This document shows, in pieces, positions 1 through 64,000 of a DNA stretch of 64,000 nucleotides (position 1 is its first letter; every line of letters starts with the position of its first letter). This DNA is from an uncultured virus (IMG/VR IMGVR_UViG_3300024348_000021) (Duplodnaviria; Heunggongvirae; Uroviricota; Caudoviricetes), in the IMG/VR virus record IMGVR_UViG_3300024348_000021. One strand, written 5' to 3'. The translations under genes were made by a program, and so were the position numbers. Below the pieces are notes generated by a model. That model was not told where the DNA came from. It searched no databases and saw only the letters and a list, made by a program, of their open reading frames with translations.

Positions 1-1
1 T

Positions 2-121
2 AATGAGTTCAAAGCATATGCTGTACCATTAATGAAAAAGGTATTTAAAATAAACAAAGCAAGAGCTGAAGCAAACTTTCAATGGTTTGATTTAGAGTTT
101 GGCCTACGTATTAAAGATTAA
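2..121 (+). CDS. 3' end of a hypothetical protein (truncated by window start)
   Basis: Frame 2 is open from the window edge: ...NEFKAYAVPLMKKVFKINKARAEANFQWFDLEFGLRIKD*; not in the ORF track. Confidence 0.6.
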   Translation, partial: NEFKAYAVPLMKKVFKINKARAEANFQWFDLEFGLRIKD

Positions 122-132
122 AACATACAATT

Positions 133-684
133 ATGGGAGCAAGTTGGTTTGAAATGACAGCATATGGTAAAACATTATCAGATGCATATACTAATGCTGT
201 TGCAGAAGCAGAAGTAGAATCAGGAAATGATTCATATAATGGTACAATTAGTACAACACATACAATTGATGACCTTACAGATCAATTTAGAAGAAGTAAG
301 AAAAGCTTTGATGAGTATGTAAAGATGCAACAAGATAAGTTACATAAAAGAGACTGTGCTGGCATATGTATATTAGATCCAATTGTTAATAAGAACAAGA
401 CTAAGTCTCAAGTGGAGCATGTAGTTACACCTGGTACAAAGCAATGGATTCTTAAATATGAAGTGGAAAACTATTTTGAAGATGGGGTGATAGCTTCATG
501 TATGACCAAAGGTGATGCTGTTAAGATGGCTAGAGCATATACAGAGAAGCATCAAAAAACTACGAGGATTGTAATGCGTAAGGTGTTAATCAAATCTGAT
601 CCTACAGTAGCTAAGATAACATATAAGAAGTCTACAACAGAGAGAGCAGGTAAATACATACTCTTTGGTTGGGCTGCAGAATAA
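133..684 (+). CDS. hypothetical phage protein
   Basis: 183-aa ORF with A-rich leader, co-oriented and tightly packed with neighbours. Confidence 0.75.
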   Translation: MGASWFEMTAYGKTLSDAYTNAVAEAEVESGNDSYNGTISTTHTIDDLTDQFRRSKKSFDEYVKMQQDKLHKRDCAGICILDPIVNKNKTKSQVEHVVTPGTKQWILKYEVENYFEDGVIASCMTKGDAVKMARAYTEKHQKTTRIVMRKVLIKSDPTVAKITYKKSTTERAGKYILFGWAAE

Positions 685-701
685 CAATTAAAATTAAAAA
701 T

Positions 702-929
702 ATGCCAGATATTTCAATGTGCAAAGGTGGTAGTTGTCTACTAAGACTGAACTGCCACAGATATACAGCTAAGGCTGAAGAACTAGGACAATCATTTTTT
801 AGTGACCCTCCATATAAATTAGATTTCATGTTTGACAATCACCATGTTGGTCTTGGTGTTGCAACATTAAGTTGTTCTTATTTTTGGAATAATAAAGGAT
901 ATAAAGATGAAGAACCTAAAAATAATTGA
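702..929 (+). CDS. small Cys-rich hypothetical protein
   Basis: Start moved to ATG 702 (MPDISMCKGGSCLLRLNCHRY), which follows an A-rich leader. Confidence 0.6.
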   Translation: MPDISMCKGGSCLLRLNCHRYTAKAEELGQSFFSDPPYKLDFMFDNHHVGLGVATLSCSYFWNNKGYKDEEPKNN

Positions 930-1107
930 AGATTGGGAGAGAGAATATCTCAAGGATTTCATATATTTGCATGAAGAAGGACAGGAGTGGAACGAAGCAA
1001 TTCAGAAAGAATTAAATCAGAAACAACCTGCTCGTATTGAAGTAATAGACACAGATAAAATCCTAGAGAAACATAATGAACCTCACGCTAACGTTCTCCC
1101 ATTTTAA
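907..1107 (+). CDS. hypothetical protein
   Basis: 66-aa ORF overlapping both neighbours in operon fashion. Confidence 0.55.
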   Translation: MKNLKIIEDWEREYLKDFIYLHEEGQEWNEAIQKELNQKQPARIEVIDTDKILEKHNEPHANVLPF

Positions 1108-1702
1108 GGAGCTGACTAAAGCTGGCTACAGCTTAGACATGTTATGCTTCATAACACTTGTTCAAGAAGGCAATGATGTAGATGAAATGTGTACAGATGA
1201 TAGTAAGATGAAAATGTTACATCAAACTGTACGCAGAAAAGGTCTATTGTCAGAGTCAAATAAGATTACTATCATAGGTAATGAAGTTTTGTCTTTTCTT
1301 AATGAGAAGATAGAGCAACCTAAGATAGCTAAGAAGAAGAAAACAGATTCTGACTTTGATAAGTGGTGGATGATGTACCCAGGTACTGACACCTTCACAT
1401 ATAAGAGTCAATCATTTACAGGTACACGTGGCATGCGTGTAAAGAAAGATGAGTGTAAAATCAAATTCGACAGCATTGTTGGAGAAGGCGAGTACAAACC
1501 TACAGAGCTCATAGCAGCATTAGAATACGAAATACTGCAGAAGAAAGAGAATTCAATTAAGACAAAAGTCAATAGACTTACATTTATGCAGAACAGTCTC
1601 ACCTATCTCAACCAGAGGTCATTTGAACCATTCATTGAGTTGATAAGAGATGGTAAGACTGTAATAGAATCTGCTGAACCAATTAAAGGCATGGACATAT
1701 GA
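1076..1702 (+). CDS. putative replication initiator / helicase loader-like protein
   Basis: FDKWWMMYP and FMQNSLTYLNQRSFE resemble the C-terminal domain of phage replication-organiser proteins; ATGA-coupled to the DnaB-like gene. Confidence 0.5.
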   Translation: MNLTLTFSHFKELTKAGYSLDMLCFITLVQEGNDVDEMCTDDSKMKMLHQTVRRKGLLSESNKITIIGNEVLSFLNEKIEQPKIAKKKKTDSDFDKWWMMYPGTDTFTYKSQSFTGTRGMRVKKDECKIKFDSIVGEGEYKPTELIAALEYEILQKKENSIKTKVNRLTFMQNSLTYLNQRSFEPFIELIRDGKTVIESAEPIKGMDI

Positions 1703-2760
1703 GTTTTGAAGATTTAAAACGAGAAGTTCAAGCAGGCCTAGATGGTAGAAACAATGGTATACCTATGGGCTTTGACAGATTGAACAGATATATTGGCATC
1801 AGAAAAGGCATGTACACACTGATAGGTGGCCTCACTGGATCAGGTAAAACAAGCTTCTTAGATGACGCATATGTTTTAAATCCATTTGATTGGTTTATCA
1901 GTCAGAAGACTCCAGGTCTTAAGTTAAAGATCATATACAGATCTATGGAACGTAGCAGAACATACAAATATGCTAAATGGGTCTCAAGAAAGATATTCTT
2001 AGACCAAGGTATAATCATTCCTGTATCCAAGCTATTAGGTTGGACAGATAAGATGACACCTGATGAGCATGATTTGTTTCTGATGTATGAGGATTATATG
2101 GAACAAATGAAAGATGTAATCACTATTATTGATGGACCAGAGAACCCAGTGGGTATATCTAAACATCTTAAAGATCATGCATTAGCTAATGGTGTAATAG
2201 AAGATGTAGATCAATACAATAAGAAGTACATTCCTAATAATGAGAATGAAATCACTATTGTTGTTATTGACCACATAGGTCTTTTAAAACCAACAAAAGA
2301 TTATTCTACTAAGAAACAGTGTATAGACAAGATGTCTGATGAGCTGAGATATGCTCGTGACATGTATGGATATAGTCCTGTAATTGTTAGTCAGTTTAAT
2401 AGGGACATTTCTAGTCCAATGAGACTAAAGAATGGTGATGTAGAACCACAGCTAGAAGACTTTGCTGAGAGTTCACAAACACAGAATGATGCTGATGTTG
2501 TCCTAGCATTGTTTGATCCCATGCGATATAAAGTAGCAGACCCTTCAGGATATGACCTGAACAGACTTAGAGATGAGTTTGGTGCAAAGTATTTCAGATC
2601 ATTGAGACTAATAAAGAATAGTTATGGGGAAGATGATGTGAGAATAGGGTTAAGTTTTCTTGGCCAGATTGGTATGTTCAAAGAACTACCAAAGGTTAAG
2701 TATATGAATGAGAGTATATATAATGATATTATTAGTAAAACATTCTTTTTAAATAAATGA
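1699..2760 (+). CDS. dnaB: DnaB-like replicative helicase
   Basis: Walker A GGLTGSGKT, SME, VVIDHIGL, SQFNR, DADVVLAL, KN; crAss-type short DnaB. Confidence 0.85.
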   Translation: MSFEDLKREVQAGLDGRNNGIPMGFDRLNRYIGIRKGMYTLIGGLTGSGKTSFLDDAYVLNPFDWFISQKTPGLKLKIIYRSMERSRTYKYAKWVSRKIFLDQGIIIPVSKLLGWTDKMTPDEHDLFLMYEDYMEQMKDVITIIDGPENPVGISKHLKDHALANGVIEDVDQYNKKYIPNNENEITIVVIDHIGLLKPTKDYSTKKQCIDKMSDELRYARDMYGYSPVIVSQFNRDISSPMRLKNGDVEPQLEDFAESSQTQNDADVVLALFDPMRYKVADPSGYDLNRLRDEFGAKYFRSLRLIKNSYGEDDVRIGLSFLGQIGMFKELPKVKYMNESIYNDIISKTFFLNK

Positions 2761-2969
2761 TAATGAAGTTAAATTTTAAAACATATAATACATTACCCAA
2801 TGAAAAAAGTCATTGGTGGCAAGTAGTATTATTTCCAACAGTATCTGTTATGAATAACATACAGAAACATGATCCATATGTAGCTCTAAATGTAGAGTAT
2901 CTATTTTGGTCATTAACAACAATAATAAGCTATGGCAAAAAGCAAGCCCACCCTTACGCTACGAGATAA
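2757..2969 (+). CDS. hypothetical protein
   Basis: 70-aa ORF with ATGA overlap to the helicase. Confidence 0.55.
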   Translation: MIMKLNFKTYNTLPNEKSHWWQVVLFPTVSVMNNIQKHDPYVALNVEYLFWSLTTIISYGKKQAHPYATR

Positions 2970-4026
2970 GAGACAAGTAGAGTTTGCTGATGTATGGCTG
3001 AACAATGGTAAGTTTGGTATCCTAAACCTATGTCCTAGGTTTGGTAAGATCAATGTGTCCATTAATATATTAGAAAAACTAGACAAAGACATTAACATTC
3101 TCATAGCATATCCTGATCTTAAGATTAAGAATGCATGGGAAGAGCACTTTGTAGCTAGAAAGTATAAGAATGGCAATATGACTTATACCACGCATTTGTC
3201 TCTAAAAAAGCACACAGCTGCCTTTTATGACATAGTAATCCTAGATGAGGTACATTTACTGTCTGAAGCACAAATGGAGGCTGTAAAGGAGCTACAATGC
3301 ACAAAGGTGTTAGGTCTAACAGGGACCTTATCATCACATACAGAACAAACATTAGGAACAGAGCTTGGACTACCAGTCTTAGCCACCTATTCCATAGAAC
3401 AAGCAATTAAGGAGGGAGTCATATCTGACTATGAAATCACAGTGGTAGGAGTACCATTAGATAACACAAAGCAGAATGACTACAAAGGTAAGTGGAAGAC
3501 TGAAAAGACTCAGTTTGCTGCATATGGATGGGTTATAGATCAGCTAGAGAAGCAAGGTAAAGCAACCATGTTTTTACGTCTAGCTAGAATGAGACTCATT
3601 CAGAACAGTCTTGCTAAGCTTAATAAGACAAAAGAACTATTAGTTAAGCACAAAGATGAGCGTGTACTAGTATTCTGTGGTGTCACAAAGGTAGCAGATG
3701 ACTTAGGCATTCCTGTCTATCATAGCAAAGCAGGAGACAAACAAGTATTTGATGACTTTGCATCTGGTGTTGGTAACCACCTGGCTGTTGTAAAGATAGG
3801 TAATACAGGTGTTACATATAAACCACTCAATAGGGTTATCATTAATTACTTTGATAGTAATGGTGAGAATCTAGCACAAAAGATTAATAGATGTATGGCC
3901 ATGGAGTATAACAATCCAGAAAAGAAAGCCTATATATACATCATATCTTCTGTTGAAGACGTGGAAAGAAAGTGGCTTAGAAAAGCACTAGAATTCTTTG
4001 ATAAAGACAAAATTAAATACATATGA
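2932..4026 (+). CDS. superfamily 2 DExH helicase
   Basis: Q motif (RDKRQ), variant Walker A CPRFGK, ILDEVH, GLTGT, QKINR. Confidence 0.8.
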   Translation: MAKSKPTLTLRDKRQVEFADVWLNNGKFGILNLCPRFGKINVSINILEKLDKDINILIAYPDLKIKNAWEEHFVARKYKNGNMTYTTHLSLKKHTAAFYDIVILDEVHLLSEAQMEAVKELQCTKVLGLTGTLSSHTEQTLGTELGLPVLATYSIEQAIKEGVISDYEITVVGVPLDNTKQNDYKGKWKTEKTQFAAYGWVIDQLEKQGKATMFLRLARMRLIQNSLAKLNKTKELLVKHKDERVLVFCGVTKVADDLGIPVYHSKAGDKQVFDDFASGVGNHLAVVKIGNTGVTYKPLNRVIINYFDSNGENLAQKINRCMAMEYNNPEKKAYIYIISSVEDVERKWLRKALEFFDKDKIKYI

Positions 4027-4238
4027 AAGTAGAACTAGTTGAACAAATGGAGCCATTTAGTGATCAAGCATGGTATGGTGTAAGAGTCAATGGTACATCA
4101 ATAAGATGGACTAGAGATAAAGAGGTTGCAGAGGCCATTTATAATGATATAGTTAACAACCCAGATGCAACAAAAACTAGAGAAATTATTTTGCAATCTG
4201 AAGAAATTGAAGTACCTTTATCAGAACAAAAACAGTAA
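4023..4238 (+). CDS. hypothetical protein
   Basis: 71-aa ORF overlapping the upstream stop. Confidence 0.6.
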   Translation: MKVELVEQMEPFSDQAWYGVRVNGTSIRWTRDKEVAEAIYNDIVNNPDATKTREIILQSEEIEVPLSEQKQ

Positions 4239-4243
4239 AAAAC

Positions 4244-4915
4244 ATGGCAAGCAAATTAATTGGAATTGTTGGTGCTACAGGCACTGGCAAGTCAACATCA
4301 GTAAAACATTTAGATCCAAAAGAAACTTACATCATCAATGTTGCTAAAAAGGAATTACCTTTTAAAGGAGCAGAGAAGTTGTATAACGCTGAGGCTAAAA
4401 ACTACAAAGAAGTGGATGATGCTAACGAGATTACACGTCTATTAAAGACTATCTCTGACAAGGCACCACACATTAAGAACATTATTATTGAAGACTCTAA
4501 TTACATTATGGGTTTCAATATGTTAGCAAGAGCTACAGAAGTAGGATTCACCAAATTTACCATTATGGCTAAAGATATGGTGGAACTATTCAGAGAAGCA
4601 AGACGTTTACGTGATGACTTAAAAGTATTCTATTTCACACATCCAGAGACTATTGAAGACTCAGGTGAGATTATAGGATACAAGATTAAGACAGCAGGTA
4701 AGTTAATTGATAACCAAATTGTGTTAGAAGGTTTACTTACTATCTGTTTATACACACACGTAGAAGAAAGCAAAGATGGCACAGCCACATATAACTTTGT
4801 AACTAACAGATTCAAGAAGTATCCAGCAAAGAGTCCTGATGGAATGTTTGCAGATATTAGAATACCTAACAACTTACAACAAGTAGTCAATTCAATTGAT
4901 GAATATTACAATTAA
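4244..4915 (+). CDS. AAA_24 / Sak4-like ATPase (single-strand annealing recombinase)
   Basis: GATGTGKST, IIIEDS, KIKTAGK, AKSPDGMF; followed by an SSB-like gene. Confidence 0.75.
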   Translation: MASKLIGIVGATGTGKSTSVKHLDPKETYIINVAKKELPFKGAEKLYNAEAKNYKEVDDANEITRLLKTISDKAPHIKNIIIEDSNYIMGFNMLARATEVGFTKFTIMAKDMVELFREARRLRDDLKVFYFTHPETIEDSGEIIGYKIKTAGKLIDNQIVLEGLLTICLYTHVEESKDGTATYNFVTNRFKKYPAKSPDGMFADIRIPNNLQQVVNSIDEYYN

Positions 4916-4936
4916 TAACAAATAAAATCAGTAAAA

Positions 4937-5812
4937 ATGAGTAACATTGGAGGAGAAAAAAGACAAAGCCCAGTATTTGACGACAAAGAATTTGTCAAGA
5001 AAGTTGGCCTATTCGAAGCAAAAGTAATTGCAGTTAACCCTACAACAGAGGAATATGCTGATGTATTGGGAAGACAATTAAAAGAAGATAGCAAAGCTAC
5101 AGAGTATTTAGGTACTAGTAAAGATGGTAATGCTAGATTGCGTTTAGACTTCTGGTTAGAGGAAGTTAAAACACAAGAGAAGTTCAAATTGACTTTCTTT
5201 ATTGAGAATAAAGAGAAGGAAAACAAAGACCAAACAAAGAAACAATACATCAACAACATTGGACGTTGTACATGGGCAGACAGTCCTAACAACTTACCAA
5301 CATGGTTCAAAGAAAGAGAGAATCGTGTATCATTTGTAGGTGAGGAAGACCTTTATAATTTCTTACGCTCTTGGTTAAGTAACATTGACTTTAGCAGTAA
5401 GAAATCTACATTACAATTAGAATTCAATAAGTTGATTAAAGGTAATGTTAAAGAGATTAAAGAGCAAATCAATGGTGAGTGGGCTACAAACATTGTAGCA
5501 TTGGCCACTATCAATACGAAAGAAACAGATGATGGTGTAAAGGAGTTTCAGAATATTTATAACAAAGCATTCTTACCTCCATATAGCATCAAAGCTTTCA
5601 GACTATTGGATTATAATGCAGCTGGTACAATCAGTGGATTACGTCAGAAGTCTTCTAAAGACTTGAAACCTCATGAGCGTTTTGTATTAAACGTAGTGGG
5701 TGAGTATGGTTGTAAAGATTACTTTACATTTAAGGAATTAAAAGAGTATAGCTCTGAAGATAATTTAGTATCATCTGACAAGGTGATTTCTGAAGACGCA
5801 GGAGATTATTAG
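4937..5812 (+). CDS. putative single-stranded DNA-binding protein (crAss-type)
   Basis: VIAVNPT and RLDFWL motifs, acidic C-terminal tail, position between ATPase and primase. Confidence 0.55.
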   Translation: MSNIGGEKRQSPVFDDKEFVKKVGLFEAKVIAVNPTTEEYADVLGRQLKEDSKATEYLGTSKDGNARLRLDFWLEEVKTQEKFKLTFFIENKEKENKDQTKKQYINNIGRCTWADSPNNLPTWFKERENRVSFVGEEDLYNFLRSWLSNIDFSSKKSTLQLEFNKLIKGNVKEIKEQINGEWATNIVALATINTKETDDGVKEFQNIYNKAFLPPYSIKAFRLLDYNAAGTISGLRQKSSKDLKPHERFVLNVVGEYGCKDYFTFKELKEYSSEDNLVSSDKVISEDAGDY

Positions 5813-5832
5813 TATATACCCCTCTAAATAAG

Positions 5833-5860
5833 AAAAAACCTCACTATTGTGGGGTTTTTT
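5833..5860 (+). terminator. Rho-independent terminator
   Basis: AAAAAACCTCAC-TATT-GTGGGGTTTTTT hairpin with U tract. Confidence 0.75.
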
Positions 5861-5874
5861 CATTAACTTAAGTT

Positions 5875-6879
5875 ATGATTACTGGAGAAAGAAAGACAAA
5901 GATGTCTATAGAAGCTATTCTAAGTAGGATATCAGAGTATGATATATTTAGGTATTACATGCCTAATCAAGATTGGAAGATTAACAGAGTAACTTATTCT
6001 CCATTCAGGCATGAGAACAATCCATCATTTATGATTGGTAACAAAATGGGCTATCTAATGTTTATAGACTATGCTGATACTAGTCTTCGTGGTGATTGTT
6101 TTAATTTTGTTCAGAAGCTTCATAGCCTTCCTAGCGTCAGTGATACTTTGAAGATGATAGACAGAGACTTTGGTCTAGGTTTTTCTACAGGTGTCATGAC
6201 AGGAGAGTATAAAAAGATTATATCTGAATACAAACAGCCTGAGATAGAGAAGAGATATTCCCTGATTCAAGTAAAGACTAGAAAGTTCACTAATAGAGAA
6301 CTTGAGTATTGGGCAGAGTATCACCAGGATCTCCAGGATCTCAGAGATAACAATGTGTATTCTATCAAAGAACTATATCTTAATAAGCAAAGATTCCCAT
6401 TAGGAGAAGACGAGCTTAGATTTGGTTACCTTTATGAAGGACAGTATTGGAAGATATATAGGCCATATGCTGATAAGAAGCATAAGTGGATGCCTAATAA
6501 TGTTCCTATCACAGCAATGGATGGTAAAGAGAATATAAAAGACTGCAGCGTAGCATTCATCAACAAGAGTAAAAAAGACTTTATGGTGATGAAGAAGATA
6601 TTCCCATGCAGCTGTGCTGTCCAAAATGAAGGACTTGGATGTTTCTCACATGACAATGTAGAATATCTAAAAGCAAACTCTGATAGACAAATACTTAGCT
6701 TTGATGCTGATGATGTAGGTGTACAGAATTCTGTACAGATTACAAAGATGTTTGACTTTGATTATACTAACGTCCCACGTCAGTATCTAGCAGAAGGCAT
6801 TAAAGATTGGGCAGATCTTGCAAAGGCCCATGGATTACAAGTTATTGAAGATTATTTAAAAAGTAAAAACCTGTTATAA
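5875..6879 (+). CDS. DNA primase (DnaG-like, crAss-type)
   Basis: Degenerate Zn-finger region SPFRHENNPSF...GDCFNFV, WKIYRP, Toprim FDAD, KDWAD. Confidence 0.8.
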   Translation: MITGERKTKMSIEAILSRISEYDIFRYYMPNQDWKINRVTYSPFRHENNPSFMIGNKMGYLMFIDYADTSLRGDCFNFVQKLHSLPSVSDTLKMIDRDFGLGFSTGVMTGEYKKIISEYKQPEIEKRYSLIQVKTRKFTNRELEYWAEYHQDLQDLRDNNVYSIKELYLNKQRFPLGEDELRFGYLYEGQYWKIYRPYADKKHKWMPNNVPITAMDGKENIKDCSVAFINKSKKDFMVMKKIFPCSCAVQNEGLGCFSHDNVEYLKANSDRQILSFDADDVGVQNSVQITKMFDFDYTNVPRQYLAEGIKDWADLAKAHGLQVIEDYLKSKNLL

Positions 6880-7640
6880 TGGATACATTTAACACCACAA
6901 AGGAACTATTGATGAATACATCAGTTCCAGTACAAACACGTACATATAAGCCAGTAAGTCATTCATCATTGATGGATCTTACATTGAATAGCATTGAGAA
7001 AGCAGGATTTGTCTTAGACAAAGAAACTTATTCTTCAGCTAGAGATGGTAGTATTGCTAATGGTAGATTCTCTATCAGCAATGTAGCAGACAGTGAGATG
7101 CAATTGCAAATTGGTTGGCAGAATAGCTATGATAGAAGCATGAGCTTGAAGTTTGCTATTGGTACAAGGATTATGATATGCTCTAATGGTTGTGTATCAG
7201 GAGACTTTGGTGCCTTTAAGAAAAGACACAAAGGTGACATCCAAGACTTCACACCAGGTGCTATCACTGACTACATCAAAGGTGCAGGTGAAGCTTTCAC
7301 TCTTATGCAAAATCAAAGAGAGTTGATGAAACAAGTACAAATCACTAAGCGTACCAAAGCTGAATTGATTGGTAGAATGATGTTAGAAGAGCAGTTCATT
7401 AGTTCTACACAGTTAAATATCATCAGTAGAGAGTTAAAAGCTCCTACACATGATTATGGTGCTAAGGACAGTATGTGGGAGTTGTACAACTATACAACAT
7501 TTGCTATGAAAGAGACACATCCTTCTTTATGGATGGAGAGTCATATCAAAGCACATAAGTTCTTCAATGATTATACATATGATTCATTAGGACCATGGGA
7601 AGCTCAAGAAGCAACATTTAGTCAATTAGAAATATTTTAG
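6879..7640 (+). CDS. DUF932-like protein
   Basis: YKPVSH, NSYDRS, CSNG, KRH and SMWELYN pattern. Confidence 0.6.
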   Translation: MDTFNTTKELLMNTSVPVQTRTYKPVSHSSLMDLTLNSIEKAGFVLDKETYSSARDGSIANGRFSISNVADSEMQLQIGWQNSYDRSMSLKFAIGTRIMICSNGCVSGDFGAFKKRHKGDIQDFTPGAITDYIKGAGEAFTLMQNQRELMKQVQITKRTKAELIGRMMLEEQFISSTQLNIISRELKAPTHDYGAKDSMWELYNYTTFAMKETHPSLWMESHIKAHKFFNDYTYDSLGPWEAQEATFSQLEIF

Positions 7641-7641
7641 T

Positions 7642-8358
7642 ATGAATTGGGATAAATTTAAAGATCAGTTTCATCCTTCTTGGCATAGATTTATGCAACC
7701 TTTTATTGAAAGCGAAGCATGTGATAAGATTTATAAATATCTCAAAGCTGAAAGTCAGAGGGGCAAGAAGATTGCCCCTCTCTCTCAGAATGTTTATAGA
7801 TGCTTTTATGAGACACCCTATGATGAACTTAAACTAGTCATGGTAGGTATGTGTCCTTACCACTCTATGAAGAATGGAGAATACGTAGCAGATGGTCTGT
7901 TAATGGGCTGTTCAACAACAGGCATATTACAACCATCTCTAATAAAATTCTATGATGGTATTGAGAAAGAGATGTTCAATGGACTTTGCGTAACATGTGA
8001 AAGACCACCAGATATATCCTTCTTAGCCAAACAAGGTATCCTTATGTATAACGCAGCTTTGACTACAGAGATAAATAAAGCAGGCTCTCACATTGACTTA
8101 TGGGAACCTTTTACTAAGTATCTGTTTGAAGAAGTGTTGGCTACTACAGGGGTACCAGTTGTGTTTTTAGGTAAAGATGCAGCCAAATATACAAAGTATG
8201 TTGCACCATTTACATGGAGTTTCACAATGAGTCATCCTGCCAGTGCGTCTTATAAACAAACTGATTGGGATACAGAAGGCACATTCACAAAAATTAACAA
8301 ATTATTAAAGGAAAACAACAATCTAGCGATAGATTGGATGTTAGACACACCTTTTTAA
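7642..8358 (+). CDS. ung: uracil-DNA glycosylase family 1-like (variant active site)
   Basis: VMVGMCPY (cf. GQDPY), ADGL, QGILMYNAALT, GSHIDLW, FLGKDA, SHPA. Confidence 0.8.
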   Translation: MNWDKFKDQFHPSWHRFMQPFIESEACDKIYKYLKAESQRGKKIAPLSQNVYRCFYETPYDELKLVMVGMCPYHSMKNGEYVADGLLMGCSTTGILQPSLIKFYDGIEKEMFNGLCVTCERPPDISFLAKQGILMYNAALTTEINKAGSHIDLWEPFTKYLFEEVLATTGVPVVFLGKDAAKYTKYVAPFTWSFTMSHPASASYKQTDWDTEGTFTKINKLLKENNNLAIDWMLDTPF

Positions 8359-8370
8359 AAAGACACAATT

Positions 8371-8733
8371 ATGTATACAGTATTAAATGGTGGAGACATC
8401 CACAAAGGAGATTTAATAGCAGTTGCTAATAGTAATTATTTTTCTATTGGTATTTATTATGGTAGAGGTTCAGGTGGTACAGTTCAGTATTATACACCTT
8501 CAGGAGTAGTTGAGTCTAAAAGCTGGTGGGAAAAAGCTCAAACAGACAAAGCATATAATGCAAATGGAAAACCTTGGGGATTAACTAGAATTTGGAAGAG
8601 TTTTATAAATACTCCAAGAGAAACAAGAATTATTAAATTGAACAGAGACAATATTACAAATGAACAAACAATAGAAGAAATAATAGAAGCAAAAGAAATA
8701 CTTAAACAATTTAACATTACAGTAAACTACTAA
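8371..8733 (+). CDS. hypothetical protein
   Basis: 120-aa ORF within the operon. Confidence 0.65.
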   Translation: MYTVLNGGDIHKGDLIAVANSNYFSIGIYYGRGSGGTVQYYTPSGVVESKSWWEKAQTDKAYNANGKPWGLTRIWKSFINTPRETRIIKLNRDNITNEQTIEEIIEAKEILKQFNITVNY

Positions 8734-8735
8734 TT

Positions 8736-11087
8736 ATGATATTAGAAAAACAAACAGAATCACACATCCTTGAAGAAGGAAGTACACAGGAAACTGTGAA
8801 AATGTCACTAGACTTAGATTCTGCACAAGTATTGATGCAGATGTTAAGTAAGAATCTATATTCAGATTCAATAGGCTCTACTATCAGAGAATGTGCATCC
8901 AATGCACTAGATAGTCACAGAAGAGCTGGATGTGACAAGCCTGTTATTGTTTCATTTAAAAGAAACAATCAGGCAAATACATATGAATTTGCTGTTGAAG
9001 ACTTTGGTATTGGCTTAGATGCAGATGATGTGCGTAACATTATCAGTAAGTATGGTAAGTCAACCAAGCGTAACAGTAATACAGAATTAGGTATGATGGG
9101 TCTTGGTTTCAAGGCTCCATTAGCATATAGCTCTAGCTTCTACTTTATATGTAGAAAAGATGGTATGGAACGTAAGTATATGATGTACGAAGGAGAGGAT
9201 ACAAACAGTATTGATCTTTTGTATGAAACACAAACTACAGAAGGTAATGGTGTAAAGGTTATTGTTCCAGTTGACTATTCTGATAGATATAATTTCCACA
9301 ATAAGATTAAGGAGCAATTGGCTTATTTTGAGAGTGTGTATTTTGATGTAGAACCAATGGGTAGCTACAATGTTCCTAATGATTTTACAATACATAGAGC
9401 TGCACATTTTCAATATTCTCAAATAGCTATGAACAGTGACATGCATTTATGTCTAGACAATGTTAGTTATCCAATTGACTGGGAGAAGCTTGGTATTGAT
9501 AGAATACGTATGAAGATGGCTTTGAGATTTAGTCTTAGTGATGGATTATTTCCTACACCAAATAGAGAGGCCATTAGATATACTAAAGAAGCTAAAGAAA
9601 CCATTCTAAAGAAGATAGTTACAGTGGCTAATGTGTTTATGGATAAGTTTAACGAGGCCATCACTACACAAAGTGATATCAAAGCTATTATGGAGTTCTA
9701 TGGTCAAAATAGTAAACATATCAAATGCTGGTACAAAGGTACAGATGAAGATATTTGTATAGATGATCTTGTAAAACATTCTACTGTAGCTGTAGCACAG
9801 CCTAAACTAGACAACATAAAGCTGTTAAACCTAGAAAGACTTGCTGTAAAGTCTAAAGAGTATGTACTTGCTGAGTATAAGTTTAAATATAGATTTAGCA
9901 ATGGTAAGTTTCAAAATAGTAAGAACTATCACTATGAGCATTTGAGAATTTCAGACTTTACAAGTTATAACTTTGGTGGTGTATATATTTATGATGATGT
10001 TCTTCCTAAAGGTAAGCAAGACTATTTAAGATCTATTTTGCCAGATAATAAAACTATATATTTTGTTAAGAAATCACCATTTAAGCTTAGAAGCAAGACT
10101 GGTCAGATTGATTATGCTAAGTATTATGATTCTATTTTAGAGCTTAGCAAATGTCCAAGAGTTCAATGGAGACAGCTTATTCAAGAGTTTCAATATGTAA
10201 TAGGACTATATCAGAAAGATTTTATAGATGCAGATGCTATTGATATACCACAATCATTCAAGGATGCTCAAAAGGCCAAGAGAATGAAGGTAACAATAGC
10301 AACAACAGCAGTGAAAGGTCCTAAGAAGGTTAGATTGAAAGGTGAATTCTCTGGTAAGGTGGGTACAAAAATGCAAATAGATCTATCTGATCAACATTGT
10401 AAGTTTGTTCCTACAACATATAAAATGGAAGACCTCCATAAATTGAAGAAGTTACATGTATATGCTAGAGAAGCTGATAAGAAGACAATGGACAATGCTT
10501 GGTCTTGTTTTAATAAACATGCAGTATTTGTTATTGTTGCCCAAGCTACATATGACAACTTACAGAAAGCAGATTTACATAACTGGATAACATTAGATAA
10601 ATTTATGGAAGGTAAAAATAGACCATTTAAAACAATAGCTACAGAATTCCTAATCAGGGATTTGATTGAAAAATATAGTGATTCATTTAAAAGAATTGAA
10701 ACAGTTAAAGCTATATCTACTGATTTAGCAGATAAGCTACAGATACTACACCAGTATCATAATAGTCAATATAGAAGTTATTGTGATGAGATCACTAGAA
10801 AAGCAATTATAGAACATGCTATAGCAAACAATTTATTTGACCAACCTACATATCTAGTATATCAGCAGGTTAATGAAGTGTTTGAGAAGCTACCTTTTTT
10901 AGATCATATGTTAGGAGTAATCTATTATGCAAAACAGAATAGTCCTTTGATCAAAGCTCTTACAGACTTATTTAAGTATCACAAACATAGAGTAAATCTA
11001 GAGCATTACAAGCTCATATTAACAGAAGATGCTCCTTTAGAGGAAGTATTAACACAAGACACAATTACAGAATTAGAAACAATTTAA
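8736..11087 (+). CDS. rIIA-like protein with N-terminal GHKL (Hsp90-like) ATPase
   Basis: LYSD...IRECASNALDSH, EDFGIGL, STKRNSN, GLGFKAP, PNREAIRYT. Confidence 0.8.
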   Translation: MILEKQTESHILEEGSTQETVKMSLDLDSAQVLMQMLSKNLYSDSIGSTIRECASNALDSHRRAGCDKPVIVSFKRNNQANTYEFAVEDFGIGLDADDVRNIISKYGKSTKRNSNTELGMMGLGFKAPLAYSSSFYFICRKDGMERKYMMYEGEDTNSIDLLYETQTTEGNGVKVIVPVDYSDRYNFHNKIKEQLAYFESVYFDVEPMGSYNVPNDFTIHRAAHFQYSQIAMNSDMHLCLDNVSYPIDWEKLGIDRIRMKMALRFSLSDGLFPTPNREAIRYTKEAKETILKKIVTVANVFMDKFNEAITTQSDIKAIMEFYGQNSKHIKCWYKGTDEDICIDDLVKHSTVAVAQPKLDNIKLLNLERLAVKSKEYVLAEYKFKYRFSNGKFQNSKNYHYEHLRISDFTSYNFGGVYIYDDVLPKGKQDYLRSILPDNKTIYFVKKSPFKLRSKTGQIDYAKYYDSILELSKCPRVQWRQLIQEFQYVIGLYQKDFIDADAIDIPQSFKDAQKAKRMKVTIATTAVKGPKKVRLKGEFSGKVGTKMQIDLSDQHCKFVPTTYKMEDLHKLKKLHVYAREADKKTMDNAWSCFNKHAVFVIVAQATYDNLQKADLHNWITLDKFMEGKNRPFKTIATEFLIRDLIEKYSDSFKRIETVKAISTDLADKLQILHQYHNSQYRSYCDEITRKAIIEHAIANNLFDQPTYLVYQQVNEVFEKLPFLDHMLGVIYYAKQNSPLIKALTDLFKYHKHRVNLEHYKLILTEDAPLEEVLTQDTITELETI

Positions 11088-11097
11088 AAAGAAAAAC

Positions 11098-12567
11098 ATG
11101 CTAAGTTTGAAATGGTTTAAAGGTGCTATTGAACGCACAATTGAAAAGGTAGTAGAAAACAAAATTGAGCAGGCTTTTAACCAGTTGGATAATGAGGAGG
11201 GGCAGACAGCCCCTTCTTATCATTCTTCAGGAAAGCCCTATCTAAACATTAAAATGGTTAATGACACATTAACTATTGTAATGAATGATGGTAATATCAT
11301 TACCAAATCTCCAGCAACATCAGTGGACTTTAATTCTGCTAGAGATTGTAAAACAGAAGCTTGTCTATTTGATCTTGTGAGTACACAGGAGATAAAAGAT
11401 GAGAGAAGAAAAGCTGAAGCTGCTTATGAGAAAGCTAAGGCTATTCAAAGAGGTGCTGAATTCTTAGCTACACTAAAGGAATTTGAGATGAAAAATGGTT
11501 CTCTTTATTTAAAGGGTATCAATAGAAGTCTACCTCCATTACTAGTGGAAGAGTTCTTAGAAGTGGTTGGTAAACATGGTAACACAGATAGCGATGAATT
11601 CAATGCTTTGCATAGATTCTTTATGTGGTGTTGCTTGAATCCAAGAGCTGAGGTTGCAAATGATCTATTCAACTTCTTGAAGAAGAATAGCTTCAGCATC
11701 ACTAAACAAGGCTTCTTTGTAGCTTTGAGAAATGTAGTTACATTGCATGGTTCTACAGAATTAGTACAGTTTGTATCTAATGCATATAATAAAGTGAAGG
11801 CTGTATGGAAGAAGAAGCCTGATGAGTATTTTGTATTCCTAGAGAATGGTGAATATAAAATGGTTCATGGAGAAGCTATGTATAAAAAAGAAACATGCAC
11901 ATGTTCTTATTGTGATGGTACAGGAACCATTCCTGAGTGTGATGAGTGGGAAGATAGTGAAGAGTGTTGTGAGTGTGATGGTACAGGTGAATATGAAGAT
12001 CTTGTTCTTGCAGTTAAAGGTGAAAATCTTGGTAACTTAACAGACTTATATCTTGATTTGCCTAATAGAGCAGAGAATAGATTTACAGATGCTCATACAA
12101 AAACATTTGACATCAGAATTGGTAGACCAGTGAATATGCCTATGGACGAATGCAATTGGTCAAGAGCAGATTGTGCACATGCAGGATTACACTTCACTAG
12201 TGATGAGATTCATTATGTAGGTTGTGGAGATACAAGCGTTCTTATACTTATCAACCCAATGAAGGTTGTAGGTATTGGTGAGTCAAAAGGTAGATGTTAT
12301 GAGTATTTACCAATTATGACTGTGCCACGTGAGGAAGCAACAGAAATATTACATGACCTTGACTTTGATACATTAGAGTTAGATGAGTCTTATGCTGTAC
12401 GTGAGTTGGATAACTTGGCTGAGAAGGCTAAAGAAGGATTCACAGCTGAGGCTATGAAATATGATTTCAATCTTCCTGCCCTATCTGCAGTAGAAGTTTA
12501 TACAATTGTTAAGAGTCTTGATGAAATAAAGCAAGAAATATCTAAAAGAATTGTAGAAATTGATTAA
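11098..12567 (+). CDS. rIIB-like protein with inserted CxxCxGxG zinc finger
   Basis: NP...DLFNFL, ITKQGFFVALR, CAHAGLH, LINP, KGRCYEY; directly follows rIIA. Confidence 0.75.
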   Translation: MLSLKWFKGAIERTIEKVVENKIEQAFNQLDNEEGQTAPSYHSSGKPYLNIKMVNDTLTIVMNDGNIITKSPATSVDFNSARDCKTEACLFDLVSTQEIKDERRKAEAAYEKAKAIQRGAEFLATLKEFEMKNGSLYLKGINRSLPPLLVEEFLEVVGKHGNTDSDEFNALHRFFMWCCLNPRAEVANDLFNFLKKNSFSITKQGFFVALRNVVTLHGSTELVQFVSNAYNKVKAVWKKKPDEYFVFLENGEYKMVHGEAMYKKETCTCSYCDGTGTIPECDEWEDSEECCECDGTGEYEDLVLAVKGENLGNLTDLYLDLPNRAENRFTDAHTKTFDIRIGRPVNMPMDECNWSRADCAHAGLHFTSDEIHYVGCGDTSVLILINPMKVVGIGESKGRCYEYLPIMTVPREEATEILHDLDFDTLELDESYAVRELDNLAEKAKEGFTAEAMKYDFNLPALSAVEVYTIVKSLDEIKQEISKRIVEID

Positions 12568-12597
12568 ATTTGTATTCCCAGGGGTAACACCCTGGGA
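12565..12597 (+). promoter_or_regulatory. Bacteroidota-type -7 element followed by a hairpin
   Basis: TAAATTTG (12565-12572), then TCCCAGGG-GTAACA-CCCTGGGA. Confidence 0.5.
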
Positions 12598-12610
12598 TTA
12601 TATTTAAACT

Positions 12611-13036
12611 ATGATAAAAAACACAACAAAGAGAATCTCTAAAACACCTAGAAAGGTAGTAAATAAACCAAGATGTGCTGGAACTATGACAGAATCAGCA
12701 TTCTGGAGTTTCATACGCAGTGCACTCAGACAGAAGTCTAGATTTTGGAAGCCTATTACAGAATGTAAGCTTAAAGCACGCAGACTGTACAAGGGTACAA
12801 ACAAGAGACAAAAGTATGAGTATCAATGCAATGCATGTAAACATTGGTATATAGAGAAGAAGATTAATGTTGACCACATCCATCCTGCAGGTAGTTTGAT
12901 GAGTTCAAAAGACCTACCAGGATTTGTAGAGAGACTATTCTGTGAGGTAGACAACTTACAAGTCTTATGTGAAAAATGCCACGACAAAAAAACAAAAGCA
13001 GATAAACATGAAAAGGACAATCTTAAAGCTTCATGA
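12611..13036 (+). CDS. HNH endonuclease
   Basis: CNAC...VDHIHP...NLQVLCEKCHDKKT. Confidence 0.85.
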   Translation: MIKNTTKRISKTPRKVVNKPRCAGTMTESAFWSFIRSALRQKSRFWKPITECKLKARRLYKGTNKRQKYEYQCNACKHWYIEKKINVDHIHPAGSLMSSKDLPGFVERLFCEVDNLQVLCEKCHDKKTKADKHEKDNLKAS

Positions 13037-13256
13037 CAAGAAGTACGCTGATCTAATTGATCACAATGTAAGAGAATGTATTCAAAAGAAAGAGAGTTAT
13101 GAAATTGAATACAAAGGTAAGGTGATGACTCTCACTCCAGAAGAACTCAAAACAAAATGTGTTGGCAGACAGTATATTGCTGTACCAAAGTTTGGTGATA
13201 GGCCATATCATTTGCTATCCTATCTTTGGGAACCCACTAAAACAACAGAGAAATGA
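13008..13256 (+). CDS. hypothetical protein
   Basis: Likely ATG start at 13008 (MKRTILK). Confidence 0.6.
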   Translation: MKRTILKLHDKKYADLIDHNVRECIQKKESYEIEYKGKVMTLTPEELKTKCVGRQYIAVPKFGDRPYHLLSYLWEPTKTTEK

Positions 13257-13534
13257 GTGACGAAAAACAAGTGACAGTAACCATTAACAGACAGCCATCA
13301 TTCACTGAAATATGGCATGAAGGATCTGTTGACTTTAATGGCAGAACTTTTATGTTCTGGCTTATTAATCCAAGAGGACTTGATGACCAAGGACGTGAGT
13401 ATGAAATGGAAGTTAGATGGTGGTTCAAACAGGTACCAATGGAGGTAAGAAAATTAAGTGAACAAATTATTAATGATTTTAAAGACGCAAAAGATGATAG
13501 TTCAAACAGTACACGAGATTCTAAATCCATTTGA
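13253..13534 (+). CDS. hypothetical protein
   Basis: 93-aa ORF with ATGA overlap. Confidence 0.6.
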   Translation: MSDEKQVTVTINRQPSFTEIWHEGSVDFNGRTFMFWLINPRGLDDQGREYEMEVRWWFKQVPMEVRKLSEQIINDFKDAKDDSSNSTRDSKSI

Positions 13535-13784
13535 TGTAGAAGTTAAACAATTAGGGTATGCTGTGGCATTATTTATGATTGTAGGCAGTATTCACTCTAA
13601 TCCTCAGTTTATTGTAAGATTTTACAACACAGGACAGCTCAGAACTGTTGATCAAAATGATCTTTCTGTATATGGTAATCCCACTGCAGGAGAAGATTTG
13701 ATTCCAGATCCTGATGTTGTAAGTAAGCTACCAGCAAACGCAAGAAGAAACACAGATTTTTTAAATAAACAAAAAGAAAAATGA
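13494..13784 (+). CDS. hypothetical protein
   Basis: Likely ATG start at 13494 (MIVQTVHEILNPFDV). Confidence 0.6.
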   Translation: MIVQTVHEILNPFDVEVKQLGYAVALFMIVGSIHSNPQFIVRFYNTGQLRTVDQNDLSVYGNPTAGEDLIPDPDVVSKLPANARRNTDFLNKQKEK

Positions 13785-14824
13785 TACAAGGAACAGTGAA
13801 AACAGAAGCTCAATATAGAGCAATCTATCTAGACAGTAGTTCTAGTTTGAAGGAATTCTCCACAGATAGGAGAAAGTACCATAAGAAATATATCCTTAAC
13901 GAAGTAGTTGAAGATGAAGACAGTAAAGCTGCTACAATGGGTAGAATGGTGGAAACATTATTGATGGAACCACATTTATTTGATGAAAGATTTTATCTAT
14001 CTACATGCATGAGTACACCAACTGGTCTTATGTTTGAATTTGTAGAAGCGTTGTATAAACACACTGTTGCAGCTACAGCTGATGATGGTACAATCACTAG
14101 AAACTTTGAAGACATTTGCAAGGATGCTTATACAGATTCAGGGTTCAAGATTAAACTTGATGCTGTATTGACTAAGTTTATAGGATCTGATGCTGAAGTA
14201 TATTACAAAGAGATTAGAGAAGTTAGACCTAAACATCTTACAGTGGTAGCTGCACAAGAGATTGCAAACGCTGAAAAGATAGTGGTAGAACTAAAGACTA
14301 ATCCTACCACAGCAGAGATTGTAAACTTAGTAAATGATGTACAGTATTCTGTACACAATCAGTTACAAGTAGAAGGTTATGATGTACTTGACCATAAGTT
14401 TAAGAGTATGATGGATAAGGTGATTGTAGATCATAAAGCAAAGACTGTTCAAGTGTATGACCTTAAATGTACTTGGTCTGTAGAAAACTTTTATAGTGAG
14501 TATTATTTATATAGAAGAGCTTATATCCAAGGTTATTTATATCATCAAGGTGCAGGATTCTGGGCAAGTGAAATGGGTTATGGAGACTATACTATTTTAT
14601 TTCCTAAATTCATTGTATGTGATAGCACAAACTATATGAATCCTTTGGTTTATGCAATGGGTCAAGATAGTATAAACAATGCTTTTGATGGTTTTGAATA
14701 CAAAGGAAGAGAATATCCAGGTGTTGCACAACTTATTGAAGACCTTAAGTGGGCTTTAGATAATGATGTGTGGAACATTTCAAGAGAGAATCATATTAAT
14801 AATGGGGTAGTAAAACTAGGATAA
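13781..14824 (+). CDS. PD-(D/E)XK exonuclease (RecE/DUF3799-like)
   Basis: SSSSLK, MGRMVETLL, KSMMDKV...VYDLKCT, YIQGYLY. Confidence 0.75.
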   Translation: MIQGTVKTEAQYRAIYLDSSSSLKEFSTDRRKYHKKYILNEVVEDEDSKAATMGRMVETLLMEPHLFDERFYLSTCMSTPTGLMFEFVEALYKHTVAATADDGTITRNFEDICKDAYTDSGFKIKLDAVLTKFIGSDAEVYYKEIREVRPKHLTVVAAQEIANAEKIVVELKTNPTTAEIVNLVNDVQYSVHNQLQVEGYDVLDHKFKSMMDKVIVDHKAKTVQVYDLKCTWSVENFYSEYYLYRRAYIQGYLYHQGAGFWASEMGYGDYTILFPKFIVCDSTNYMNPLVYAMGQDSINNAFDGFEYKGREYPGVAQLIEDLKWALDNDVWNISRENHINNGVVKLG

Positions 14825-14831
14825 AACACGT

Positions 14832-15383
14832 ATGGAGAGAAAGCACACAATCACTAGCATATTCATTGTCCCAACTCTTAGCATTGGCAAAGAGAAACTA
14901 TTGGACAATGGATTTGTAAATGGATATATAAAAGATGTAAAGAGAGATATACAGTATGAAAATGCTGTGTATCTTTTATTTAAGCCAGAAAACTTGGATA
15001 AGTTTAGAAACTTTTTAGATAATGAGTATGAACGTACCAAGTCAATCATAGATGACTATGATTATGAAGATGGCTATGTAGTGGTTGTCTACGAAATTAA
15101 TCCTAGACTTAAAGGAGATGTAGAATTAGTAAAACAAGGTAAATATTCTCAAACTTCACCTGCTTTCCAAGGAAGTTTCCCTAAAGTTGTACAAATTAAG
15201 AAAAATGGACTGCGTAGAGATGAGATATCTCTGCAGTACAGAGTCTTTAATAAGACAGAAGACCTTGTAAAATTTTGGGAAGATAAACTAGGTATAGAAC
15301 TTCCAAGCGATGTGGAAGTTTGGCATGGTTTCTTTGAAGAAAACGAAGTATTAGACCTTGATAAAATTAAAGAACATGTATAA
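14832..15383 (+). CDS. conserved hypothetical phage protein
   Basis: 183-aa ORF (GKYSQ motif) following the exonuclease. Confidence 0.65.
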   Translation: MERKHTITSIFIVPTLSIGKEKLLDNGFVNGYIKDVKRDIQYENAVYLLFKPENLDKFRNFLDNEYERTKSIIDDYDYEDGYVVVVYEINPRLKGDVELVKQGKYSQTSPAFQGSFPKVVQIKKNGLRRDEISLQYRVFNKTEDLVKFWEDKLGIELPSDVEVWHGFFEENEVLDLDKIKEHV

Positions 15384-15582
15384 CAGTGATATACTAGACC
15401 ATCTAATCAGTAAATATGGTATAGATGATGTAATTAAATTCTGTGATATGGAGAGTGAAAAGAATTCTCTCTTAGCACAGTCAGTTGACGAAGACAAGCA
15501 GCACCATCCAGAACCTAACGAATGGAAGTTTGAGAGGGATTGGTGGGCTGATAGTGGTAAACAATTAAAAAGTAGAATATGA
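15376..15582 (+). CDS. hypothetical protein
   Basis: Likely ATG start at 15376. Confidence 0.55.
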   Translation: MYNSDILDHLISKYGIDDVIKFCDMESEKNSLLAQSVDEDKQHHPEPNEWKFERDWWADSGKQLKSRI

Positions 15583-15959
15583 AAGCAGTAGAATTATTAG
15601 AGACCTATCCTAGAGCAGCTGAAGTTATCAACGAATTCTATCATACAAAAATGATAGAATCAATGGATACATCAGATGTATCACAGGAGTATAAAGATCT
15701 ATTAAAAGAACAAGAGTTTGATAATGAATATGTTGCAACATTTGTAGATGCAAATCCTAGAATGTTATTTGATGTATTTGATTCAAATAGTGTCTATATA
15801 GAAATACTAGTAGATCTTACTAAAGATGATGCATTATTTTCATATATTATAGATGGGGATGTTATGGGTAATGTAGAAGCAGTTCTATATAACAGTAGAA
15901 TAGAAGCTGAGAAAGTAGCAATTGAGAAAGCATTTCAACTTTTAAATGATAAGTTATGA
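15579..15959 (+). CDS. hypothetical protein
   Basis: 126-aa acidic ORF with coupled stop/start. Confidence 0.6.
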   Translation: MKAVELLETYPRAAEVINEFYHTKMIESMDTSDVSQEYKDLLKEQEFDNEYVATFVDANPRMLFDVFDSNSVYIEILVDLTKDDALFSYIIDGDVMGNVEAVLYNSRIEAEKVAIEKAFQLLNDKL

Positions 15960-16207
15960 GTGATCAAATAGTATTGGAGGTTATAGAGAAGTATGCTCAA
16001 CGTAGTGAAATAGGGATTGCCAAGTATGGCACCACTCTAGAGACTAACAATAAGGATAATTATCTTAAGCACTTACAGGAAGAATTGATGGATGCTACAC
16101 TCTATTTACAGAAGTTAATGACTTTAGACAAGGAAATAACTAAATTAGTTAGAGACCATTCAAATGATACTGAATTAGGAATGAAAATAAGAAATTTAGT
16201 TAGATAG
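15956..16207 (+). CDS. small all-alpha (MazG-like) phage protein
   Basis: GIAKYGTTL...HLQEELMDATLY contains an EExxD motif. Confidence 0.5.
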   Translation: MSDQIVLEVIEKYAQRSEIGIAKYGTTLETNNKDNYLKHLQEELMDATLYLQKLMTLDKEITKLVRDHSNDTELGMKIRNLVR

Positions 16208-16221
16208 AATTTTTAAATTCT

Positions 16222-16269
16222 CTTGGATTTCTGGAAGGGCTGCAGTAGATTTGCAGCCCTTCATTTTTT
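16222..16269 (+). promoter_or_regulatory. terminator hairpin overlapping a Bacteroidota-type promoter for nrdJ
   Basis: GAAGGGCTGCA/TGCAGCCCTTC stem with T tract; CTTG-N20-TAGATTTG (16246-16253). Confidence 0.6.
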
Positions 16270-16290
16270 AACTAAAAAACACAAATTAAC

Positions 16291-18147
16291 ATGGATTTAG
16301 GATTAGAAGCCTTGAGCAAGATTACCATTTTTAGCAAGTACGCAAAGTACATCCCTGAGCTAAAACGAAGAGAAACATGGGACGAGATAGTAGACAGATA
16401 TGAGAACATGATGATCAAGAAGTATCCTAATCTAGAGAAAGAAATCAAAGACAGTGCCACATTTATCAGAAAGAAGAAAGTCTTACCTTCTATGAGAGCT
16501 CTACAGTTTGCAGGACCTGCAGCTGAAGTTAACAACTCACGTATTTACAACTGTTGTTTCCTACCAATTGATAGCATTCATAGCTTTAGTGAGACTATGT
16601 TTCTATTATTAGGGGGCACAGGAGTAGGCTATTCTGTACAGAAACACCACGTAGACCAACTACCTACAATTATTAAGCATGAGCGTTTCAAACACAGAAA
16701 CTGGCTTATTGAAGATTCTATTATGGGATGGGCTGATGCTGTGAAGGTGTTAATGAAGTTTTACTTTGAGGGAGGTCTTAAGCCTAAGTTTGACTTTAGA
16801 GCTATTAGACACAAAGGAGCTAGATTAGTGACTGCAGGAGGTAAAGCACCTGGTCCAGAACCATTAAAGATCTGTTTAGCACACATTGATGCTATTATGG
16901 AGCGTAAAGAACATGGATCAAAGCTTACACCACTAGAGTCTCATGATATCCTATGTTTCATTGCTAACTCTGTATTAGCTGGTGGTATTAGAAGATCAGC
17001 AATGATTGCTCTATTCAGCCATGACGATGAGGAGATGATTACATGTAAGTATGGTAATTGGTGGGAACTGAACGAACAACGTGGTAGAGCCAATAACTCT
17101 GCAGTTCTTAAGAGAGGTGAGACATCACAAGAAGAGTTTGTAAGTTTATGGAAGCGTATTGAAGCATCAGGAAGTGGTGAACCAGGTATCTATTGGTCTA
17201 ATGACCTAGATTGGGGAACTAATCCTTGTTGTGAGATTGGATTACGTCCATATCAGTTCTGTAACTTATGTGAGGTGAATGTATCTGATATCACATGTCA
17301 AGAAGATCTTAATGATAGAGTGACAGCAGCTGCATTCTTTGGTACATTACAGGCAGGCTTTACAGACTTTCATTACCTACGTGACGTATGGAAGATGACA
17401 ACCTTTAGAGATGCTCTATTAGGCATTGGTATGACTGGTATTGCTTCTGGTGAAGTATTGAAATACAATCTAGAAGTGGCAGCAGCTGTGGCTAAGAAGA
17501 CAAACCAATTAATCACAGAGATTATTGGCACCAACGAAGCAGCTCGTATTACATGTATCAAGCCTTCAGGAACAACTAGTCTTGTATTAGGTACAGCAAG
17601 TGGTATCCATGCTTGGCATGCTCCTTATTACTTACGTACAATGAGATTTAATAAGAATGAAGACCTTGCACAATACTTGATGATCAATCATCCAGAGTTG
17701 TGTGAAGATGATGTATTACGTCCTACAGATACTTTGTGTGTACGTATCCCTGTTAAAGCCCCAGAAGACTCTATTCTACGTACAGAGACAGCAATTGATA
17801 CGCTAGAGCGTGTTAAGAGATTCTCTACAGAATGGGTTAAATCAGGACATATTGATGGTGCTAATACACACAACGTCTCAGCAACAATATCTGTCAAAGA
17901 AGGAGAATGGGAAACTGTAGGAGATTGGATGTGGACTGAACAGGAACATTATAATGGTCTTTCTGTTTTACCAGCATTTGACCATACTTATAAGCAAGCT
18001 CCTTTTGAAGACATTACAGAAGATGAATACAACGCACGCATTAACACATTGAAAGCCATAGACTTAAACAAGGTGATGGAGATTGATGACAATGTTGAGT
18101 TTAGTCAAGTGGCAGCTTGTGCTGGTGGTGCTTGTGAAATACAATAA
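16291..18147 (+). CDS. nrdJ: class II (adenosylcobalamin-dependent) ribonucleotide reductase
   Basis: RRETW, LPSMR, YNCC, GGIRRSA, TNPCCEI, CNLCEV, TCIKPSGT, C-terminal ACAGGACEI; no small-subunit gene nearby. Confidence 0.9.
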   Translation: MDLGLEALSKITIFSKYAKYIPELKRRETWDEIVDRYENMMIKKYPNLEKEIKDSATFIRKKKVLPSMRALQFAGPAAEVNNSRIYNCCFLPIDSIHSFSETMFLLLGGTGVGYSVQKHHVDQLPTIIKHERFKHRNWLIEDSIMGWADAVKVLMKFYFEGGLKPKFDFRAIRHKGARLVTAGGKAPGPEPLKICLAHIDAIMERKEHGSKLTPLESHDILCFIANSVLAGGIRRSAMIALFSHDDEEMITCKYGNWWELNEQRGRANNSAVLKRGETSQEEFVSLWKRIEASGSGEPGIYWSNDLDWGTNPCCEIGLRPYQFCNLCEVNVSDITCQEDLNDRVTAAAFFGTLQAGFTDFHYLRDVWKMTTFRDALLGIGMTGIASGEVLKYNLEVAAAVAKKTNQLITEIIGTNEAARITCIKPSGTTSLVLGTASGIHAWHAPYYLRTMRFNKNEDLAQYLMINHPELCEDDVLRPTDTLCVRIPVKAPEDSILRTETAIDTLERVKRFSTEWVKSGHIDGANTHNVSATISVKEGEWETVGDWMWTEQEHYNGLSVLPAFDHTYKQAPFEDITEDEYNARINTLKAIDLNKVMEIDDNVEFSQVAACAGGACEIQ

Positions 18148-18148
18148 T

Positions 18149-18227
18149 TGCAATCTTAGGAATGGCTACCTATCAGCAATGATTGTACGTGGTTAAAGCC
18201 TAATAATAAATCCAACCTAAAATTGCA
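18149..18227 (+). ncRNA. candidate structured RNA between nrdJ and the DUF5522-like gene
   Basis: Nested stems TGCAATcTTAGG/CCTAAaATTGCA, GGCT/AGCC, ACC/GGT, ATCA-GCAA-TGAT (GNRA loop). Confidence 0.35.
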
Positions 18228-18240
18228 TAATTAATCTATA

Positions 18241-18420
18241 ATGGAAAAAAAAGACTTTATAAAAGACATTGATTACTATCTGGAAGATGGTTTTGTAATC
18301 TTTACAGAAAGCTATCTCAAGGAAAAAGGAGAGTGCTGTGGTAACAACTGCAGACACTGTCCATATGAAAAACCTGCTATTAAAGGTAACCAAATGATAG
18401 CAGATGATAATAAAGGATAA
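18241..18420 (+). CDS. DUF5522-like Cys-rich protein (not in the ORF track)
   Basis: MEKKDFIKDIDYYLEDGFVIFTESYLKEKGECCGNNCRHCPY...; CCGxxCRHCPY signature. Confidence 0.8.
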   Translation: MEKKDFIKDIDYYLEDGFVIFTESYLKEKGECCGNNCRHCPYEKPAIKGNQMIADDNKG

Positions 18421-18485
18421 AATATTTTGCGTGTGTATGCATTTATATGCGTATGTTTGCATTTCTGTTTTTCGTTAATTGTGTC

Positions 18486-18522
18486 AGCCCCTGGGATTTC
18501 TATCTTGGGGGCTTTATTTTTT
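18486..18522 (+). terminator. Rho-independent terminator
   Basis: AGCCCCTGGGAT-TTCT-ATCTTGGGGGCT followed by T-rich tract. Confidence 0.7.
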
Positions 18523-18556
18523 AACGAAAAAGTATGGAAATATCAGAGAAAAATAG

Positions 18557-18564
18557 TAAATTTG
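18557..18564 (+). promoter_or_regulatory. Bacteroidota-type -7 promoter element for recA
   Basis: TAAATTTG between the terminator and ATG 18583. Confidence 0.55.
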
Positions 18565-18582
18565 TATACAAAATTAACAATT

Positions 18583-19620
18583 ATGGCGAAAGCAGTAAAA
18601 CAACCAACAGACAGTGGTGTCTCTAAACTCCAAGACGCTTTGGATAAATTAAACAAAGCATATGGTGTAGGAACAGTTCTTGCACTAGATTCCAAAACAG
18701 ATGGTCACTATGACATTATTAGTACAGGTTCAATTGGATTTGATTGGATCACATTAGGTACTGGTGGATTTGTTAAAGGAAAATTATATGAACTTATGGG
18801 ATGGGAAGGTTCAGGCAAGTCTACTATATGTGGTCATGCTGTTGCTGAATGTCAGAAGGCAGGAGGTAAGGTAGTTTATATTGATGGCGAACATGCTGTA
18901 GATAAAAATTACTTTGAAGCAATTGGTGTAAACACTGCAGACATGTTAATCTCTCAACCAAGTTGTGGTGAAGAAGGATTTAACATTGCATTAGAAATGA
19001 TTAAGACTGATGAAGTTGATCTTGTAATCATTGACTCAGACTCATCTTTGATTCCTAAGAAGGTATTAGATGGTGAAGTGGGTGATTCATCAATTGGTTT
19101 GAAAGCTAGACTAAATAGCAGTGTATATTCAAAACTAAAATCTGCAATATCCATACACAATACATGTGTTATTGTCATCTCTCAATATCGTGAGAAGATT
19201 GGTGTGATGTTTGGTAATCCAACTACAACACAAGGTGGACATGCATTAAAGTTTGCATCTGATGCTCGTATAGAAGTCAGTAAGTCAGCTGCTAAAGATG
19301 GTGATGTAACTTATGGTAATATCACTAAAGTGAAATGTGCTAAGAATAGAATGAGTCCTCCATTTAGAATGACTACATTTGAGATTGTATATGGTGTAGG
19401 TATTGACAAGGTGAAAGAAATCATGGACCTTCTTAATGAATATGAACTTGGTAGAAAGTATGGCCAGACAATGACATTCAATGATGTTAAATACAATCTT
19501 GAAGAGTTTAAGACAATGTTATTAGATAATGAAGAGTTCTATAATGAAATTAAAACTAGTATTGTTAACAAAATTAAAAACGTTAAAATAGAAGAGTATG
19601 AACCAGCCATTGAAAATTAA
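18583..19620 (+). CDS. recA: RecA recombinase
   Basis: ISTGS, GWEGSGKST, IDGEHA, SQP, IIDS, SQYREKIGVMFGNPTTTQGGHALKF, KNRMSPPF; start moved to ATG 18583. Confidence 0.92.
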   Translation: MAKAVKQPTDSGVSKLQDALDKLNKAYGVGTVLALDSKTDGHYDIISTGSIGFDWITLGTGGFVKGKLYELMGWEGSGKSTICGHAVAECQKAGGKVVYIDGEHAVDKNYFEAIGVNTADMLISQPSCGEEGFNIALEMIKTDEVDLVIIDSDSSLIPKKVLDGEVGDSSIGLKARLNSSVYSKLKSAISIHNTCVIVISQYREKIGVMFGNPTTTQGGHALKFASDARIEVSKSAAKDGDVTYGNITKVKCAKNRMSPPFRMTTFEIVYGVGIDKVKEIMDLLNEYELGRKYGQTMTFNDVKYNLEEFKTMLLDNEEFYNEIKTSIVNKIKNVKIEEYEPAIEN

Positions 19621-20059
19621 ATTACAAAAGATAACAGAGGATGCAAACATGCCATTTAAGGCATCCTCTGATGCTGCTTGCTATGATGTATACGCACATA
19701 GTATCACAAGTAAAGAAGAAGGTAAAGTAGCTGTAGGATTAGGATTTAAAACTGAAATCCCTAAGGGATATAAAGGCATCCTAGTTCCACGTAGTAACTT
19801 AACTAAACACTTCTGGATGATGAACAACTCCTTTGGTATAATTGATGCTGATTATAGAGGAGAGTGGATGGCAATCTTTACACAAATTCCTGTTCCTTTA
19901 GGATCTCATGAAGGATTTACATCATTTCCTTACAATGTAGGTGATAGAGTGGGTCAAATATTCTTTGAACCAGTTATACCTATATCTTTTGAAGTGGTAC
20001 CTGAGCTAGAGCAATCTGAAAGAGGTGAAGGAGGATTTGGTTCAACTGGTCTTAAGTAA
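19598..20059 (+). CDS. dut: dUTPase (trimeric)
   Basis: ACYDVY, PRS, GIIDADYRGE, GDRVGQ, RGEGGFGSTG. Confidence 0.93.
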   Translation: MNQPLKIKLQKITEDANMPFKASSDAACYDVYAHSITSKEEGKVAVGLGFKTEIPKGYKGILVPRSNLTKHFWMMNNSFGIIDADYRGEWMAIFTQIPVPLGSHEGFTSFPYNVGDRVGQIFFEPVIPISFEVVPELEQSERGEGGFGSTGLK

Positions 20060-20481
20060 TGGGAACATGTAAAACCTGTGGTAAGAAATGTGATAAGGAG
20101 TATTGCTTTCAGCACAAGCCTAGAAAACAACTTATGTCAAATGGTAAACCTATGAGAAAGGTAAGACTAGGTATTCTTTCTGAGGAATTAATAGACGAAT
20201 GTAAAAAAGAACTAGCTGAAATGCACCTCTTTTTTCTAGAAATATGGAAGAAAAAACCCCATAAGTCTGAGATTAGTGGAACTTATCTAGGATCTGAAGC
20301 ACTGTCAACATTTTTTCATCACATACTACCAAAAAGTAAATATCCTGAAGCTAGTTTAGATGAAGAAAATATTATACTTTTGACATGGGAAGAACATGAC
20401 CAGGTAGAGATGGACCCAACTAGGTATGAAGAAGTAAACAAAAGACGTGAACTATTAAAACAAAAATATGAAATTATTTAA
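20059..20481 (+). CDS. HNH-like nuclease with N-terminal Cys cluster
   Basis: CKTCGKKC..YCFQH; FHHILPKSKYP...NIILLTWEEH. Confidence 0.55.
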   Translation: MGTCKTCGKKCDKEYCFQHKPRKQLMSNGKPMRKVRLGILSEELIDECKKELAEMHLFFLEIWKKKPHKSEISGTYLGSEALSTFFHHILPKSKYPEASLDEENIILLTWEEHDQVEMDPTRYEEVNKRRELLKQKYEII

Positions 20482-20923
20482 TTGGGCAATTGGTATAACA
20501 ATATTAGGAATAACAATATTTGGTATACTTAAAGTTGCAGACATTATACCAAGTGAATTAACCACTAAATATGAATTAATCACCCTTAGTGGAGATACAT
20601 TTGATATGGATGTCAAAGTTTTGATTACAGATGATACAGCATTTGCTGCTAAGTATGTAAGAGAGAACTTAGATAGTGCAGTGACAGGAGCAGACTTTGA
20701 TTGTAGAGGAATTACATTTCCTATCAGAGATGGTAAATCTCCAATTATATGGTTACCTTATAAAAGTCCTGTAGCCATCATCAATCATGAATTATTTCAT
20801 GCTACAGTGGAAGTTATGACTTGGGCATCAGTACCATTTAATGTAGCAACAGAAGAAGTGTATGCATATGAATTACAACACCTATCACAGCAATTAGATA
20901 ACCAAATAAATATAATCAAATGA
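20468..20923 (+). CDS. membrane-anchored zincin-like metallopeptidase
   Basis: N-terminal hydrophobic helix; HELFH...EEVYAY. Confidence 0.55.
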   Translation: MKLFNWAIGITILGITIFGILKVADIIPSELTTKYELITLSGDTFDMDVKVLITDDTAFAAKYVRENLDSAVTGADFDCRGITFPIRDGKSPIIWLPYKSPVAIINHELFHATVEVMTWASVPFNVATEEVYAYELQHLSQQLDNQINIIK

Positions 20924-21180
20924 TTGCAACAGCATGGGACAATGTTCCAGAACAAAAACAAGAAGCAGATTTACCTTTACAACACAAGCTTCACATTGAA
21001 AGAATTGAATTATCAAACAAGATTGAGAAGTTAAAAGCTTTCATAACACTAAATCCTGATTTTAAAGAAGTAAGCTATAGACATGGACGTTTGCTAGAAG
21101 AACAATTAGCAGCTATGCAAATGTATGAAGGTATTTTAGTTCAAAGAATGATATTATTAAATAACCCAAATGAAGATTAA
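20920..21180 (+). CDS. crAss001_48-like helical hairpin protein
   Basis: EL..KIEKLKAFI...F.....LL..QL..MQMY..IL..R pattern. Confidence 0.55.
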   Translation: MIATAWDNVPEQKQEADLPLQHKLHIERIELSNKIEKLKAFITLNPDFKEVSYRHGRLLEEQLAAMQMYEGILVQRMILLNNPNED

Positions 21181-21181
21181 C

Positions 21182-21445
21182 ATGAATTTATTCTTTTACA
21201 CAAGAGAAGTAGATGGAAAGATCTACACAGACAGTTTTAACATTAACAAGGTAGTTAGGTCTATGCAAGTAGATGAAAACAAAGTAATCCTTGTATTAGA
21301 TGACATACATGAGCGTTCTGAACAAGTACCTGATGTTAAAAATGGTAAAGTGGTTGGTTCCAAAAGAGAACGTAACACTTTCCAAACAGAAATCACATTA
21401 AGTGGTAACGACATTGAAAGATTCCATAACCTAGCAAATAAATAA
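21182..21445 (+). CDS. hypothetical protein
   Basis: MNLFFYTRE...DSFNINKV; alternative start at 21170. Confidence 0.6.
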   Translation: MNLFFYTREVDGKIYTDSFNINKVVRSMQVDENKVILVLDDIHERSEQVPDVKNGKVVGSKRERNTFQTEITLSGNDIERFHNLANK

Positions 21446-21446
21446 C

Positions 21447-21728
21447 ATGAAACTATTAGGAAATCGCATCTATTTAGAGATGCCAAAGCAAGATGAAGAC
21501 AGTAAGTTAATTGTAGATGACAACACTAAAGAAGCATTACAAAGAGAAATGCTTAAGAAGTTCTCTAAGTTAACAGTACACACAGTGGGTGATACTATAT
21601 CAAATATAAAAACAGGAGATGTAGTGTTGGTAGATCCAGGTGTATTAGCAAAAGCTCCATTAGTAGACTTATCAGAAAATGAGCAAGTATTACTAGTATC
21701 TCCATTTGATGTTATAATGATTTGGTAA
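21447..21728 (+). CDS. GroES-like co-chaperonin
   Basis: MKLLGNRIYLE...VHTVGD...IKTGDVVLV; 93 aa. Confidence 0.65.
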   Translation: MKLLGNRIYLEMPKQDEDSKLIVDDNTKEALQREMLKKFSKLTVHTVGDTISNIKTGDVVLVDPGVLAKAPLVDLSENEQVLLVSPFDVIMIW

Positions 21729-21729
21729 T

Positions 21730-22500
21730 ATGAACTATCCATTTATATCATGTAAGTGTATAACATATGGAAGAGTAGCCACGCTTGAGGAGAGCGTTGA
21801 GTCTTTCCTCAAGCAGGACTACCCTGCAGATAAGTGTGAACTCATCATAGTTAATGATTATCCCTTACAAACTCTTATATTTGATCATCCTCAAGTTAAG
21901 GTAGTTAACCTAGTTAAGACCTTTGAGACCATAGGAGAGAAAGAAAACTTTGCTACAGAACTGTGTCAAGGAGATATTATATGTCAATGGGACGATGATG
22001 ATATAGCTCTACCAAACCATCTAAATAATGTAGCTAAATACATGACAGAAGAAGTTAACATACTTCATTGGCAGATAGGTGTATTGTGTCATATTACAGG
22101 TATTGAGCAAGTTGGTTGGATAGGTAATTCTGGTCTTGTGTTTAGAAAAGCAGCTTGGAAAGCAATAGGGGGACATCCTCTTGAAAATGCTGGATATGAT
22201 ATGACTTTCATTGAAAGACTACATAAACATGGAGGTAGACTATTTGCTAGTCCACCTAAAGAAGAAGCCAGCTGGTTCTATATGTGGGGAGGAAGAGGAT
22301 ACCACATGAGTGGGGAAGGTACAGATCATCCTAAAAAACTCAACGCTATACAAAGACACAGTGCTCACATTGAATCTGAAAGACGTTTAGGAAAAGTTCC
22401 TACAGGAGATGTTCAATTAAATCCCCATTGGGATAAAGATTATTCAGAATTATTAAAAGACTATTTAAAATGGCACATCCAGAACAAAGAACCTTCATGA
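21730..22500 (+). CDS. glycosyltransferase family 2
   Basis: ITYGR...LEESVESFLKQDY..ELIIVND; IGEKEN; QWDDDD. Confidence 0.85.
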   Translation: MNYPFISCKCITYGRVATLEESVESFLKQDYPADKCELIIVNDYPLQTLIFDHPQVKVVNLVKTFETIGEKENFATELCQGDIICQWDDDDIALPNHLNNVAKYMTEEVNILHWQIGVLCHITGIEQVGWIGNSGLVFRKAAWKAIGGHPLENAGYDMTFIERLHKHGGRLFASPPKEEASWFYMWGGRGYHMSGEGTDHPKKLNAIQRHSAHIESERRLGKVPTGDVQLNPHWDKDYSELLKDYLKWHIQNKEPS

Positions 22501-23006
22501 CTTACGTAAAGGAAAAGTTTCCTGAGAAGTTTGTCAATTGTAGAGTGTTAGATGTTGGTTCATTAGATATTAATGGAAACAATAGATATCTATTTACAAA
22601 TTATAAGTACATTGGTGTAGATATTGGAGCAGGTAATAATGTAGATGTTGTATGTAGAGGACATGAGTTTAAAGACTCTGAAGGATTTGATATTGTTATA
22701 TCAGCTGAATGCTTTGAGCATGATGAGTTCTGGAAGGATACAATTAAAAACTGTATTGCTTTAACTAAACCAGGAGGAGTGTTCTTATTTAGCTGTGCTA
22801 CAACAGGGAGACCTGAGCATGGTACCAAGAGAAGTAATCCTCAAGACTCTCCATTTACATCCTTAATAGAAAATGATTACTATATGAATCTTACAGAACA
22901 AGATGTTCGTGAAGAGATAGATATGGAAAATCATTTCTCACAACATGAGTTTGTTGCTAGAGAAACATGGCCTCAAGATTTATATTTCTGGGGAATCAAG
23001 AAATAA
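22470..23006 (+). CDS. class I SAM-dependent methyltransferase
   Basis: VLDVGSLDING, GVDI, FDIVISAECFEHD, KPGG. Confidence 0.85.
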   Translation: MAHPEQRTFMTYVKEKFPEKFVNCRVLDVGSLDINGNNRYLFTNYKYIGVDIGAGNNVDVVCRGHEFKDSEGFDIVISAECFEHDEFWKDTIKNCIALTKPGGVFLFSCATTGRPEHGTKRSNPQDSPFTSLIENDYYMNLTEQDVREEIDMENHFSQHEFVARETWPQDLYFWGIKK

Positions 23007-23040
23007 AAAAAGCCTCCATTTCTGGGGGCTTTTCTTTTCT
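23005..23040. terminator. bidirectional terminator at the convergence of the two genome arms
   Basis: A tract-GCCTCC-ATTTCT-GGGGGC-TTTTCTTTT. Confidence 0.75.
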
Positions 23041-23163
23041 CCCATTGGGAGCAGACCTATAATACTGAGACTATAGGGGAGGAATGACTCTTCTTTAAGA
23101 TCACAGCTCTAGAAACTGGAGGATCAACCTGAGCGTGCAGTTCTTATGGGATGCAGGAGAAGA
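23035..23163 (+). ncRNA. candidate multi-hairpin structured RNA
   Basis: GC-richer non-coding stretch with 4-5 hairpins and a closing stem TTTTCTCC/GGAGAAGA; G-U pairs favour the + strand. Confidence 0.4.
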
Positions 23164-23166
23164 CAA

Positions 23167-23370
23167 TTATTTTGATAACCTCTTTTGTTTAAGAGGCCAC
23201 ATTTTACTTTTCAATCTAAGCTTTGTATCAGCTTCCTTCATATAATTACCATTAATTGGTTTAGGAGGAGCTACCTTTGGAGCTGGTCTTGGTGTACCAG
23301 AACCTTTAGCTTTCCCTGCAGTCATTGGTTTTACTGACTTTGCTGCTTTGGTAGTTACTTTAGATGCCAT
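23167..23370 (-). CDS. small Lys-rich basic protein
   Basis: 67 aa, K/A/P-rich. Confidence 0.65.
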   Translation of the reverse strand: MASKVTTKAAKSVKPMTAGKAKGSGTPRPAPKVAPPKPINGNYMKEADTKLRLKSKMWPLKQKRLSK

Positions 23371-23372
23371 GA

Positions 23373-23501
23373 TTATTTTTTTACTGAGTCAATAGCTACA
23401 GTGTCAACTTTAGCTGTAGAATCTGTTTTAACTTCTGTTGAAGCGTTACCACCACAAGCTGCTAATGCAGCAATAAATACAATTGCAATTACTTTTTTCA
23501 T
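23373..23501 (-). CDS. small lipoprotein (not in the ORF track)
   Basis: MKKVIAIVFIAALAAC-GGNASTEVKTDSTAKVDTVAIDSVKK*; signal peptide II with LAAC lipobox; fills the gap between neighbours exactly. Confidence 0.75.
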   Translation of the reverse strand: MKKVIAIVFIAALAACGGNASTEVKTDSTAKVDTVAIDSVKK

Positions 23502-23517
23502 ATATATTTGTTTATTA

Positions 23518-24300
23518 TTAACAACCATTTTTACATTTGCCACCTTTTTTCATTATGGATGTACCATACTTAGCTTTAGTTAAACCTACAGCTTTTGTAG
23601 CTTTACCTGTGTAGTTTTTACCAATTTGTCTTGTATAAGAACCTAATTGCATAGATACAGTACCACCAGATTTCATTTTCTTCTTAGCACCTGCAATTCT
23701 ATCTGCTGCTGTAGGTTTTGGGTTTTTGTCAATACCAGCTTTTACTGATAACATACCAAAAGATGTACCATTCTTAGCTTTTTTAATCATCTTACCACCA
23801 TTTTTGTTTTCATACAAGTTCATATTTCTAGGAACACCAACACGTTTTTCAACAGTTTTTTCAAGAGAATCAGCTTTTCTTCTATTAGAGGCCTTTTCAT
23901 CTAACATTCCTCGTAATCCTTTTGGACCTACTTTAGGATTTGCTGAACGTAAAGAATCTGCAGTTTTAAAAGTTTTTTTAGTATAAGCTGCGTCATCGTC
24001 TCCTCTTTTATTAAATGCATCATATTTTGCTTTTATTTCTGAAGCTTTTTTCTTTATTCCACCTAAAATACCATTTTGTGCTTTCTTAATTATTTTACCA
24101 CCTTTTTTCATAGGTTGTGCCATAGATCTTCTTTCTGCTATAGCTTTAGCTATTTGTGGATTTTCAGCACCTCTTGCATCTCTTCTAGCACTAATTCTGC
24201 TAGCTACTGTTCTAGCTCTTAAAGGATTAGATTCTTCAATTCTATCAACTCTTTTCATTTGACGATCATTAAGATTCTTAGGTTTTACTATTACTCCCAT
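23518..24300 (-). CDS. Lys-rich protein with repeated xKxGG / KAxxG motifs
   Basis: MKKGGK, KKAQNG, NKNGGK, KKAKNG, MKSGG, KAKYG. Confidence 0.75.
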   Translation of the reverse strand: MGVIVKPKNLNDRQMKRVDRIEESNPLRARTVASRISARRDARGAENPQIAKAIAERRSMAQPMKKGGKIIKKAQNGILGGIKKKASEIKAKYDAFNKRGDDDAAYTKKTFKTADSLRSANPKVGPKGLRGMLDEKASNRRKADSLEKTVEKRVGVPRNMNLYENKNGGKMIKKAKNGTSFGMLSVKAGIDKNPKPTAADRIAGAKKKMKSGGTVSMQLGSYTRQIGKNYTGKATKAVGLTKAKYGTSIMKKGGKCKNGC

Positions 24301-24318
24301 TTTTTATATTTTAAATTG

Positions 24319-24741
24319 TTAACATTTCCATTTACGTAAAGACTTATTAATCCTACTGTTAGGATCATTAGCAGTCTTAGAACTTGTAAGTTTACTTTTC
24401 ATACCAGACATCCTAGCACAGAATGATTTCTTTCTAGGACCTCCTTGAGGTTGTGGTGCTTTAAGACCTGGTTTACCTGGGTTAGCTCTGTTGTAAGAGG
24501 CTCTACCTTTTGCATTGAGTCCTCCTGAAGGATTCTTACCTTCCTTACGTTGCCAAGCTGGAGAAACTTTACCACCTTTCTTTAATGATGTACCATCTTT
24601 TTTAATTAGATGACCATTAGGAACAGGTGTGATAGCACCCTTAATAGGACTTAGAGTGTCTCCATTTCTGAGAACACCTTTCCCTACATAGGCTGTAGCT
24701 TTCTGTGGGTTCCAAGGACCTGCTTTTCTTATACTTGCCAT
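24319..24741 (-). CDS. basic protein with DUF6321-like C-terminal domain
   Basis: AWQRKEGKNPSGGLNAKGR...SFCARMSGMK...SRINKSLRKWKC after an LKKGGK linker. Confidence 0.7.
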   Translation of the reverse strand: MASIRKAGPWNPQKATAYVGKGVLRNGDTLSPIKGAITPVPNGHLIKKDGTSLKKGGKVSPAWQRKEGKNPSGGLNAKGRASYNRANPGKPGLKAPQPQGGPRKKSFCARMSGMKSKLTSSKTANDPNSRINKSLRKWKC

Positions 24742-24893
24742 TATTTACCTTTTCTAGCTCTGCCCATTGCTTTAAATGTCTTAGCTAAAGCTTTACGCTT
24801 AGGAGTACATGTAGCTTTGGTCATTGGTGTACAATATCCTTTGTGTTTAGGATTAACAGCATCTTGTATCCAATTCTTTTTAGCTGTTGCCAT
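24741..24893 (-). CDS. small basic protein (not in the ORF track)
   Basis: MATAKKNWIQDAVNPKHKGYCTPMTKATCTPKRKALAKTFKAMGRARKGK*; TAATG-coupled to the next gene. Confidence 0.75.
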   Translation of the reverse strand: MATAKKNWIQDAVNPKHKGYCTPMTKATCTPKRKALAKTFKAMGRARKGK

Positions 24894-24895
24894 AA

Positions 24896-25249
24896 CTATT
24901 TCTTTTTAGATTTCAACTTAGGAGCCATTTCACCACTACGCTTCTCCACTAATTCAGATTCACGCTTTAACGCTGCTTTTCTGAAACCTGCTGGATTAAC
25001 TTCTTTTGTAGCTTTTTGTTTTTTATCAAGACCATAAGACTTTTCAGAACGACCCATCTTACCACCCATTTTCATCTTAGTGGCACCTAGTTCTTTATCT
25101 CTAGTTAACTTAGCTTTGCCTTTAGCACCTGCTAAGGTAGCTTCTTGAACTTTAGTCCAAGCACCTTGAGGATCAATAGGTCCTACACGTTTGTCAGAAG
25201 CTTTCATTCCTGATAGGCTACCCATTCTATCTTTTGTTATCTTTGCCAT
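24896..25249 (-). CDS. Lys-rich basic protein
   Basis: 117 aa, contains MKMGGK. Confidence 0.7.
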   Translation of the reverse strand: MAKITKDRMGSLSGMKASDKRVGPIDPQGAWTKVQEATLAGAKGKAKLTRDKELGATKMKMGGKMGRSEKSYGLDKKQKATKEVNPAGFRKAALKRESELVEKRSGEMAPKLKSKKK

Positions 25250-25692
25250 TATTTTTTAGTTTTAGCTTTTATTTTCTTTTCTTGTTTTAACATGGCAGCT
25301 GTAGGTTTCTTTCCAGATCCTTTGTTAGCACGAATGTTGTCCCATAGTCCTCTTTTAGAATATGAACCATCAGCACGCTTTAGCATACCACCTGCTTTCA
25401 TTTTGGTTTTACCACCAAACTTTTGCATTATAACCTTACCATTTTTATCAGTTTTGTATGGGTTCTCACCTTTTTTATAGATTTTATCATCTAGTATAGG
25501 TCCTTTTTTAGGAGCTACTTTAGCTTTAGGTTTAGTTGCTGAAGCTTTTTTAGCACCTAACATCTTATCATAGTTACTATTTTCATAGTTAGACTTAGAC
25601 TTTGGAATCATCTTTCCAGGAAACATCTCACTCTCAACCATTCCTTTAGGAACATTTTTGCCTGTTTGGGCTTTCTTCATAACTTTTGCCAT
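25249..25692 (-). CDS. Lys-rich basic protein
   Basis: Start moved to ATG 25692 (MAKVMKKAQTG); QKFGGK, MKAGG, GLWDNIRA motifs. Confidence 0.7.
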   Translation of the reverse strand: MAKVMKKAQTGKNVPKGMVESEMFPGKMIPKSKSNYENSNYDKMLGAKKASATKPKAKVAPKKGPILDDKIYKKGENPYKTDKNGKVIMQKFGGKTKMKAGGMLKRADGSYSKRGLWDNIRANKGSGKKPTAAMLKQEKKIKAKTKK

Positions 25693-25696
25693 AATC

Positions 25697-25969
25697 TTAT
25701 TTGTTTTCTGGAATCTCAACAATTATACCTGATTCAACACCACTAGCTAATGTTTTTTCAAGAACATCACCAGCTTCATGTGCTAGGATAATAGTCTGTG
25801 CTTCCTTTGTACTTGTAATAGAACGTAATGTGTTCAATAACAATCCAAAATCATTACCACTGATTGTAAAGTTTGTCTCTGGAGACCAGGCATACTTCTT
25901 TGTTGGGTCAAATTTAGGACCTTGAGGTGCTTGTTTAGCAACGTCTTCGAAATTGATAATCTCTGCCAT
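25697..25969 (-). CDS. hypothetical protein
   Basis: 90-aa ORF downstream of a consensus promoter. Confidence 0.65.
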   Translation of the reverse strand: MAEIINFEDVAKQAPQGPKFDPTKKYAWSPETNFTISGNDFGLLLNTLRSITSTKEAQTIILAHEAGDVLEKTLASGVESGIIVEIPENK

Positions 25970-25993
25970 ATAATTATATTTTTGGTTTAGTCA

Positions 25994-26025
25994 CAAAGAT
26001 ATGTGTTTACTGCGTATCTTCCAAA
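25994..26025 (-). promoter_or_regulatory. Bacteroidota sigma-A type promoter
   Basis: Minus strand TTTG-N20-TATCTTTG, full consensus. Confidence 0.7.
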
Positions 26026-26300
26026 TTTATTTCAAACACTATAGTTGCAGAACTCTTAATACTTTTAGATAGATTTAATCTAATCTTGAACAGGTTGTGT
26101 AGCTTTAATATCTCCTGCAGCAACATATCATTGTACATAGGCAATGAGGGAGCTAATCTAAAGTGGTACGAGAGAGGGTTCTTAGTGATCTCTAACGTAG
26201 AAAGTTCATCAACTGAAGCAATTACTCCCTCAAGATGTGCAAAATAAGCAAGTTCGTTATCTTGCATCACTTGAGGGAAGAATTTTTTATTTACTTGCAT
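26007..26300 (-). CDS. hypothetical protein
   Basis: 97-aa ORF coupled to the ferritin-like gene. Confidence 0.65.
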   Translation of the reverse strand: MQVNKKFFPQVMQDNELAYFAHLEGVIASVDELSTLEITKNPLSYHFRLAPSLPMYNDMLLQEILKLHNLFKIRLNLSKSIKSSATIVFEINLEDTQ

Positions 26301-26704
26301 TAAGACAAGGTTAATAAGTATTTAGTTTTTGCAGCTTCACCACTTAAGGCATCAGCTAAATTAGCTATGTCGTGATAGCTATTTGATTCAGCATAGCTTT
26401 TCAATGAAGATGCAAAAGATAAAAGATTTGAAACACACTCATTCCCTGTACAATTTGTAAGAGGTTCTATCTTGTATGGAGTGGGTCTTTTACCTGTATA
26501 TCCCATAAGCTTTTCAATTACACCATCTTTGAAATCATGTACGTAATCATACAATCCTCCTAGAGCTTGATGCTCTGCATAACTCTTTGTTTGCCAATGG
26601 GTTAAATGTAATTGCTCATGAAAATATGTAAGCTTCCCAGCTATTGTTTCCAAGTTTAATTCTCCTGATTTCATCATCTCCTCAGGGAATAATGATTTTG
26701 CCAT
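26300..26704 (-). CDS. ferritin/Dps-like protein (DUF5856-like)
   Basis: HLTHWQTKSYAEHQALGGLYD...DGVIEKLMG...KTKYLLTL. Confidence 0.75.
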   Translation of the reverse strand: MAKSLFPEEMMKSGELNLETIAGKLTYFHEQLHLTHWQTKSYAEHQALGGLYDYVHDFKDGVIEKLMGYTGKRPTPYKIEPLTNCTGNECVSNLLSFASSLKSYAESNSYHDIANLADALSGEAAKTKYLLTLS

Positions 26705-26715
26705 TGTTATTGGGT

Positions 26716-26964
26716 TTAACGAGGTTCTGTAGTTGTTGTACTGGTGGTACTAGTAGACGTACTAGTAGAAGTAGTTGTTGTAGTAACTGGAGCTTCTGTA
26801 GTAGTGGTTGTAGTAGTTGTAGGATTACAACACTCATTTGCATCTATCTCTTGCCAGTTACCAACCTTTGGTTTTGATCTTTGTAGTATTAAACTACCTG
26901 CTATCACACGTCCTGTACCATCGTAACGTACATACGCTTTTAATCTATTATTGCTATTTGCCAT
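26716..26964 (-). CDS. microprotein with poly-Thr/Ser tail (paralog A)
   Basis: LKAYVRYDGTGRVI..SLIL.R.KPKVG.W.EI...ECCN, then a tail of almost pure T/S ending TTEPR. Confidence 0.75.
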   Translation of the reverse strand: MANSNNRLKAYVRYDGTGRVIAGSLILQRSKPKVGNWQEIDANECCNPTTTTTTTTEAPVTTTTTSTSTSTSTTSTTTTEPR

Positions 26965-26976
26965 GTTTATTTAATT

Positions 26977-27162
26977 TTAACGAGGTTCAGTGGTTGTTGT
27001 TGTTGTTGTAGGAACATAATTGCAGCATTCATAAGCTGGGATCTCTACCCACTTACCCACTTTTGGTTTCTTTCTTCTTAAGATTAGGCTGCTTGGAACG
27101 ATTCTTCCAGTACCATCAAAGCGTACATAAGCTTTGAGAGGGCGATTAGTATTCTGGGCCAT
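26977..27162 (-). CDS. microprotein with poly-Thr tail (paralog B)
   Basis: Same head domain as paralog A, shorter Thr run, same TTEPR end. Confidence 0.75.
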   Translation of the reverse strand: MAQNTNRPLKAYVRFDGTGRIVPSSLILRRKKPKVGKWVEIPAYECCNYVPTTTTTTTEPR

Positions 27163-27164
27163 AA

Positions 27165-28181
27165 TTAATAATTTATATTATATTTTGTTTTTATTTCTAT
27201 AAGTTGTGTTAGATAGTAATGATTAGCTTTTTTCTTAGTAGTCTCATCATTAAGCACCTTATCTAAATGTGTATCTAGAAAAGGATCTTTACCTGCGTGA
27301 TATGCTCCTTTATAGAAAGCAGGATATCCCATACTAGTCTGTCCTGTAATCCCTGCATTGTGTAACAATGTTGTTCTGTCTAGCTTCTCTATAGGATCTG
27401 AAGACCAACAGAATTCCAATTCAGGAATGTTTTTTGTTTCTTTCTCTCTAAGCCAAACGTTCCATAACACAGCCCACATATCTGCACACCAGCTTTGAAA
27501 CCCTTTGTCTTCATTTTTGAAGAACTCTTTATTTATATTCTGAAGGTAGACACGTATTAATATACAGTCATTCATTACCTTCTTCCAAAACTCACTATCT
27601 ATATTCTTAAGGAAGTATTGAGCTCCTCCTGAATGATCATTGTTAGCTTCAGCTATCTCTCTTGTTATACCCACTAAGCTTGTAAGCTCAGCTAAGACAT
27701 CTCTAGTTCTATACTCTTCCAGCTTATCTGGTAGAACATCTCTTTCTTTACTATCAAAATATGAAGCGTTGATATAACTGTTTGTATCAGACAAGTAGTT
27801 TACATCATCATCTTTAAATTTATCTATATCAAACTTTTCTGTGAAGATTACATCACAATCACAATAAAAAACTGCTTTGGATACCATCTCAGGATTGTCC
27901 TGAAAATATCTCATTAAGCAGTATGGACGTAGGATAGGAATATAAACTCCTAAATACTTACTTACATCTCCTGTATCCTTGTAGAAAGCAAACTTTGCTT
28001 CTGGATACAGTTCCATGATCTTCTCCCACTTTCCATTGTATTCTCTAAAACTAGGTGTATACACTAAGACAATTGCCTTGTCTGAATGTCCAAGCTTCTT
28101 CAAGCTTTCCAACCATAGATGTACCTGCCATGTGTAGTATACATCATCTGGCTGTGCACAGATAAATTTAAGATCCTTCAT
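27165..28181 (-). CDS. GT-A glycosyltransferase resembling plant peptidyl-serine galactosyltransferase / Hyp arabinosyltransferase (GT96/GT95-like)
   Basis: Ordered motifs YYTWQ, YIPILRPY, FYCDCDVIF (DxD), GGAQY, WCADMWA, LHNAG. Confidence 0.6.
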   Translation of the reverse strand: MKDLKFICAQPDDVYYTWQVHLWLESLKKLGHSDKAIVLVYTPSFREYNGKWEKIMELYPEAKFAFYKDTGDVSKYLGVYIPILRPYCLMRYFQDNPEMVSKAVFYCDCDVIFTEKFDIDKFKDDDVNYLSDTNSYINASYFDSKERDVLPDKLEEYRTRDVLAELTSLVGITREIAEANNDHSGGAQYFLKNIDSEFWKKVMNDCILIRVYLQNINKEFFKNEDKGFQSWCADMWAVLWNVWLREKETKNIPELEFCWSSDPIEKLDRTTLLHNAGITGQTSMGYPAFYKGAYHAGKDPFLDTHLDKVLNDETTKKKANHYYLTQLIEIKTKYNINY

Positions 28182-28208
28182 ATATGTAGTTTATTGGTTT
28201 TCTCTTTA

Positions 28209-28346
28209 TTAAGGAGCAGGTGTGGTAGTTGTTGTTGTTGTCCCACCTTTATATAATATACCTGTAAGATATTCTAATTGCTTAGATATCTGCCAAAGTA
28301 ATTTAGACTTTTGACTCCAGCCTATTTGTTGTGAAGGTATTGCCAT
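28209..28346 (-). CDS. microprotein with poly-Thr tail sharing its N-terminus with the BclA-like protein (not in the ORF track)
   Basis: [45 protein letters not shown]. Confidence 0.8.
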   Translation of the reverse strand: MAIPSQQIGWSQKSKLLWQISKQLEYLTGILYKGGTTTTTTTPAP

Positions 28347-28356
28347 TTTATTTTAT

Positions 28357-29358
28357 TTATCCTACTTGATTTACTGTTACAATAAGACCAGGAATAGCAG
28401 GAATGTTTCCTGTAGCTGCAGCTGATTGAATAGTTATTCCATCATCTACATTACTATTTATTTCCCATTTAAGTTGTACATATTCATTAGCACTTGTTGT
28501 CTTAAAGAAAAAGTTCCATGCTGGTACAACATATATAGAGTTGGAAGGAAATCCTATTTGTGAAGCACTATTAGGTACACTTACACCATTTTGTGCTAAC
28601 CAAATATGTATATGTGATGCAGTATTACCAGCAGTCTTTTGCATCTGTGCACTAAACGCTATACTATATACACCAGGATTAGCTATTGTTATTTGATTAC
28701 CAGAAACAATTGAAACACCACTGTTCCAAGAATCTGAATTATTAAGACCCATTGTAAGAACAGTTCCTGCAAGACCTGTTTGACTTGTAGTATCATAGAA
28801 AGATCCTAAATAACCACCAACAGCTCCATTAGCTCCACTAGTTCCAGCAGTTCCTGTAAGACCAGCTGTTCCAGCTGTACCACTTACTCCTGAACTTCCT
28901 GATTCACCTGATGTTCCTGAAGTACCATCTATACCAGAAGTACCAGTTTCGCCACTTGTTCCTGATGAACCATTATCACCTGAAGTTCCAGCTGTTCCAT
29001 TTATTCCACTAGTACCATCTATACCAGAAGTTCCATCAATTCCTGAAGTACCACTTGTTCCACTAACTCCATTAGTACCACTGATACCATTAGTACCACT
29101 GATACCATTAGTACCACTGATACCATTGGTACCACTGATACCAGACGTACCAGAAAGACCTGAAGTTCCAGACGTACCTACAACACCACTAGTTCCTGAT
29201 GTTCCTGATAAACCAGCAGCACCACTAGTACCAGACGTACCTGTTCCACCACCACCTGCGTTGTATGCAACACCATTTATAGCCTCTAATTGCTTAGAAA
29301 TTTGCCACAAGAGGTTTTCTTCTGTTCCCCATCCTATCTGTCTGCTTGGTATAGCCAT
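28357..29358 (-). CDS. Gly-Thr-Ser repeat fibre protein with C1q/BclA-CTD-like head
   Basis: [10 protein letters not shown]...[10 protein letters not shown] head, long (G-T/S-x)n stalk, C-terminal beta-sandwich ([32 protein letters not shown]). Confidence 0.7.
29069..29140. repeat. 18-bp tandem repeat, 4 copies (encodes GISGTN)
   Basis: CCATTAGTACCACTGATA x3 perfect, plus one copy with a single mismatch. Confidence 0.85.
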
Positions 29359-29377
29359 GATTGCGAAAATTAATGTT

Positions 29378-29412
29378 CAAAGATATGTTACTTTTTAATA
29401 TTAACAATGAGT
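29378..29412 (-). promoter_or_regulatory. Bacteroidota-type promoter upstream of the BclA-like gene
   Basis: Minus strand ACTCATTG-N19-TATCTTTG. Confidence 0.55.
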
Positions 29413-29459
29413 GTCAATAATTTACAATAACAATTTTAGTTATATGTGTTTTAACTTTT

Positions 29460-29630
29460 TTAGTTAGAGAATCTTCCATCAATCTTCCACATGATTTCAT
29501 TCCCTATTTTGGTCTCAAGCTCAGGATTTACCACACTTAAAGTAAGCATAGTGAGCTGAAAGCCTAACGCAAACACTACCCAGGCAAACATAAGACGTAC
29601 AAATACATCAATAAATTTTATATTTTTCAT
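29460..29630 (-). CDS. small membrane protein (not in the ORF track)
   Basis: MKNIKFIDVFVRLMFAWVVFALGFQLTMLTLSVVNPELETKIGNEIMWKIDGRFSN*; one TM helix; ATGA overlap. Confidence 0.65.
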   Translation of the reverse strand: MKNIKFIDVFVRLMFAWVVFALGFQLTMLTLSVVNPELETKIGNEIMWKIDGRFSN

Positions 29631-29749
29631 CGTCCTTGTCTATTATAAGGTTTAGTTGCTTTGTCCTTAGGACCTTTAAACTTGGTAGCTTTGCCACATT
29701 TACGCTTACCAAATGTAATTTTTCTTGAATTACCTACTGATTTTGCCAT
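29627..29749 (-). CDS. small basic protein (not in the ORF track)
   Basis: MAKSVGNSRKITFGKRKCGKATKFKGPKDKATKPYNRQGR*; C-terminal KxYxxQGR motif typical of small phage proteins. Confidence 0.65.
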   Translation of the reverse strand: MAKSVGNSRKITFGKRKCGKATKFKGPKDKATKPYNRQGR

Positions 29750-29755
29750 ATTGGT

Positions 29756-30160
29756 TTATTTTAAACTTTGAAACTGTATTAGAATAATTGCTATTAATAT
29801 AATCTTTTGAGCTAAATGGTATCTCTCCATATTATCTATACTACTTTCTCTTCTAAAGAAAATGTCTCTGTTAGCCTCATACTTCCATTTGTATTGCATT
29901 GCATCATAAAGCTTTCTTCCTAGACTGTCACATTTGTTCTGTAATGAGTCTATAATAAGTCTATTTGCCTGAGCATCAACCTTTAATGAATCTATTTGAA
30001 ACTTATATTGTTTATATAATGTATTAATTGCATTCCCTTGTTCAATGGTCATTATCACCACAGAATCCCTACCTATCTTTCTTGTCTTTGGGTATTGGGA
30101 ATAGGATGAAATTGCTACCAGTGTCAGAACTAACACTATCAAGAGCTGCTTTAACTTCAT
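29756..30160 (-). CDS. secreted/membrane coiled-coil protein (lysis cassette, spanin candidate)
   Basis: Signal peptide, coiled coil, hydrophobic C-terminus; overlaps the lipoprotein gene. Confidence 0.5.
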   Translation of the reverse strand: MKLKQLLIVLVLTLVAISSYSQYPKTRKIGRDSVVIMTIEQGNAINTLYKQYKFQIDSLKVDAQANRLIIDSLQNKCDSLGRKLYDAMQYKWKYEANRDIFFRRESSIDNMERYHLAQKIILIAIILIQFQSLK

Positions 30161-30410
30161 TTAATTCTATTTTGAGAGTGGTAACCTCTTCTTTAAGGTT
30201 GGTTATGTTTTGAACTGTTTCCTTTACAATCTTCTTTTGTGTCTCAGTAGCCTGAGCTTGAACCTGTAGACTTAGTTTATTATTTGTTTCAACTTTGCTA
30301 AGAAGCTCTTCAAACTCCCTGTCTTCTTGAATAGAGCTATCAATTTTTTGAGCAGTTGTAGTTTGGCATCCATAGATGAGTGGTATTAATATGATTAATA
30401 AATATTTCAT
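30069..30410 (-). CDS. coiled-coil lipoprotein (spanin candidate)
   Basis: MKYLLIILIPLIYGC lipobox followed by a coiled coil. Confidence 0.55.
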   Translation of the reverse strand: MKYLLIILIPLIYGCQTTTAQKIDSSIQEDREFEELLSKVETNNKLSLQVQAQATETQKKIVKETVQNITNLKEEVTTLKIELNEVKAALDSVSSDTGSNFILFPIPKDKKDR

Positions 30411-30712
30411 TAGTTAAGTTTTTTGATTGCTCCCAACTGTTGCAAAGTTTGCAACTGTGTAGTAGTTACAGCCTTAGCTGAATCACTAACTCTTAAAGAT
30501 TCTTGTACTCTATCTAATCTAGTTTCTACCTTATCAATACGTACATTCTGAGAAGCTGCTTGCTCTTTGAATGTTGTACGAACATCTACGTATAGGTATG
30601 AAATAGCAATGAGCACCAAGAAAAGGGTGCCCACTATTGGGTTTTTAGCAAACTCCTTAAAGCTTATTGGCAAAGGATTTGCTGAGATGTTTGTTTCTTT
30701 TTTCGCTGCCAT
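30410..30712 (-). CDS. single-TM coiled-coil protein (holin/spanin candidate)
   Basis: One TM helix (PIVGTLFLVLIAISYLYV), coupled to the endolysin. Confidence 0.5.
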   Translation of the reverse strand: MAAKKETNISANPLPISFKEFAKNPIVGTLFLVLIAISYLYVDVRTTFKEQAASQNVRIDKVETRLDRVQESLRVSDSAKAVTTTQLQTLQQLGAIKKLN

Positions 30713-31317
30713 TATATACTACCATTTAAAAGGTTATTGTATTCATTGAAGTGTTTGATACGATCTGGAAGACCAATTGTTCCACCATTAACACGTTTAG
30801 TCACCTTAGTAACTACTACGTCTGTAGCCCCCTCGTCAGCAATCTTATGTAATCCATTCTTATGGAAGAACCAAGCTGCAGATAAAAGTGGGTACTTTGT
30901 AGCTACAAGATCTGGAGTAGCTAGGATGTCATCTTCTACAGTCTTGTCAAAAGCTGTATAGTTATCCTTTCCTGTTAACTGGATGTAACCACGTCCTCTA
31001 AACTTATAGCCTTCACCAGAAGCCTGAGGACCATTACCCATACGATTAGCATAAACAATGTTAGCAATCTTTTCAGGCTTGCGTTGGTACTCTTTAGCAC
31101 TTTCAGGTGTAAAATACTTCTTAAAGATGCTCTGTAAACCAGCAGCACCATAGTTTAAGTTTTCTGTAACAACTTTGAATCCACCAGATTCATGTCCACA
31201 TTGGGCCAAGAAATGAGCTAAACGCAAAGGTGTATTGATTTCAAACTTATCTAATACACCAGGGATCTGTGCAATCACTGTATCAGGAACATGTCCTTTT
31301 AACTTGTCTATGTTCAT
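30712..31317 (-). CDS. endolysin, glycoside hydrolase family 19
   Basis: RLAHFLAQCGHESGGF, ENLNY, YANRMGN, FRGRGYIQLTGKDNY, VTKRVNGGTIGL.DR. Confidence 0.9.
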   Translation of the reverse strand: MNIDKLKGHVPDTVIAQIPGVLDKFEINTPLRLAHFLAQCGHESGGFKVVTENLNYGAAGLQSIFKKYFTPESAKEYQRKPEKIANIVYANRMGNGPQASGEGYKFRGRGYIQLTGKDNYTAFDKTVEDDILATPDLVATKYPLLSAAWFFHKNGLHKIADEGATDVVVTKVTKRVNGGTIGLPDRIKHFNEYNNLLNGSI

Positions 31318-31319
31318 AG

Positions 31320-31916
31320 TTATTTAATTTTCCAATAGCTATTAAATCCATATATAACTTGGCTATTGTTGTTTATTCCAATATGTAAACCAAATATCTT
31401 ATCCTTCTTAGTTTTGTAAAGTACTCCCCCCTGTATAGTTTGAAGTTCTAGTTGTTTGGTGTTGGTGAATCCACCACCAATAAATAGAGCCCCCTTAGGA
31501 GGAGTCTGTTTAGTGATGATGTTTGTCACAGTAATTGTTGGGATCTTATAGTTGTATTTATAAGACCTGTTCTGTAGCTCGTTTTTATGTACTGTATCAG
31601 CTACAGCTACATAGCCTAAGGTATCTAGCTTGACAGTGTCAGCGTAGATCTTCTTTGCCAAATGGGCAACGACCAAAGCATCATATTGTGCTTTAAGCTT
31701 AGGGTAGTTTGTGTCTGCTATATATTCTGGAGGTAGTGTGTCATGGATTATCTCTTTAACCTTTAACTTCTTGATAATCAATAAGTCATGATGTATCCAG
31801 GCTGTATCGTGTAACGTTACAGTATCAGCTTTTATTTGAGGAGCATTACATCCTTTGTGTTGAAGAGCCACTGTAAACAGTAAAGCCATTATTACAAATA
31901 CTAGAATTTTATTCAT
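31320..31916 (-). CDS. membrane-anchored protein (Bacteroidota phage spanin-like)
   Basis: N-terminal TM, DTV/DT repeats, C-terminal beta strands ending in WKIK. Confidence 0.5.
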   Translation of the reverse strand: MNKILVFVIMALLFTVALQHKGCNAPQIKADTVTLHDTAWIHHDLLIIKKLKVKEIIHDTLPPEYIADTNYPKLKAQYDALVVAHLAKKIYADTVKLDTLGYVAVADTVHKNELQNRSYKYNYKIPTITVTNIITKQTPPKGALFIGGGFTNTKQLELQTIQGGVLYKTKKDKIFGLHIGINNNSQVIYGFNSYWKIK

Positions 31917-32160
31917 TATCTTCAGTTTGGTTTTTCTTATTGATAAACTTGTCTACAGAAGCAATTCCAAAACAAGCTATAGTCAAAACTTTGAATGAGT
32001 CATATATGAACTCATTGACAACCAACTCTTTATGTAATGTGCCAGTAACAATGTCTGCAATTGCAAACACTACCATGATTACAAAAGAAGCAAAGCCAAT
32101 TACAGCTTTCTCATTGATTGTGTTATTGTCATCAAATAGATCAGAGAAGAACTTTTTCAT
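31909..32160 (-). CDS. putative holin
   Basis: Two TM helices and a charged C-terminus; upstream of the endolysin. Confidence 0.55.
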   Translation of the reverse strand: MKKFFSDLFDDNNTINEKAVIGFASFVIMVVFAIADIVTGTLHKELVVNEFIYDSFKVLTIACFGIASVDKFINKKNQTEDNE

Positions 32161-32443
32161 ATTTCTGTTTTTTTAATAGGTCTTTATTAGGCAATATAGC
32201 ATAATATGAGGTCATTAGAGACTCCTTAACTGGAAGATTAGAATAAGGAAAACTAGTTGTAGTCTTATACAATTGTCTCTCTAGGTTGTCAATACGTGTC
32301 TTATCTACATTAGACTGAGCCATCAAAGCTTTGACGTCAGACTTGATTTCGTTTACATCATTCCAAATTAGCAGGGCCATTGCTGATGCTAGACTTGGAA
32401 ATATCCACACTTTAAATGCGTTAATTGCAGGGGTTTCTCTCAT
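32141..32443 (-). CDS. single-TM coiled-coil protein
   Basis: Start moved to ATG 32443 (MRETPAINAFKVWIFPSLASAMALLIW). Confidence 0.55.
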   Translation of the reverse strand: MRETPAINAFKVWIFPSLASAMALLIWNDVNEIKSDVKALMAQSNVDKTRIDNLERQLYKTTTSFPYSNLPVKESLMTSYYAILPNKDLLKKQKYEKVLL

Positions 32444-32448
32444 AGCTA

Positions 32449-32477
32449 TAAATAAAAATGCACCCAAGTTGGGTGTA
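32449..32477 (-). terminator. probable terminator after the DUF2061-like gene
   Basis: Minus strand TACACCCAA-C-TTGGGTGCA followed by TTTTTATTT. Confidence 0.5.
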
Positions 32478-32500
32478 GTGTTTAAGATATTTAGATTTAA

Positions 32501-32704
32501 TTACTTCAGACCATACTTGATCCACTTGTACCATATACGCTCATGGATAAAGTATTGGATGGGCTTATAGATAAGCTCAGCTACACCAAAGGCAGCTCCC
32601 ACCCTTATAGAACCAGATATCCACCACATCAAAAGGAACCCTATTAGGGTACTGATTATCCTATAGCTAATAGTCTTAGCTACATGTCTTTTAATTAGGG
32701 GCAT
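32501..32704 (-). CDS. DUF2061-like small membrane protein
   Basis: RHVAKTISYRIISTL...YFIHERIW; start moved to ATG 32704. Confidence 0.75.
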   Translation of the reverse strand: MPLIKRHVAKTISYRIISTLIGFLLMWWISGSIRVGAAFGVAELIYKPIQYFIHERIWYKWIKYGLK

Positions 32705-32713
32705 GCTTAGGGG

Positions 32714-32745
32714 CAAAACTAAGTAAAAAAGTTGAAACTACCAAA
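32714..32745 (-). promoter_or_regulatory. Bacteroidota sigma-A type promoter (very short leader)
   Basis: Minus strand TTTG-N20-TAGTTTTG ending about 10 nt before ATG 32704. Confidence 0.65.
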
Positions 32746-32751
32746 TCTTTT

Positions 32752-33129
32752 TTAGTAGGGCTGATAGGACTTCTCCTCTACAAAATCAGAGCCAAACTTC
32801 ATATTAATTTCTTTCTTAATACGTGCTCTTTCATCATTCAATTTGTATACATTTCTAGCAAAAGCTACAAACTCTTTACCAAAGTCTTTAGCTCTCTCTA
32901 GGTCCCTGAGATCATCTTCCACCTTCCATAGCTCCTTGTTGATTTCAAACAAGTTTTTGGTAAGAGGGTAGTCAGTCATCAATGGATCTTCTGTTTTAAG
33001 AACCTCTATAAGATATATTAATTCTTTCTTAACATTCTCTAACTTAGTAGGGTCCTGTATCTTAGATGCTTTGATCATAAGTATAGTGTACTTGTCTACA
33101 ATTTCTCCTAATGAAACTTCAATTTTCAT
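32752..33129 (-). CDS. DUF6165-like protein
   Basis: EVSLGEIVDKYTIL.IK...INKELWKVEDDLR...ARNVYKLNDERARIKKEIN...EEKSY. Confidence 0.75.
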   Translation of the reverse strand: MKIEVSLGEIVDKYTILMIKASKIQDPTKLENVKKELIYLIEVLKTEDPLMTDYPLTKNLFEINKELWKVEDDLRDLERAKDFGKEFVAFARNVYKLNDERARIKKEINMKFGSDFVEEKSYQPY

Positions 33130-33161
33130 AGCAAAATGTTTTTTATTTTAAACAAAAGTAG

Positions 33162-33169
33162 TACATTTG
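33162..33169 (+). promoter_or_regulatory. -7 element driving the modification operon
   Basis: TACATTTG ending 17 nt upstream of ATG 33187. Confidence 0.55.
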
Positions 33170-33186
33170 TAGTAAATATCCAAGAC

Positions 33187-33621
33187 ATGATTATAGTTAT
33201 TTTTGGGCAGCCTGGAGCTGGTAAAACCACCATAGCCCAACACTTTGTCAAAGACACCTTTCATCATATTGATGGGGACATATTACGAGACATTTTCAAG
33301 AACAAAGATTATAGTAGGGAAGGTAGGATCAAGAACCTAAATAGAGCTAGTGATATAGCCACCTACATAAACTCTGTATACTCAAATGTAGTGTTATCAG
33401 TGGTGTATCCTTATGAAGAATGTAGAGAGTATCTAAACAAATTAAATAAAGGTGTTAAATGGATCTATCTCATCTATCAAGAAGATAGAGGAAAAGACCA
33501 ATTTAAAGTGGAAGATTTTGAGCTTCCATATATGGATAATGTAGATTTAATTCTAAACACTTCAGTAGACTCAGTGGATGTGTGTGCTGATAAAATTAAA
33601 AATGTATGCAGAATATTCTAG
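33187..33621 (+). CDS. cysC: adenylylsulfate (APS) kinase-like protein
   Basis: GQPGAGKTT, HIDGDILR, DYSREGRIKN, VYPY..R, FELP; start moved to ATG 33187. Confidence 0.7.
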   Translation: MIIVIFGQPGAGKTTIAQHFVKDTFHHIDGDILRDIFKNKDYSREGRIKNLNRASDIATYINSVYSNVVLSVVYPYEECREYLNKLNKGVKWIYLIYQEDRGKDQFKVEDFELPYMDNVDLILNTSVDSVDVCADKIKNVCRIF

Positions 33622-33998
33622 CAAAGGGTAATGGTAAAGGAAATGGTTGGGCTATGTTTATAGGTAGATGGCAACCATGGCATGAAGGACATAGATGGTT
33701 AATTGATCAACAGTTAAACCAGGGAAAGAAGGTATGTATAGCTATTAGAGATATGGAAACTGATGAAAAGAATCCATACTCAGCAATTCAAGTAATGATG
33801 AATATCACCAATGAATTAATAGATCTTGTAGAAGAGGGTATGATAAGAATCATGATTGTTCCTGATATAGAAAGTATTAATTTTGGACGTGGTGTTGGCT
33901 ATGATATCATTGAACATATTCCTCCTGCAGAAATACATGACATCTCAGCAACAAAAATTAGAGAACAAATGAATAAGAATGAAGAAGATATTTTATAA
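33606..33998 (+). CDS. HxGH-family nucleotidyltransferase (cytidylyltransferase-like)
   Basis: FIGRWQPWHEGH, NPY, GRGVGY, ISATKIR. Confidence 0.75.
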   Translation: MQNILAKGNGKGNGWAMFIGRWQPWHEGHRWLIDQQLNQGKKVCIAIRDMETDEKNPYSAIQVMMNITNELIDLVEEGMIRIMIVPDIESINFGRGVGYDIIEHIPPAEIHDISATKIREQMNKNEEDIL

Positions 33999-34797
33999 CG
34001 CATCACTGCCTAGATCTGGGTCTACATTATTGCAAAATGTGCTAGCACAAAACCCAGACATATATGCCACTCCTACTAGTGGTCTATCTACATTACTGCA
34101 ATCAGCAAAAGAAACATACAGTAGGCGATCTGAGTTTGCTGCATTAGATACAGCTCTTATGAAGAAAGCTTTCTTAGGATTTTTAAGAGGAGGTATAGAA
34201 GGATTTACTAATAATCTTTCAGACAAGCAGTATATCTTAGATAAAAGTTTTAACTGGGGAGGTGATTACTATCTATTGAAATATATGTTCAATGGAGAGT
34301 CACCAAAGATTATAATAATGGTAAGAGATTTGCGTGAAACAATTGCTTCTATGGAATCACAGTATAGATTCTCTCCACAACATGTCTATCCTAAAGTTGA
34401 TTTAGAAACTACACAACTTACTACCTTAGAAAAAAGATTAAAATATTGGGGGACTACTAATCCTTTTGGATTGACTTTAGATTTTCTTCAAGAGATATTT
34501 ACAGCTAAGATAGAGAATGAAATATTTTTTGTAAAGTTTGAGGACTTTTGTCAATTTCCAGAACCTATCATAAGGAGTTTATATAAATATTTAGAAATCC
34601 CATATTTTGCTCATGACTTTGATAACATTGAACAAGTGACTGATCAGAACGATGGGTTCTATATATTCAGTCATAAGATACGAAAACAACTAAGACCTGT
34701 TGAACCTAAGGCTTTAGATATACTTGGACCAGAAGCATGTAACTGGGTGTATAAAAATTATGAGTGGTTCTTTAAAAAGTTTAATTATGCCTTATAG
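33979..34797 (+). CDS. sulfotransferase
   Basis: 5'-PSB SLPRSGSTLL, 3'-PB MVRDLRETIAS, VKFEDF. Confidence 0.85.
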   Translation: MKKIFYNASLPRSGSTLLQNVLAQNPDIYATPTSGLSTLLQSAKETYSRRSEFAALDTALMKKAFLGFLRGGIEGFTNNLSDKQYILDKSFNWGGDYYLLKYMFNGESPKIIIMVRDLRETIASMESQYRFSPQHVYPKVDLETTQLTTLEKRLKYWGTTNPFGLTLDFLQEIFTAKIENEIFFVKFEDFCQFPEPIIRSLYKYLEIPYFAHDFDNIEQVTDQNDGFYIFSHKIRKQLRPVEPKALDILGPEACNWVYKNYEWFFKKFNYAL

Positions 34798-35284
34798 CTC
34801 AACAGCGTTTAAAGAAGAAGTAAAGCGTCACATATTAGCTAACCTACCTCTTCATACTAAAATATTAGATGTAGGTCCTGGTGCAGGTACATATGGATCA
34901 ATGTTACGTGACTACTATAATATAGATGGATTAGAAATCCATGAGCCTTATATAGATAAGTTTAACCTTAGAAGTATATACAACAAAGTAATGGTGGGAA
35001 ACATCCTAGCATTTGACGTCTCTCCATATGATTATATTATATTAGGAGATGTACTAGAGCACATACCAAAGTATGAAGCTATCAATCTGGTAGCTAAGAT
35101 TAACTCTGCAGGTAAGAAGTGTTTAATAGCTGTACCTTATCTATATGAGCAAGGAGAGTATGATGGTAATGTACATGAGATACATCACCAACCAGACTTA
35201 ACAAATGAAATATTCCTAGAGAGATATCCAAGCATGCACTTGTTATATAAAGATGCAGGATATGGATACTATATAAATTATTAA
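34787..35284 (+). CDS. class I SAM-dependent methyltransferase
   Basis: ILDVGPGAG, DGLEI, YDYIILGDVLEH; start moved to ATG 34787. Confidence 0.8.
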   Translation: MPYSSTAFKEEVKRHILANLPLHTKILDVGPGAGTYGSMLRDYYNIDGLEIHEPYIDKFNLRSIYNKVMVGNILAFDVSPYDYIILGDVLEHIPKYEAINLVAKINSAGKKCLIAVPYLYEQGEYDGNVHEIHHQPDLTNEIFLERYPSMHLLYKDAGYGYYINY

Positions 35285-35285
35285 T

Positions 35286-35936
35286 ATGAGTAATATAGAA
35301 ACTTTATATCCCCATGGTGGATATATATTTAAACTACACTTTGACTTTGATTGGAAAACATTATATCCAATATGCAAAGAGTTAGTTAACTCAGAACTTG
35401 CATACTCTCCACTAGTAAAGAATGGTAAGAGTTCACATATGAACAAGCTATCTCCTCATAAGATAGAAGAATTTAGACCATATTATATGTGGTTGTCTTC
35501 TTTAATTAAAGAAATCTTTACAAAGAATTGTCAATACTCTGAGGATGTAATGGAATATTTTGTTGCTAATAGTTGGGTGAATGTACAAGGAAATGGAGGA
35601 CACACTACAGTGCACAATCATGCTAATGTATTTATGGTGGCAACTGCTTATTTGAATCTACCTAAAAATGGTGGGTTCTTTGAATGCGTAGATCCATTGG
35701 AGTATAACAAAAGTAATCAGTATCACGATGATCCTAATTGGATGTGGAAAGAAGTGCCTGCAATAACTGGTGATGTGTTAGTGTTTCCTGGTTGGTTAAA
35801 ACATAGAACACAAGTGAACAATGCTCACTCTAAATTACTTATTGATGACAATGGTGTAGGACGTGAGGAAAACTCATCTGAAGATAGATGGGTTTTGACT
35901 ACAAACTTTACACAAGAATTTAAAGAAATAGTATAA
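35286..35936 (+). CDS. 2OG-Fe(II) oxygenase (TIGR02466-like)
   Basis: SWVN, HNH, AYL, GDVLVFPGWLKHRT, RWVL..N. Confidence 0.75.
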   Translation: MSNIETLYPHGGYIFKLHFDFDWKTLYPICKELVNSELAYSPLVKNGKSSHMNKLSPHKIEEFRPYYMWLSSLIKEIFTKNCQYSEDVMEYFVANSWVNVQGNGGHTTVHNHANVFMVATAYLNLPKNGGFFECVDPLEYNKSNQYHDDPNWMWKEVPAITGDVLVFPGWLKHRTQVNNAHSKLLIDDNGVGREENSSEDRWVLTTNFTQEFKEIV

Positions 35937-36889
35937 TGAAACCAGTCTGTTTAAACTTAGAAGAATGTAATGGGTTAGGGGACCTTATATGTGCCACCCC
36001 CACCATCAAGAAACTACATGATGCATACCAAAGAAAGATCACTGTCATCTCTCAGATGCCTGAGCTATTTAAAATGAATCCCTATGTAGAGAAGAGCTAC
36101 AAAGCTGCATCAATAGATATGGATTATTTCAAAGCTAATTACATAATGCACAACTCTTTCTATCTAGTAGGTAAGAAGGATGAGCGTGGTATAGAGATGA
36201 AGCATAACATGATGGACATCAGACAGTTCCATGCTATACACCTAGGATTTATGCTTGGACAAAATGAACTAGAATGTTATTACAAACCTACAGAAGAAGA
36301 TGCTTGTACAGATGGATTTAGTGATAAAAGTACATCTGGTACCAAAAGATATATAGTGATACATCCTGTTAACAGCTGGCCTAATAGAACATGGTCACAA
36401 GAGAACTGGTTAAACTTATCTAAAGAATTGATTAAATGGGGATATAATGTAGTGGCTGTAGGAAAAGATAGCTCTGAGACAGGGTTCTTTAATGTACAGA
36501 AACCTGTACATGAGATGGACAATAACATTACTAATCTAATGAATAAGACATCCATATCTCAAACGTGGTATCTGATTAATAATGCTGCAGCTGTTATCAC
36601 CATGGACTCAGGTATTCTTCATCTAGCAGGTACAACAGAAACACCTATAATTGAATTAGGATCTCCCATCAACCCTGAGTTTCGTAGACCATATAGAAAG
36701 ACTAGTAAGCATATATACGTAAGAGGAGGCTGTGGATTACACTGCAGTTCTAACATGAAGTATGCTCTTGAGTATTGGCCTACGATAGACTACGTACAAC
36801 CACTGATTGGATGCTTAGAGAAGAAAGAAACCTTTGAGTGTCATCCATCTGTAGCACAAGTAATTCATGCAATTAACAATAACATATGA
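35936..36889 (+). CDS. glycosyltransferase family 9-like with C-terminal Cys cluster
   Basis: GLGDLICATP, IVIHP..SWPNRTW, DSGILHLAG, C..HC...C...EC. Confidence 0.8.
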   Translation: MKPVCLNLEECNGLGDLICATPTIKKLHDAYQRKITVISQMPELFKMNPYVEKSYKAASIDMDYFKANYIMHNSFYLVGKKDERGIEMKHNMMDIRQFHAIHLGFMLGQNELECYYKPTEEDACTDGFSDKSTSGTKRYIVIHPVNSWPNRTWSQENWLNLSKELIKWGYNVVAVGKDSSETGFFNVQKPVHEMDNNITNLMNKTSISQTWYLINNAAAVITMDSGILHLAGTTETPIIELGSPINPEFRRPYRKTSKHIYVRGGCGLHCSSNMKYALEYWPTIDYVQPLIGCLEKKETFECHPSVAQVIHAINNNI

Positions 36890-39549
36890 AAAAACTATTA
36901 ATCATCACTCCTCACTTATCAACAGGAGGAGCACCACAGGTAACTGTAAATAAAGTAGAACTATTAAAAGATCACTTTGAAATCAAAGTGGTAGAGTATG
37001 CATTCTTAGCATGGCAGTTTGTTGTACAAAGAAATAGAATCATTGACATGCTTACAGAAGGAGTTAACTTCCATTCTTTAGGAGAGAATAAGTTTGATGA
37101 ACTGTTGCAAATTCTGCAAGACTTCAAACCAGATGTAATCTCTATGGAAGAATTCCCTGAGATGTTTATGAATGAAGAATGTGCTGACTATATATATGAT
37201 GCAGAGAGACCATGGAAGGTTGTAGAAACTACACATGATAGTTCATTCAATCCTAAAAACAAATACTATCTACCTGATAAGTTTGTATTTGTCAGCTCAT
37301 ATAATTCATTCCAATACATTACATTAAATGTGCCTACAGAGGTAATTGAATATCCTATTGATAAGAAGGTTAGAAACAAGGTAGAAAGACAACAACAACT
37401 TGGCTTAGATCCTGAATACAAACACTTTGTAACTGTAGGGTTGTTTACTCCTAGAAAGAACCAAGCATATGCATTCCAGTTGGCAGAGAGACTTAAGAAC
37501 AACAAGGTTAAGTTTCACTTCCTAGGTAACCAAGCTGGTAACTTTGCTAACTATTGGCAACCATTGATGGCTAACAAACCAGACAACTGTGTTGTGTGGG
37601 GAGAGCGTAATGATGTAAGTGAATTCTTAGAAGCATGTGATGTGTTTTTGTTCCCATCTAAAGGAGACAGAGGTAATAAGGAGTTAAATCCTATTGCTAT
37701 TAAGGAAGCCATGGAATATGATGACTTGATCAAAGTAATGTACAACCTGGATGTATACTGTAACAAGTACAACGATGAAGAGAACATGGTTTATTTAACT
37801 GGAGATCTTGGTAGTGATACTACCAATATTATCAAAAAACTAAACCTAGATGTATTAGATGAAGAGTGTATCATCTTGGGCACCTATCCAAATATTAAGG
37901 ACAGAGTGCAATGGACCAAGGATACCATACTGTCTCTAAAGCCATTAGGTAGAAAGATTATACTAGTATCTCACTATCCTGTAGACCAGGACATACAACG
38001 TATGGTGGATTACTATATCTATGATAAGCACAACCCTTTAACTCACCACAGTTACTACACTAGGTTTTATCATGATACACCAGAGTACTTTGCTGAGATC
38101 AATATCAATGGATTGAAGGATAGCAATCAGTCCCTTACAGTGCTAGTAAACATGTTCAATGCAGCTAAGGTTGCTAAAGAGCTTGGATTCAAGAGATTCT
38201 TCTATACTACGTATGATGTTATGTTAGATCCTAGAGACATACCTGCAGTGAATGAAGCATTTAGAACAGATAAAAAGTTATATGCTGCTACACTACCTAC
38301 ACCACAGGGTAAAGGTATTCAGACCAATGGTATTATGTTTGACACAGACTTCTTCTTAAAAGAGTTTGATGATGTACGTACAGCAGAGGAATGGAATGCT
38401 GTATGTAAACGTAGAAGATGTGAGAACTATCTAGAAGACTATTTGTCAAAGGTTATTTTTAGCTTCAATCCTAATGATATTCAAGTGGTTACAACTGACA
38501 AGGATACTATGTTGATACACAGTGGGTTAGGTGTAGCATCTAATAGTGAGTATTATTCTATCATCCCTGTTGTTGGAAAACCAAACACTTATGTGTTCTA
38601 TTTCTTTACATATAACAGAGACTTTAGAAACATTTATATATCTATTGAAGATTACATGTGGAAAAGAATCATACCAGCTAAGAACCATGAACTTCTTTAT
38701 CAGTTTGAATTCAAAGGAGAACCTATTAATGTAAGAATGGATTTCTATGATGGTGATATAACTTATAAGGTGGAAGAGTTTATAATAAACAAAGACACAT
38801 TACCTCTATACAAAAATACAGGTAAGTTTCAATGGAAGAAGAAGGATAGACCTAAGATTAAATTAGTTCATATACAAACCACACTAAATGATGAAAGAGA
38901 AAGAGCAAGTAGAGACTCCCTTATCAGCGTTGTCAACCATGGATGGGAATATAAGTTACATCTTAACCAGCCCTATAAGTCATTACCACCATCATATAAC
39001 TGTCTCAGACCCAGTTGTGTTTCAATGGAACTCTTCAATGAGGAGCAAGTTCGACAGTATGGCACTGCACTTACCCCAGCACATTATGGATGCTATCAAG
39101 CATTCAAAGATGCCATCTTAAGTGAATTCAATAACTGTGACTACTTGATAGTGTGTGAAGGTGATTGTATTATTGAGACAGACATACACTTTTTCGTACA
39201 AAAAGTTGAGGAATGTGCACACTTATTGGGACCAAACAACATAGAGTTTATGTCCTTTGGAGATAAAGATACATTAGAACATGGATGGCCTCAGAGTCCT
39301 GTTATTAAAGATGTGAACGATGACATGTATGTCACTAATCATCTTATAGGTTTACAATGTATCATGTTCCCTGCACATGTATCTCCATGGTTAAAAGAAA
39401 CTTTAAGAATGCACAAATGGGATGCTGCTGATATGTATTTTAATAATATCTTTGCAGGAGACAAAATGGGTATAGTTAAGAAAAGACTTACCACACAGGC
39501 AGATGGATTTTCTTTAATAGACAACATGCAAAAAACATTTAGAAAATGA
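36886..39549 (+). CDS. multi-domain glycosyltransferase (GT4 + central domain + GT25-like)
   Basis: PHLSTGGAPQ, RKNQ, FLFPS, ELNPIAIKEA; central YYIYDKHN domain; C-terminal HYGCYQAF...CEGDC. Confidence 0.75.
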   Translation: MKKLLIITPHLSTGGAPQVTVNKVELLKDHFEIKVVEYAFLAWQFVVQRNRIIDMLTEGVNFHSLGENKFDELLQILQDFKPDVISMEEFPEMFMNEECADYIYDAERPWKVVETTHDSSFNPKNKYYLPDKFVFVSSYNSFQYITLNVPTEVIEYPIDKKVRNKVERQQQLGLDPEYKHFVTVGLFTPRKNQAYAFQLAERLKNNKVKFHFLGNQAGNFANYWQPLMANKPDNCVVWGERNDVSEFLEACDVFLFPSKGDRGNKELNPIAIKEAMEYDDLIKVMYNLDVYCNKYNDEENMVYLTGDLGSDTTNIIKKLNLDVLDEECIILGTYPNIKDRVQWTKDTILSLKPLGRKIILVSHYPVDQDIQRMVDYYIYDKHNPLTHHSYYTRFYHDTPEYFAEININGLKDSNQSLTVLVNMFNAAKVAKELGFKRFFYTTYDVMLDPRDIPAVNEAFRTDKKLYAATLPTPQGKGIQTNGIMFDTDFFLKEFDDVRTAEEWNAVCKRRRCENYLEDYLSKVIFSFNPNDIQVVTTDKDTMLIHSGLGVASNSEYYSIIPVVGKPNTYVFYFFTYNRDFRNIYISIEDYMWKRIIPAKNHELLYQFEFKGEPINVRMDFYDGDITYKVEEFIINKDTLPLYKNTGKFQWKKKDRPKIKLVHIQTTLNDERERASRDSLISVVNHGWEYKLHLNQPYKSLPPSYNCLRPSCVSMELFNEEQVRQYGTALTPAHYGCYQAFKDAILSEFNNCDYLIVCEGDCIIETDIHFFVQKVEECAHLLGPNNIEFMSFGDKDTLEHGWPQSPVIKDVNDDMYVTNHLIGLQCIMFPAHVSPWLKETLRMHKWDAADMYFNNIFAGDKMGIVKKRLTTQADGFSLIDNMQKTFRK

Positions 39550-40559
39550 GAATAGTACACGTAGCTACAGGACTAATTACCATACCACCAAATGGATGGG
39601 GAGCTGTAGAAAGACTTATATGGGAATATAAACAAGGACTTGAGAAGCTTGGTGATGTTGTAGACATCAGATATATGAATGAGCTAGAGAGATGGCCTGA
39701 TACAATTGTACACGCACATCTAGCTAACCAGGCTTTGTATTGTAGAGACAAAGGTATACCTTATGTATATTCTCTACATGATCATCATACAGAATGGTAT
39801 GGTAAAGATAGCTGGGTATATAAGCAAAACCTAGAGGCTATGAAACATAGCATTATATCTTTTACACATGCTGAGTATCTGATAGACTATTTCAGTGAGA
39901 CTGATAAGTTGTTCTATCTAAGACATGGAGCTAACACAGAATTCTTCACACCAGAATACAGAATGGGTCCACATAAACTATTGATGATAGCTAACAATGG
40001 ACTAGCAGGTGACTCAGGCTTTGATAGAAAAGGATTTAGATATGGTATAGAAGCAGCTAGAGAACTAGATCTTCCTATCACCATTGCTGGTCATCCTAAT
40101 AATGAGAAGTTCTTTGATATACATATAGAGTTAATGAACTATAAAAAGTTAACTTTAAAGTTAACAAATCCTACAGATGAAGAAGTCAGAGAATTGTATC
40201 AAGATCATAGCATCTTCTTACATCCATCTATGCTAGAAGCAGGACATCCTAACCTTACATTATGTGAAGCAGCTAGCTCTTGTATACCTATTGTAGGAAC
40301 CTACAGAGGATCTAAACACTTCCCTGGTATGTGGGTGTTACCAAACATCAGTACAGAGAGTGTAATGCTTGGTATTACAGAGACAATTAAGACATACGAA
40401 CATCGTGTAAAAGAAATGCAAGATGCACGTGACTATCACAGCTGGGACAATGTAGCTAAGACATTACATAAATACTATGAGAATATTTCTAAGATAACTG
40501 AAGGATATGACTCAGAGAAGACAAAACAATTATACATCAATTTATACAATAATTTATGA
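39546..40559 (+). CDS. glycosyltransferase family 4
   Basis: IPPNGWGAVE, RKG, FLHPS.LEAGHPNLTLCEA, SWDNV. Confidence 0.85.
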   Translation: MRIVHVATGLITIPPNGWGAVERLIWEYKQGLEKLGDVVDIRYMNELERWPDTIVHAHLANQALYCRDKGIPYVYSLHDHHTEWYGKDSWVYKQNLEAMKHSIISFTHAEYLIDYFSETDKLFYLRHGANTEFFTPEYRMGPHKLLMIANNGLAGDSGFDRKGFRYGIEAARELDLPITIAGHPNNEKFFDIHIELMNYKKLTLKLTNPTDEEVRELYQDHSIFLHPSMLEAGHPNLTLCEAASSCIPIVGTYRGSKHFPGMWVLPNISTESVMLGITETIKTYEHRVKEMQDARDYHSWDNVAKTLHKYYENISKITEGYDSEKTKQLYINLYNNL

Positions 40560-41152
40560 GAGTAGAAATGTTATCAATTGCAGACTTCTATAATAACGTA
40601 GATGAGGTGAGAAACTTTGCAATGCAACAAGAATTTCTTGGTGAAGAAGCTCACTTCCCAGGTAAGAGAACTAAATCATTTTTAAATGATAGTGTTAAAG
40701 AGATAATTCAAAGTACCATGAGACCATTTGCAGGAGACGTTACGTGGTGGGGAGATCACAACTCTGGAGCATTTCAATACACCACAGCAGCAGACAGATC
40801 GTGGATACACTCTGATGGTAATGCTGATTGGGCTGGTGTACTTTATCTAACTCCTGATGCACCATTAAGTTCAGGTACAGGGATATTTAAACATAAAGCA
40901 ACTGGTCTTAGAAACTGGATATATAAAGATCATTTTACAGAAGAAGATAAATATGGTGTTAAAGATGCACCTCATCGTGGTGCTGATTCTGTTGACTATA
41001 CCAAATGGGAGATGGTGGATAGAATAGGTAATATGTATAATAGACTTATAATATATAGAGGTGATCTATTTCATGTATCTTTGGATTACTTTGGTAAAGA
41101 TTTACAAACAGGAAGATTGTTTCAAACATTCTTTTTTAATACAGAGAAATGA
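40556..41152 (+). CDS. 2OG-Fe(II) oxygenase (DUF6445-like)
   Basis: DFY...VR, FPG.RT, WIHSD, AGVLYLTP, YNRL....FH, RLFQTFF. Confidence 0.7.
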   Translation: MRVEMLSIADFYNNVDEVRNFAMQQEFLGEEAHFPGKRTKSFLNDSVKEIIQSTMRPFAGDVTWWGDHNSGAFQYTTAADRSWIHSDGNADWAGVLYLTPDAPLSSGTGIFKHKATGLRNWIYKDHFTEEDKYGVKDAPHRGADSVDYTKWEMVDRIGNMYNRLIIYRGDLFHVSLDYFGKDLQTGRLFQTFFFNTEK

Positions 41153-42246
41153 TAACATACAATTTACACCATGTTAATGGTCTTTATTTTCAGCTATTAG
41201 ATGATGCTGGTAAGAATAGAGAATATGATATAAGTTTTGTAGATAGAAAAGGTAAGGTGGAAGGTATGCTTACAGATCAACATGTAACTATCTATGAAAC
41301 AAAATTAAAGATAGGAGGTTGGGCTAGACTAAGTAGAAAGTATCTATCTGATATAGCCATATTTATTAAATATGAAGGACGTATAGTCAAGCAAGTAAAC
41401 TTGTTAGACGAGCTTAAAGATAAACCTGTGTTTATTGTATTTGAATCTAAGAGTCTTGGTGATAGCATAGCTTGGATGCCATATTGTTTAGAGATGCAAG
41501 AAGTTTATAAATGTAAGGTGATTGTATCTACATTTAAGAATGAGTTGTTTGAATCTGTTTATCCTGAACTAAAGTTTGTAGGCAGAGGAGTAACAGTAGA
41601 TAATATCAAAGCAATGGTTGAACTAGGATGGTTTTGGGAAACTGATAAAGAACCTGTACACCCTGCAACTATACCATTACAACAAGCAGCAAGTAATATA
41701 TTAGCTTTACCATTTAGAGAGATACAACCTAGGATAGCTTTCACACCAGGAGAAAGACCTGTAGTTAATCAGTACATCTGTATATCAACTAGATCTACAG
41801 CACAATGTAAGCATTGGTATTATTGGCCACAGCTAATAGAAAAACTAAAGAGCTGGGGATACAGAGTGTTTGAGCTTTCACAAGAAGCAGATGACTATGG
41901 AGCAGAGACATTAGAAGATAAATCATTACAGAACGTAATGAACTATCTACATCATGCAGATATGTTTATTGGTCTTTCTAGTGGTATCAGCTGGTTGAAC
42001 TGGGGTATAGGTAAACACACTGTAATGATTTCTAACTTCACAACACCTGATCATGAATTCCAAGATAACTGTACACGTATAGTTAACTTAGAAGTATGTA
42101 ATGGCTGTTGGAATAATCCTGTGTTCAAGTTTAATAAAGGTGACTGGAACTGGTGTCCAGAGCATGAAGATACACCTAGACACTTTGAGTGTCATAAGTC
42201 AATCACTGTGGATACAGTATTAGAAACAATAAAACAATTATTATGA
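41149..42246 (+). CDS. Aah/TibC-like (autotransporter heptosyltransferase family) protein O-glycosyltransferase
   Basis: SLGDSIAW, AQCKHW, FIGLSSGISWL.W, ISNFT...EF, CNGCWN...WCP.H...FEC.KSI. Confidence 0.7.
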   Translation: MITYNLHHVNGLYFQLLDDAGKNREYDISFVDRKGKVEGMLTDQHVTIYETKLKIGGWARLSRKYLSDIAIFIKYEGRIVKQVNLLDELKDKPVFIVFESKSLGDSIAWMPYCLEMQEVYKCKVIVSTFKNELFESVYPELKFVGRGVTVDNIKAMVELGWFWETDKEPVHPATIPLQQAASNILALPFREIQPRIAFTPGERPVVNQYICISTRSTAQCKHWYYWPQLIEKLKSWGYRVFELSQEADDYGAETLEDKSLQNVMNYLHHADMFIGLSSGISWLNWGIGKHTVMISNFTTPDHEFQDNCTRIVNLEVCNGCWNNPVFKFNKGDWNWCPEHEDTPRHFECHKSITVDTVLETIKQLL

Positions 42247-42890
42247 AAGGAGAAGTATTTGGGATATTCCCAACACCAGTTTTGAAATTCAAAATGGATA
42301 GAGACTTTACTAAAGAAGAGATAGACTTTATATATGATCAACAGGATAAGGTTCCTCAACCTCCATACTTTATAAATTTAGGAAACATTGCTACGACTAG
42401 TAAGAGAATTCTTGAGCGTCCAGAGATGGCTAGTTTAAAAAAGATTGTAGAAGATTGTTTGAATCAATGGTGCATTAATATTTATGCTCCTCGCAACCCT
42501 GAGTCATTTAAACTAAAGATAACTCAATCTTGGTTAAACTATACAAAACCAGGAGAGCGTCATGATAGACACTATCATCCAAATAGTATAGTGAGTGGTG
42601 CTATTTATATAGATACTAATCCAGTGCAAGATCAGATTACATTTAACTCTGGTAAGATGTATGATTACTATATACCATGGATTGCTTTGAATCAATTCAA
42701 CTCCATGGAATCTACTATATCTTTAGATAAAAAAGATATAGTTTTATTTCCTTCTAACTTAAATCATTCTGTTCCAGAAAATACAGGAACAACTACAAGA
42801 GTTAGCTTAGCATTTAATTCTTTCTTTGAAGGTACTCTTGGAGTTTCTTCTGATGTACCAAACTATATACAGTTCAATAGTGTAGAATAA
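42243..42890 (+). CDS. 2OG-Fe(II) oxygenase (TIGR02466-like)
   Basis: IFPTP, ITQSWLN, HYHPNS.VSG..Y, LFPSNLNHSV, RVSLAFN. Confidence 0.8.
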   Translation: MKGEVFGIFPTPVLKFKMDRDFTKEEIDFIYDQQDKVPQPPYFINLGNIATTSKRILERPEMASLKKIVEDCLNQWCINIYAPRNPESFKLKITQSWLNYTKPGERHDRHYHPNSIVSGAIYIDTNPVQDQITFNSGKMYDYYIPWIALNQFNSMESTISLDKKDIVLFPSNLNHSVPENTGTTTRVSLAFNSFFEGTLGVSSDVPNYIQFNSVE

Positions 42891-42917
42891 AAAAGGGGCT
42901 TTAATTAGCCCCTTTTT
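42889..42917. terminator. bidirectional terminator
   Basis: AAAAAAGGGGCT-TTAATT-AGCCCCTTTTT between convergent genes. Confidence 0.85.
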
Positions 42918-42925
42918 AATATATC

Positions 42926-43519
42926 TTATTTATAATGTCCTCCTCCCACCCAGAGAACAAATGAACGTCTCACTCCTTTAGTAACAGGTGTCACTCTATG
43001 CATCATGTAAGAAGGGAATATAAATACCACTCCTTTTCCTCTTGGTGCTTTTTGTATATCTTGACCACCTTTCCAGTATTCAAGATCACCTCCTTCATAT
43101 TCATCAGGACCTGATAGTTGAACTGTAATACTTACTTTTCTTGTAGATAGAGCACCAGGACCAATGTCTTGATGCCATCCATAATGTCCATCATTAGTTG
43201 CATGGTATTCTGTATATTGAATATCATCTAACACTGAATACAGATCAAAGTTCCAAACATTATCATTGGCTTCTATAATCATAGCCATCATTTTATCATA
43301 TAGCCATCCCCACTCTTTATTTTTTGGAACCCATTTAACAGATGAAGATCTTATACTTTTATCTTGGTTATTTTCTGGACCAGTTCCAGCATTTATAAAT
43401 TGAATATTTGCAACATCTTTATATATCTTATCTAGCTCTTCATCAGTAAATCCTTTTTCAAAGAAATAATAATTTTGAGTATCTACTAACTTTGGTTCAA
43501 ACAATACATTGGAATACAT
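42926..43519 (-). CDS. 2OG-Fe(II) oxygenase (prolyl-hydroxylase/PKHD-like)
   Basis: IQYTEY, YGWHQD, RKVS..VQLS...YEGGDL, FPSY..HRVTPVT.G.RRS.V.W. Confidence 0.85.
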   Translation of the reverse strand: MYSNVLFEPKLVDTQNYYFFEKGFTDEELDKIYKDVANIQFINAGTGPENNQDKSIRSSSVKWVPKNKEWGWLYDKMMAMIIEANDNVWNFDLYSVLDDIQYTEYHATNDGHYGWHQDIGPGALSTRKVSITVQLSGPDEYEGGDLEYWKGGQDIQKAPRGKGVVFIFPSYMMHRVTPVTKGVRRSFVLWVGGGHYK

Positions 43520-43539
43520 AAAAAAAGATTTAGTTCCTA

Positions 43540-43547
43540 CAAAGATA
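43540..43547 (-). promoter_or_regulatory. Bacteroidota-type -7 element
   Basis: Minus strand TATCTTTG 20 nt upstream of ATG 43519. Confidence 0.5.
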
Positions 43548-43555
43548 CGTACAAA

Positions 43556-44854
43556 TTAAATATAAAGTTTTTCTTTTTCTGCTAGTTTAGCATCTAACTC
43601 TTGAAGAGCTTTTATCATTACACCTAATGAAGAGTTGATATCAATTCTATCATGTTTACTTGTAGCTAGTTCCTCTGGAGTATCTTCAGCTATGAAACCT
43701 ATTCTAGTTGTATCATCCTGTCCATCCAGTTCATATTTATATGTAACTATCTCCGTACTATCTATTAGATCCATAGCAGATGCTGTAAATGGTTCTATGT
43801 TAGTCTTAACTTCTTCTGTAGATACAGTGAAGAAATAAGTAGATCCTATCGAAGCAAATGTATACCATCCAAATCCTTCTCCAAAAAAGGTTGGAGTTGA
43901 AGGACTTATCATTCCTCTATGACCACCTTGGTAAAATCTTTGTGCAGTATACCATTGACTTGTTGTTACACCTCCTTCAAAAACTGAATTATTACTAGCA
44001 TTCAATGATTGGTTATTACTATTTGATGGGCCCTGAGGACCTTGAGCCCCTTGAGGACCTGTGGGTCCTTGTGGTCCAGGACCTCCTGTTGCACCTATTG
44101 GTCCAGTTGGTCCTTGAAAACCTGTAAGTCCTTGTGGACCTTGTGGACCTGTAGCACCAGTAGGTCCATTTACCCCTGATACACCACTAGATCCTGTTGA
44201 ACCAGTGGGACCTTGTGTTCCTGTTGGACCTGTAGAACCAGTGGGACCATTAACTCCTGAAGAACCTGATGTTCCAGAAACTCCTGATGAAGCTGAAGAT
44301 CCTGAAGAACCTGATGTACCACTTCCACCTGATGCACCTGTTGTAGCAGAAGAACCATTGGTTCCACTTGATCCAGACGTACCACTTTCTGCAGACGTTC
44401 CTGAAGATCCACTCGTACCACTCGTACCTGTTGTACCAGATTGAGCAGAGTCACCTGCTGTTCCTGATGATCCACCTGTTCCAGATGAACCTGCAGATGC
44501 ACTTGTGCCAGAGGTTGCAGCTGTTCCAGATGTACCAGAACTATCACTTTCTCCAGACGTTCCCACTGTAGCACTAGTACCAGCAGTACCAGCAGTACCA
44601 GCAGTTGCTGAGATACTTGATGTACCTGATGTAGCAGCTGTTCCATTGTATCCTGTTAAAGATACAGTCCAACTACTATATGATCCAGATCCTTTATAGT
44701 CATATGGAGTGATTACTAATACACCAGTACCAGAATCATAAGATACAACTCTACCAATTATATAATTATTAGCATCATAACTTACTTGGACGAAGTCATT
44801 GACAACGAACGCAAGTCCTGTACTAACATTAAATGTCATATTAGAGTATGGCAT
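43556..44854 (-). CDS. fibre protein: N-module + GTS repeat + collagen + S74-like intramolecular chaperone (paralog 3)
   Basis: GPTG/GPQG triplets; STEEVKTNI...YKY...IGFIAED...KALQELD. Confidence 0.8.
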
Positions 44855-44856
44855 AA

Positions 44857-45225
44857 TTACTGATTGTTATTTTGTAACCAAGTTGGTTTAATTAAAACGA
44901 CTTTAGGAGTCACTTTATCTTCAAGTCTTTTATCTATCATGTTAGCTTTTATCCAAGCCATGTTTCTTTTCTTTCTATTCTCACTAATCTCAACCCACGA
45001 TTGAAGTACTTGAGGAGTTAATTGCTCAAAAGCAATGAACTCACCAGGAGCAACATCAGGTTTAATAGTAGTAGTAGCAGAGTATCTTTCTTCATGTATA
45101 TTACCTGCAGCATCAACTGCTGTACCAACTAGAAACCAACTAATCTTCAATACAACTTGAGAATGACCTTCTAACGTTGGTGCTACGTGCAAATCATCAA
45201 GTATGAAATTATAATTAACTACCAT
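44857..45225 (-). CDS. fibre-associated small protein
   Basis: FIAFEQLT...LQSWV motif and terminal PTW; lies between fibre genes. Confidence 0.55.
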
Positions 45226-45235
45226 ATCTTTATTT

Positions 45236-46519
45236 TTATAAATTATCTATTTTTTTGTTTAGTTCCTGTAAAGCTTTTAAAGCAACACCTATACTGTTAG
45301 TGATATCCATTTTATCATGATTTGGACCTGCAAATTCTTCAGCTGTATCATCTGCAATGAATCCTAACTTTACATGATTATACATTGGATTCTCAAGTTC
45401 ATATTCAACTATATCTACAGTGTTTATTAAATCAACTGCACATGCTTGATAAGGTTTAATATCTGTCTTATATATTGATGAAGATGTACCAAAGTAGTTA
45501 CTAGAACCTACTACGCCAGCAGAAACCCAGTTACCATTACTATACCAATATGCTCCTTGATTAGCACTACATGCTGCTTGATTTTGAATTCTCCATCCAC
45601 CACCAGAATAAGCTTCATTCTGAGTAACTGTATTACTAAATTGAACAGCATCTCCTTGGTTAAGTGATTGATTGTAAATTGTCTGAGGGCCTTGTCCACC
45701 TGGAGAGCCTGTAGGGCCTTGTGCACCAGCTGGACCTTGAGCACCCCCTGGACCAGTGCCCCCTTGAGGACCAGTGCCACCTTGTGGACCTCTTGGTCCT
45801 TGTGCTCCTTGTGCTCCTTGTGCTCCTGTTGCACCATTAACACCAGATGTACCACCTGCTCCTTGAGCTCCAGTGGGACCAATTGGCCCTTGTCCACCAG
45901 TAGGACCTGTGGGTCCATTTACTCCTGATCCACCACTTGGACCACTTGCACCAGCTTTACCTGATCCACCACTTGCACCAGCAGATCCAGATGTACCATT
46001 TGATCCTGAGCCACCACTGTTACCAGCTGAGCCTGAATTACCATTTGATCCTTTTCCACCAGCAGCTCCTGATGTTCTACTATTACCAGAACTACCATGA
46101 GCTCCAGCTTTACCACTAGATCCAGATTGACCACGTGTACCTGACGTACCTGTTGTTCCTGCACTACCAGCATCTCCTGATTGACCAGAAGTATTTGACT
46201 TACCTCCTTTACCAGAACTTCCTGATTGACCAGGTGCTCCATCTTTACCTGAGCTTCCACTTTCACCAGCTTTACCTGATGAACCTCCAGAAGCAGATGT
46301 TCCAGAAGAGCCAGGTGTACCAGTTAAGTTAACTGTCCAAGAGCTATATGTACCACTACCTTTCCAAGCAGTGGGAGTAATTGTTATTGAACCTGTTCCT
46401 TTATTATATGACACAACAGTACCAATGACATAGTTATCAGCATCATGGCTTAATTGTACATTATCACCTGCTTGATAAGCTAGCTCAGTATTTATATTAA
46501 AGGTCATGTTAGCTGGCAT
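45236..46519 (-). CDS. fibre protein: N-module + Gly-x-Ser repeat + collagen + S74-like chaperone (paralog 2)
   Basis: Same architecture; SSSIYKTDI...LGFIADD...KALQELN. Confidence 0.8.
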   Translation of the reverse strand: MPANMTFNINTELAYQAGDNVQLSHDADNYVIGTVVSYNKGTGSITITPTAWKGSGTYSSWTVNLTGTPGSSGTSASGGSSGKAGESGSSGKDGAPGQSGSSGKGGKSNTSGQSGDAGSAGTTGTSGTRGQSGSSGKAGAHGSSGNSRTSGAAGGKGSNGNSGSAGNSGGSGSNGTSGSAGASGGSGKAGASGPSGGSGVNGPTGPTGGQGPIGPTGAQGAGGTSGVNGATGAQGAQGAQGPRGPQGGTGPQGGTGPGGAQGPAGAQGPTGSPGGQGPQTIYNQSLNQGDAVQFSNTVTQNEAYSGGGWRIQNQAACSANQGAYWYSNGNWVSAGVVGSSNYFGTSSSIYKTDIKPYQACAVDLINTVDIVEYELENPMYNHVKLGFIADDTAEEFAGPNHDKMDITNSIGVALKALQELNKKIDNL

Positions 46520-47828
46520 TGTTCTTCTTATTTTGTAGGTTTACAATTCTTGCGTCAATCTCTTGTATAGCTTTTAAAACAAATGCTAAGGTACAACTTA
46601 TTTCCATTTGATTTTTTGAATCAGTGGATAATTCTTTAGGAGTATTTTCAGCAATAAATCCTATTCTCTTATCCTCATCACATTGTTCTATCTCTAAATT
46701 ATAAGATACTATATCAACTTGTTTTAATAAATCCACTGCAGAAGGAGCATATGATTGGATGTTAGTCTTAGTATCTCTAGTTGATGTAATATAAAAACTA
46801 GCAGCACCTAATGATGCAGGAGTATACCAACCTGGACCAAAGCCTGTCCAACCTGCACCTTGATTTGCACCTTGCACAAATTGCTTATAGTTATTAAAAT
46901 ATGTTCTATAATTTATTGTAGGAGCAACAGCACCAGCAAAGTTTGTAAAAACCATTGTTGGGCCTGCGTTAATATTCAAATTTTGATTATATGAAGCAGA
47001 TGTACCTGTTGGTCCCTGAGCTCCAGTAGCTCCAGTTGGGCCTTGCCCTCCAGTAGGTCCTTGAGGTCCTTGTGGACCTGGAGCACCTGCAGCACCTGGT
47101 GGACCTTGTCCACCAGCAGGACCTGTTGGACCTTGAGGACCAGTAGCTCCAGAAGATCCAGAAGCACCTTTGCCACCTGTTGCTCCTTGAGGTCCTGTTG
47201 GACCTATAGGTCCTTGAGGTCCTGTAGCTCCACTTGATCCAGAGGTTCCAGTTGTACCAGTAGATCCAGCAGTACCAGTAGATCCAGAGGTTCCTGAACT
47301 ACCACTTGTACCTGATGCACCAGATGTTCCACTTGATGCACTACTTCCACTTGTTCCTGAAGTACCTGCTGTACCAGCAGATCCAGATGTTCCAGTAGAT
47401 CCTGAGTCACCAACTGTTCCTGAACTAGCAGAAGTACCAGAAGATCCACTAGAATTACTTTCTGCAGATGTGCCACTTGTACCTGTAGATCCTGAACTGC
47501 CTTCTGTTCCAGCTGTGCCAGTTGTTCCAGCAGTTCCTGTTGTACCATTTGTACCAGAGGAACCACTTGTTCCAGCTGTACCTGTAGTACCAGATGATCC
47601 TGCAGTTCCAGCACTTCCATTGTATCCAGTGAGGGTTGCTGTCCAGCTACTAAACGTACCTGATCCAACTGCCTCATATGGAGTAACAACTAAATCACCA
47701 GTGGCTGGGTTGTAAGATACAACCCTACCAGTGATGTAGTTATTTGAATTAGCTGCAACTTTGACAAAGTCATCCACTTTGAATGCACGACCTGTGGTGA
47801 TATTGAATGTTATATTACTGTAAGGCAT
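46509..47828 (-). CDS. fibre protein: N-module + GTS repeat + collagen + S74-like chaperone (paralog 1)
   Basis: Same architecture; STRDTKTNI...IGFIAEN...KAIQEID. Confidence 0.8.
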   Translation of the reverse strand: MPYSNITFNITTGRAFKVDDFVKVAANSNNYITGRVVSYNPATGDLVVTPYEAVGSGTFSSWTATLTGYNGSAGTAGSSGTTGTAGTSGSSGTNGTTGTAGTTGTAGTEGSSGSTGTSGTSAESNSSGSSGTSASSGTVGDSGSTGTSGSAGTAGTSGTSGSSASSGTSGASGTSGSSGTSGSTGTAGSTGTTGTSGSSGATGPQGPIGPTGPQGATGGKGASGSSGATGPQGPTGPAGGQGPPGAAGAPGPQGPQGPTGGQGPTGATGAQGPTGTSASYNQNLNINAGPTMVFTNFAGAVAPTINYRTYFNNYKQFVQGANQGAGWTGFGPGWYTPASLGAASFYITSTRDTKTNIQSYAPSAVDLLKQVDIVSYNLEIEQCDEDKRIGFIAENTPKELSTDSKNQMEISCTLAFVLKAIQEIDARIVNLQNKKNNAS

Positions 47829-47837
47829 ATATATTTA

Positions 47838-49181
47838 TTAAGCAGGAGGTAATGTTTCTGTTGTACCACTTGTTCCTGAGTATATTGTTGTTTCACCTGA
47901 TGTTGCTGCAGTTCCAGAAGAAGCACTTGTACCTGCTGAGGCACTTGTGCCAGATGTCCCACTTGATCCACTTGACGCAGACGTTCCATTAGTACCAGAT
48001 GTTCCACTAGTACCAGAGCTTCCATCAGTACCTGATGTACCACTTGAACCTGATGTACCACTAGTTCCAGATGAACCATTTGTTCCTGATGTAGCATCTT
48101 GTCCACTTGTACCAGCAGATGCTGAAGTACCTGCAGTACCTGAGCTACCACTTACACCAATAACGTTAAAATAGAATACATCATTAACATCTGGATCAGG
48201 ACCTGCAGAAGCAATCTGTGAAACAGAGAATTGCTCAAAGCCAGGCTCCAATGGATCTCTTGCTGTAATTAATAATATTTTATATGTATTCTTATCATCA
48301 TTCTTAACTATCTTAAGAACTGTATTAGGTTGTAAATAGTCAAGGTAAGATGAGAAGTTAATTGCTGGGTCATAAGATATGTTGTCAATAGCAATGCTTG
48401 TTGTAGTTGTACCCCAAGTTAAGCCACTGCTTAGAGCAAAGAAACCACTGCCTGGATCTGTTCCTGTGTTTGTAGAACTAGATAATCTCCAAGTAGCTAA
48501 GTTACCATCCAAACCTTGCAAACCAGAAGTACCTGATGTACCATCACCTCCAGCAGCACCACCTAAGTTCACTTGCCATGCTGTGTATGTACCAGAACCA
48601 GCAGTAGCACTAACGCTAACTGACATGGCACCTGTACCTGCGTCATATGATAACACATCACCACCCATACTATTACTTATGTCATAAGCAATAACTACCA
48701 CCTGTCCTACAGTGTACGCTAACCCTGTACCAACAGTTAAGTTTTGTGTACCAGTTCCTATTGTTAAGCTACTAACTGATGTTGTTTTGTATAAGTCTCC
48801 AGAAAGACCTGCTGTACCAGAAGATCCACTTGTACCAGAAAGACCAGAAGTTCCAGCAGTTCCACTAGAACCATTGGTTCCTGAGCTACCATCTGTTCCA
48901 CTGGAACCATTTGTTCCACTAGATCCATTGGTTCCACTAGAACCATCAGTGCCAGATGTTCCACTTGATCCTGGTATACCTGAACCAATTACAGTCCAAC
49001 TAGTATATGTACCACTACCAACATAGTTTGTTGGTTCAAATACTAAGATTCCTGTAATTGAATCATATGTAACCACTTGACCATATAAGAAATTATTCTC
49101 ATCATTGATCACTTGGATGTACTGACCAAGAACAAAGTTCAAATTAGGTTGTACTGTTATTGTAATATTAGCGTAAGGCAT
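47838..49181 (-). CDS. GTS-repeat fibre protein with two copies of the shared module
   Basis: Three GTS tracts separated by globular domains. Confidence 0.75.
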   Translation of the reverse strand: MPYANITITVQPNLNFVLGQYIQVINDENNFLYGQVVTYDSITGILVFEPTNYVGSGTYTSWTVIGSGIPGSSGTSGTDGSSGTNGSSGTNGSSGTDGSSGTNGSSGTAGTSGLSGTSGSSGTAGLSGDLYKTTSVSSLTIGTGTQNLTVGTGLAYTVGQVVVIAYDISNSMGGDVLSYDAGTGAMSVSVSATAGSGTYTAWQVNLGGAAGGDGTSGTSGLQGLDGNLATWRLSSSTNTGTDPGSGFFALSSGLTWGTTTTSIAIDNISYDPAINFSSYLDYLQPNTVLKIVKNDDKNTYKILLITARDPLEPGFEQFSVSQIASAGPDPDVNDVFYFNVIGVSGSSGTAGTSASAGTSGQDATSGTNGSSGTSGTSGSSGTSGTDGSSGTSGTSGTNGTSASSGSSGTSGTSASAGTSASSGTAATSGETTIYSGTSGTTETLPPA

Positions 49182-49204
49182 TTATATTTATTTTATATTT
49201 TTAT

Positions 49205-51790
49205 TTATATTGCACAAGTTGCAGAACAATCTGTTCCAGCTGATGCAGCTGTACTAAGATCAACAATAGGTGTTCCAGCTGGAGCTCCAAAGTTAACTTG
49301 GTAAACATAACCATCACCTATATTGTAATAATCTCCATTAGTTAATAATACTGTAGAAACTGCAAGTATTGATGGTGCAAATAGTGTACATCCTGGACAG
49401 TTATATTGATCTACATTATAGTAGTATACAGGTGCTGCTGTTGTTGTAGTAGATGTTGTAGATGTTGTACTTGTTGTTGTTGTAGCTTCAGCAGGAGGAA
49501 TAGTGATTGAATCTCCAGATGTACCTAATGTACTTGTTGATGTACCAGAAGTTCCTGTTGTACCTGTTGTACCAGCAGTACCTGCTGTTCCACTAGATCC
49601 ATCAGTTCCAGTTGTACCAGCAGTTCCACTTGAACCATTAGTACCTGAAGTTCCACTAGTGCCTGAACTTCCATCAGTTCCACTTGTTCCACTTGTACCA
49701 CTTGATCCATCTGTACCTGTTGTTCCACTTGTTCCACTAGAGCCATCTGTACCAGAGGTACCAGAAGAGCCATCTGTTCCTGAAGAACCATCTGTACCTG
49801 TTGTACCTGAGGTTCCACTAGATGCAGATGTTCCTGATGAACCATCAGTACCAGCTGTTCCAGCTGTACCACTAGAACCTGAAGTTCCACTTGATCCATC
49901 AGTGCCACTTGTACCTGAACTACCATCAGTTCCTGAACTACCATCAGTGCCAGAAGTTCCAGACGAACCATCTGTACCACTTGTTCCTGCAGTTCCAGAT
50001 GAACCTGAGGTTCCACTAGAAGCTGAAGTACCACTTGATGCAGAAGTACCACTAGAACCATCTGTTCCAGTTGTACCACTAGTACCACTTGAGCCATCAG
50101 TTCCAGTTGTACCTGACGTACCTGTTGTACCACTTGTTCCTGTAGTGCCACTTGTACCAGAAGAACCAGAGGTACCTGTTGAACCTGACGAACCAGAAGT
50201 TCCAGATGATGCAGATGTACCACTTGATCCATCTGTAGCAGATGTTCCAGATGTTCCAGAAGAAGCAGACGTACCAGACGTTCCACTTACTGCCACACCA
50301 ATTTGTTTAGCGTATGCAGTTACTGCTGGAGCAGCAGGAGATAAATATGGACTGATTAATTGAGGAATTGCTTTGATCCTAGCAGTGCTATCGTCACAAG
50401 CAAAATACCACTCAATATAATCACCTGGTAGTAAGTTTATAATTTGTGCTGTATGTGGTAATTGTTCTACTTCTTGACCAACAAGTTCAATAGAAACTTT
50501 ACTATTAGCTAAATCAGAACCATTAAGTCTTAACCATACATTTAATGTAGCACTACCAGGAGTTTGTTTATCAACAATTGCTGTGAATGCAAACTCATAT
50601 TGTCCAGGATATGCTACTACCAATCTTGATCCCAAGACATTTGTAATACCATATGATAATTCTGTATTTGTATAATACCAAGCTGTTGGTGTATTCGCAG
50701 CACTAACTTGTTGAGATACTGAAGAATACCACTGACCATACCAGTTAGCAATGGCTGTACCAGAGCTACCATCTGCACCAGATGTGCCTGAAGTACCAGA
50801 TGTTCCAGGAACACCAGAAGTACCAGCTGTTGCTGATGTACCATTAGTACCAGACGTACCACCTGATCCTGTTGATCCTGTACCTCCTGAAGTACCAGAA
50901 GTACCTGTAATACCACTAGAACCATTGGTACCACTAGAGCCATTTGTTCCACTTGATCCACTAGTTGCACTTGATCCAGAAGATCCTGAGGTTCCTGTAG
51001 ATCCAGATGTACCAGAGCTTCCACTTGTACCACTAGAACCATCACCACCTGCTGCTCCAGCTAAGTTAACTGACCATACTGAGTATGTGCCAGAACCAGC
51101 AACGTCTGTAGGAGTATCAAAAGTCAACACTCCTGTAGTAGGATTATAAGAAATTATCTCAGAAGTTTGGTGATTGCTTGAGTTATATGCTATGATTACG
51201 TTCTGTGCTGCTGTATAAGCTAAGCCTAATCCAATAACAATAGAACCTGCAGCACCTAATGTAAATGTGCTACTAGATATAGTTGCATATCTGTCACCTG
51301 AAATACCAGAAGAACCTGCTGTTCCTGAGCTAGCAGATGTTCCACTAGATGCAGAAGATCCAGACGTACCACTAGAGCCTGAGCTACCAGATGTAGCAGA
51401 GGTTCCTGATGTACCATTATTTCCACTAGAGCCAGAACTGCCTGATGAACCTGATGTTCCAGCAGTACCATTCTTTCCAGAGCTACCAGAGCTTCCTGAT
51501 GTACCAGCTGTACCTGAATTACCAGAGCTAGCAGAAGTACCAGCAGTTCCTGAAGTGCCTGACTTACCACTAGAACCTGCTGTTCCAGATGTGCCATTCT
51601 TTCCAGAGGAACCAGAGGTACCAGACGTACCATAGCCAGCTGATGCAAAAGCTGCATCAATCTTCTCTAATGCTGTTTGTAAATTGTCGTTAGTATTAAT
51701 ACCAGAGTATACAAGGTATGGGCCTTCGTAGAATACGCAGGTCGAATCCAGTATTACTGGGCAAGGGATTGCTTGACAGGTGACGTTCAT
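49205..51790 (-). CDS. large GTS-repeat fibre protein with C1q-like domain, poly-Thr segment and Cys-rich ends
   Basis: N-terminal CPVILDSTCVFYEG...LEKID, long GTS tracts, shared module, VWLRLNGSD...GDYIEW domain, TTTTSTTSTTSTTTT, C-terminal C..C motifs. Confidence 0.75.
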   Translation of the reverse strand: MNVTCQAIPCPVILDSTCVFYEGPYLVYSGINTNDNLQTALEKIDAAFASAGYGTSGTSGSSGKNGTSGTAGSSGKSGTSGTAGTSASSGNSGTAGTSGSSGSSGKNGTAGTSGSSGSSGSSGNNGTSGTSATSGSSGSSGTSGSSASSGTSASSGTAGSSGISGDRYATISSSTFTLGAAGSIVIGLGLAYTAAQNVIIAYNSSNHQTSEIISYNPTTGVLTFDTPTDVAGSGTYSVWSVNLAGAAGGDGSSGTSGSSGTSGSTGTSGSSGSSATSGSSGTNGSSGTNGSSGITGTSGTSGGTGSTGSGGTSGTNGTSATAGTSGVPGTSGTSGTSGADGSSGTAIANWYGQWYSSVSQQVSAANTPTAWYYTNTELSYGITNVLGSRLVVAYPGQYEFAFTAIVDKQTPGSATLNVWLRLNGSDLANSKVSIELVGQEVEQLPHTAQIINLLPGDYIEWYFACDDSTARIKAIPQLISPYLSPAAPAVTAYAKQIGVAVSGTSGTSASSGTSGTSATDGSSGTSASSGTSGSSGSTGTSGSSGTSGTTGTSGTTGTSGTTGTDGSSGTSGTTGTDGSSGTSASSGTSASSGTSGSSGTAGTSGTDGSSGTSGTDGSSGTDGSSGTSGTDGSSGTSGSSGTAGTAGTDGSSGTSASSGTSGTTGTDGSSGTDGSSGTSGTDGSSGTSGTTGTDGSSGTSGTSGTDGSSGTSGTSGTNGSSGTAGTTGTDGSSGTAGTAGTTGTTGTSGTSTSTLGTSGDSITIPPAEATTTTSTTSTTSTTTTAAPVYYYNVDQYNCPGCTLFAPSILAVSTVLLTNGDYYNIGDGYVYQVNFGAPAGTPIVDLSTAASAGTDCSATCAI

Positions 51791-51850
51791 GTTTTTAGAT
51801 TGTAATGTTATAACAATTTTTTGCTATACATATGTGTATGATATACAAGA

Positions 51851-51922
51851 AGGTGCATAACTAGCCATAGCATATGCACCTGTATTAGCAAAAATAGTGA
51901 ATTTAATTTATTTTCAATGAGT
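51851..51922 (-). promoter_or_regulatory. Bacteroidota-type promoter with 5' hairpin upstream of the fibre cluster
   Basis: Minus strand ACTCATTG-N18-TATTTTTG (51889-51922), then an AGGTGCATA/TATGCACCT stem. Confidence 0.5.
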
Positions 51923-51955
51923 TAGGAAAAGTATTACTACATAATATAGCAATAA

Positions 51956-54900
51956 CTATCTAACAAATCCATATTGTGCTTGGGCCCTAATTCCTAGGTC
52001 TTTGGCTGCTTGAGGATAGAACATTGGTAACCAAGATGCAAACTGATTCAAACCAGGAACAGCTTTCATACCATATTTAAGTACAAAGTTTTTATCTGCA
52101 GCTTTTTCATCTCCTGTAACTATGTAGTAGTTTTCTAACATGAAATTGTTAAAGAACTTTACATAGTTTTCAATAAGACCTTTTGCTGGGAAGAAACCTT
52201 GTGAAACTAGATTAAGTATGCTTGTAGGATTGTAGAAATATAAAAGCTCATCCTTAAGTTTATCTGTTGCTTTGACAAAGAATCTGTGTTGGTTTTTGCT
52301 AAGCTCATCATCATCTGGAGCGTATGCTTTAACTCCAGCATATAAAGAAACTAATGTTAATAAGAAGATGGTATCAAGTAACTGAGCCTTAACATTCTTT
52401 ACATTTAAATCCATGAATGCCACTTCATCCATTTCTAGTTCCTTACCTGTATCTGATTCATAGTCAGCCTTTTTCTTTTCAAAAAGCTTTCTCATAAAGT
52501 CTACACCTTTCTCATTACCTTGTAGTGTGTTGTATAGATTTGATAATGAACCTCTTATATCTTCAGACATAATTCTAAATACATTTCTCATTCTTCCCCA
52601 CTCATAGGCATCAGATCCAGCGTTGAATTTTAAGTTACCATATCTTACATCTACAAGTCTAGGAATCCAGTTCTTAAATAACATGAAAGACTTACCATAT
52701 ATATTTAGGTTAATCTTTCTAATATCATCTTCAGATAAGTTACCTAATGCAGCTTTACTTAAAGACTGCACTTTTCTTCTTAATTCTAATACGCTATCAG
52801 AAGATCTTTCTACACCAGGGATTTCTAATTTACCATCTTTAATAGTAGCAACCTTCATGATTCCTTTATCTTCAATTAGCTTTTTAACATCATCTTCAAA
52901 CTTCTGTTTGAAAGCTTTTTGTTCTTCAGCTGTTCCTTGATATTTCTTTTGATAGTCTGGTTGCTTTCTTAAATACTCTCTAGCATTTACCACCTCACCA
53001 TCTACTATAATAGTATTACTTAAGAAGCTAAAGAAGTTAGCTGACTGTACATACAAGTCTGACTTTCTCATCAAGATCATTAAAAACTCTTGGATGTTCT
53101 CCTGACTTAACTTACTAATAGATAATGTCTTAGCAATTTCTTTATTATAATTATCTGTTAAAGGAAGGAAGTATTCTAATGCTGCAATTCTTTTATCCTT
53201 ATCATTACCAGTCATCTTACCTAACATCATCCAATACTCAGTGGCTGCAAACTCTTCATGTGTAAAGTATGTACCAGCGTTGATAATAGACTGAGCTGTA
53301 CCACCAAACAAGTTAGAAAGAGCTGATAGAACGTTGAATCCTAATGCATTGATTTGATATGTATTATTAATTTGATTAAGTACCTTGTTTACGCTAAACT
53401 GTCTACTAGCTATGTTCTCTGGAAATATTCTACTATTAACACCTAACTTGGCAAGACCATTATTAAGTGATTCACCAAAGTTACCCATCTTACCTAATAA
53501 CTGATCAAAGGTTTCGCTTTCTATATACTTCTGTCCATACACAATACCCTTCACCATATCTTCTAATAGCTGAGTGTTCTCAGTGTTATCTGGTGTATAT
53601 TCTAACTCACCTTTTTCATTTGTTATAGTCTTGCCATATCTAGATGTAGCAATAGCTTTCTTGTTTCTTTCTACACTAATAAGTAATCTAGCTTGTGCTT
53701 CTATATCAGACATTTGTTTAAACTTAATAGCCATCTCATTATAAAGAGCCATGTTTCTAAACAAGTCTGTACTATAATCTGTTTCTAGTTCTCTAGTTAA
53801 ATAGATTGGAACTCTGTTCACTGGTCTACCTGTTAGAGGATCAGTCTCACCATATCCTAAATCACCTTCATCTACAGATATGTTTCTTAAGAACTGTTCA
53901 CCTATAGCTATCTTACCACCAAAGATTAACTTCTCCATCATTCCTTTTCTAACCCAAGGAAGGAATACCCTTGCTTCTTTTGCATGGATATATCCTATAG
54001 ATTGGTAGTAGTTATTTCTTTCTATAATGTAATCATAGAAATCTTTAGCTGGTTTAACGTTCTTAAGTTCTTTCCATTCAGCAGATTCCCATTTCTCTTT
54101 AGGAAACTTCTTAATAAGATCATATTGTAACCACCCAAGACCTTCAGTTGTAGAAGTGTCATACATTCTTTCAGCTTTAGCAATCTCTTGCTGAATAGCT
54201 TTTTCTCTTTCCTCTCCTTCTTCTACTCTAGCCTTTTCATTAATGTATTCAGTTTCTTTCTCAAGTCTTTCTTTTAAGAACTTATTATATTCAGAAATAT
54301 CAATATTGTCTTTAATCCAATCAAAGTTTTTCTCACCTACATTTTTAGTAAGTTCTTTATAAAACTGAGGATCATATTGATCAATTAATTTATTCTCTCC
54401 TTTCTTCATCAAGATATCAAAGTAGTTCTTAGGAATAAGTCCTTTAGACTTAGCCCACTCTTCATATGCAGTTTGAAGAGTTTGTAATTTTTTAGTTTCA
54501 TCAAGTGTTTGCTGAGCACCTATACCAAATGCTTTGTTTGCCATTCTATATAAAACCTGTATAGCCTTAACCTGTGTTATTGATGTAGAAGAAAACCACT
54601 TGGCAAACCCTCTAACAATCTTCTCAGGTTTAAGTATATCAGATATACCTTGTCTATTAGCAACAATTTTATCAGCAAACTCATCCATTACTTCTAATAG
54701 TTCTGTATTTAGATCCCTAGCATTATCAGCAGCATCTCTTAAGTCTTCTCTTAATTTCTTATCTTCTTCAGATAACTCTCCTTGGAATAAGAATTTAAGA
54801 TCTGTATCTAATGTAGCATAAGTTTGAATAGCTTCTTGTGCTCCTATAATTGAATCAGTGAATTCATCTATTTCTTCCATAGAGAAAGACTTAGGATCTG

Positions 54901-56917
54901 TACCTTTCCATTTATTATTATATGTATCAATATTAGTTTGAATCTGTTTGTTCAATACCTTAGCTTGATATATCAATGGCACAATGTTCTGCTTCATCTG
55001 CAATTGCCTAATAGCAGAGAACAATGCGTTTAACTGTTCAGCTTTAGATAGTTTCTGAGAAGGAAGAGCTTTGATATTAGATATCTGTTTGTATACAGCG
55101 TTAAGCTTTTCTAATAACTTGTCAATCTTTTTATTACCTGTTTCTTCTTTTTCAAGACCTACAGGAATTAAATAGTTTTCTTGTATATTCTGTATATTAA
55201 CATCTCCAATCTCCACTGAAGTTAATATAGGAAGTACATTCTCTTTAGCACTACCTCCTTCATATACTGCTCTGATAGGAATCATTCTTGTTTGTTTAAA
55301 GTCTTTATCCTTTAAACTGAACATTGTTTTAATAATAGATTTGTATTGGTCCATTTGTAGGTTCCAAGAATTAACCTTGTACCAAGGAATATCTCCTTTA
55401 GATTTTTCAAGATTAATATCCATAAACTTCCAATCTAAGATGTTTACCTTACCTGATTCTTCAATAGCTAAGAAATCCACTGTGCCTGCAATTCCTCTTT
55501 TCTCATCATATATTGTAACCTCAGCCATGAATCTTGTATTTGGAGGGAAAGAATTTAATCTTGCCTCCAAGTTATCTCTAAGGATTTCATAGTAGTCTCT
55601 GTTGTATGGATCAAGTTGAGACGTGTAATCAGAATCATCTAACATTTTAGGACGTAAGTATCCATTCTCATCTACAAATCTGCTGAATGCATATTGAATA
55701 TCAGAATGTCCTTTTGTACCTTTCTCCATTCTAAAATCATCTAATGACTTAGCATATTCACTTTTAGTTAAATCATTAGCTTTAAATCTTCTAGTGTACC
55801 AATCTTGTACAAGATCACTTACCCTTCTAGGAACTTTCTTTCCATTAATATAATAGAAAGTTTTTATTGTTCCATCAGATTGTACTTCATCTTTAGTAGT
55901 AACTTGATTCTGTAAGTTTTTAATTCCTTGATATACAGCAGCTTGTGAATTACCAGGGGTCTGTAAAAAGAACTCTCCCTCTTCAGCTCTAATATCTTCA
56001 GCTGTACCAATACCTTCTCCTGTAAGAACCTTTATTGCAGCTGTATCAAATCCACTTTCTACAAGTAAATTCTTAAAGAAGCTAATAATCTTTTGCCACC
56101 AAGTTTCTGCTTTAGCCATAAGCTCAGGCTTCTCAACAACACCTTCAGCTTTACCTATTACTACCTCAGCTAATACTTTAGCAATAGCTTCTTTCTTTAA
56201 CTTTCTGATGTTAGGTTTACCATCAGCAGTTTGATAATTTGGATCAGAGCTATATTGATCTATTACTTGTTGTAACATTCTATAGCTACCAATCTCTTTT
56301 AATAATTGATTAAACAATGCAGGATCTTTTTGTTCTAAGATCTCTACAGCAAAGTGCATAGCTTCCTCAGGAAGGGCAATGTCATCTTTACCTTCTACAA
56401 CTTGTAATAGCTTTTGCATTATCAACGCAGCACCATTAGCATCTTGTCTCACACCATCTACAACAATCTTATCTACAGTCTGCATGTCTACTCCTATTCT
56501 ATTTAAGAAGTCTTTAATGACTACTAATGTTTTAGGAGAAGCTTTAGAGCTTTCTAATTGTCCTTTCTTAGAGAACAATACTTGCTGTGGGTTTAGTTTA
56601 TTAAATTCTTTTTCAGCAATAGGGTGAACATCAATAGTTACCTTTGAATTCATTCCTGATGATGTGGTCTTAAGCTTTACTATATTTCCACCATACTTCT
56701 TATTGATGCTATCAATAAGGTTTCTTTGCTTTTGATTTTGTGCTGTACCAGAAGAAGAGAATAAATAGGTAGCGTCATCACCATCCCCATACTTTCTAAA
56801 TAGCTTAGAGCTAGTGACTTCCTTCCAAGCATCGTTGTAGATGGTTGTAAGTCTATCAGCTAATGCAGGATAGTTCTTTCTGTATTGATTCTCTATGTAT
56901 CTTACTTTACAAATCAT
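51956..56917 (-). CDS. large virion cargo (ejected) protein with zincin-like and PD-(D/E)XK nuclease domains
   Basis: LPEEAMHF...KEAIAK; KGTKGH...AEVTIYD...IAGTVDFL...ILDWK...QMDQY; adjacent to the virion RNAP. Confidence 0.6.
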   Translation of the reverse strand: MICKVRYIENQYRKNYPALADRLTTIYNDAWKEVTSSKLFRKYGDGDDATYLFSSSGTAQNQKQRNLIDSINKKYGGNIVKLKTTSSGMNSKVTIDVHPIAEKEFNKLNPQQVLFSKKGQLESSKASPKTLVVIKDFLNRIGVDMQTVDKIVVDGVRQDANGAALIMQKLLQVVEGKDDIALPEEAMHFAVEILEQKDPALFNQLLKEIGSYRMLQQVIDQYSSDPNYQTADGKPNIRKLKKEAIAKVLAEVVIGKAEGVVEKPELMAKAETWWQKIISFFKNLLVESGFDTAAIKVLTGEGIGTAEDIRAEEGEFFLQTPGNSQAAVYQGIKNLQNQVTTKDEVQSDGTIKTFYYINGKKVPRRVSDLVQDWYTRRFKANDLTKSEYAKSLDDFRMEKGTKGHSDIQYAFSRFVDENGYLRPKMLDDSDYTSQLDPYNRDYYEILRDNLEARLNSFPPNTRFMAEVTIYDEKRGIAGTVDFLAIEESGKVNILDWKFMDINLEKSKGDIPWYKVNSWNLQMDQYKSIIKTMFSLKDKDFKQTRMIPIRAVYEGGSAKENVLPILTSVEIGDVNIQNIQENYLIPVGLEKEETGNKKIDKLLEKLNAVYKQISNIKALPSQKLSKAEQLNALFSAIRQLQMKQNIVPLIYQAKVLNKQIQTNIDTYNNKWKGTDPKSFSMEEIDEFTDSIIGAQEAIQTYATLDTDLKFLFQGELSEEDKKLREDLRDAADNARDLNTELLEVMDEFADKIVANRQGISDILKPEKIVRGFAKWFSSTSITQVKAIQVLYRMANKAFGIGAQQTLDETKKLQTLQTAYEEWAKSKGLIPKNYFDILMKKGENKLIDQYDPQFYKELTKNVGEKNFDWIKDNIDISEYNKFLKERLEKETEYINEKARVEEGEEREKAIQQEIAKAERMYDTSTTEGLGWLQYDLIKKFPKEKWESAEWKELKNVKPAKDFYDYIIERNNYYQSIGYIHAKEARVFLPWVRKGMMEKLIFGGKIAIGEQFLRNISVDEGDLGYGETDPLTGRPVNRVPIYLTRELETDYSTDLFRNMALYNEMAIKFKQMSDIEAQARLLISVERNKKAIATSRYGKTITNEKGELEYTPDNTENTQLLEDMVKGIVYGQKYIESETFDQLLGKMGNFGESLNNGLAKLGVNSRIFPENIASRQFSVNKVLNQINNTYQINALGFNVLSALSNLFGGTAQSIINAGTYFTHEEFAATEYWMMLGKMTGNDKDKRIAALEYFLPLTDNYNKEIAKTLSISKLSQENIQEFLMILMRKSDLYVQSANFFSFLSNTIIVDGEVVNAREYLRKQPDYQKKYQGTAEEQKAFKQKFEDDVKKLIEDKGIMKVATIKDGKLEIPGVERSSDSVLELRRKVQSLSKAALGNLSEDDIRKINLNIYGKSFMLFKNWIPRLVDVRYGNLKFNAGSDAYEWGRMRNVFRIMSEDIRGSLSNLYNTLQGNEKGVDFMRKLFEKKKADYESDTGKELEMDEVAFMDLNVKNVKAQLLDTIFLLTLVSLYAGVKAYAPDDDELSKNQHRFFVKATDKLKDELLYFYNPTSILNLVSQGFFPAKGLIENYVKFFNNFMLENYYIVTGDEKAADKNFVLKYGMKAVPGLNQFASWLPMFYPQAAKDLGIRAQAQYGFVR

Positions 56918-56920
56918 GCT

Positions 56921-59900
56921 TTATTGTTTTGTTCCACAAGGGGTAGGGTTATCAGATCCTTCTGTATCATCTGTATTAACATCTTCAAATTCTATATCTA
57001 TTACACTAGGAATGCCACCTAATTTATCCAATGCTGCAATTGTAGCTCTTGTTTCAATATCAACTTTATCATCTGTTAATAAGTCTTTACCATTCTTCCA
57101 ATAGACATCTATGTCATTGTTCTCAACATGATTTTTTTCATGTAACACTAGAAAGTTAGTAATCTTATCAACACTGTTTAATATAGTCTTAAGAACATCA
57201 ATTGTATATCCTTTATCAGCTAACTTATTTAAAACCTTAGCTTTTTGTTCAGATGTAGGTCCACCTTCTTTACCTTCAAAGTAGTTAAAGAATTCATCCA
57301 CACTTTTAGGAGGATTAATTGTAATAGTACCAAGTTTACTTGCCTGTGCAAATCTCTTAGTGCCATCAGCATTCTTTAGTTTCTCATCTGTCACGTAGTC
57401 TGGAATTTGAATGTATGGTTCTGTTGATTGCGAAGATACAAAATTTTGTTCACCTAATTCATTAAAATATATACGAATTTCATCGTCAGAAATCTCATTC
57501 TCAATCTTCTCTGTGCCATTATTTAATACAGACTTTCTGCTATCAGTATAGTATTCAGATACTAATCTACCATCTCCACGTAAGTTAATAAGTTTATAAA
57601 CATGTTTATTAATTACCTCACCTTTGTAGGTTGTAGTTTGATATGTTACAGGAGTACCATCATCATAGTATACCTTCTTATAACCATATACATTCTTTAA
57701 TGACATATCTCCTTGGTTCTTTCTCTCTACATAGCTGTAGTTTGTAATAGATAATCCTGTCTTCATATCTACTCTTTCACCACCTTTTATTTGTACCACT
57801 CTAGGTACTAACAAGTAGTCATTGCTAAGATAGAAACTATCATACTCTTCACTTAACGCTAATATTCTTCTGTCTGTAGAAAGACCAAACTTATCAATGT
57901 TAGGGAAATAATCAGAGGATTGATATTGATAAATGTCACCAATAATATCACCAAAGTCATTTACCTGTACATCTACTGGAGCTTCATCAGCTAACCAAAA
58001 CTTAGGTTCAAACTTTTTAAATACCTTATTGTCTTTCCAGTTGTTTCTTTGGAAACCTCCATCTGCAAAAGCATCTAATGATTCATCATACATCAAAGGT
58101 GCCATGATAGGAGCAACGTATTTACTAGAATCCTCAATAGGAATAATGCTAGCAATACTTACACCATTCTCATATGTACCTTGTAAGAGAGCCATCTTAA
58201 CTAAGTCTTTATATAAAGCATTAGTACTAGGAGTATCTCTTAATTGTCTCATATATCCTATGTATAAGTTCTTATCATATGCACTTCCTTTAATATTCAC
58301 AGTTAACTTAACACTCATTACACCATCTGGTCTTGGAGAACTAATCACCTTAAAATCATTCAAGATAGGATTAGAACTTATCTTCTTAGCTTCTTCTAAT
58401 TGAGCAGATACAGAGGTCTTTGGATTTACAAATAATTTATTTATCTCTGAGTTAAATCCTGTCTTTGTTTGTATAATATAATCTAAGAAGCTGGCTTTCA
58501 ACTTGTTAGCTATTCTTTCAAAGTCATCTGCACCAACATATTTATTTCTAGCATATGGTTTTAATAATGGGTCAATTACATTAATTCTAAATTGATCTTG
58601 CTCAAGCTTTAATATTACTCCCATTCCTTCCATAGATAAGTCAAGATAATGTCTTTGCTTAGCAATAAATATCTTAGGATTCTCAGGATCTAATAGTTCA
58701 GCAATGCCACTAAATGGACTTCTTGCTATGGTTATATCAGTTCTAACCTGCTTCTTAAACAAGGTATCACCACTTCTATATCTAGTGGTATCATAGTTAA
58801 TAGCCTGTGTAAGGTCAAAGTTATATTCAGCTAACTTAGCATATTTCAAGAACTCATTAAGAATTGCATGTTGTTCAGCATTTCTTTCAATGCCTAATTC
58901 GTTACCTGCATAGTAATCAGCAATGTTTGCCTCTAAGTTACTTATATCTATTCTTGCTGTCTCAATAGCCTTATTTGTTGTAACAAAGTTACTTTTAATA
59001 CTATCAATATCAAATTTACTAAATAGACCCTTTTTATTTTGGCTATCAAGTTGTTTTAAGTATTCTCTAATAATAGGCTGGCTCATAAAAATACCAGTGT
59101 ATTCACCTGCACCTATTCTCTCTAAGAACATAAAAGTACCTACAGATAAGTCACTAGTAACAAGTTCAACAATATATGGTTTATTAGCTACGTCCACAAA
59201 TGATGTACCATATCCAGATAGTCTAGATGATATGTATTGTTTTTTACCATCAGCTGTCTTAGTTCCTGATAATGAAGCATATTCTTTATCACCAATCTTC
59301 ACTTTGTTATGAGGCAAGATAATACTACCATCTCCAATAAATTTTCTATCTTGCTGTGGTAACATGAAGAATCTTTCTGGGTTCAAATATATCTGACCCT
59401 TTTGGAATAGAGAGTGACTTGTAATATTTGTAGCAGCAATACCTATCCATCTTTTAGCTGTTACAAAGTAGTGTCTTAACTTAGTCATAAAGTTTCTGTT
59501 AAGAATCTTGTTCTTAACTTGATCACCTTTAGGATTAACTAGTTTGCCTATTCTAACAGAAAGCTTTTCTAATCCAGCATCATTTACAGGAGAAATAAGT
59601 CTTTCAAAGTTCTCAGGTAGAGTTAATAACTCTTCCATGCTATCATAGTACTCATTCTCAAGAGAACGCTTATACATATCTTTTACATAATCTTCTCTAA
59701 GAGAATTACTAAGTATATCCTTTGTCAGCTTTTCTTTATTAATAGATAAGTCTTCAATTTGCTTATTCATGTAATCTACAGCTGTAATATCTTTTTGTGC
59801 AGCTTGATCAGTGATTGCTTTGAATATAGATAAACGATCGTAGAAGAAGTCAAGCTCAGAAGGAGTAAGTGCACTCTCCAAAGATTCTGGACTGGCAGCA

Positions 59901-62900
59901 CCTTCTATTCTTTCTAGCTTTGATAATACATCTACTAATTTACTTCTGAATTCTTCAAACTCTTCAATTTTATCTATGTCTCTTTGGATGGTATCTTTAT
60001 ATACACCTCTGAAGAAGTCTTTTGTAGCTTCCTCAGAACCTAACCACTTTACTAAACGTATGTTACCATTCACATCTATGTATATAGATTTCAAATATGT
60101 ATTTAACTTATCTATATCAAAGTCAGATCCAGCAAGAGTAGTGATTTCAGAAGGTACAACAACAGATTCTCCCATGAATTGAGGTAAGAACTTTTTCACT
60201 CTGAATGTTACCAGAGAGCTTAATTCTTGTGCAGGAACACGAAATCCTATACCTCTTAAGATAGATTTACCTTCCTCTGTAATATTTAAGTAGTTAATGA
60301 TTTCTTCATCAGTCGTATACTTAGTAGTCTTTCTAAGCGTATCACCAAACCAATGAGGTAACATGATTTCCATGTATGGATCATCTTTGGTATAAAACTT
60401 AAGTGTATCATCTGTTAATACTACCTTCTTCTTCTCCTCATCAGATAGTTTGTCATAGTCTTCTCTAGATATTTCTTTATATCCATCCTCAGTTTTGATA
60501 GCTAATCTTCTTCCTTTCTCTAAGTTTTCCCATCCTGTAACACTCACCTGTACCTTAGGACCACCATTCACTTTAGGAGAAACCATAGTCTTTTGTACAA
60601 CAGAGTATAGGATATCTTTAATTTGCTTGTAAGAAGGAGACGCTTCAAAAGGAATAGGGAACTCACCTTTACTATCTAATTGAACTGTATCCTTAGCATT
60701 CTCATCTAACTCTCTTCTAAGCATCTCATATACTAATGTATTAGATACAGCTTGTTTGTTTGCTAATATAAACTCAGTGCCTAAATCCTCAATACCTAAT
60801 CTTTCTAACAAAACATTATATGCATTCTCATGCATTAAGTCCAATATATTATTGTTTCTATCTGTTGCTTCTTTAGCTCTTTGACTAACAGGTACACCAT
60901 TATCAAACAAGTCTACAGTAACTAACTTAGTAGGTTGACTACCACGTGTTTGTGCTTTGACAACATCATAGTTAGTTTCTACTTGGATGCCATAAGCTTT
61001 CCAAGGAACTTGAACTAAGTTGTTAAATGGTTCTGGGTTTAACTTACCATCTTTGTATAAGTCAAATGCTTCTGTTGTACCCATCTTTCTACCACTCTCT
61101 AAAATAGCATAACCAATCTTCTCTTCCCACATCTTTATATAAAGTCCTTCTAATGTAGTTCCTTCAATAGCTTGATAATACAAAGGCAGTTGTGAGAACT
61201 TATCTAGTACTAATTCAAAGTATGTCTTACCTAACTTGTTACCAGTTACAATAGGCTTCAATACTTCTACACCATATTTAGGTACAGGAGTTTCAATTAA
61301 TGCTGCGTCTTGTTTTTTAAGTGTATCATTGGTATATGTATATTTACCTTTGGCAGCCATTCTGTTTCTAGTGTAAGCCATTTGCCATTGGTGGAATATT
61401 TCTGCTTCATCTGTCCACTGAGCGTTCTTTAACTTCACCTCTCTGTTTGTAGTATCCATGATCCAAGACTGAGCATCTGCTTCTTTTGTTCTGCCCATTA
61501 ACCCACCTTCCACATATATCTCTTTGATAGTCACTGTGTTAGTATGAGATTTATGTTTATGATAACCAAGATCATCAGGTGTTAATTCAATCTCACCAGC
61601 TTTATTGAATTCATTATTAAGAAACTCATTGTATTCTGGCATATCAAATGTTGTTCTTCTTGGAGATAAGAAAGACTTAATACGTTTAGTTTCTTCTGAC
61701 TCACCTTCTTTTAAAGCAAACTGATATGGATCACCAAATAAGATCTTATGGAATTCAATGTTGCTTATGACATAGTTGATATTTACATACTCAATAAGGT
61801 TTCTTAACTTTTCGTCTGTAAGATTATATCTATTGATTCCAGATATCTTAGCAAATACACTATTAAGCATTGGGTATGCTAAAGCTTTACCATTTGCACT
61901 AGGAACTACTTGTCCATATTCTTTAAGCGTAGCAATTGTATCGTTTATATATTCGTCAAAATATGACTTTATAGAACCATTAATCTCCTCTTCATTCTCA
62001 GCTATAAAGGCAATCACTTCCTCATCAGAAGCAGACTTCATTACTAATTCAGTATTGATCTTAGCTAACATATCTTCAGATAGAATGTCTTTGAAGAAAC
62101 GCAAGTCATAAGCTCTATTGCCTATATTCTTAAGTTTCTTTCTTACATCAGCATCTTTAGCTAAAGCAATATCATCTTTTAAGTATCCTTGGAATATCTT
62201 ATATGTAGTATCCCATCCTATTTTAGTACCAAATTGTTTAAATGGAACATTTATACCAAGGTCCATTTGCCATTCTGTACTACTTTCAGCAGGAAGTAAT
62301 ATATAGAATCTACCATTAACATTTTCATTAATCTCTTGTGTATATCTATTACCAAGTGTTAGTTTACTTGTAGAAGTACCATCATCTGTATCAACATCTT
62401 TAGTACCTTGAATATATCCTACTTTAAGATCTCGTTTAATATTACCATCTTCATCAATATATAATCCATCTTTCTTTAAGATGAGACTGTTTGTAGAGAA
62501 TGGATCATTTAATTCTGGTCTAGCTTGCTTAAGGTTTTCTAATGTACCAGCTTCTCTCCATTCATTCTCAAATACAGAAGAATTATTATTTTCTGCATAG
62601 CCATTAGTTCTTTCTCCTTCCACATTAATATGCGTAGGATCAAAGTTAGGATTAGTAACTCTAACTAACATTTCACCCATAGCATTTAATGGTCCCTTGA
62701 TATCTAATAACTTACTGGTAACACTACTTAGTATATCACTCTTACTACGAAGAGATGTTAAAAGACCTCCTATTGCTCTACCAAATACATTCTTTTCTCT
62801 AGTGGTAAGTTTATTGTATACATCAATTGGAAAGATTACACCTATCTTACTTAAGAAGTCTACCATTTGCTCAGGGTTCTTAATCTCTATATTAGATAGG

Positions 62901-64000
62901 TCACCCACCTTGTAAACCTTATTTGGTTTATCAAGAACAATAAGAGACTTACTATCTTTAGATAAAGCTTTGATACCTTCAATCCAACCCTCTACTACAT
63001 CATCTATAGCATCAGATAATTCTGCAGATCCTGTATACACCTCATCATCAGAAACATATTGTATACGTGCATTAGGATGTTGCTTAGTAAATGTTTGGTA
63101 GAAGTTAATAAATAATCTCCAGTCATGAGCTTGGAACTTAGAATAGTCTATAGCTGTTTCCTTATTTTCAGAACCTAATTTATCTATAGTTCCACCAAGT
63201 TTAGACCATAATCTTACATAGTTACTATCTTGCTTAGCTAGAGTAAGTAGTTTATCTACCACCTTACCTATAGAAGATGTATTAGAAATCTTATTCAATA
63301 TAGTGGCAAACGCTCTACTAAAGTTCAATAACATGAAGCCTTTTGCACTACCTGAAATTACTTCATCAGGCATTTGTAAACGTAATGCATTCTCTTGATT
63401 AGTAGGTACAGTTAAAACTAATGACCCTACAGTAATCTTGATTGGGAAACTAGATTGTTTCTTCCAGTCTACAGAGAATGGTTCTGGTGCATAGTCACGA
63501 TTAGTATTATCATCATTATTAAAAACAATAACATTATTCTCATCAAATTGAATCTTGAATGTGCGTAAGAACTCTCTTGATTTCTTAACCAGCTGACTCC
63601 AACCTTCTTCACCTAACACATCTAGCTTTCCTTCCTCAGCAAATTCTTCTTTGATTGTATCAAATATCTCAGGAGAAGTTAATAACTTAGGATTATATAA
63701 GTCCATGTTTTTGCTAAACACTTCAAAGAAGAATCTAGCAGCCACGTCCTGAACTGACTCGTGTGTAGTGGGTTCATCAAGACCAGGGATAACGCTCCAC
63801 TGTGTAAGTTGATTATATACAGCAGGATTTAACTTAGTATCTTTAAATCTACCAGCCTCAATAGTTTTGAATAACTCATCTTTCTTAGATGGTTTATTTA
63901 CAAACTCTCTAACAAATTGTATGATACTTCTGAAGAATTTTAATATTCTTTCACCAATACTTTTAGCAGGTAACTTACCTAATCTAAAGTCAGCAAAGTC
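56921..64000 (-). CDS. crAss-like virion-packaged RNA polymerase (5' end outside the window)
   Basis: GSDFDIDK catalytic motif (DFDID at 60110-60124), GFRVPAQ, DAQ, FVDVAN; frame stays open to base 64000. Confidence 0.85.
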   Translation of the reverse strand, partial: DFADFRLGKLPAKSIGERILKFFRSIIQFVREFVNKPSKKDELFKTIEAGRFKDTKLNPAVYNQLTQWSVIPGLDEPTTHESVQDVAARFFFEVFSKNMDLYNPKLLTSPEIFDTIKEEFAEEGKLDVLGEEGWSQLVKKSREFLRTFKIQFDENNVIVFNNDDNTNRDYAPEPFSVDWKKQSSFPIKITVGSLVLTVPTNQENALRLQMPDEVISGSAKGFMLLNFSRAFATILNKISNTSSIGKVVDKLLTLAKQDSNYVRLWSKLGGTIDKLGSENKETAIDYSKFQAHDWRLFINFYQTFTKQHPNARIQYVSDDEVYTGSAELSDAIDDVVEGWIEGIKALSKDSKSLIVLDKPNKVYKVGDLSNIEIKNPEQMVDFLSKIGVIFPIDVYNKLTTREKNVFGRAIGGLLTSLRSKSDILSSVTSKLLDIKGPLNAMGEMLVRVTNPNFDPTHINVEGERTNGYAENNNSSVFENEWREAGTLENLKQARPELNDPFSTNSLILKKDGLYIDEDGNIKRDLKVGYIQGTKDVDTDDGTSTSKLTLGNRYTQEINENVNGRFYILLPAESSTEWQMDLGINVPFKQFGTKIGWDTTYKIFQGYLKDDIALAKDADVRKKLKNIGNRAYDLRFFKDILSEDMLAKINTELVMKSASDEEVIAFIAENEEEINGSIKSYFDEYINDTIATLKEYGQVVPSANGKALAYPMLNSVFAKISGINRYNLTDEKLRNLIEYVNINYVISNIEFHKILFGDPYQFALKEGESEETKRIKSFLSPRRTTFDMPEYNEFLNNEFNKAGEIELTPDDLGYHKHKSHTNTVTIKEIYVEGGLMGRTKEADAQSWIMDTTNREVKLKNAQWTDEAEIFHQWQMAYTRNRMAAKGKYTYTNDTLKKQDAALIETPVPKYGVEVLKPIVTGNKLGKTYFELVLDKFSQLPLYYQAIEGTTLEGLYIKMWEEKIGYAILESGRKMGTTEAFDLYKDGKLNPEPFNNLVQVPWKAYGIQVETNYDVVKAQTRGSQPTKLVTVDLFDNGVPVSQRAKEATDRNNNILDLMHENAYNVLLERLGIEDLGTEFILANKQAVSNTLVYEMLRRELDENAKDTVQLDSKGEFPIPFEASPSYKQIKDILYSVVQKTMVSPKVNGGPKVQVSVTGWENLEKGRRLAIKTEDGYKEISREDYDKLSDEEKKKVVLTDDTLKFYTKDDPYMEIMLPHWFGDTLRKTTKYTTDEEIINYLNITEEGKSILRGIGFRVPAQELSSLVTFRVKKFLPQFMGESVVVPSEITTLAGSDFDIDKLNTYLKSIYIDVNGNIRLVKWLGSEEATKDFFRGVYKDTIQRDIDKIEEFEEFRSKLVDVLSKLERIEGAASPESLESALTPSELDFFYDRLSIFKAITDQAAQKDITAVDYMNKQIEDLSINKEKLTKDILSNSLREDYVKDMYKRSLENEYYDSMEELLTLPENFERLISPVNDAGLEKLSVRIGKLVNPKGDQVKNKILNRNFMTKLRHYFVTAKRWIGIAATNITSHSLFQKGQIYLNPERFFMLPQQDRKFIGDGSIILPHNKVKIGDKEYASLSGTKTADGKKQYISSRLSGYGTSFVDVANKPYIVELVTSDLSVGTFMFLERIGAGEYTGIFMSQPIIREYLKQLDSQNKKGLFSKFDIDSIKSNFVTTNKAIETARIDISNLEANIADYYAGNELGIERNAEQHAILNEFLKYAKLAEYNFDLTQAINYDTTRYRSGDTLFKKQVRTDITIARSPFSGIAELLDPENPKIFIAKQRHYLDLSMEGMGVILKLEQDQFRINVIDPLLKPYARNKYVGADDFERIANKLKASFLDYIIQTKTGFNSEINKLFVNPKTSVSAQLEEAKKISSNPILNDFKVISSPRPDGVMSVKLTVNIKGSAYDKNLYIGYMRQLRDTPSTNALYKDLVKMALLQGTYENGVSIASIIPIEDSSKYVAPIMAPLMYDESLDAFADGGFQRNNWKDNKVFKKFEPKFWLADEAPVDVQVNDFGDIIGDIYQYQSSDYFPNIDKFGLSTDRRILALSEEYDSFYLSNDYLLVPRVVQIKGGERVDMKTGLSITNYSYVERKNQGDMSLKNVYGYKKVYYDDGTPVTYQTTTYKGEVINKHVYKLINLRGDGRLVSEYYTDSRKSVLNNGTEKIENEISDDEIRIYFNELGEQNFVSSQSTEPYIQIPDYVTDEKLKNADGTKRFAQASKLGTITINPPKSVDEFFNYFEGKEGGPTSEQKAKVLNKLADKGYTIDVLKTILNSVDKITNFLVLHEKNHVENNDIDVYWKNGKDLLTDDKVDIETRATIAALDKLGGIPSVIDIEFEDVNTDDTEGSDNPTPCGTKQ

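Follow-up and report, generated by a model that had tools for sequence, protein, structure and literature searches.

A small nucleotidyltransferase paired with APS kinase in phages and microbes is a candidate third type of ATP sulfurylase

Introduction

The locus considered here raises the question of what reaction a very small nucleotidyltransferase (NT) catalyses when its gene sits between those of an APS-kinase-family protein and a sulfotransferase. It lies in a 64,000-nucleotide stretch (hereafter, the window) from an uncultured virus of the Caudoviricetes (IMG/VR record IMGVR_UViG_3300024348_000021). Two types of sulfate-activating enzyme are known, Sat and CysDN, and, judging by titles and abstracts, we found no published description of a small or novel ATP sulfurylase of the NT type. 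From its sequence and genomic company we consider it likely that NT belongs to just such a class, i.e., a new and small kind of ATP sulfurylase.

Organization of the locus

All five predicted ORFs between positions 32501 and 34797 are present, and a check of start and stop codons confirmed the overlapping kinase, NT and sulfotransferase genes reported in a preliminary description of this DNA, the overlaps being 16 nt (kinase/NT) and 20 nt (NT/sulfotransferase) (Table 1). The divergent DUF6165 and DUF2061 genes that it also named are borne out by the ORFs and their Pfam matches, and lie upstream of these three. Of the 80 viral NT loci, 13 have a DUF2061 homologue beside NT, as do three of the 80 cellular ones, and one protein (P0150) has DUF2061 fused to an NT; besides P0150, no informative fusion was seen among 53 longer DUF2061 proteins, all labelled as DUF2061 alone, and the titles and abstracts of the DUF2061 literature held nothing on sulfate. 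DUF6165 homologues were found in 3 of the 80 viral loci only, and homologues of the SAM-methyltransferase-like gene in 5 of them. A blastn search of positions 32501-36900 against 50,697 phage records returned zero matches, and the nearest available virus record (G001) has no NT.

Table 1 Features of the kinase-NT-sulfotransferase locus and the island that follows it
Feature	Coordinates	Strand	Supporting match
DUF2061 small membrane protein, 71 aa	32501-32716	-	PF09834 E 5.8e-15
DUF6165-like protein, 125 aa	32752-33129	-	PF19662 E 2.1e-11
Cut-down APS-kinase-family P-loop kinase	33136-33621	+	PF01583 APS_kinase 38.7 bits (cut-off 21.1), spanning model positions 2-102 of 152 only
HxGH/ISxTxxR nucleotidyltransferase (NT), 130 aa, candidate APS-forming sulfate adenylyltransferase	33606-33998	+	
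PAPS-type sulfotransferase, 272 aa	33979-34797	+	PF13469 E 8e-13; PF00685 E 1.1e-9; PHROG 27463 E 7.8e-31
SAM-methyltransferase-like protein	34724-35284	+	Methyltransf_23 E 2.4e-5, under its cut-off
2OG-Fe(II) oxygenase	35286-35936	+	PF13759 E 8e-13
GT9 (heptosyltransferase-family) glycosyltransferase	35936-36889	+	PF01075 E 2.6e-23
887-aa protein with GT4/GT1 glycosyltransferase domain	36886-39549	+	PF00534 E 7e-10
Remaining co-directional island: GT1-like gene, DUF6445, 365-aa protein, second 2OG oxygenase	39546-42890	+	
P4H-like 2OG-Fe(II) oxygenase, beside collagen-repeat genes	42926-43519	-	PF13640

Linkage and fusion of NT with APS kinase

In all 80 viral loci and in 74 of the 80 cellular ones, NT has an APS-kinase homologue on its own strand, no more than 3.5 kb away, and because the pair recurs so regularly the arrangement is not due to chance. 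In the viral loci the two genes are immediate neighbours on the same strand 72 times and lie within 2.6 kb of each other in the remaining eight, while the cellular loci comprise adjacent kinases (44), kinase-NT fusions (8), NT-kinase fusions (18) and kinases nearby (4). The partner in these 26 fused loci, which show both domain orders, is often a bona fide CysC, and 14 of 21 fusion proteins tested exceed the TIGR00455 apsK cut-off of 138.7, with a maximum of 257 bits. Fusions are also common among long representatives, 32 of the 49 scanned joining an APS_kinase and an NT domain (22 kinase-first, 10 NT-first). Given such CysC-scoring fusions, NT-CysC (~300 aa) shares the slot of Sat-CysC (~580 aa) and CysN-CysC (~640 aa), both of which were seen in this analysis as well.

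Genes of sulfur metabolism also occur in the wider neighbourhoods. Two of the annotated Marinimicrobia loci (L082 and L094) have NT next to a canonical CysC of 225-226 bits, the second with a sulfotransferase nearby, and the window NT is 58-62% identical to Marinimicrobia NTs. At least 20 of the 80 cellular loci have a sulfotransferase-like ORF no further than 6 kb away (19 by homology search, plus L102), and in L121 the gene after the fusion is an Inositol_P (CysQ-like) one.

Absence of Sat and CysD from NT-bearing genomes

Among 32 NT-bearing genomes with an apsK above the cut-off, eight have a Sat or CysD-like gene and 24 have neither, including a complete 4.5-Mb chromosome (G027) and a complete Haladaptatus genome (G047), although part of this apparent loss may reflect assembly gaps, since completeness is unreported for most of the NT-bearing MAGs and SAGs. 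The sampled Bacteroidota genomes with apsK but no NT (n = 109) served as controls, and 106 of these encode Sat or CysD and three do not (absence in 24/32 vs 3/109, Fisher p = 3e-17). Considering assemblies of at least 3.5 Mb, absence is still seen in 6 of 8 vs 3 of 109 (p = 7e-7). The profile search for NT on genome contigs used an alignment of closer relatives (A2).

The kinase, the sulfotransferase and the identity of the donor

The closest solved structure to the kinase is an APS kinase (8a8h, E 7e-6). In comparison with canonical CysC, it keeps the P-loop, DGDxxR, DYS, GR..N and PY motifs, with G7, G12, K13, D31, R34, R47, P75 and R80 invariant in the alignment, and its lid is ~20 residues shorter; the parts that these motif residues play in APS binding are presumably those assigned in canonical enzymes. 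As relatives begin just ahead of the P-loop, translation of the kinase probably starts from the ATG at 33187, which would give 145 aa. The sulfotransferase is well above two family cut-offs (PF13469, 49.6 vs 27 bits; PF00685, 38.5 vs 22 bits), and its translation contains by eye LPRSGSTLL and VRDLRETIAS, which we take to be the 5'-phosphosulfate and 3'-phosphate binding motifs.

These enzymes might nonetheless handle something other than sulfate. NT and the APS-kinase-like enzyme could make another 3'-phosphorylated nucleoside-diphospho donor, similar to that for O-methyl-phosphoramidate (MeOPN), the group then being installed by the "sulfotransferase" and the methyltransferase. The precedent for an APS-kinase homologue with a non-sulfate donor is the Cj1415-Cj1418 set of Campylobacter jejuni, which makes CDP-phosphoramidate 3'-phosphate with Cj1416 as nucleotidyltransferase and Cj1415 as APS-kinase homologue (PMC11800397). 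Methyltransferases do recur beside or fused to NT (window, L103, L107, P0255), and the top NCBIfam match of the window kinase is NF004041 (51 bits), above the equivalog model TIGR00455 (33 bits, far under its cut-off); such a pathway would also predict the absence of Sat and CysD, and Cj1415 is annotated as CysC. We consider it unlikely all the same. A Pfam search of the 58 window ORFs showed neither a glutamine-kinase-like (PEP-utilising) nor a Cj1417-like amidohydrolase domain, the transferase is a sulfotransferase of the ordinary PAPS type and many partner kinases are full-score CysC. Cj1416 is not known to be an HxGH enzyme. NT further accompanies a sulfatase in L103, and in L108 the gene order is sulfite reductase, CysH and NT, with no kinase. 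The L108 CysH has the CC and CxxC cysteines that mark APS-dependent reductases, and at this locus APS alone would be needed.

Sequence and fold of NT

The window translation of NT has the motifs H26-E-G-H29 and I113-S-A-T-K-I-R119 on a predicted Rossmann-like fold (mean pLDDT 88.8), i.e., the signature of the HxGH superfamily, and its match to PF01467 is borderline (20.9 bits, cut-off 21), whereas relatives pass. Across 43 diverse members, H26 and R119 are invariant, and conservation reaches 90% or more at G20, R21, Q23, G28, H29, S114 and T116. The family also conserves R48 and G94-R95, which is new relative to NMNAT. The 32 best matches in a structure search with the NT model are all HxGH-superfamily enzymes, and Foldseek with the same model gave nothing at E <= 1e-3, its best match being an NMNAT at 1.6e-3.

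The preliminary description had taken NT for a stripped-down ATP sulfurylase. The patterns of fusion, neighbourhood and gene loss speak strongly for the activity, but NT does not derive from Sat and is not a Sat-type enzyme; its nearest kin by both sequence and modelled fold are archaeal/NadM NMNATs. PF01747, the Sat catalytic domain, has no match to the window NT at E <= 0.01, and a relative (P0181) has a sub-threshold one of 21.6 bits. Profile comparison (hhalign) with a 10-sequence Sat alignment reached a probability of 85% (E 6.3e-6), pairing HxGH with HRAH, GVG with GVG and ISAT with LSGT, and ATP sulfurylase structures align to the NT model over 110-117 residues (Z 5.2-7.8), with 1v47 at Z 7.8 vs Z 10.2 for the NMNAT 1f9a. 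Where Sat has FQTRNPMHRAH and VGRDHAGVG, the NT family has GRWQPxHxGH and YGRxVGY, and the correspondence is limited to two histidines, a GR and a GVG-like stretch.

Such a kinship could also mean that NT is an NMN/NaMN adenylyltransferase and the kinase a nicotinamide-riboside kinase, the two serving a NadR-like NAD salvage against NAD-depleting defences, with a coincidental link to the sulfotransferase. The best sequence match of the family is indeed an archaeal NMNAT (MJ0541, E 6.6e-13), archaeal/NadM NMNAT and NadR lead the sequence and fold matches, and JGI annotation labels many family members NMNAT. Most phage loci, as well as the cultured phages, place the pair amid nucleotide/DNA-metabolism genes, without a sulfotransferase. 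Archaeal NMNAT models match NT at E 4e-9, yet far under the curated cut-offs (TIGR01527, 33.0 vs 181.2 bits; NF002243, 36.3 vs 127 bits), and NT falls short of a full-length NMNAT core (~165-180 aa): its profile positions 9-79 and 89-121 align with NMNAT residues 4-75 and 110-140, ~25 internal residues after PDIE are missing and the ~28 C-terminal ones (141-168) have no counterpart. The kinase belongs to PF01583 and not to the NadR kinase type, the cellular partners are bona fide CysC, and none of the 40 annotated loci, half of them viral and half cellular, had a Nampt, Nudix, NadE or similar neighbour. As NAD salvage would in addition leave the loss of Sat and CysD unexplained, we regard it as distinctly improbable.

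Other substrates and a non-catalytic role

NT might instead activate a phosphate ester, whether a sugar phosphate or some other one (HldC-like formation of ADP-heptose for GT9, a CDP-glycerol reaction or a PPAT-like one), leaving the kinase to make PAPS from host APS. A GT9 heptosyltransferase-family gene does lie 2 kb downstream, and PPAT, glycerol-3-phosphate and phosphocholine cytidylyltransferases and HldC align to the NT model with Z 6.7-9.8. In comparison with these enzymes, however, NT is too short for a large acceptor, and it tracks APS kinase, not glycosyltransferases, in 154 of 160 loci. In one locus (L010), an HldE/HldD-like set of CTP_transf_like, PfkB kinase and epimerase genes is inserted between the kinase and NT, so NT has another job there, and phosphate-ester activation is in our view very improbable. 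The presence of this separate set led us to reject NT as an ADP-heptose adenylyltransferase for GT9, and we likewise rejected a CoA route, with PPAT and dephospho-CoA kinase as the two activities, given that the kinase falls in the APS_kinase family and that the 40 annotated loci have no CoA genes.

Least credible of all is a non-catalytic or regulatory NT, i.e., an assembly or nucleotide-sensing domain for APS kinase: the APS kinase of Thiobacillus denitrificans has an inactive ATP-sulfurylase-like domain, 3cr8 aligns with the NT model (Z 6.2) and 9 of 50 genomes (eight with true apsK, plus G014) have both NT and a canonical sulfate adenylyltransferase (CysDN or Sat), but the catalytic signature is strictly conserved in the 43 diverse members and 5 of the 80 cellular loci have a stand-alone NT without any kinase. 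Such coexistence also speaks against NT as an ATP sulfurylase: both Nitrospiraceae genomes with a Sir-CysH-NT operon also carry a Sat-CysC fusion, and in L105 NT is not needed, as CysD-like and CysN-like genes lie directly beside the NT-CysC fusion.

The kinase-NT pair in phages

In phage loci, sulfotransferases were found near the kinase-NT pair in only 8 of 80. The proposal in the preliminary description that phage cysC be recast as a virion-modification gene thus over-generalises. A 173-kb phage, 95% complete and with a kinase-NT pair, has no clear sulfotransferase; it was one of 22 phage records searched for this gene, the other 21 being only 6-59% complete. Xylella phage Sano (gp35) and Stenotrophomonas DLP_6 encode a fused form among DNA-metabolism genes, with no sulfotransferase near it in either of these two inspected records, and we found no literature on cysC plus sulfotransferase as a viral auxiliary metabolic gene. 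In the window, the island borders on P4H-like oxygenases and on five fibre-like genes with collagen repeats, and owing to these neighbouring fibre genes it is plausible that the module sulfates phage products.

A proposed sulfation module

Returning to NT as an ATP sulfurylase, we postulate that the overlapping kinase, NT and sulfotransferase genes make up a self-contained module for sulfation, in which NT would transfer AMP from ATP to sulfate, yielding APS and PPi, and the cut-down kinase would, going by its family and kept motifs, convert APS to PAPS by phosphorylating its 3'-OH. The sulfotransferase, whose fold is evident, would then hand the sulfate on; the acceptor is probably a glycan that the neighbouring glycosyltransferases, methyltransferase and oxygenases assemble. 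Coupling of NT to APS kinase, often by fusion, would pull an unfavourable reaction forward. Such a third and very small class of ATP sulfurylase may have come from NMNAT-like HxGH nucleotidyltransferases by losing the regions that accommodate NMN, a large substrate.

We lean slightly towards a broader version, namely that NTs of 115-130 aa are the third, independently derived and smallest ATP sulfurylases, the sole APS/PAPS route in many uncultured marine and soil lineages, and that here they feed the decoration of collagen-like fibres.

The NT family is also carried by many marine bacteria and archaea. The lineages proposed to depend on NT in the broader version include SAR406, some Flavobacteriales, Pelagibacteraceae, Omnitrophota, Planctomycetota, Acidobacteriota and several archaea, and NT would likewise be the sole APS/PAPS route in hundreds of phages. 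The neighbouring hydroxylases and glycosyltransferases would, in the same version, join the sulfotransferase in decorating the adjacent collagen-like tail fibres.

If NT is an ATP sulfurylase, a third, miniature sulfate-activating type has been concealed by "NMNAT/cytidylyltransferase" labels, and genome-based readings of sulfur metabolism would change: organisms now considered incapable of sulfate activation, e.g., the SAR11 relatives found here, would have to be re-scored, and viral auxiliary "cysC" would need to be interpreted alongside its NT partner, at least a tenth of it as a sulfation (decoration) module. NT would also exemplify an enzyme that acquires a new substrate through the loss of substrate-binding parts. 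As a small, readily expressed protein, it makes the claim directly testable.

Comparison with known systems

The Sat, Sat-CysC and PAPS synthase enzymes (PF01747; 1v47, 2gks, 1x6v, 1j70) have in common with NT the superfamily, the proposed reaction and the habit of adjoining or fusing with APS kinase in either order. NT is far smaller (115-130 vs ~390 aa), has no PUA-like N-terminal domain and carries GRWQPxHxGH and YGRxVGY in place of QxRNPxHxxH and GRDHAG. With archaeal/NadM NMNAT (TIGR01527, NF002243; 1f9a, 1ej2, 2qjt) it shares GRFQPFHxGH-like and ISGTxIR-like motifs, but it misses their curated cut-offs 3- to 5-fold, and in the 40 annotated loci it is accompanied by CysC and sulfotransferases but never by NAD genes.

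The logic of the window, a sulfate-activation set beside a sulfotransferase for glycan decoration, resembles that of CysDN plus CysC and of rhizobial NodPQ plus NodH. NT appears to replace CysDN in genomes without it, although the fold of CysD (a PAPS-reductase-like ATP pyrophosphatase) is unrelated and NT has no GTPase subunit. The C. jejuni MeOPN pathway likewise combines a small nucleotidyltransferase with an APS-kinase-like 3'-kinase to make a PAPS-like capsule donor (PMC11800397); it needs a glutamine kinase (Cj1418) and a hydrolase (Cj1417), neither of which was found in the 58 window ORFs, and its transferases differ from the window sulfotransferase. A phage counterpart is PHROG 10255 (230 positions; e.g., Xylella phage Sano gp35), a fused form of the two domains to which the window kinase (positions 2-87) and NT (134-229) both match, with tblastn identities of 34-40% to the cultured-phage copies. 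It is a single polypeptide annotated as "kinase", "adenylylsulfate kinase" or hypothetical, whereas the window encodes the same pair as two genes.

Gene content of the probable sulfation island

The window is a segment of a phage genome, with DnaB-like, RecA, RNR-like and dUTPase genes among its replication functions. All five ORFs named in the preliminary description, i.e., the DUF2061, DUF6165, kinase, nucleotidyltransferase (NT) and sulfotransferase genes, were found in place, and the last three overlap by 16 and 20 nt. Relatives of the kinase begin just 5' of the P-loop, which makes the ATG at 33187 its probable start and leaves a divergent intergenic region of 57 bp. On the same strand, 3' of the sulfotransferase, lie genes for a methyltransferase-like protein, a 2OG oxygenase, a GT9 and an 887-aa GT4-containing protein, followed further along by a GT1-like gene, a DUF6445 gene, an unassigned gene and a second 2OG oxygenase. 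The island ends at 43519 with a P4H-like oxygenase on the opposite strand, one of three 2OG oxygenases in the island. DUF5856, present in the window, recurs in many freshwater phage loci, where its gene lies a few genes 3' of the kinase-NT pair and is accompanied by genes for DUF3310 and an N6/N4 DNA methylase.

The kinase keeps the APS-kinase motifs (P-loop, DGDxxR, DYS, GR..N and PY) and lacks ca. 20 lid residues; among solved structures it is closest to APS kinases (8a8h, E 7e-6; 2yvu). In phages, Marinimicrobia, marine group III archaea and SAR11 the partner of NT is this "lite" form; in other lineages it is full CysC.

Features of the window and of related loci (L handles)
Feature	Sequence	Position	Strand	Remarks
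Small GT2 glycosyltransferase and methyltransferase pair	window	21730-23006	+	far from main island
DUF5856 protein	window	26300-26704	-	
Sixth collagen-triple-helix-repeat protein	window	28357-29358	-	
GH19 endolysin	window	30712-31317		
DUF2061	window	32501-32716	-	PF09834, E 5.8e-15
DUF6165	window	32752-33129	-	PF19662, E 2.1e-11
P-loop kinase	window	33136-33621	+	best family APS_kinase, 38.7 bits vs cut-off 21.1
NT, 130 aa	window	33606-33998	+	motifs HEGH and ISATKIR
Sulfotransferase	window	33979-34797	+	PF13469, 49.6 bits vs 27
P4H-like 2OG oxygenase	window	42926-43519		
Five collagen-repeat genes	window	43556-51790	-	island end
Giant ORF, 1653 aa	window	51956-56917	-	no Pfam match
Giant ORF, at least 2274 aa	window	56921-64000	-	no Pfam match; runs off window
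ADP-heptose set between kinase and NT	L010	2478-5097		related phage
Phosphatase between kinase and NT	L035	4240-5363		phage contig
Phosphatase between kinase and NT	L060	3165-5345		phage contig
Kinase-NT pair in methyl-cycle context	L101	2948-7609		marine group III archaeon
Sulfite reductase-TusA, CysH and NT	L108	2664-6411		Nitrospiraceae MAG
Fused kinase-NT (gp35)	L171	4587-5324		Xylella phage Sano
Fused kinase-NT	L172	4593-5324		Stenotrophomonas phage DLP_6

Family and fold of the nucleotidyltransferase

The NT family comprises at least 8000 proteins of 71-228 aa (among the matches listed) in 1115 clusters at 50% identity (E <= 1e-3). Its members carry source labels such as "NMN adenylyltransferase", "cytidyltransferase-like" and "phosphopantetheine adenylyltransferase", and its fusions "adenylyl-sulfate kinase". 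Against solved structures, the family profile matched an archaeal NMNAT first (MJ0541, E 6.6e-13), then NadM and NadR. The AlphaFold model (mean pLDDT 88.8) matched NMNAT 1f9a (Z 10.2), PPAT (Z 9.8), NadM (Z 9.5) and the ATP sulfurylases 1v47, 4maf, 1x6v, 1j70, 2gks and 4dnx (Z 5.2-7.8, over 110-117 residues), its top Foldseek match being an NMNAT (E 1.6e-3). NT falls three- to five-fold short of the cut-offs of NMNAT equivalog models, and it lacks two stretches of NMNAT, one of ca. 25 residues following the PDIE strand and one of ca. 28 residues at the C-terminus. The catalytic signature is strictly conserved in 43 diverse members; R48 and G94-R95 are conserved too. A profile-profile comparison with ten Sat domains drawn from genomes (probability 85%, E 6.3e-6) paired HxGH with HRAH, GVG with GVG and ISAT with LSGT. 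NT belongs to the HxGH nucleotidyltransferase superfamily but to neither the NMNAT nor the Sat family; of the Sat-type kinship proposed earlier, the shared superfamily stands, but NT is nearer to NMNAT and a search with PF01747 (Sat) gave no match.

Linkage to APS kinase

Among 80 viral loci kept of 599 confirmed relatives, every one carries an APS-kinase-family gene 5' of NT on the same strand (adjacent in 72, 279-2557 bp off in 8). The 80 cellular loci, kept of 553 relatives, come from Marinimicrobia, Flavobacteriales and other Bacteroidota, Pelagibacteraceae, Omnitrophota, Planctomycetota, Acidobacteriota, Nitrospiraceae, Verrucomicrobiota, CPR bacteria and several archaea; here the kinase is adjacent in 44, fused as kinase-NT in 8 and as NT-kinase in 18, near in 4, far in 1 and absent in 5. 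APS_kinase-NT fusions account for 32 of 49 long cluster representatives (22 kinase-first, 10 NT-first), 14 of 21 tested fusions score above the apsK equivalog cut-off, and PHROG 10255 is the fused kinase-NT form of phages. Other representatives join NT to DUF2061 (P0150, 214 aa), a methyltransferase (P0255, methyltransferase first, 329 aa) or DUF6717 (P0175, 249 aa); DUF2061, a membrane protein with two helices, may serve as a membrane anchor for the enzyme. In the cultured phages Sano and DLP_6 the fused genes are annotated "kinase" or hypothetical and are surrounded by early and DNA-metabolism genes, that of Sano having a "cysteine dioxygenase" gene and a MazG-like gene in its vicinity.

Gene neighbourhoods

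Neighbours were annotated in 20 cellular and 20 viral loci, and none of these 40 has NAD- or CoA-pathway neighbours. Sulfotransferases occur in the cellular loci L086, L090, L094, L102, L103, L107 and L144, a sulfatase lies near NT in L103, and an Inositol_P (CysQ-like) gene lies 3' of the fusion gene in L121. A homology sweep found sulfotransferase-like ORFs in 19/80 cellular and 8/80 viral loci (20/80 cellular when L102, whose sulfotransferase was not seeded, is included). The Nitrospiraceae locus L108 combines sulfite reductase-TusA, CysH and a 178-aa NT but has no APS kinase, and L116 likewise lacks the kinase. The L108 CysH carries both the CC and the CxxC cysteines, which we take as characteristic of APS-dependent reductases; if it is one, this operon would need an APS-forming enzyme only. 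The same genome also holds a 587-aa Sat-CysC fusion elsewhere.

Several other settings were seen. The pair is flanked by AdoHcy hydrolase, SAM synthetase and SHMT genes in L101 and lies among GCV_T/MTHFR-like and enoyl-CoA hydratase genes in L143 (Pelagibacter HIMB2226, SAR11), settings of the methyl cycle or of one-carbon metabolism that include no sulfotransferase. In L035 and L060, two contigs with further genes for QueC, PTPS, radical-SAM, carbamoyltransferase and 2OG oxygenase proteins, kinase and NT are separated by a gene for a 112-aa HAD/PNKP-type phosphatase that could be a PAP 3'-phosphatase. The complete-looking ADP-heptose set of L010 (cupin, CTP_transf_like, PfkB kinase and epimerase) adjoins a 1139-aa MT-GT4-GT9 fusion.

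Absence of known sulfate-adenylylating enzymes

Fifty NT-bearing genomes were scored for Sat (present in 4), CysD or a strong CysD-like gene (6) and apsK above cut-off (32). Among these 32 (completeness of MAGs/SAGs not reported), 8 have Sat or a CysD-like gene and 24 have neither, including a complete chromosome (G027), which has no PAPS_reduct gene, and a complete Haladaptatus genome (G047), whose plasmid carries a sulfotransferase and the kinase-NT fusion together. As a control, 300 Bacteroidota genomes were evenly sampled (completeness filter 90; the centre, G041, was searched too and excluded from the counts). None of the 300 has NT and 109 have apsK, of which 89 have CysD, 17 of the remaining 20 have Sat, and 3 have neither, two of these with partial apsK matches only. 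Absence of Sat and CysD thus stands at 24/32 vs 3/109 (Fisher p = 3e-17), although the groups differ in taxonomy and the rows are not phylogenetically independent; for assemblies of at least 3.5 Mb it is 6/8 vs 3/109 (p = 7e-7).

Proposed sulfate adenylylation and possible target of the sulfation

An active nucleotidyltransferase so closely tied to APS kinase is most simply explained as adenylylating sulfate: NT is fused to this kinase in both orders, has sulfotransferases, a PAP-phosphatase-like gene and an APS-reductase operon among its neighbours, and occurs in genomes without Sat and CysDN. Loss of the NMNAT parts that hold the large acceptor would fit a small anion as substrate, and coupling to the kinase would drive an unfavourable equilibrium forward. 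However, the nearest relatives of NT are NMNATs, it occurs alongside Sat or CysD-like genes in 9/50 genomes, it directly adjoins CysD- and CysN-like genes in the cellular locus L105, and Nitrospiraceae genomes also carry a Sat-CysC fusion. Moreover, the sulfotransferase is missing from most phage loci, a 95%-complete 173-kb phage has a sub-threshold Sulfotransfer_2 match only, and the fused genes of Sano and DLP_6 lie among DNA-metabolism genes.

The serious rival is that the kinase-NT pair makes a PAPS-like donor of a group other than sulfate, on the model of the Campylobacter MeOPN route (Cj1415-Cj1418; PMC11800397, PMC3907429). Such a donor would likewise account for the missing Sat and CysD, but we disfavour it, as MeOPN precursor enzymes were not found in the window, the transferase there is an ordinary sulfotransferase, many partner kinases are full-score CysC, and NT is placed in the sulfate-assimilation operon of L108. 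Weaker readings make NT an NMNAT/NadR-like enzyme, a participant in sugar-phosphate activation or a regulatory domain.

As to what a sulfate-adenylylating NT would serve, the P4H-like oxygenase and the glycosylation/sulfation island directly adjoin the collagen-repeat genes, which are responsible for a rise in GC to 0.41-0.43 and include two encoding proteins with a Peptidase_S74 fibre chaperone domain. The collagen-repeat proteins may be hydroxylated, glycosylated fibres. Because the island ends at five of these genes and contains three 2OG oxygenases, and a Peptidase_S74 protein lies 5' of the sulfotransferase-kinase-NT set in the viral locus L002, it is reasonable to guess that the phage modifies its own fibres; a host surface glycan may just as well be the target. 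Judged from abstracts, we found no published account of such a small ATP sulfurylase, and in the literature as far as consulted phage cysC is routinely counted among the auxiliary genes of sulfate assimilation.
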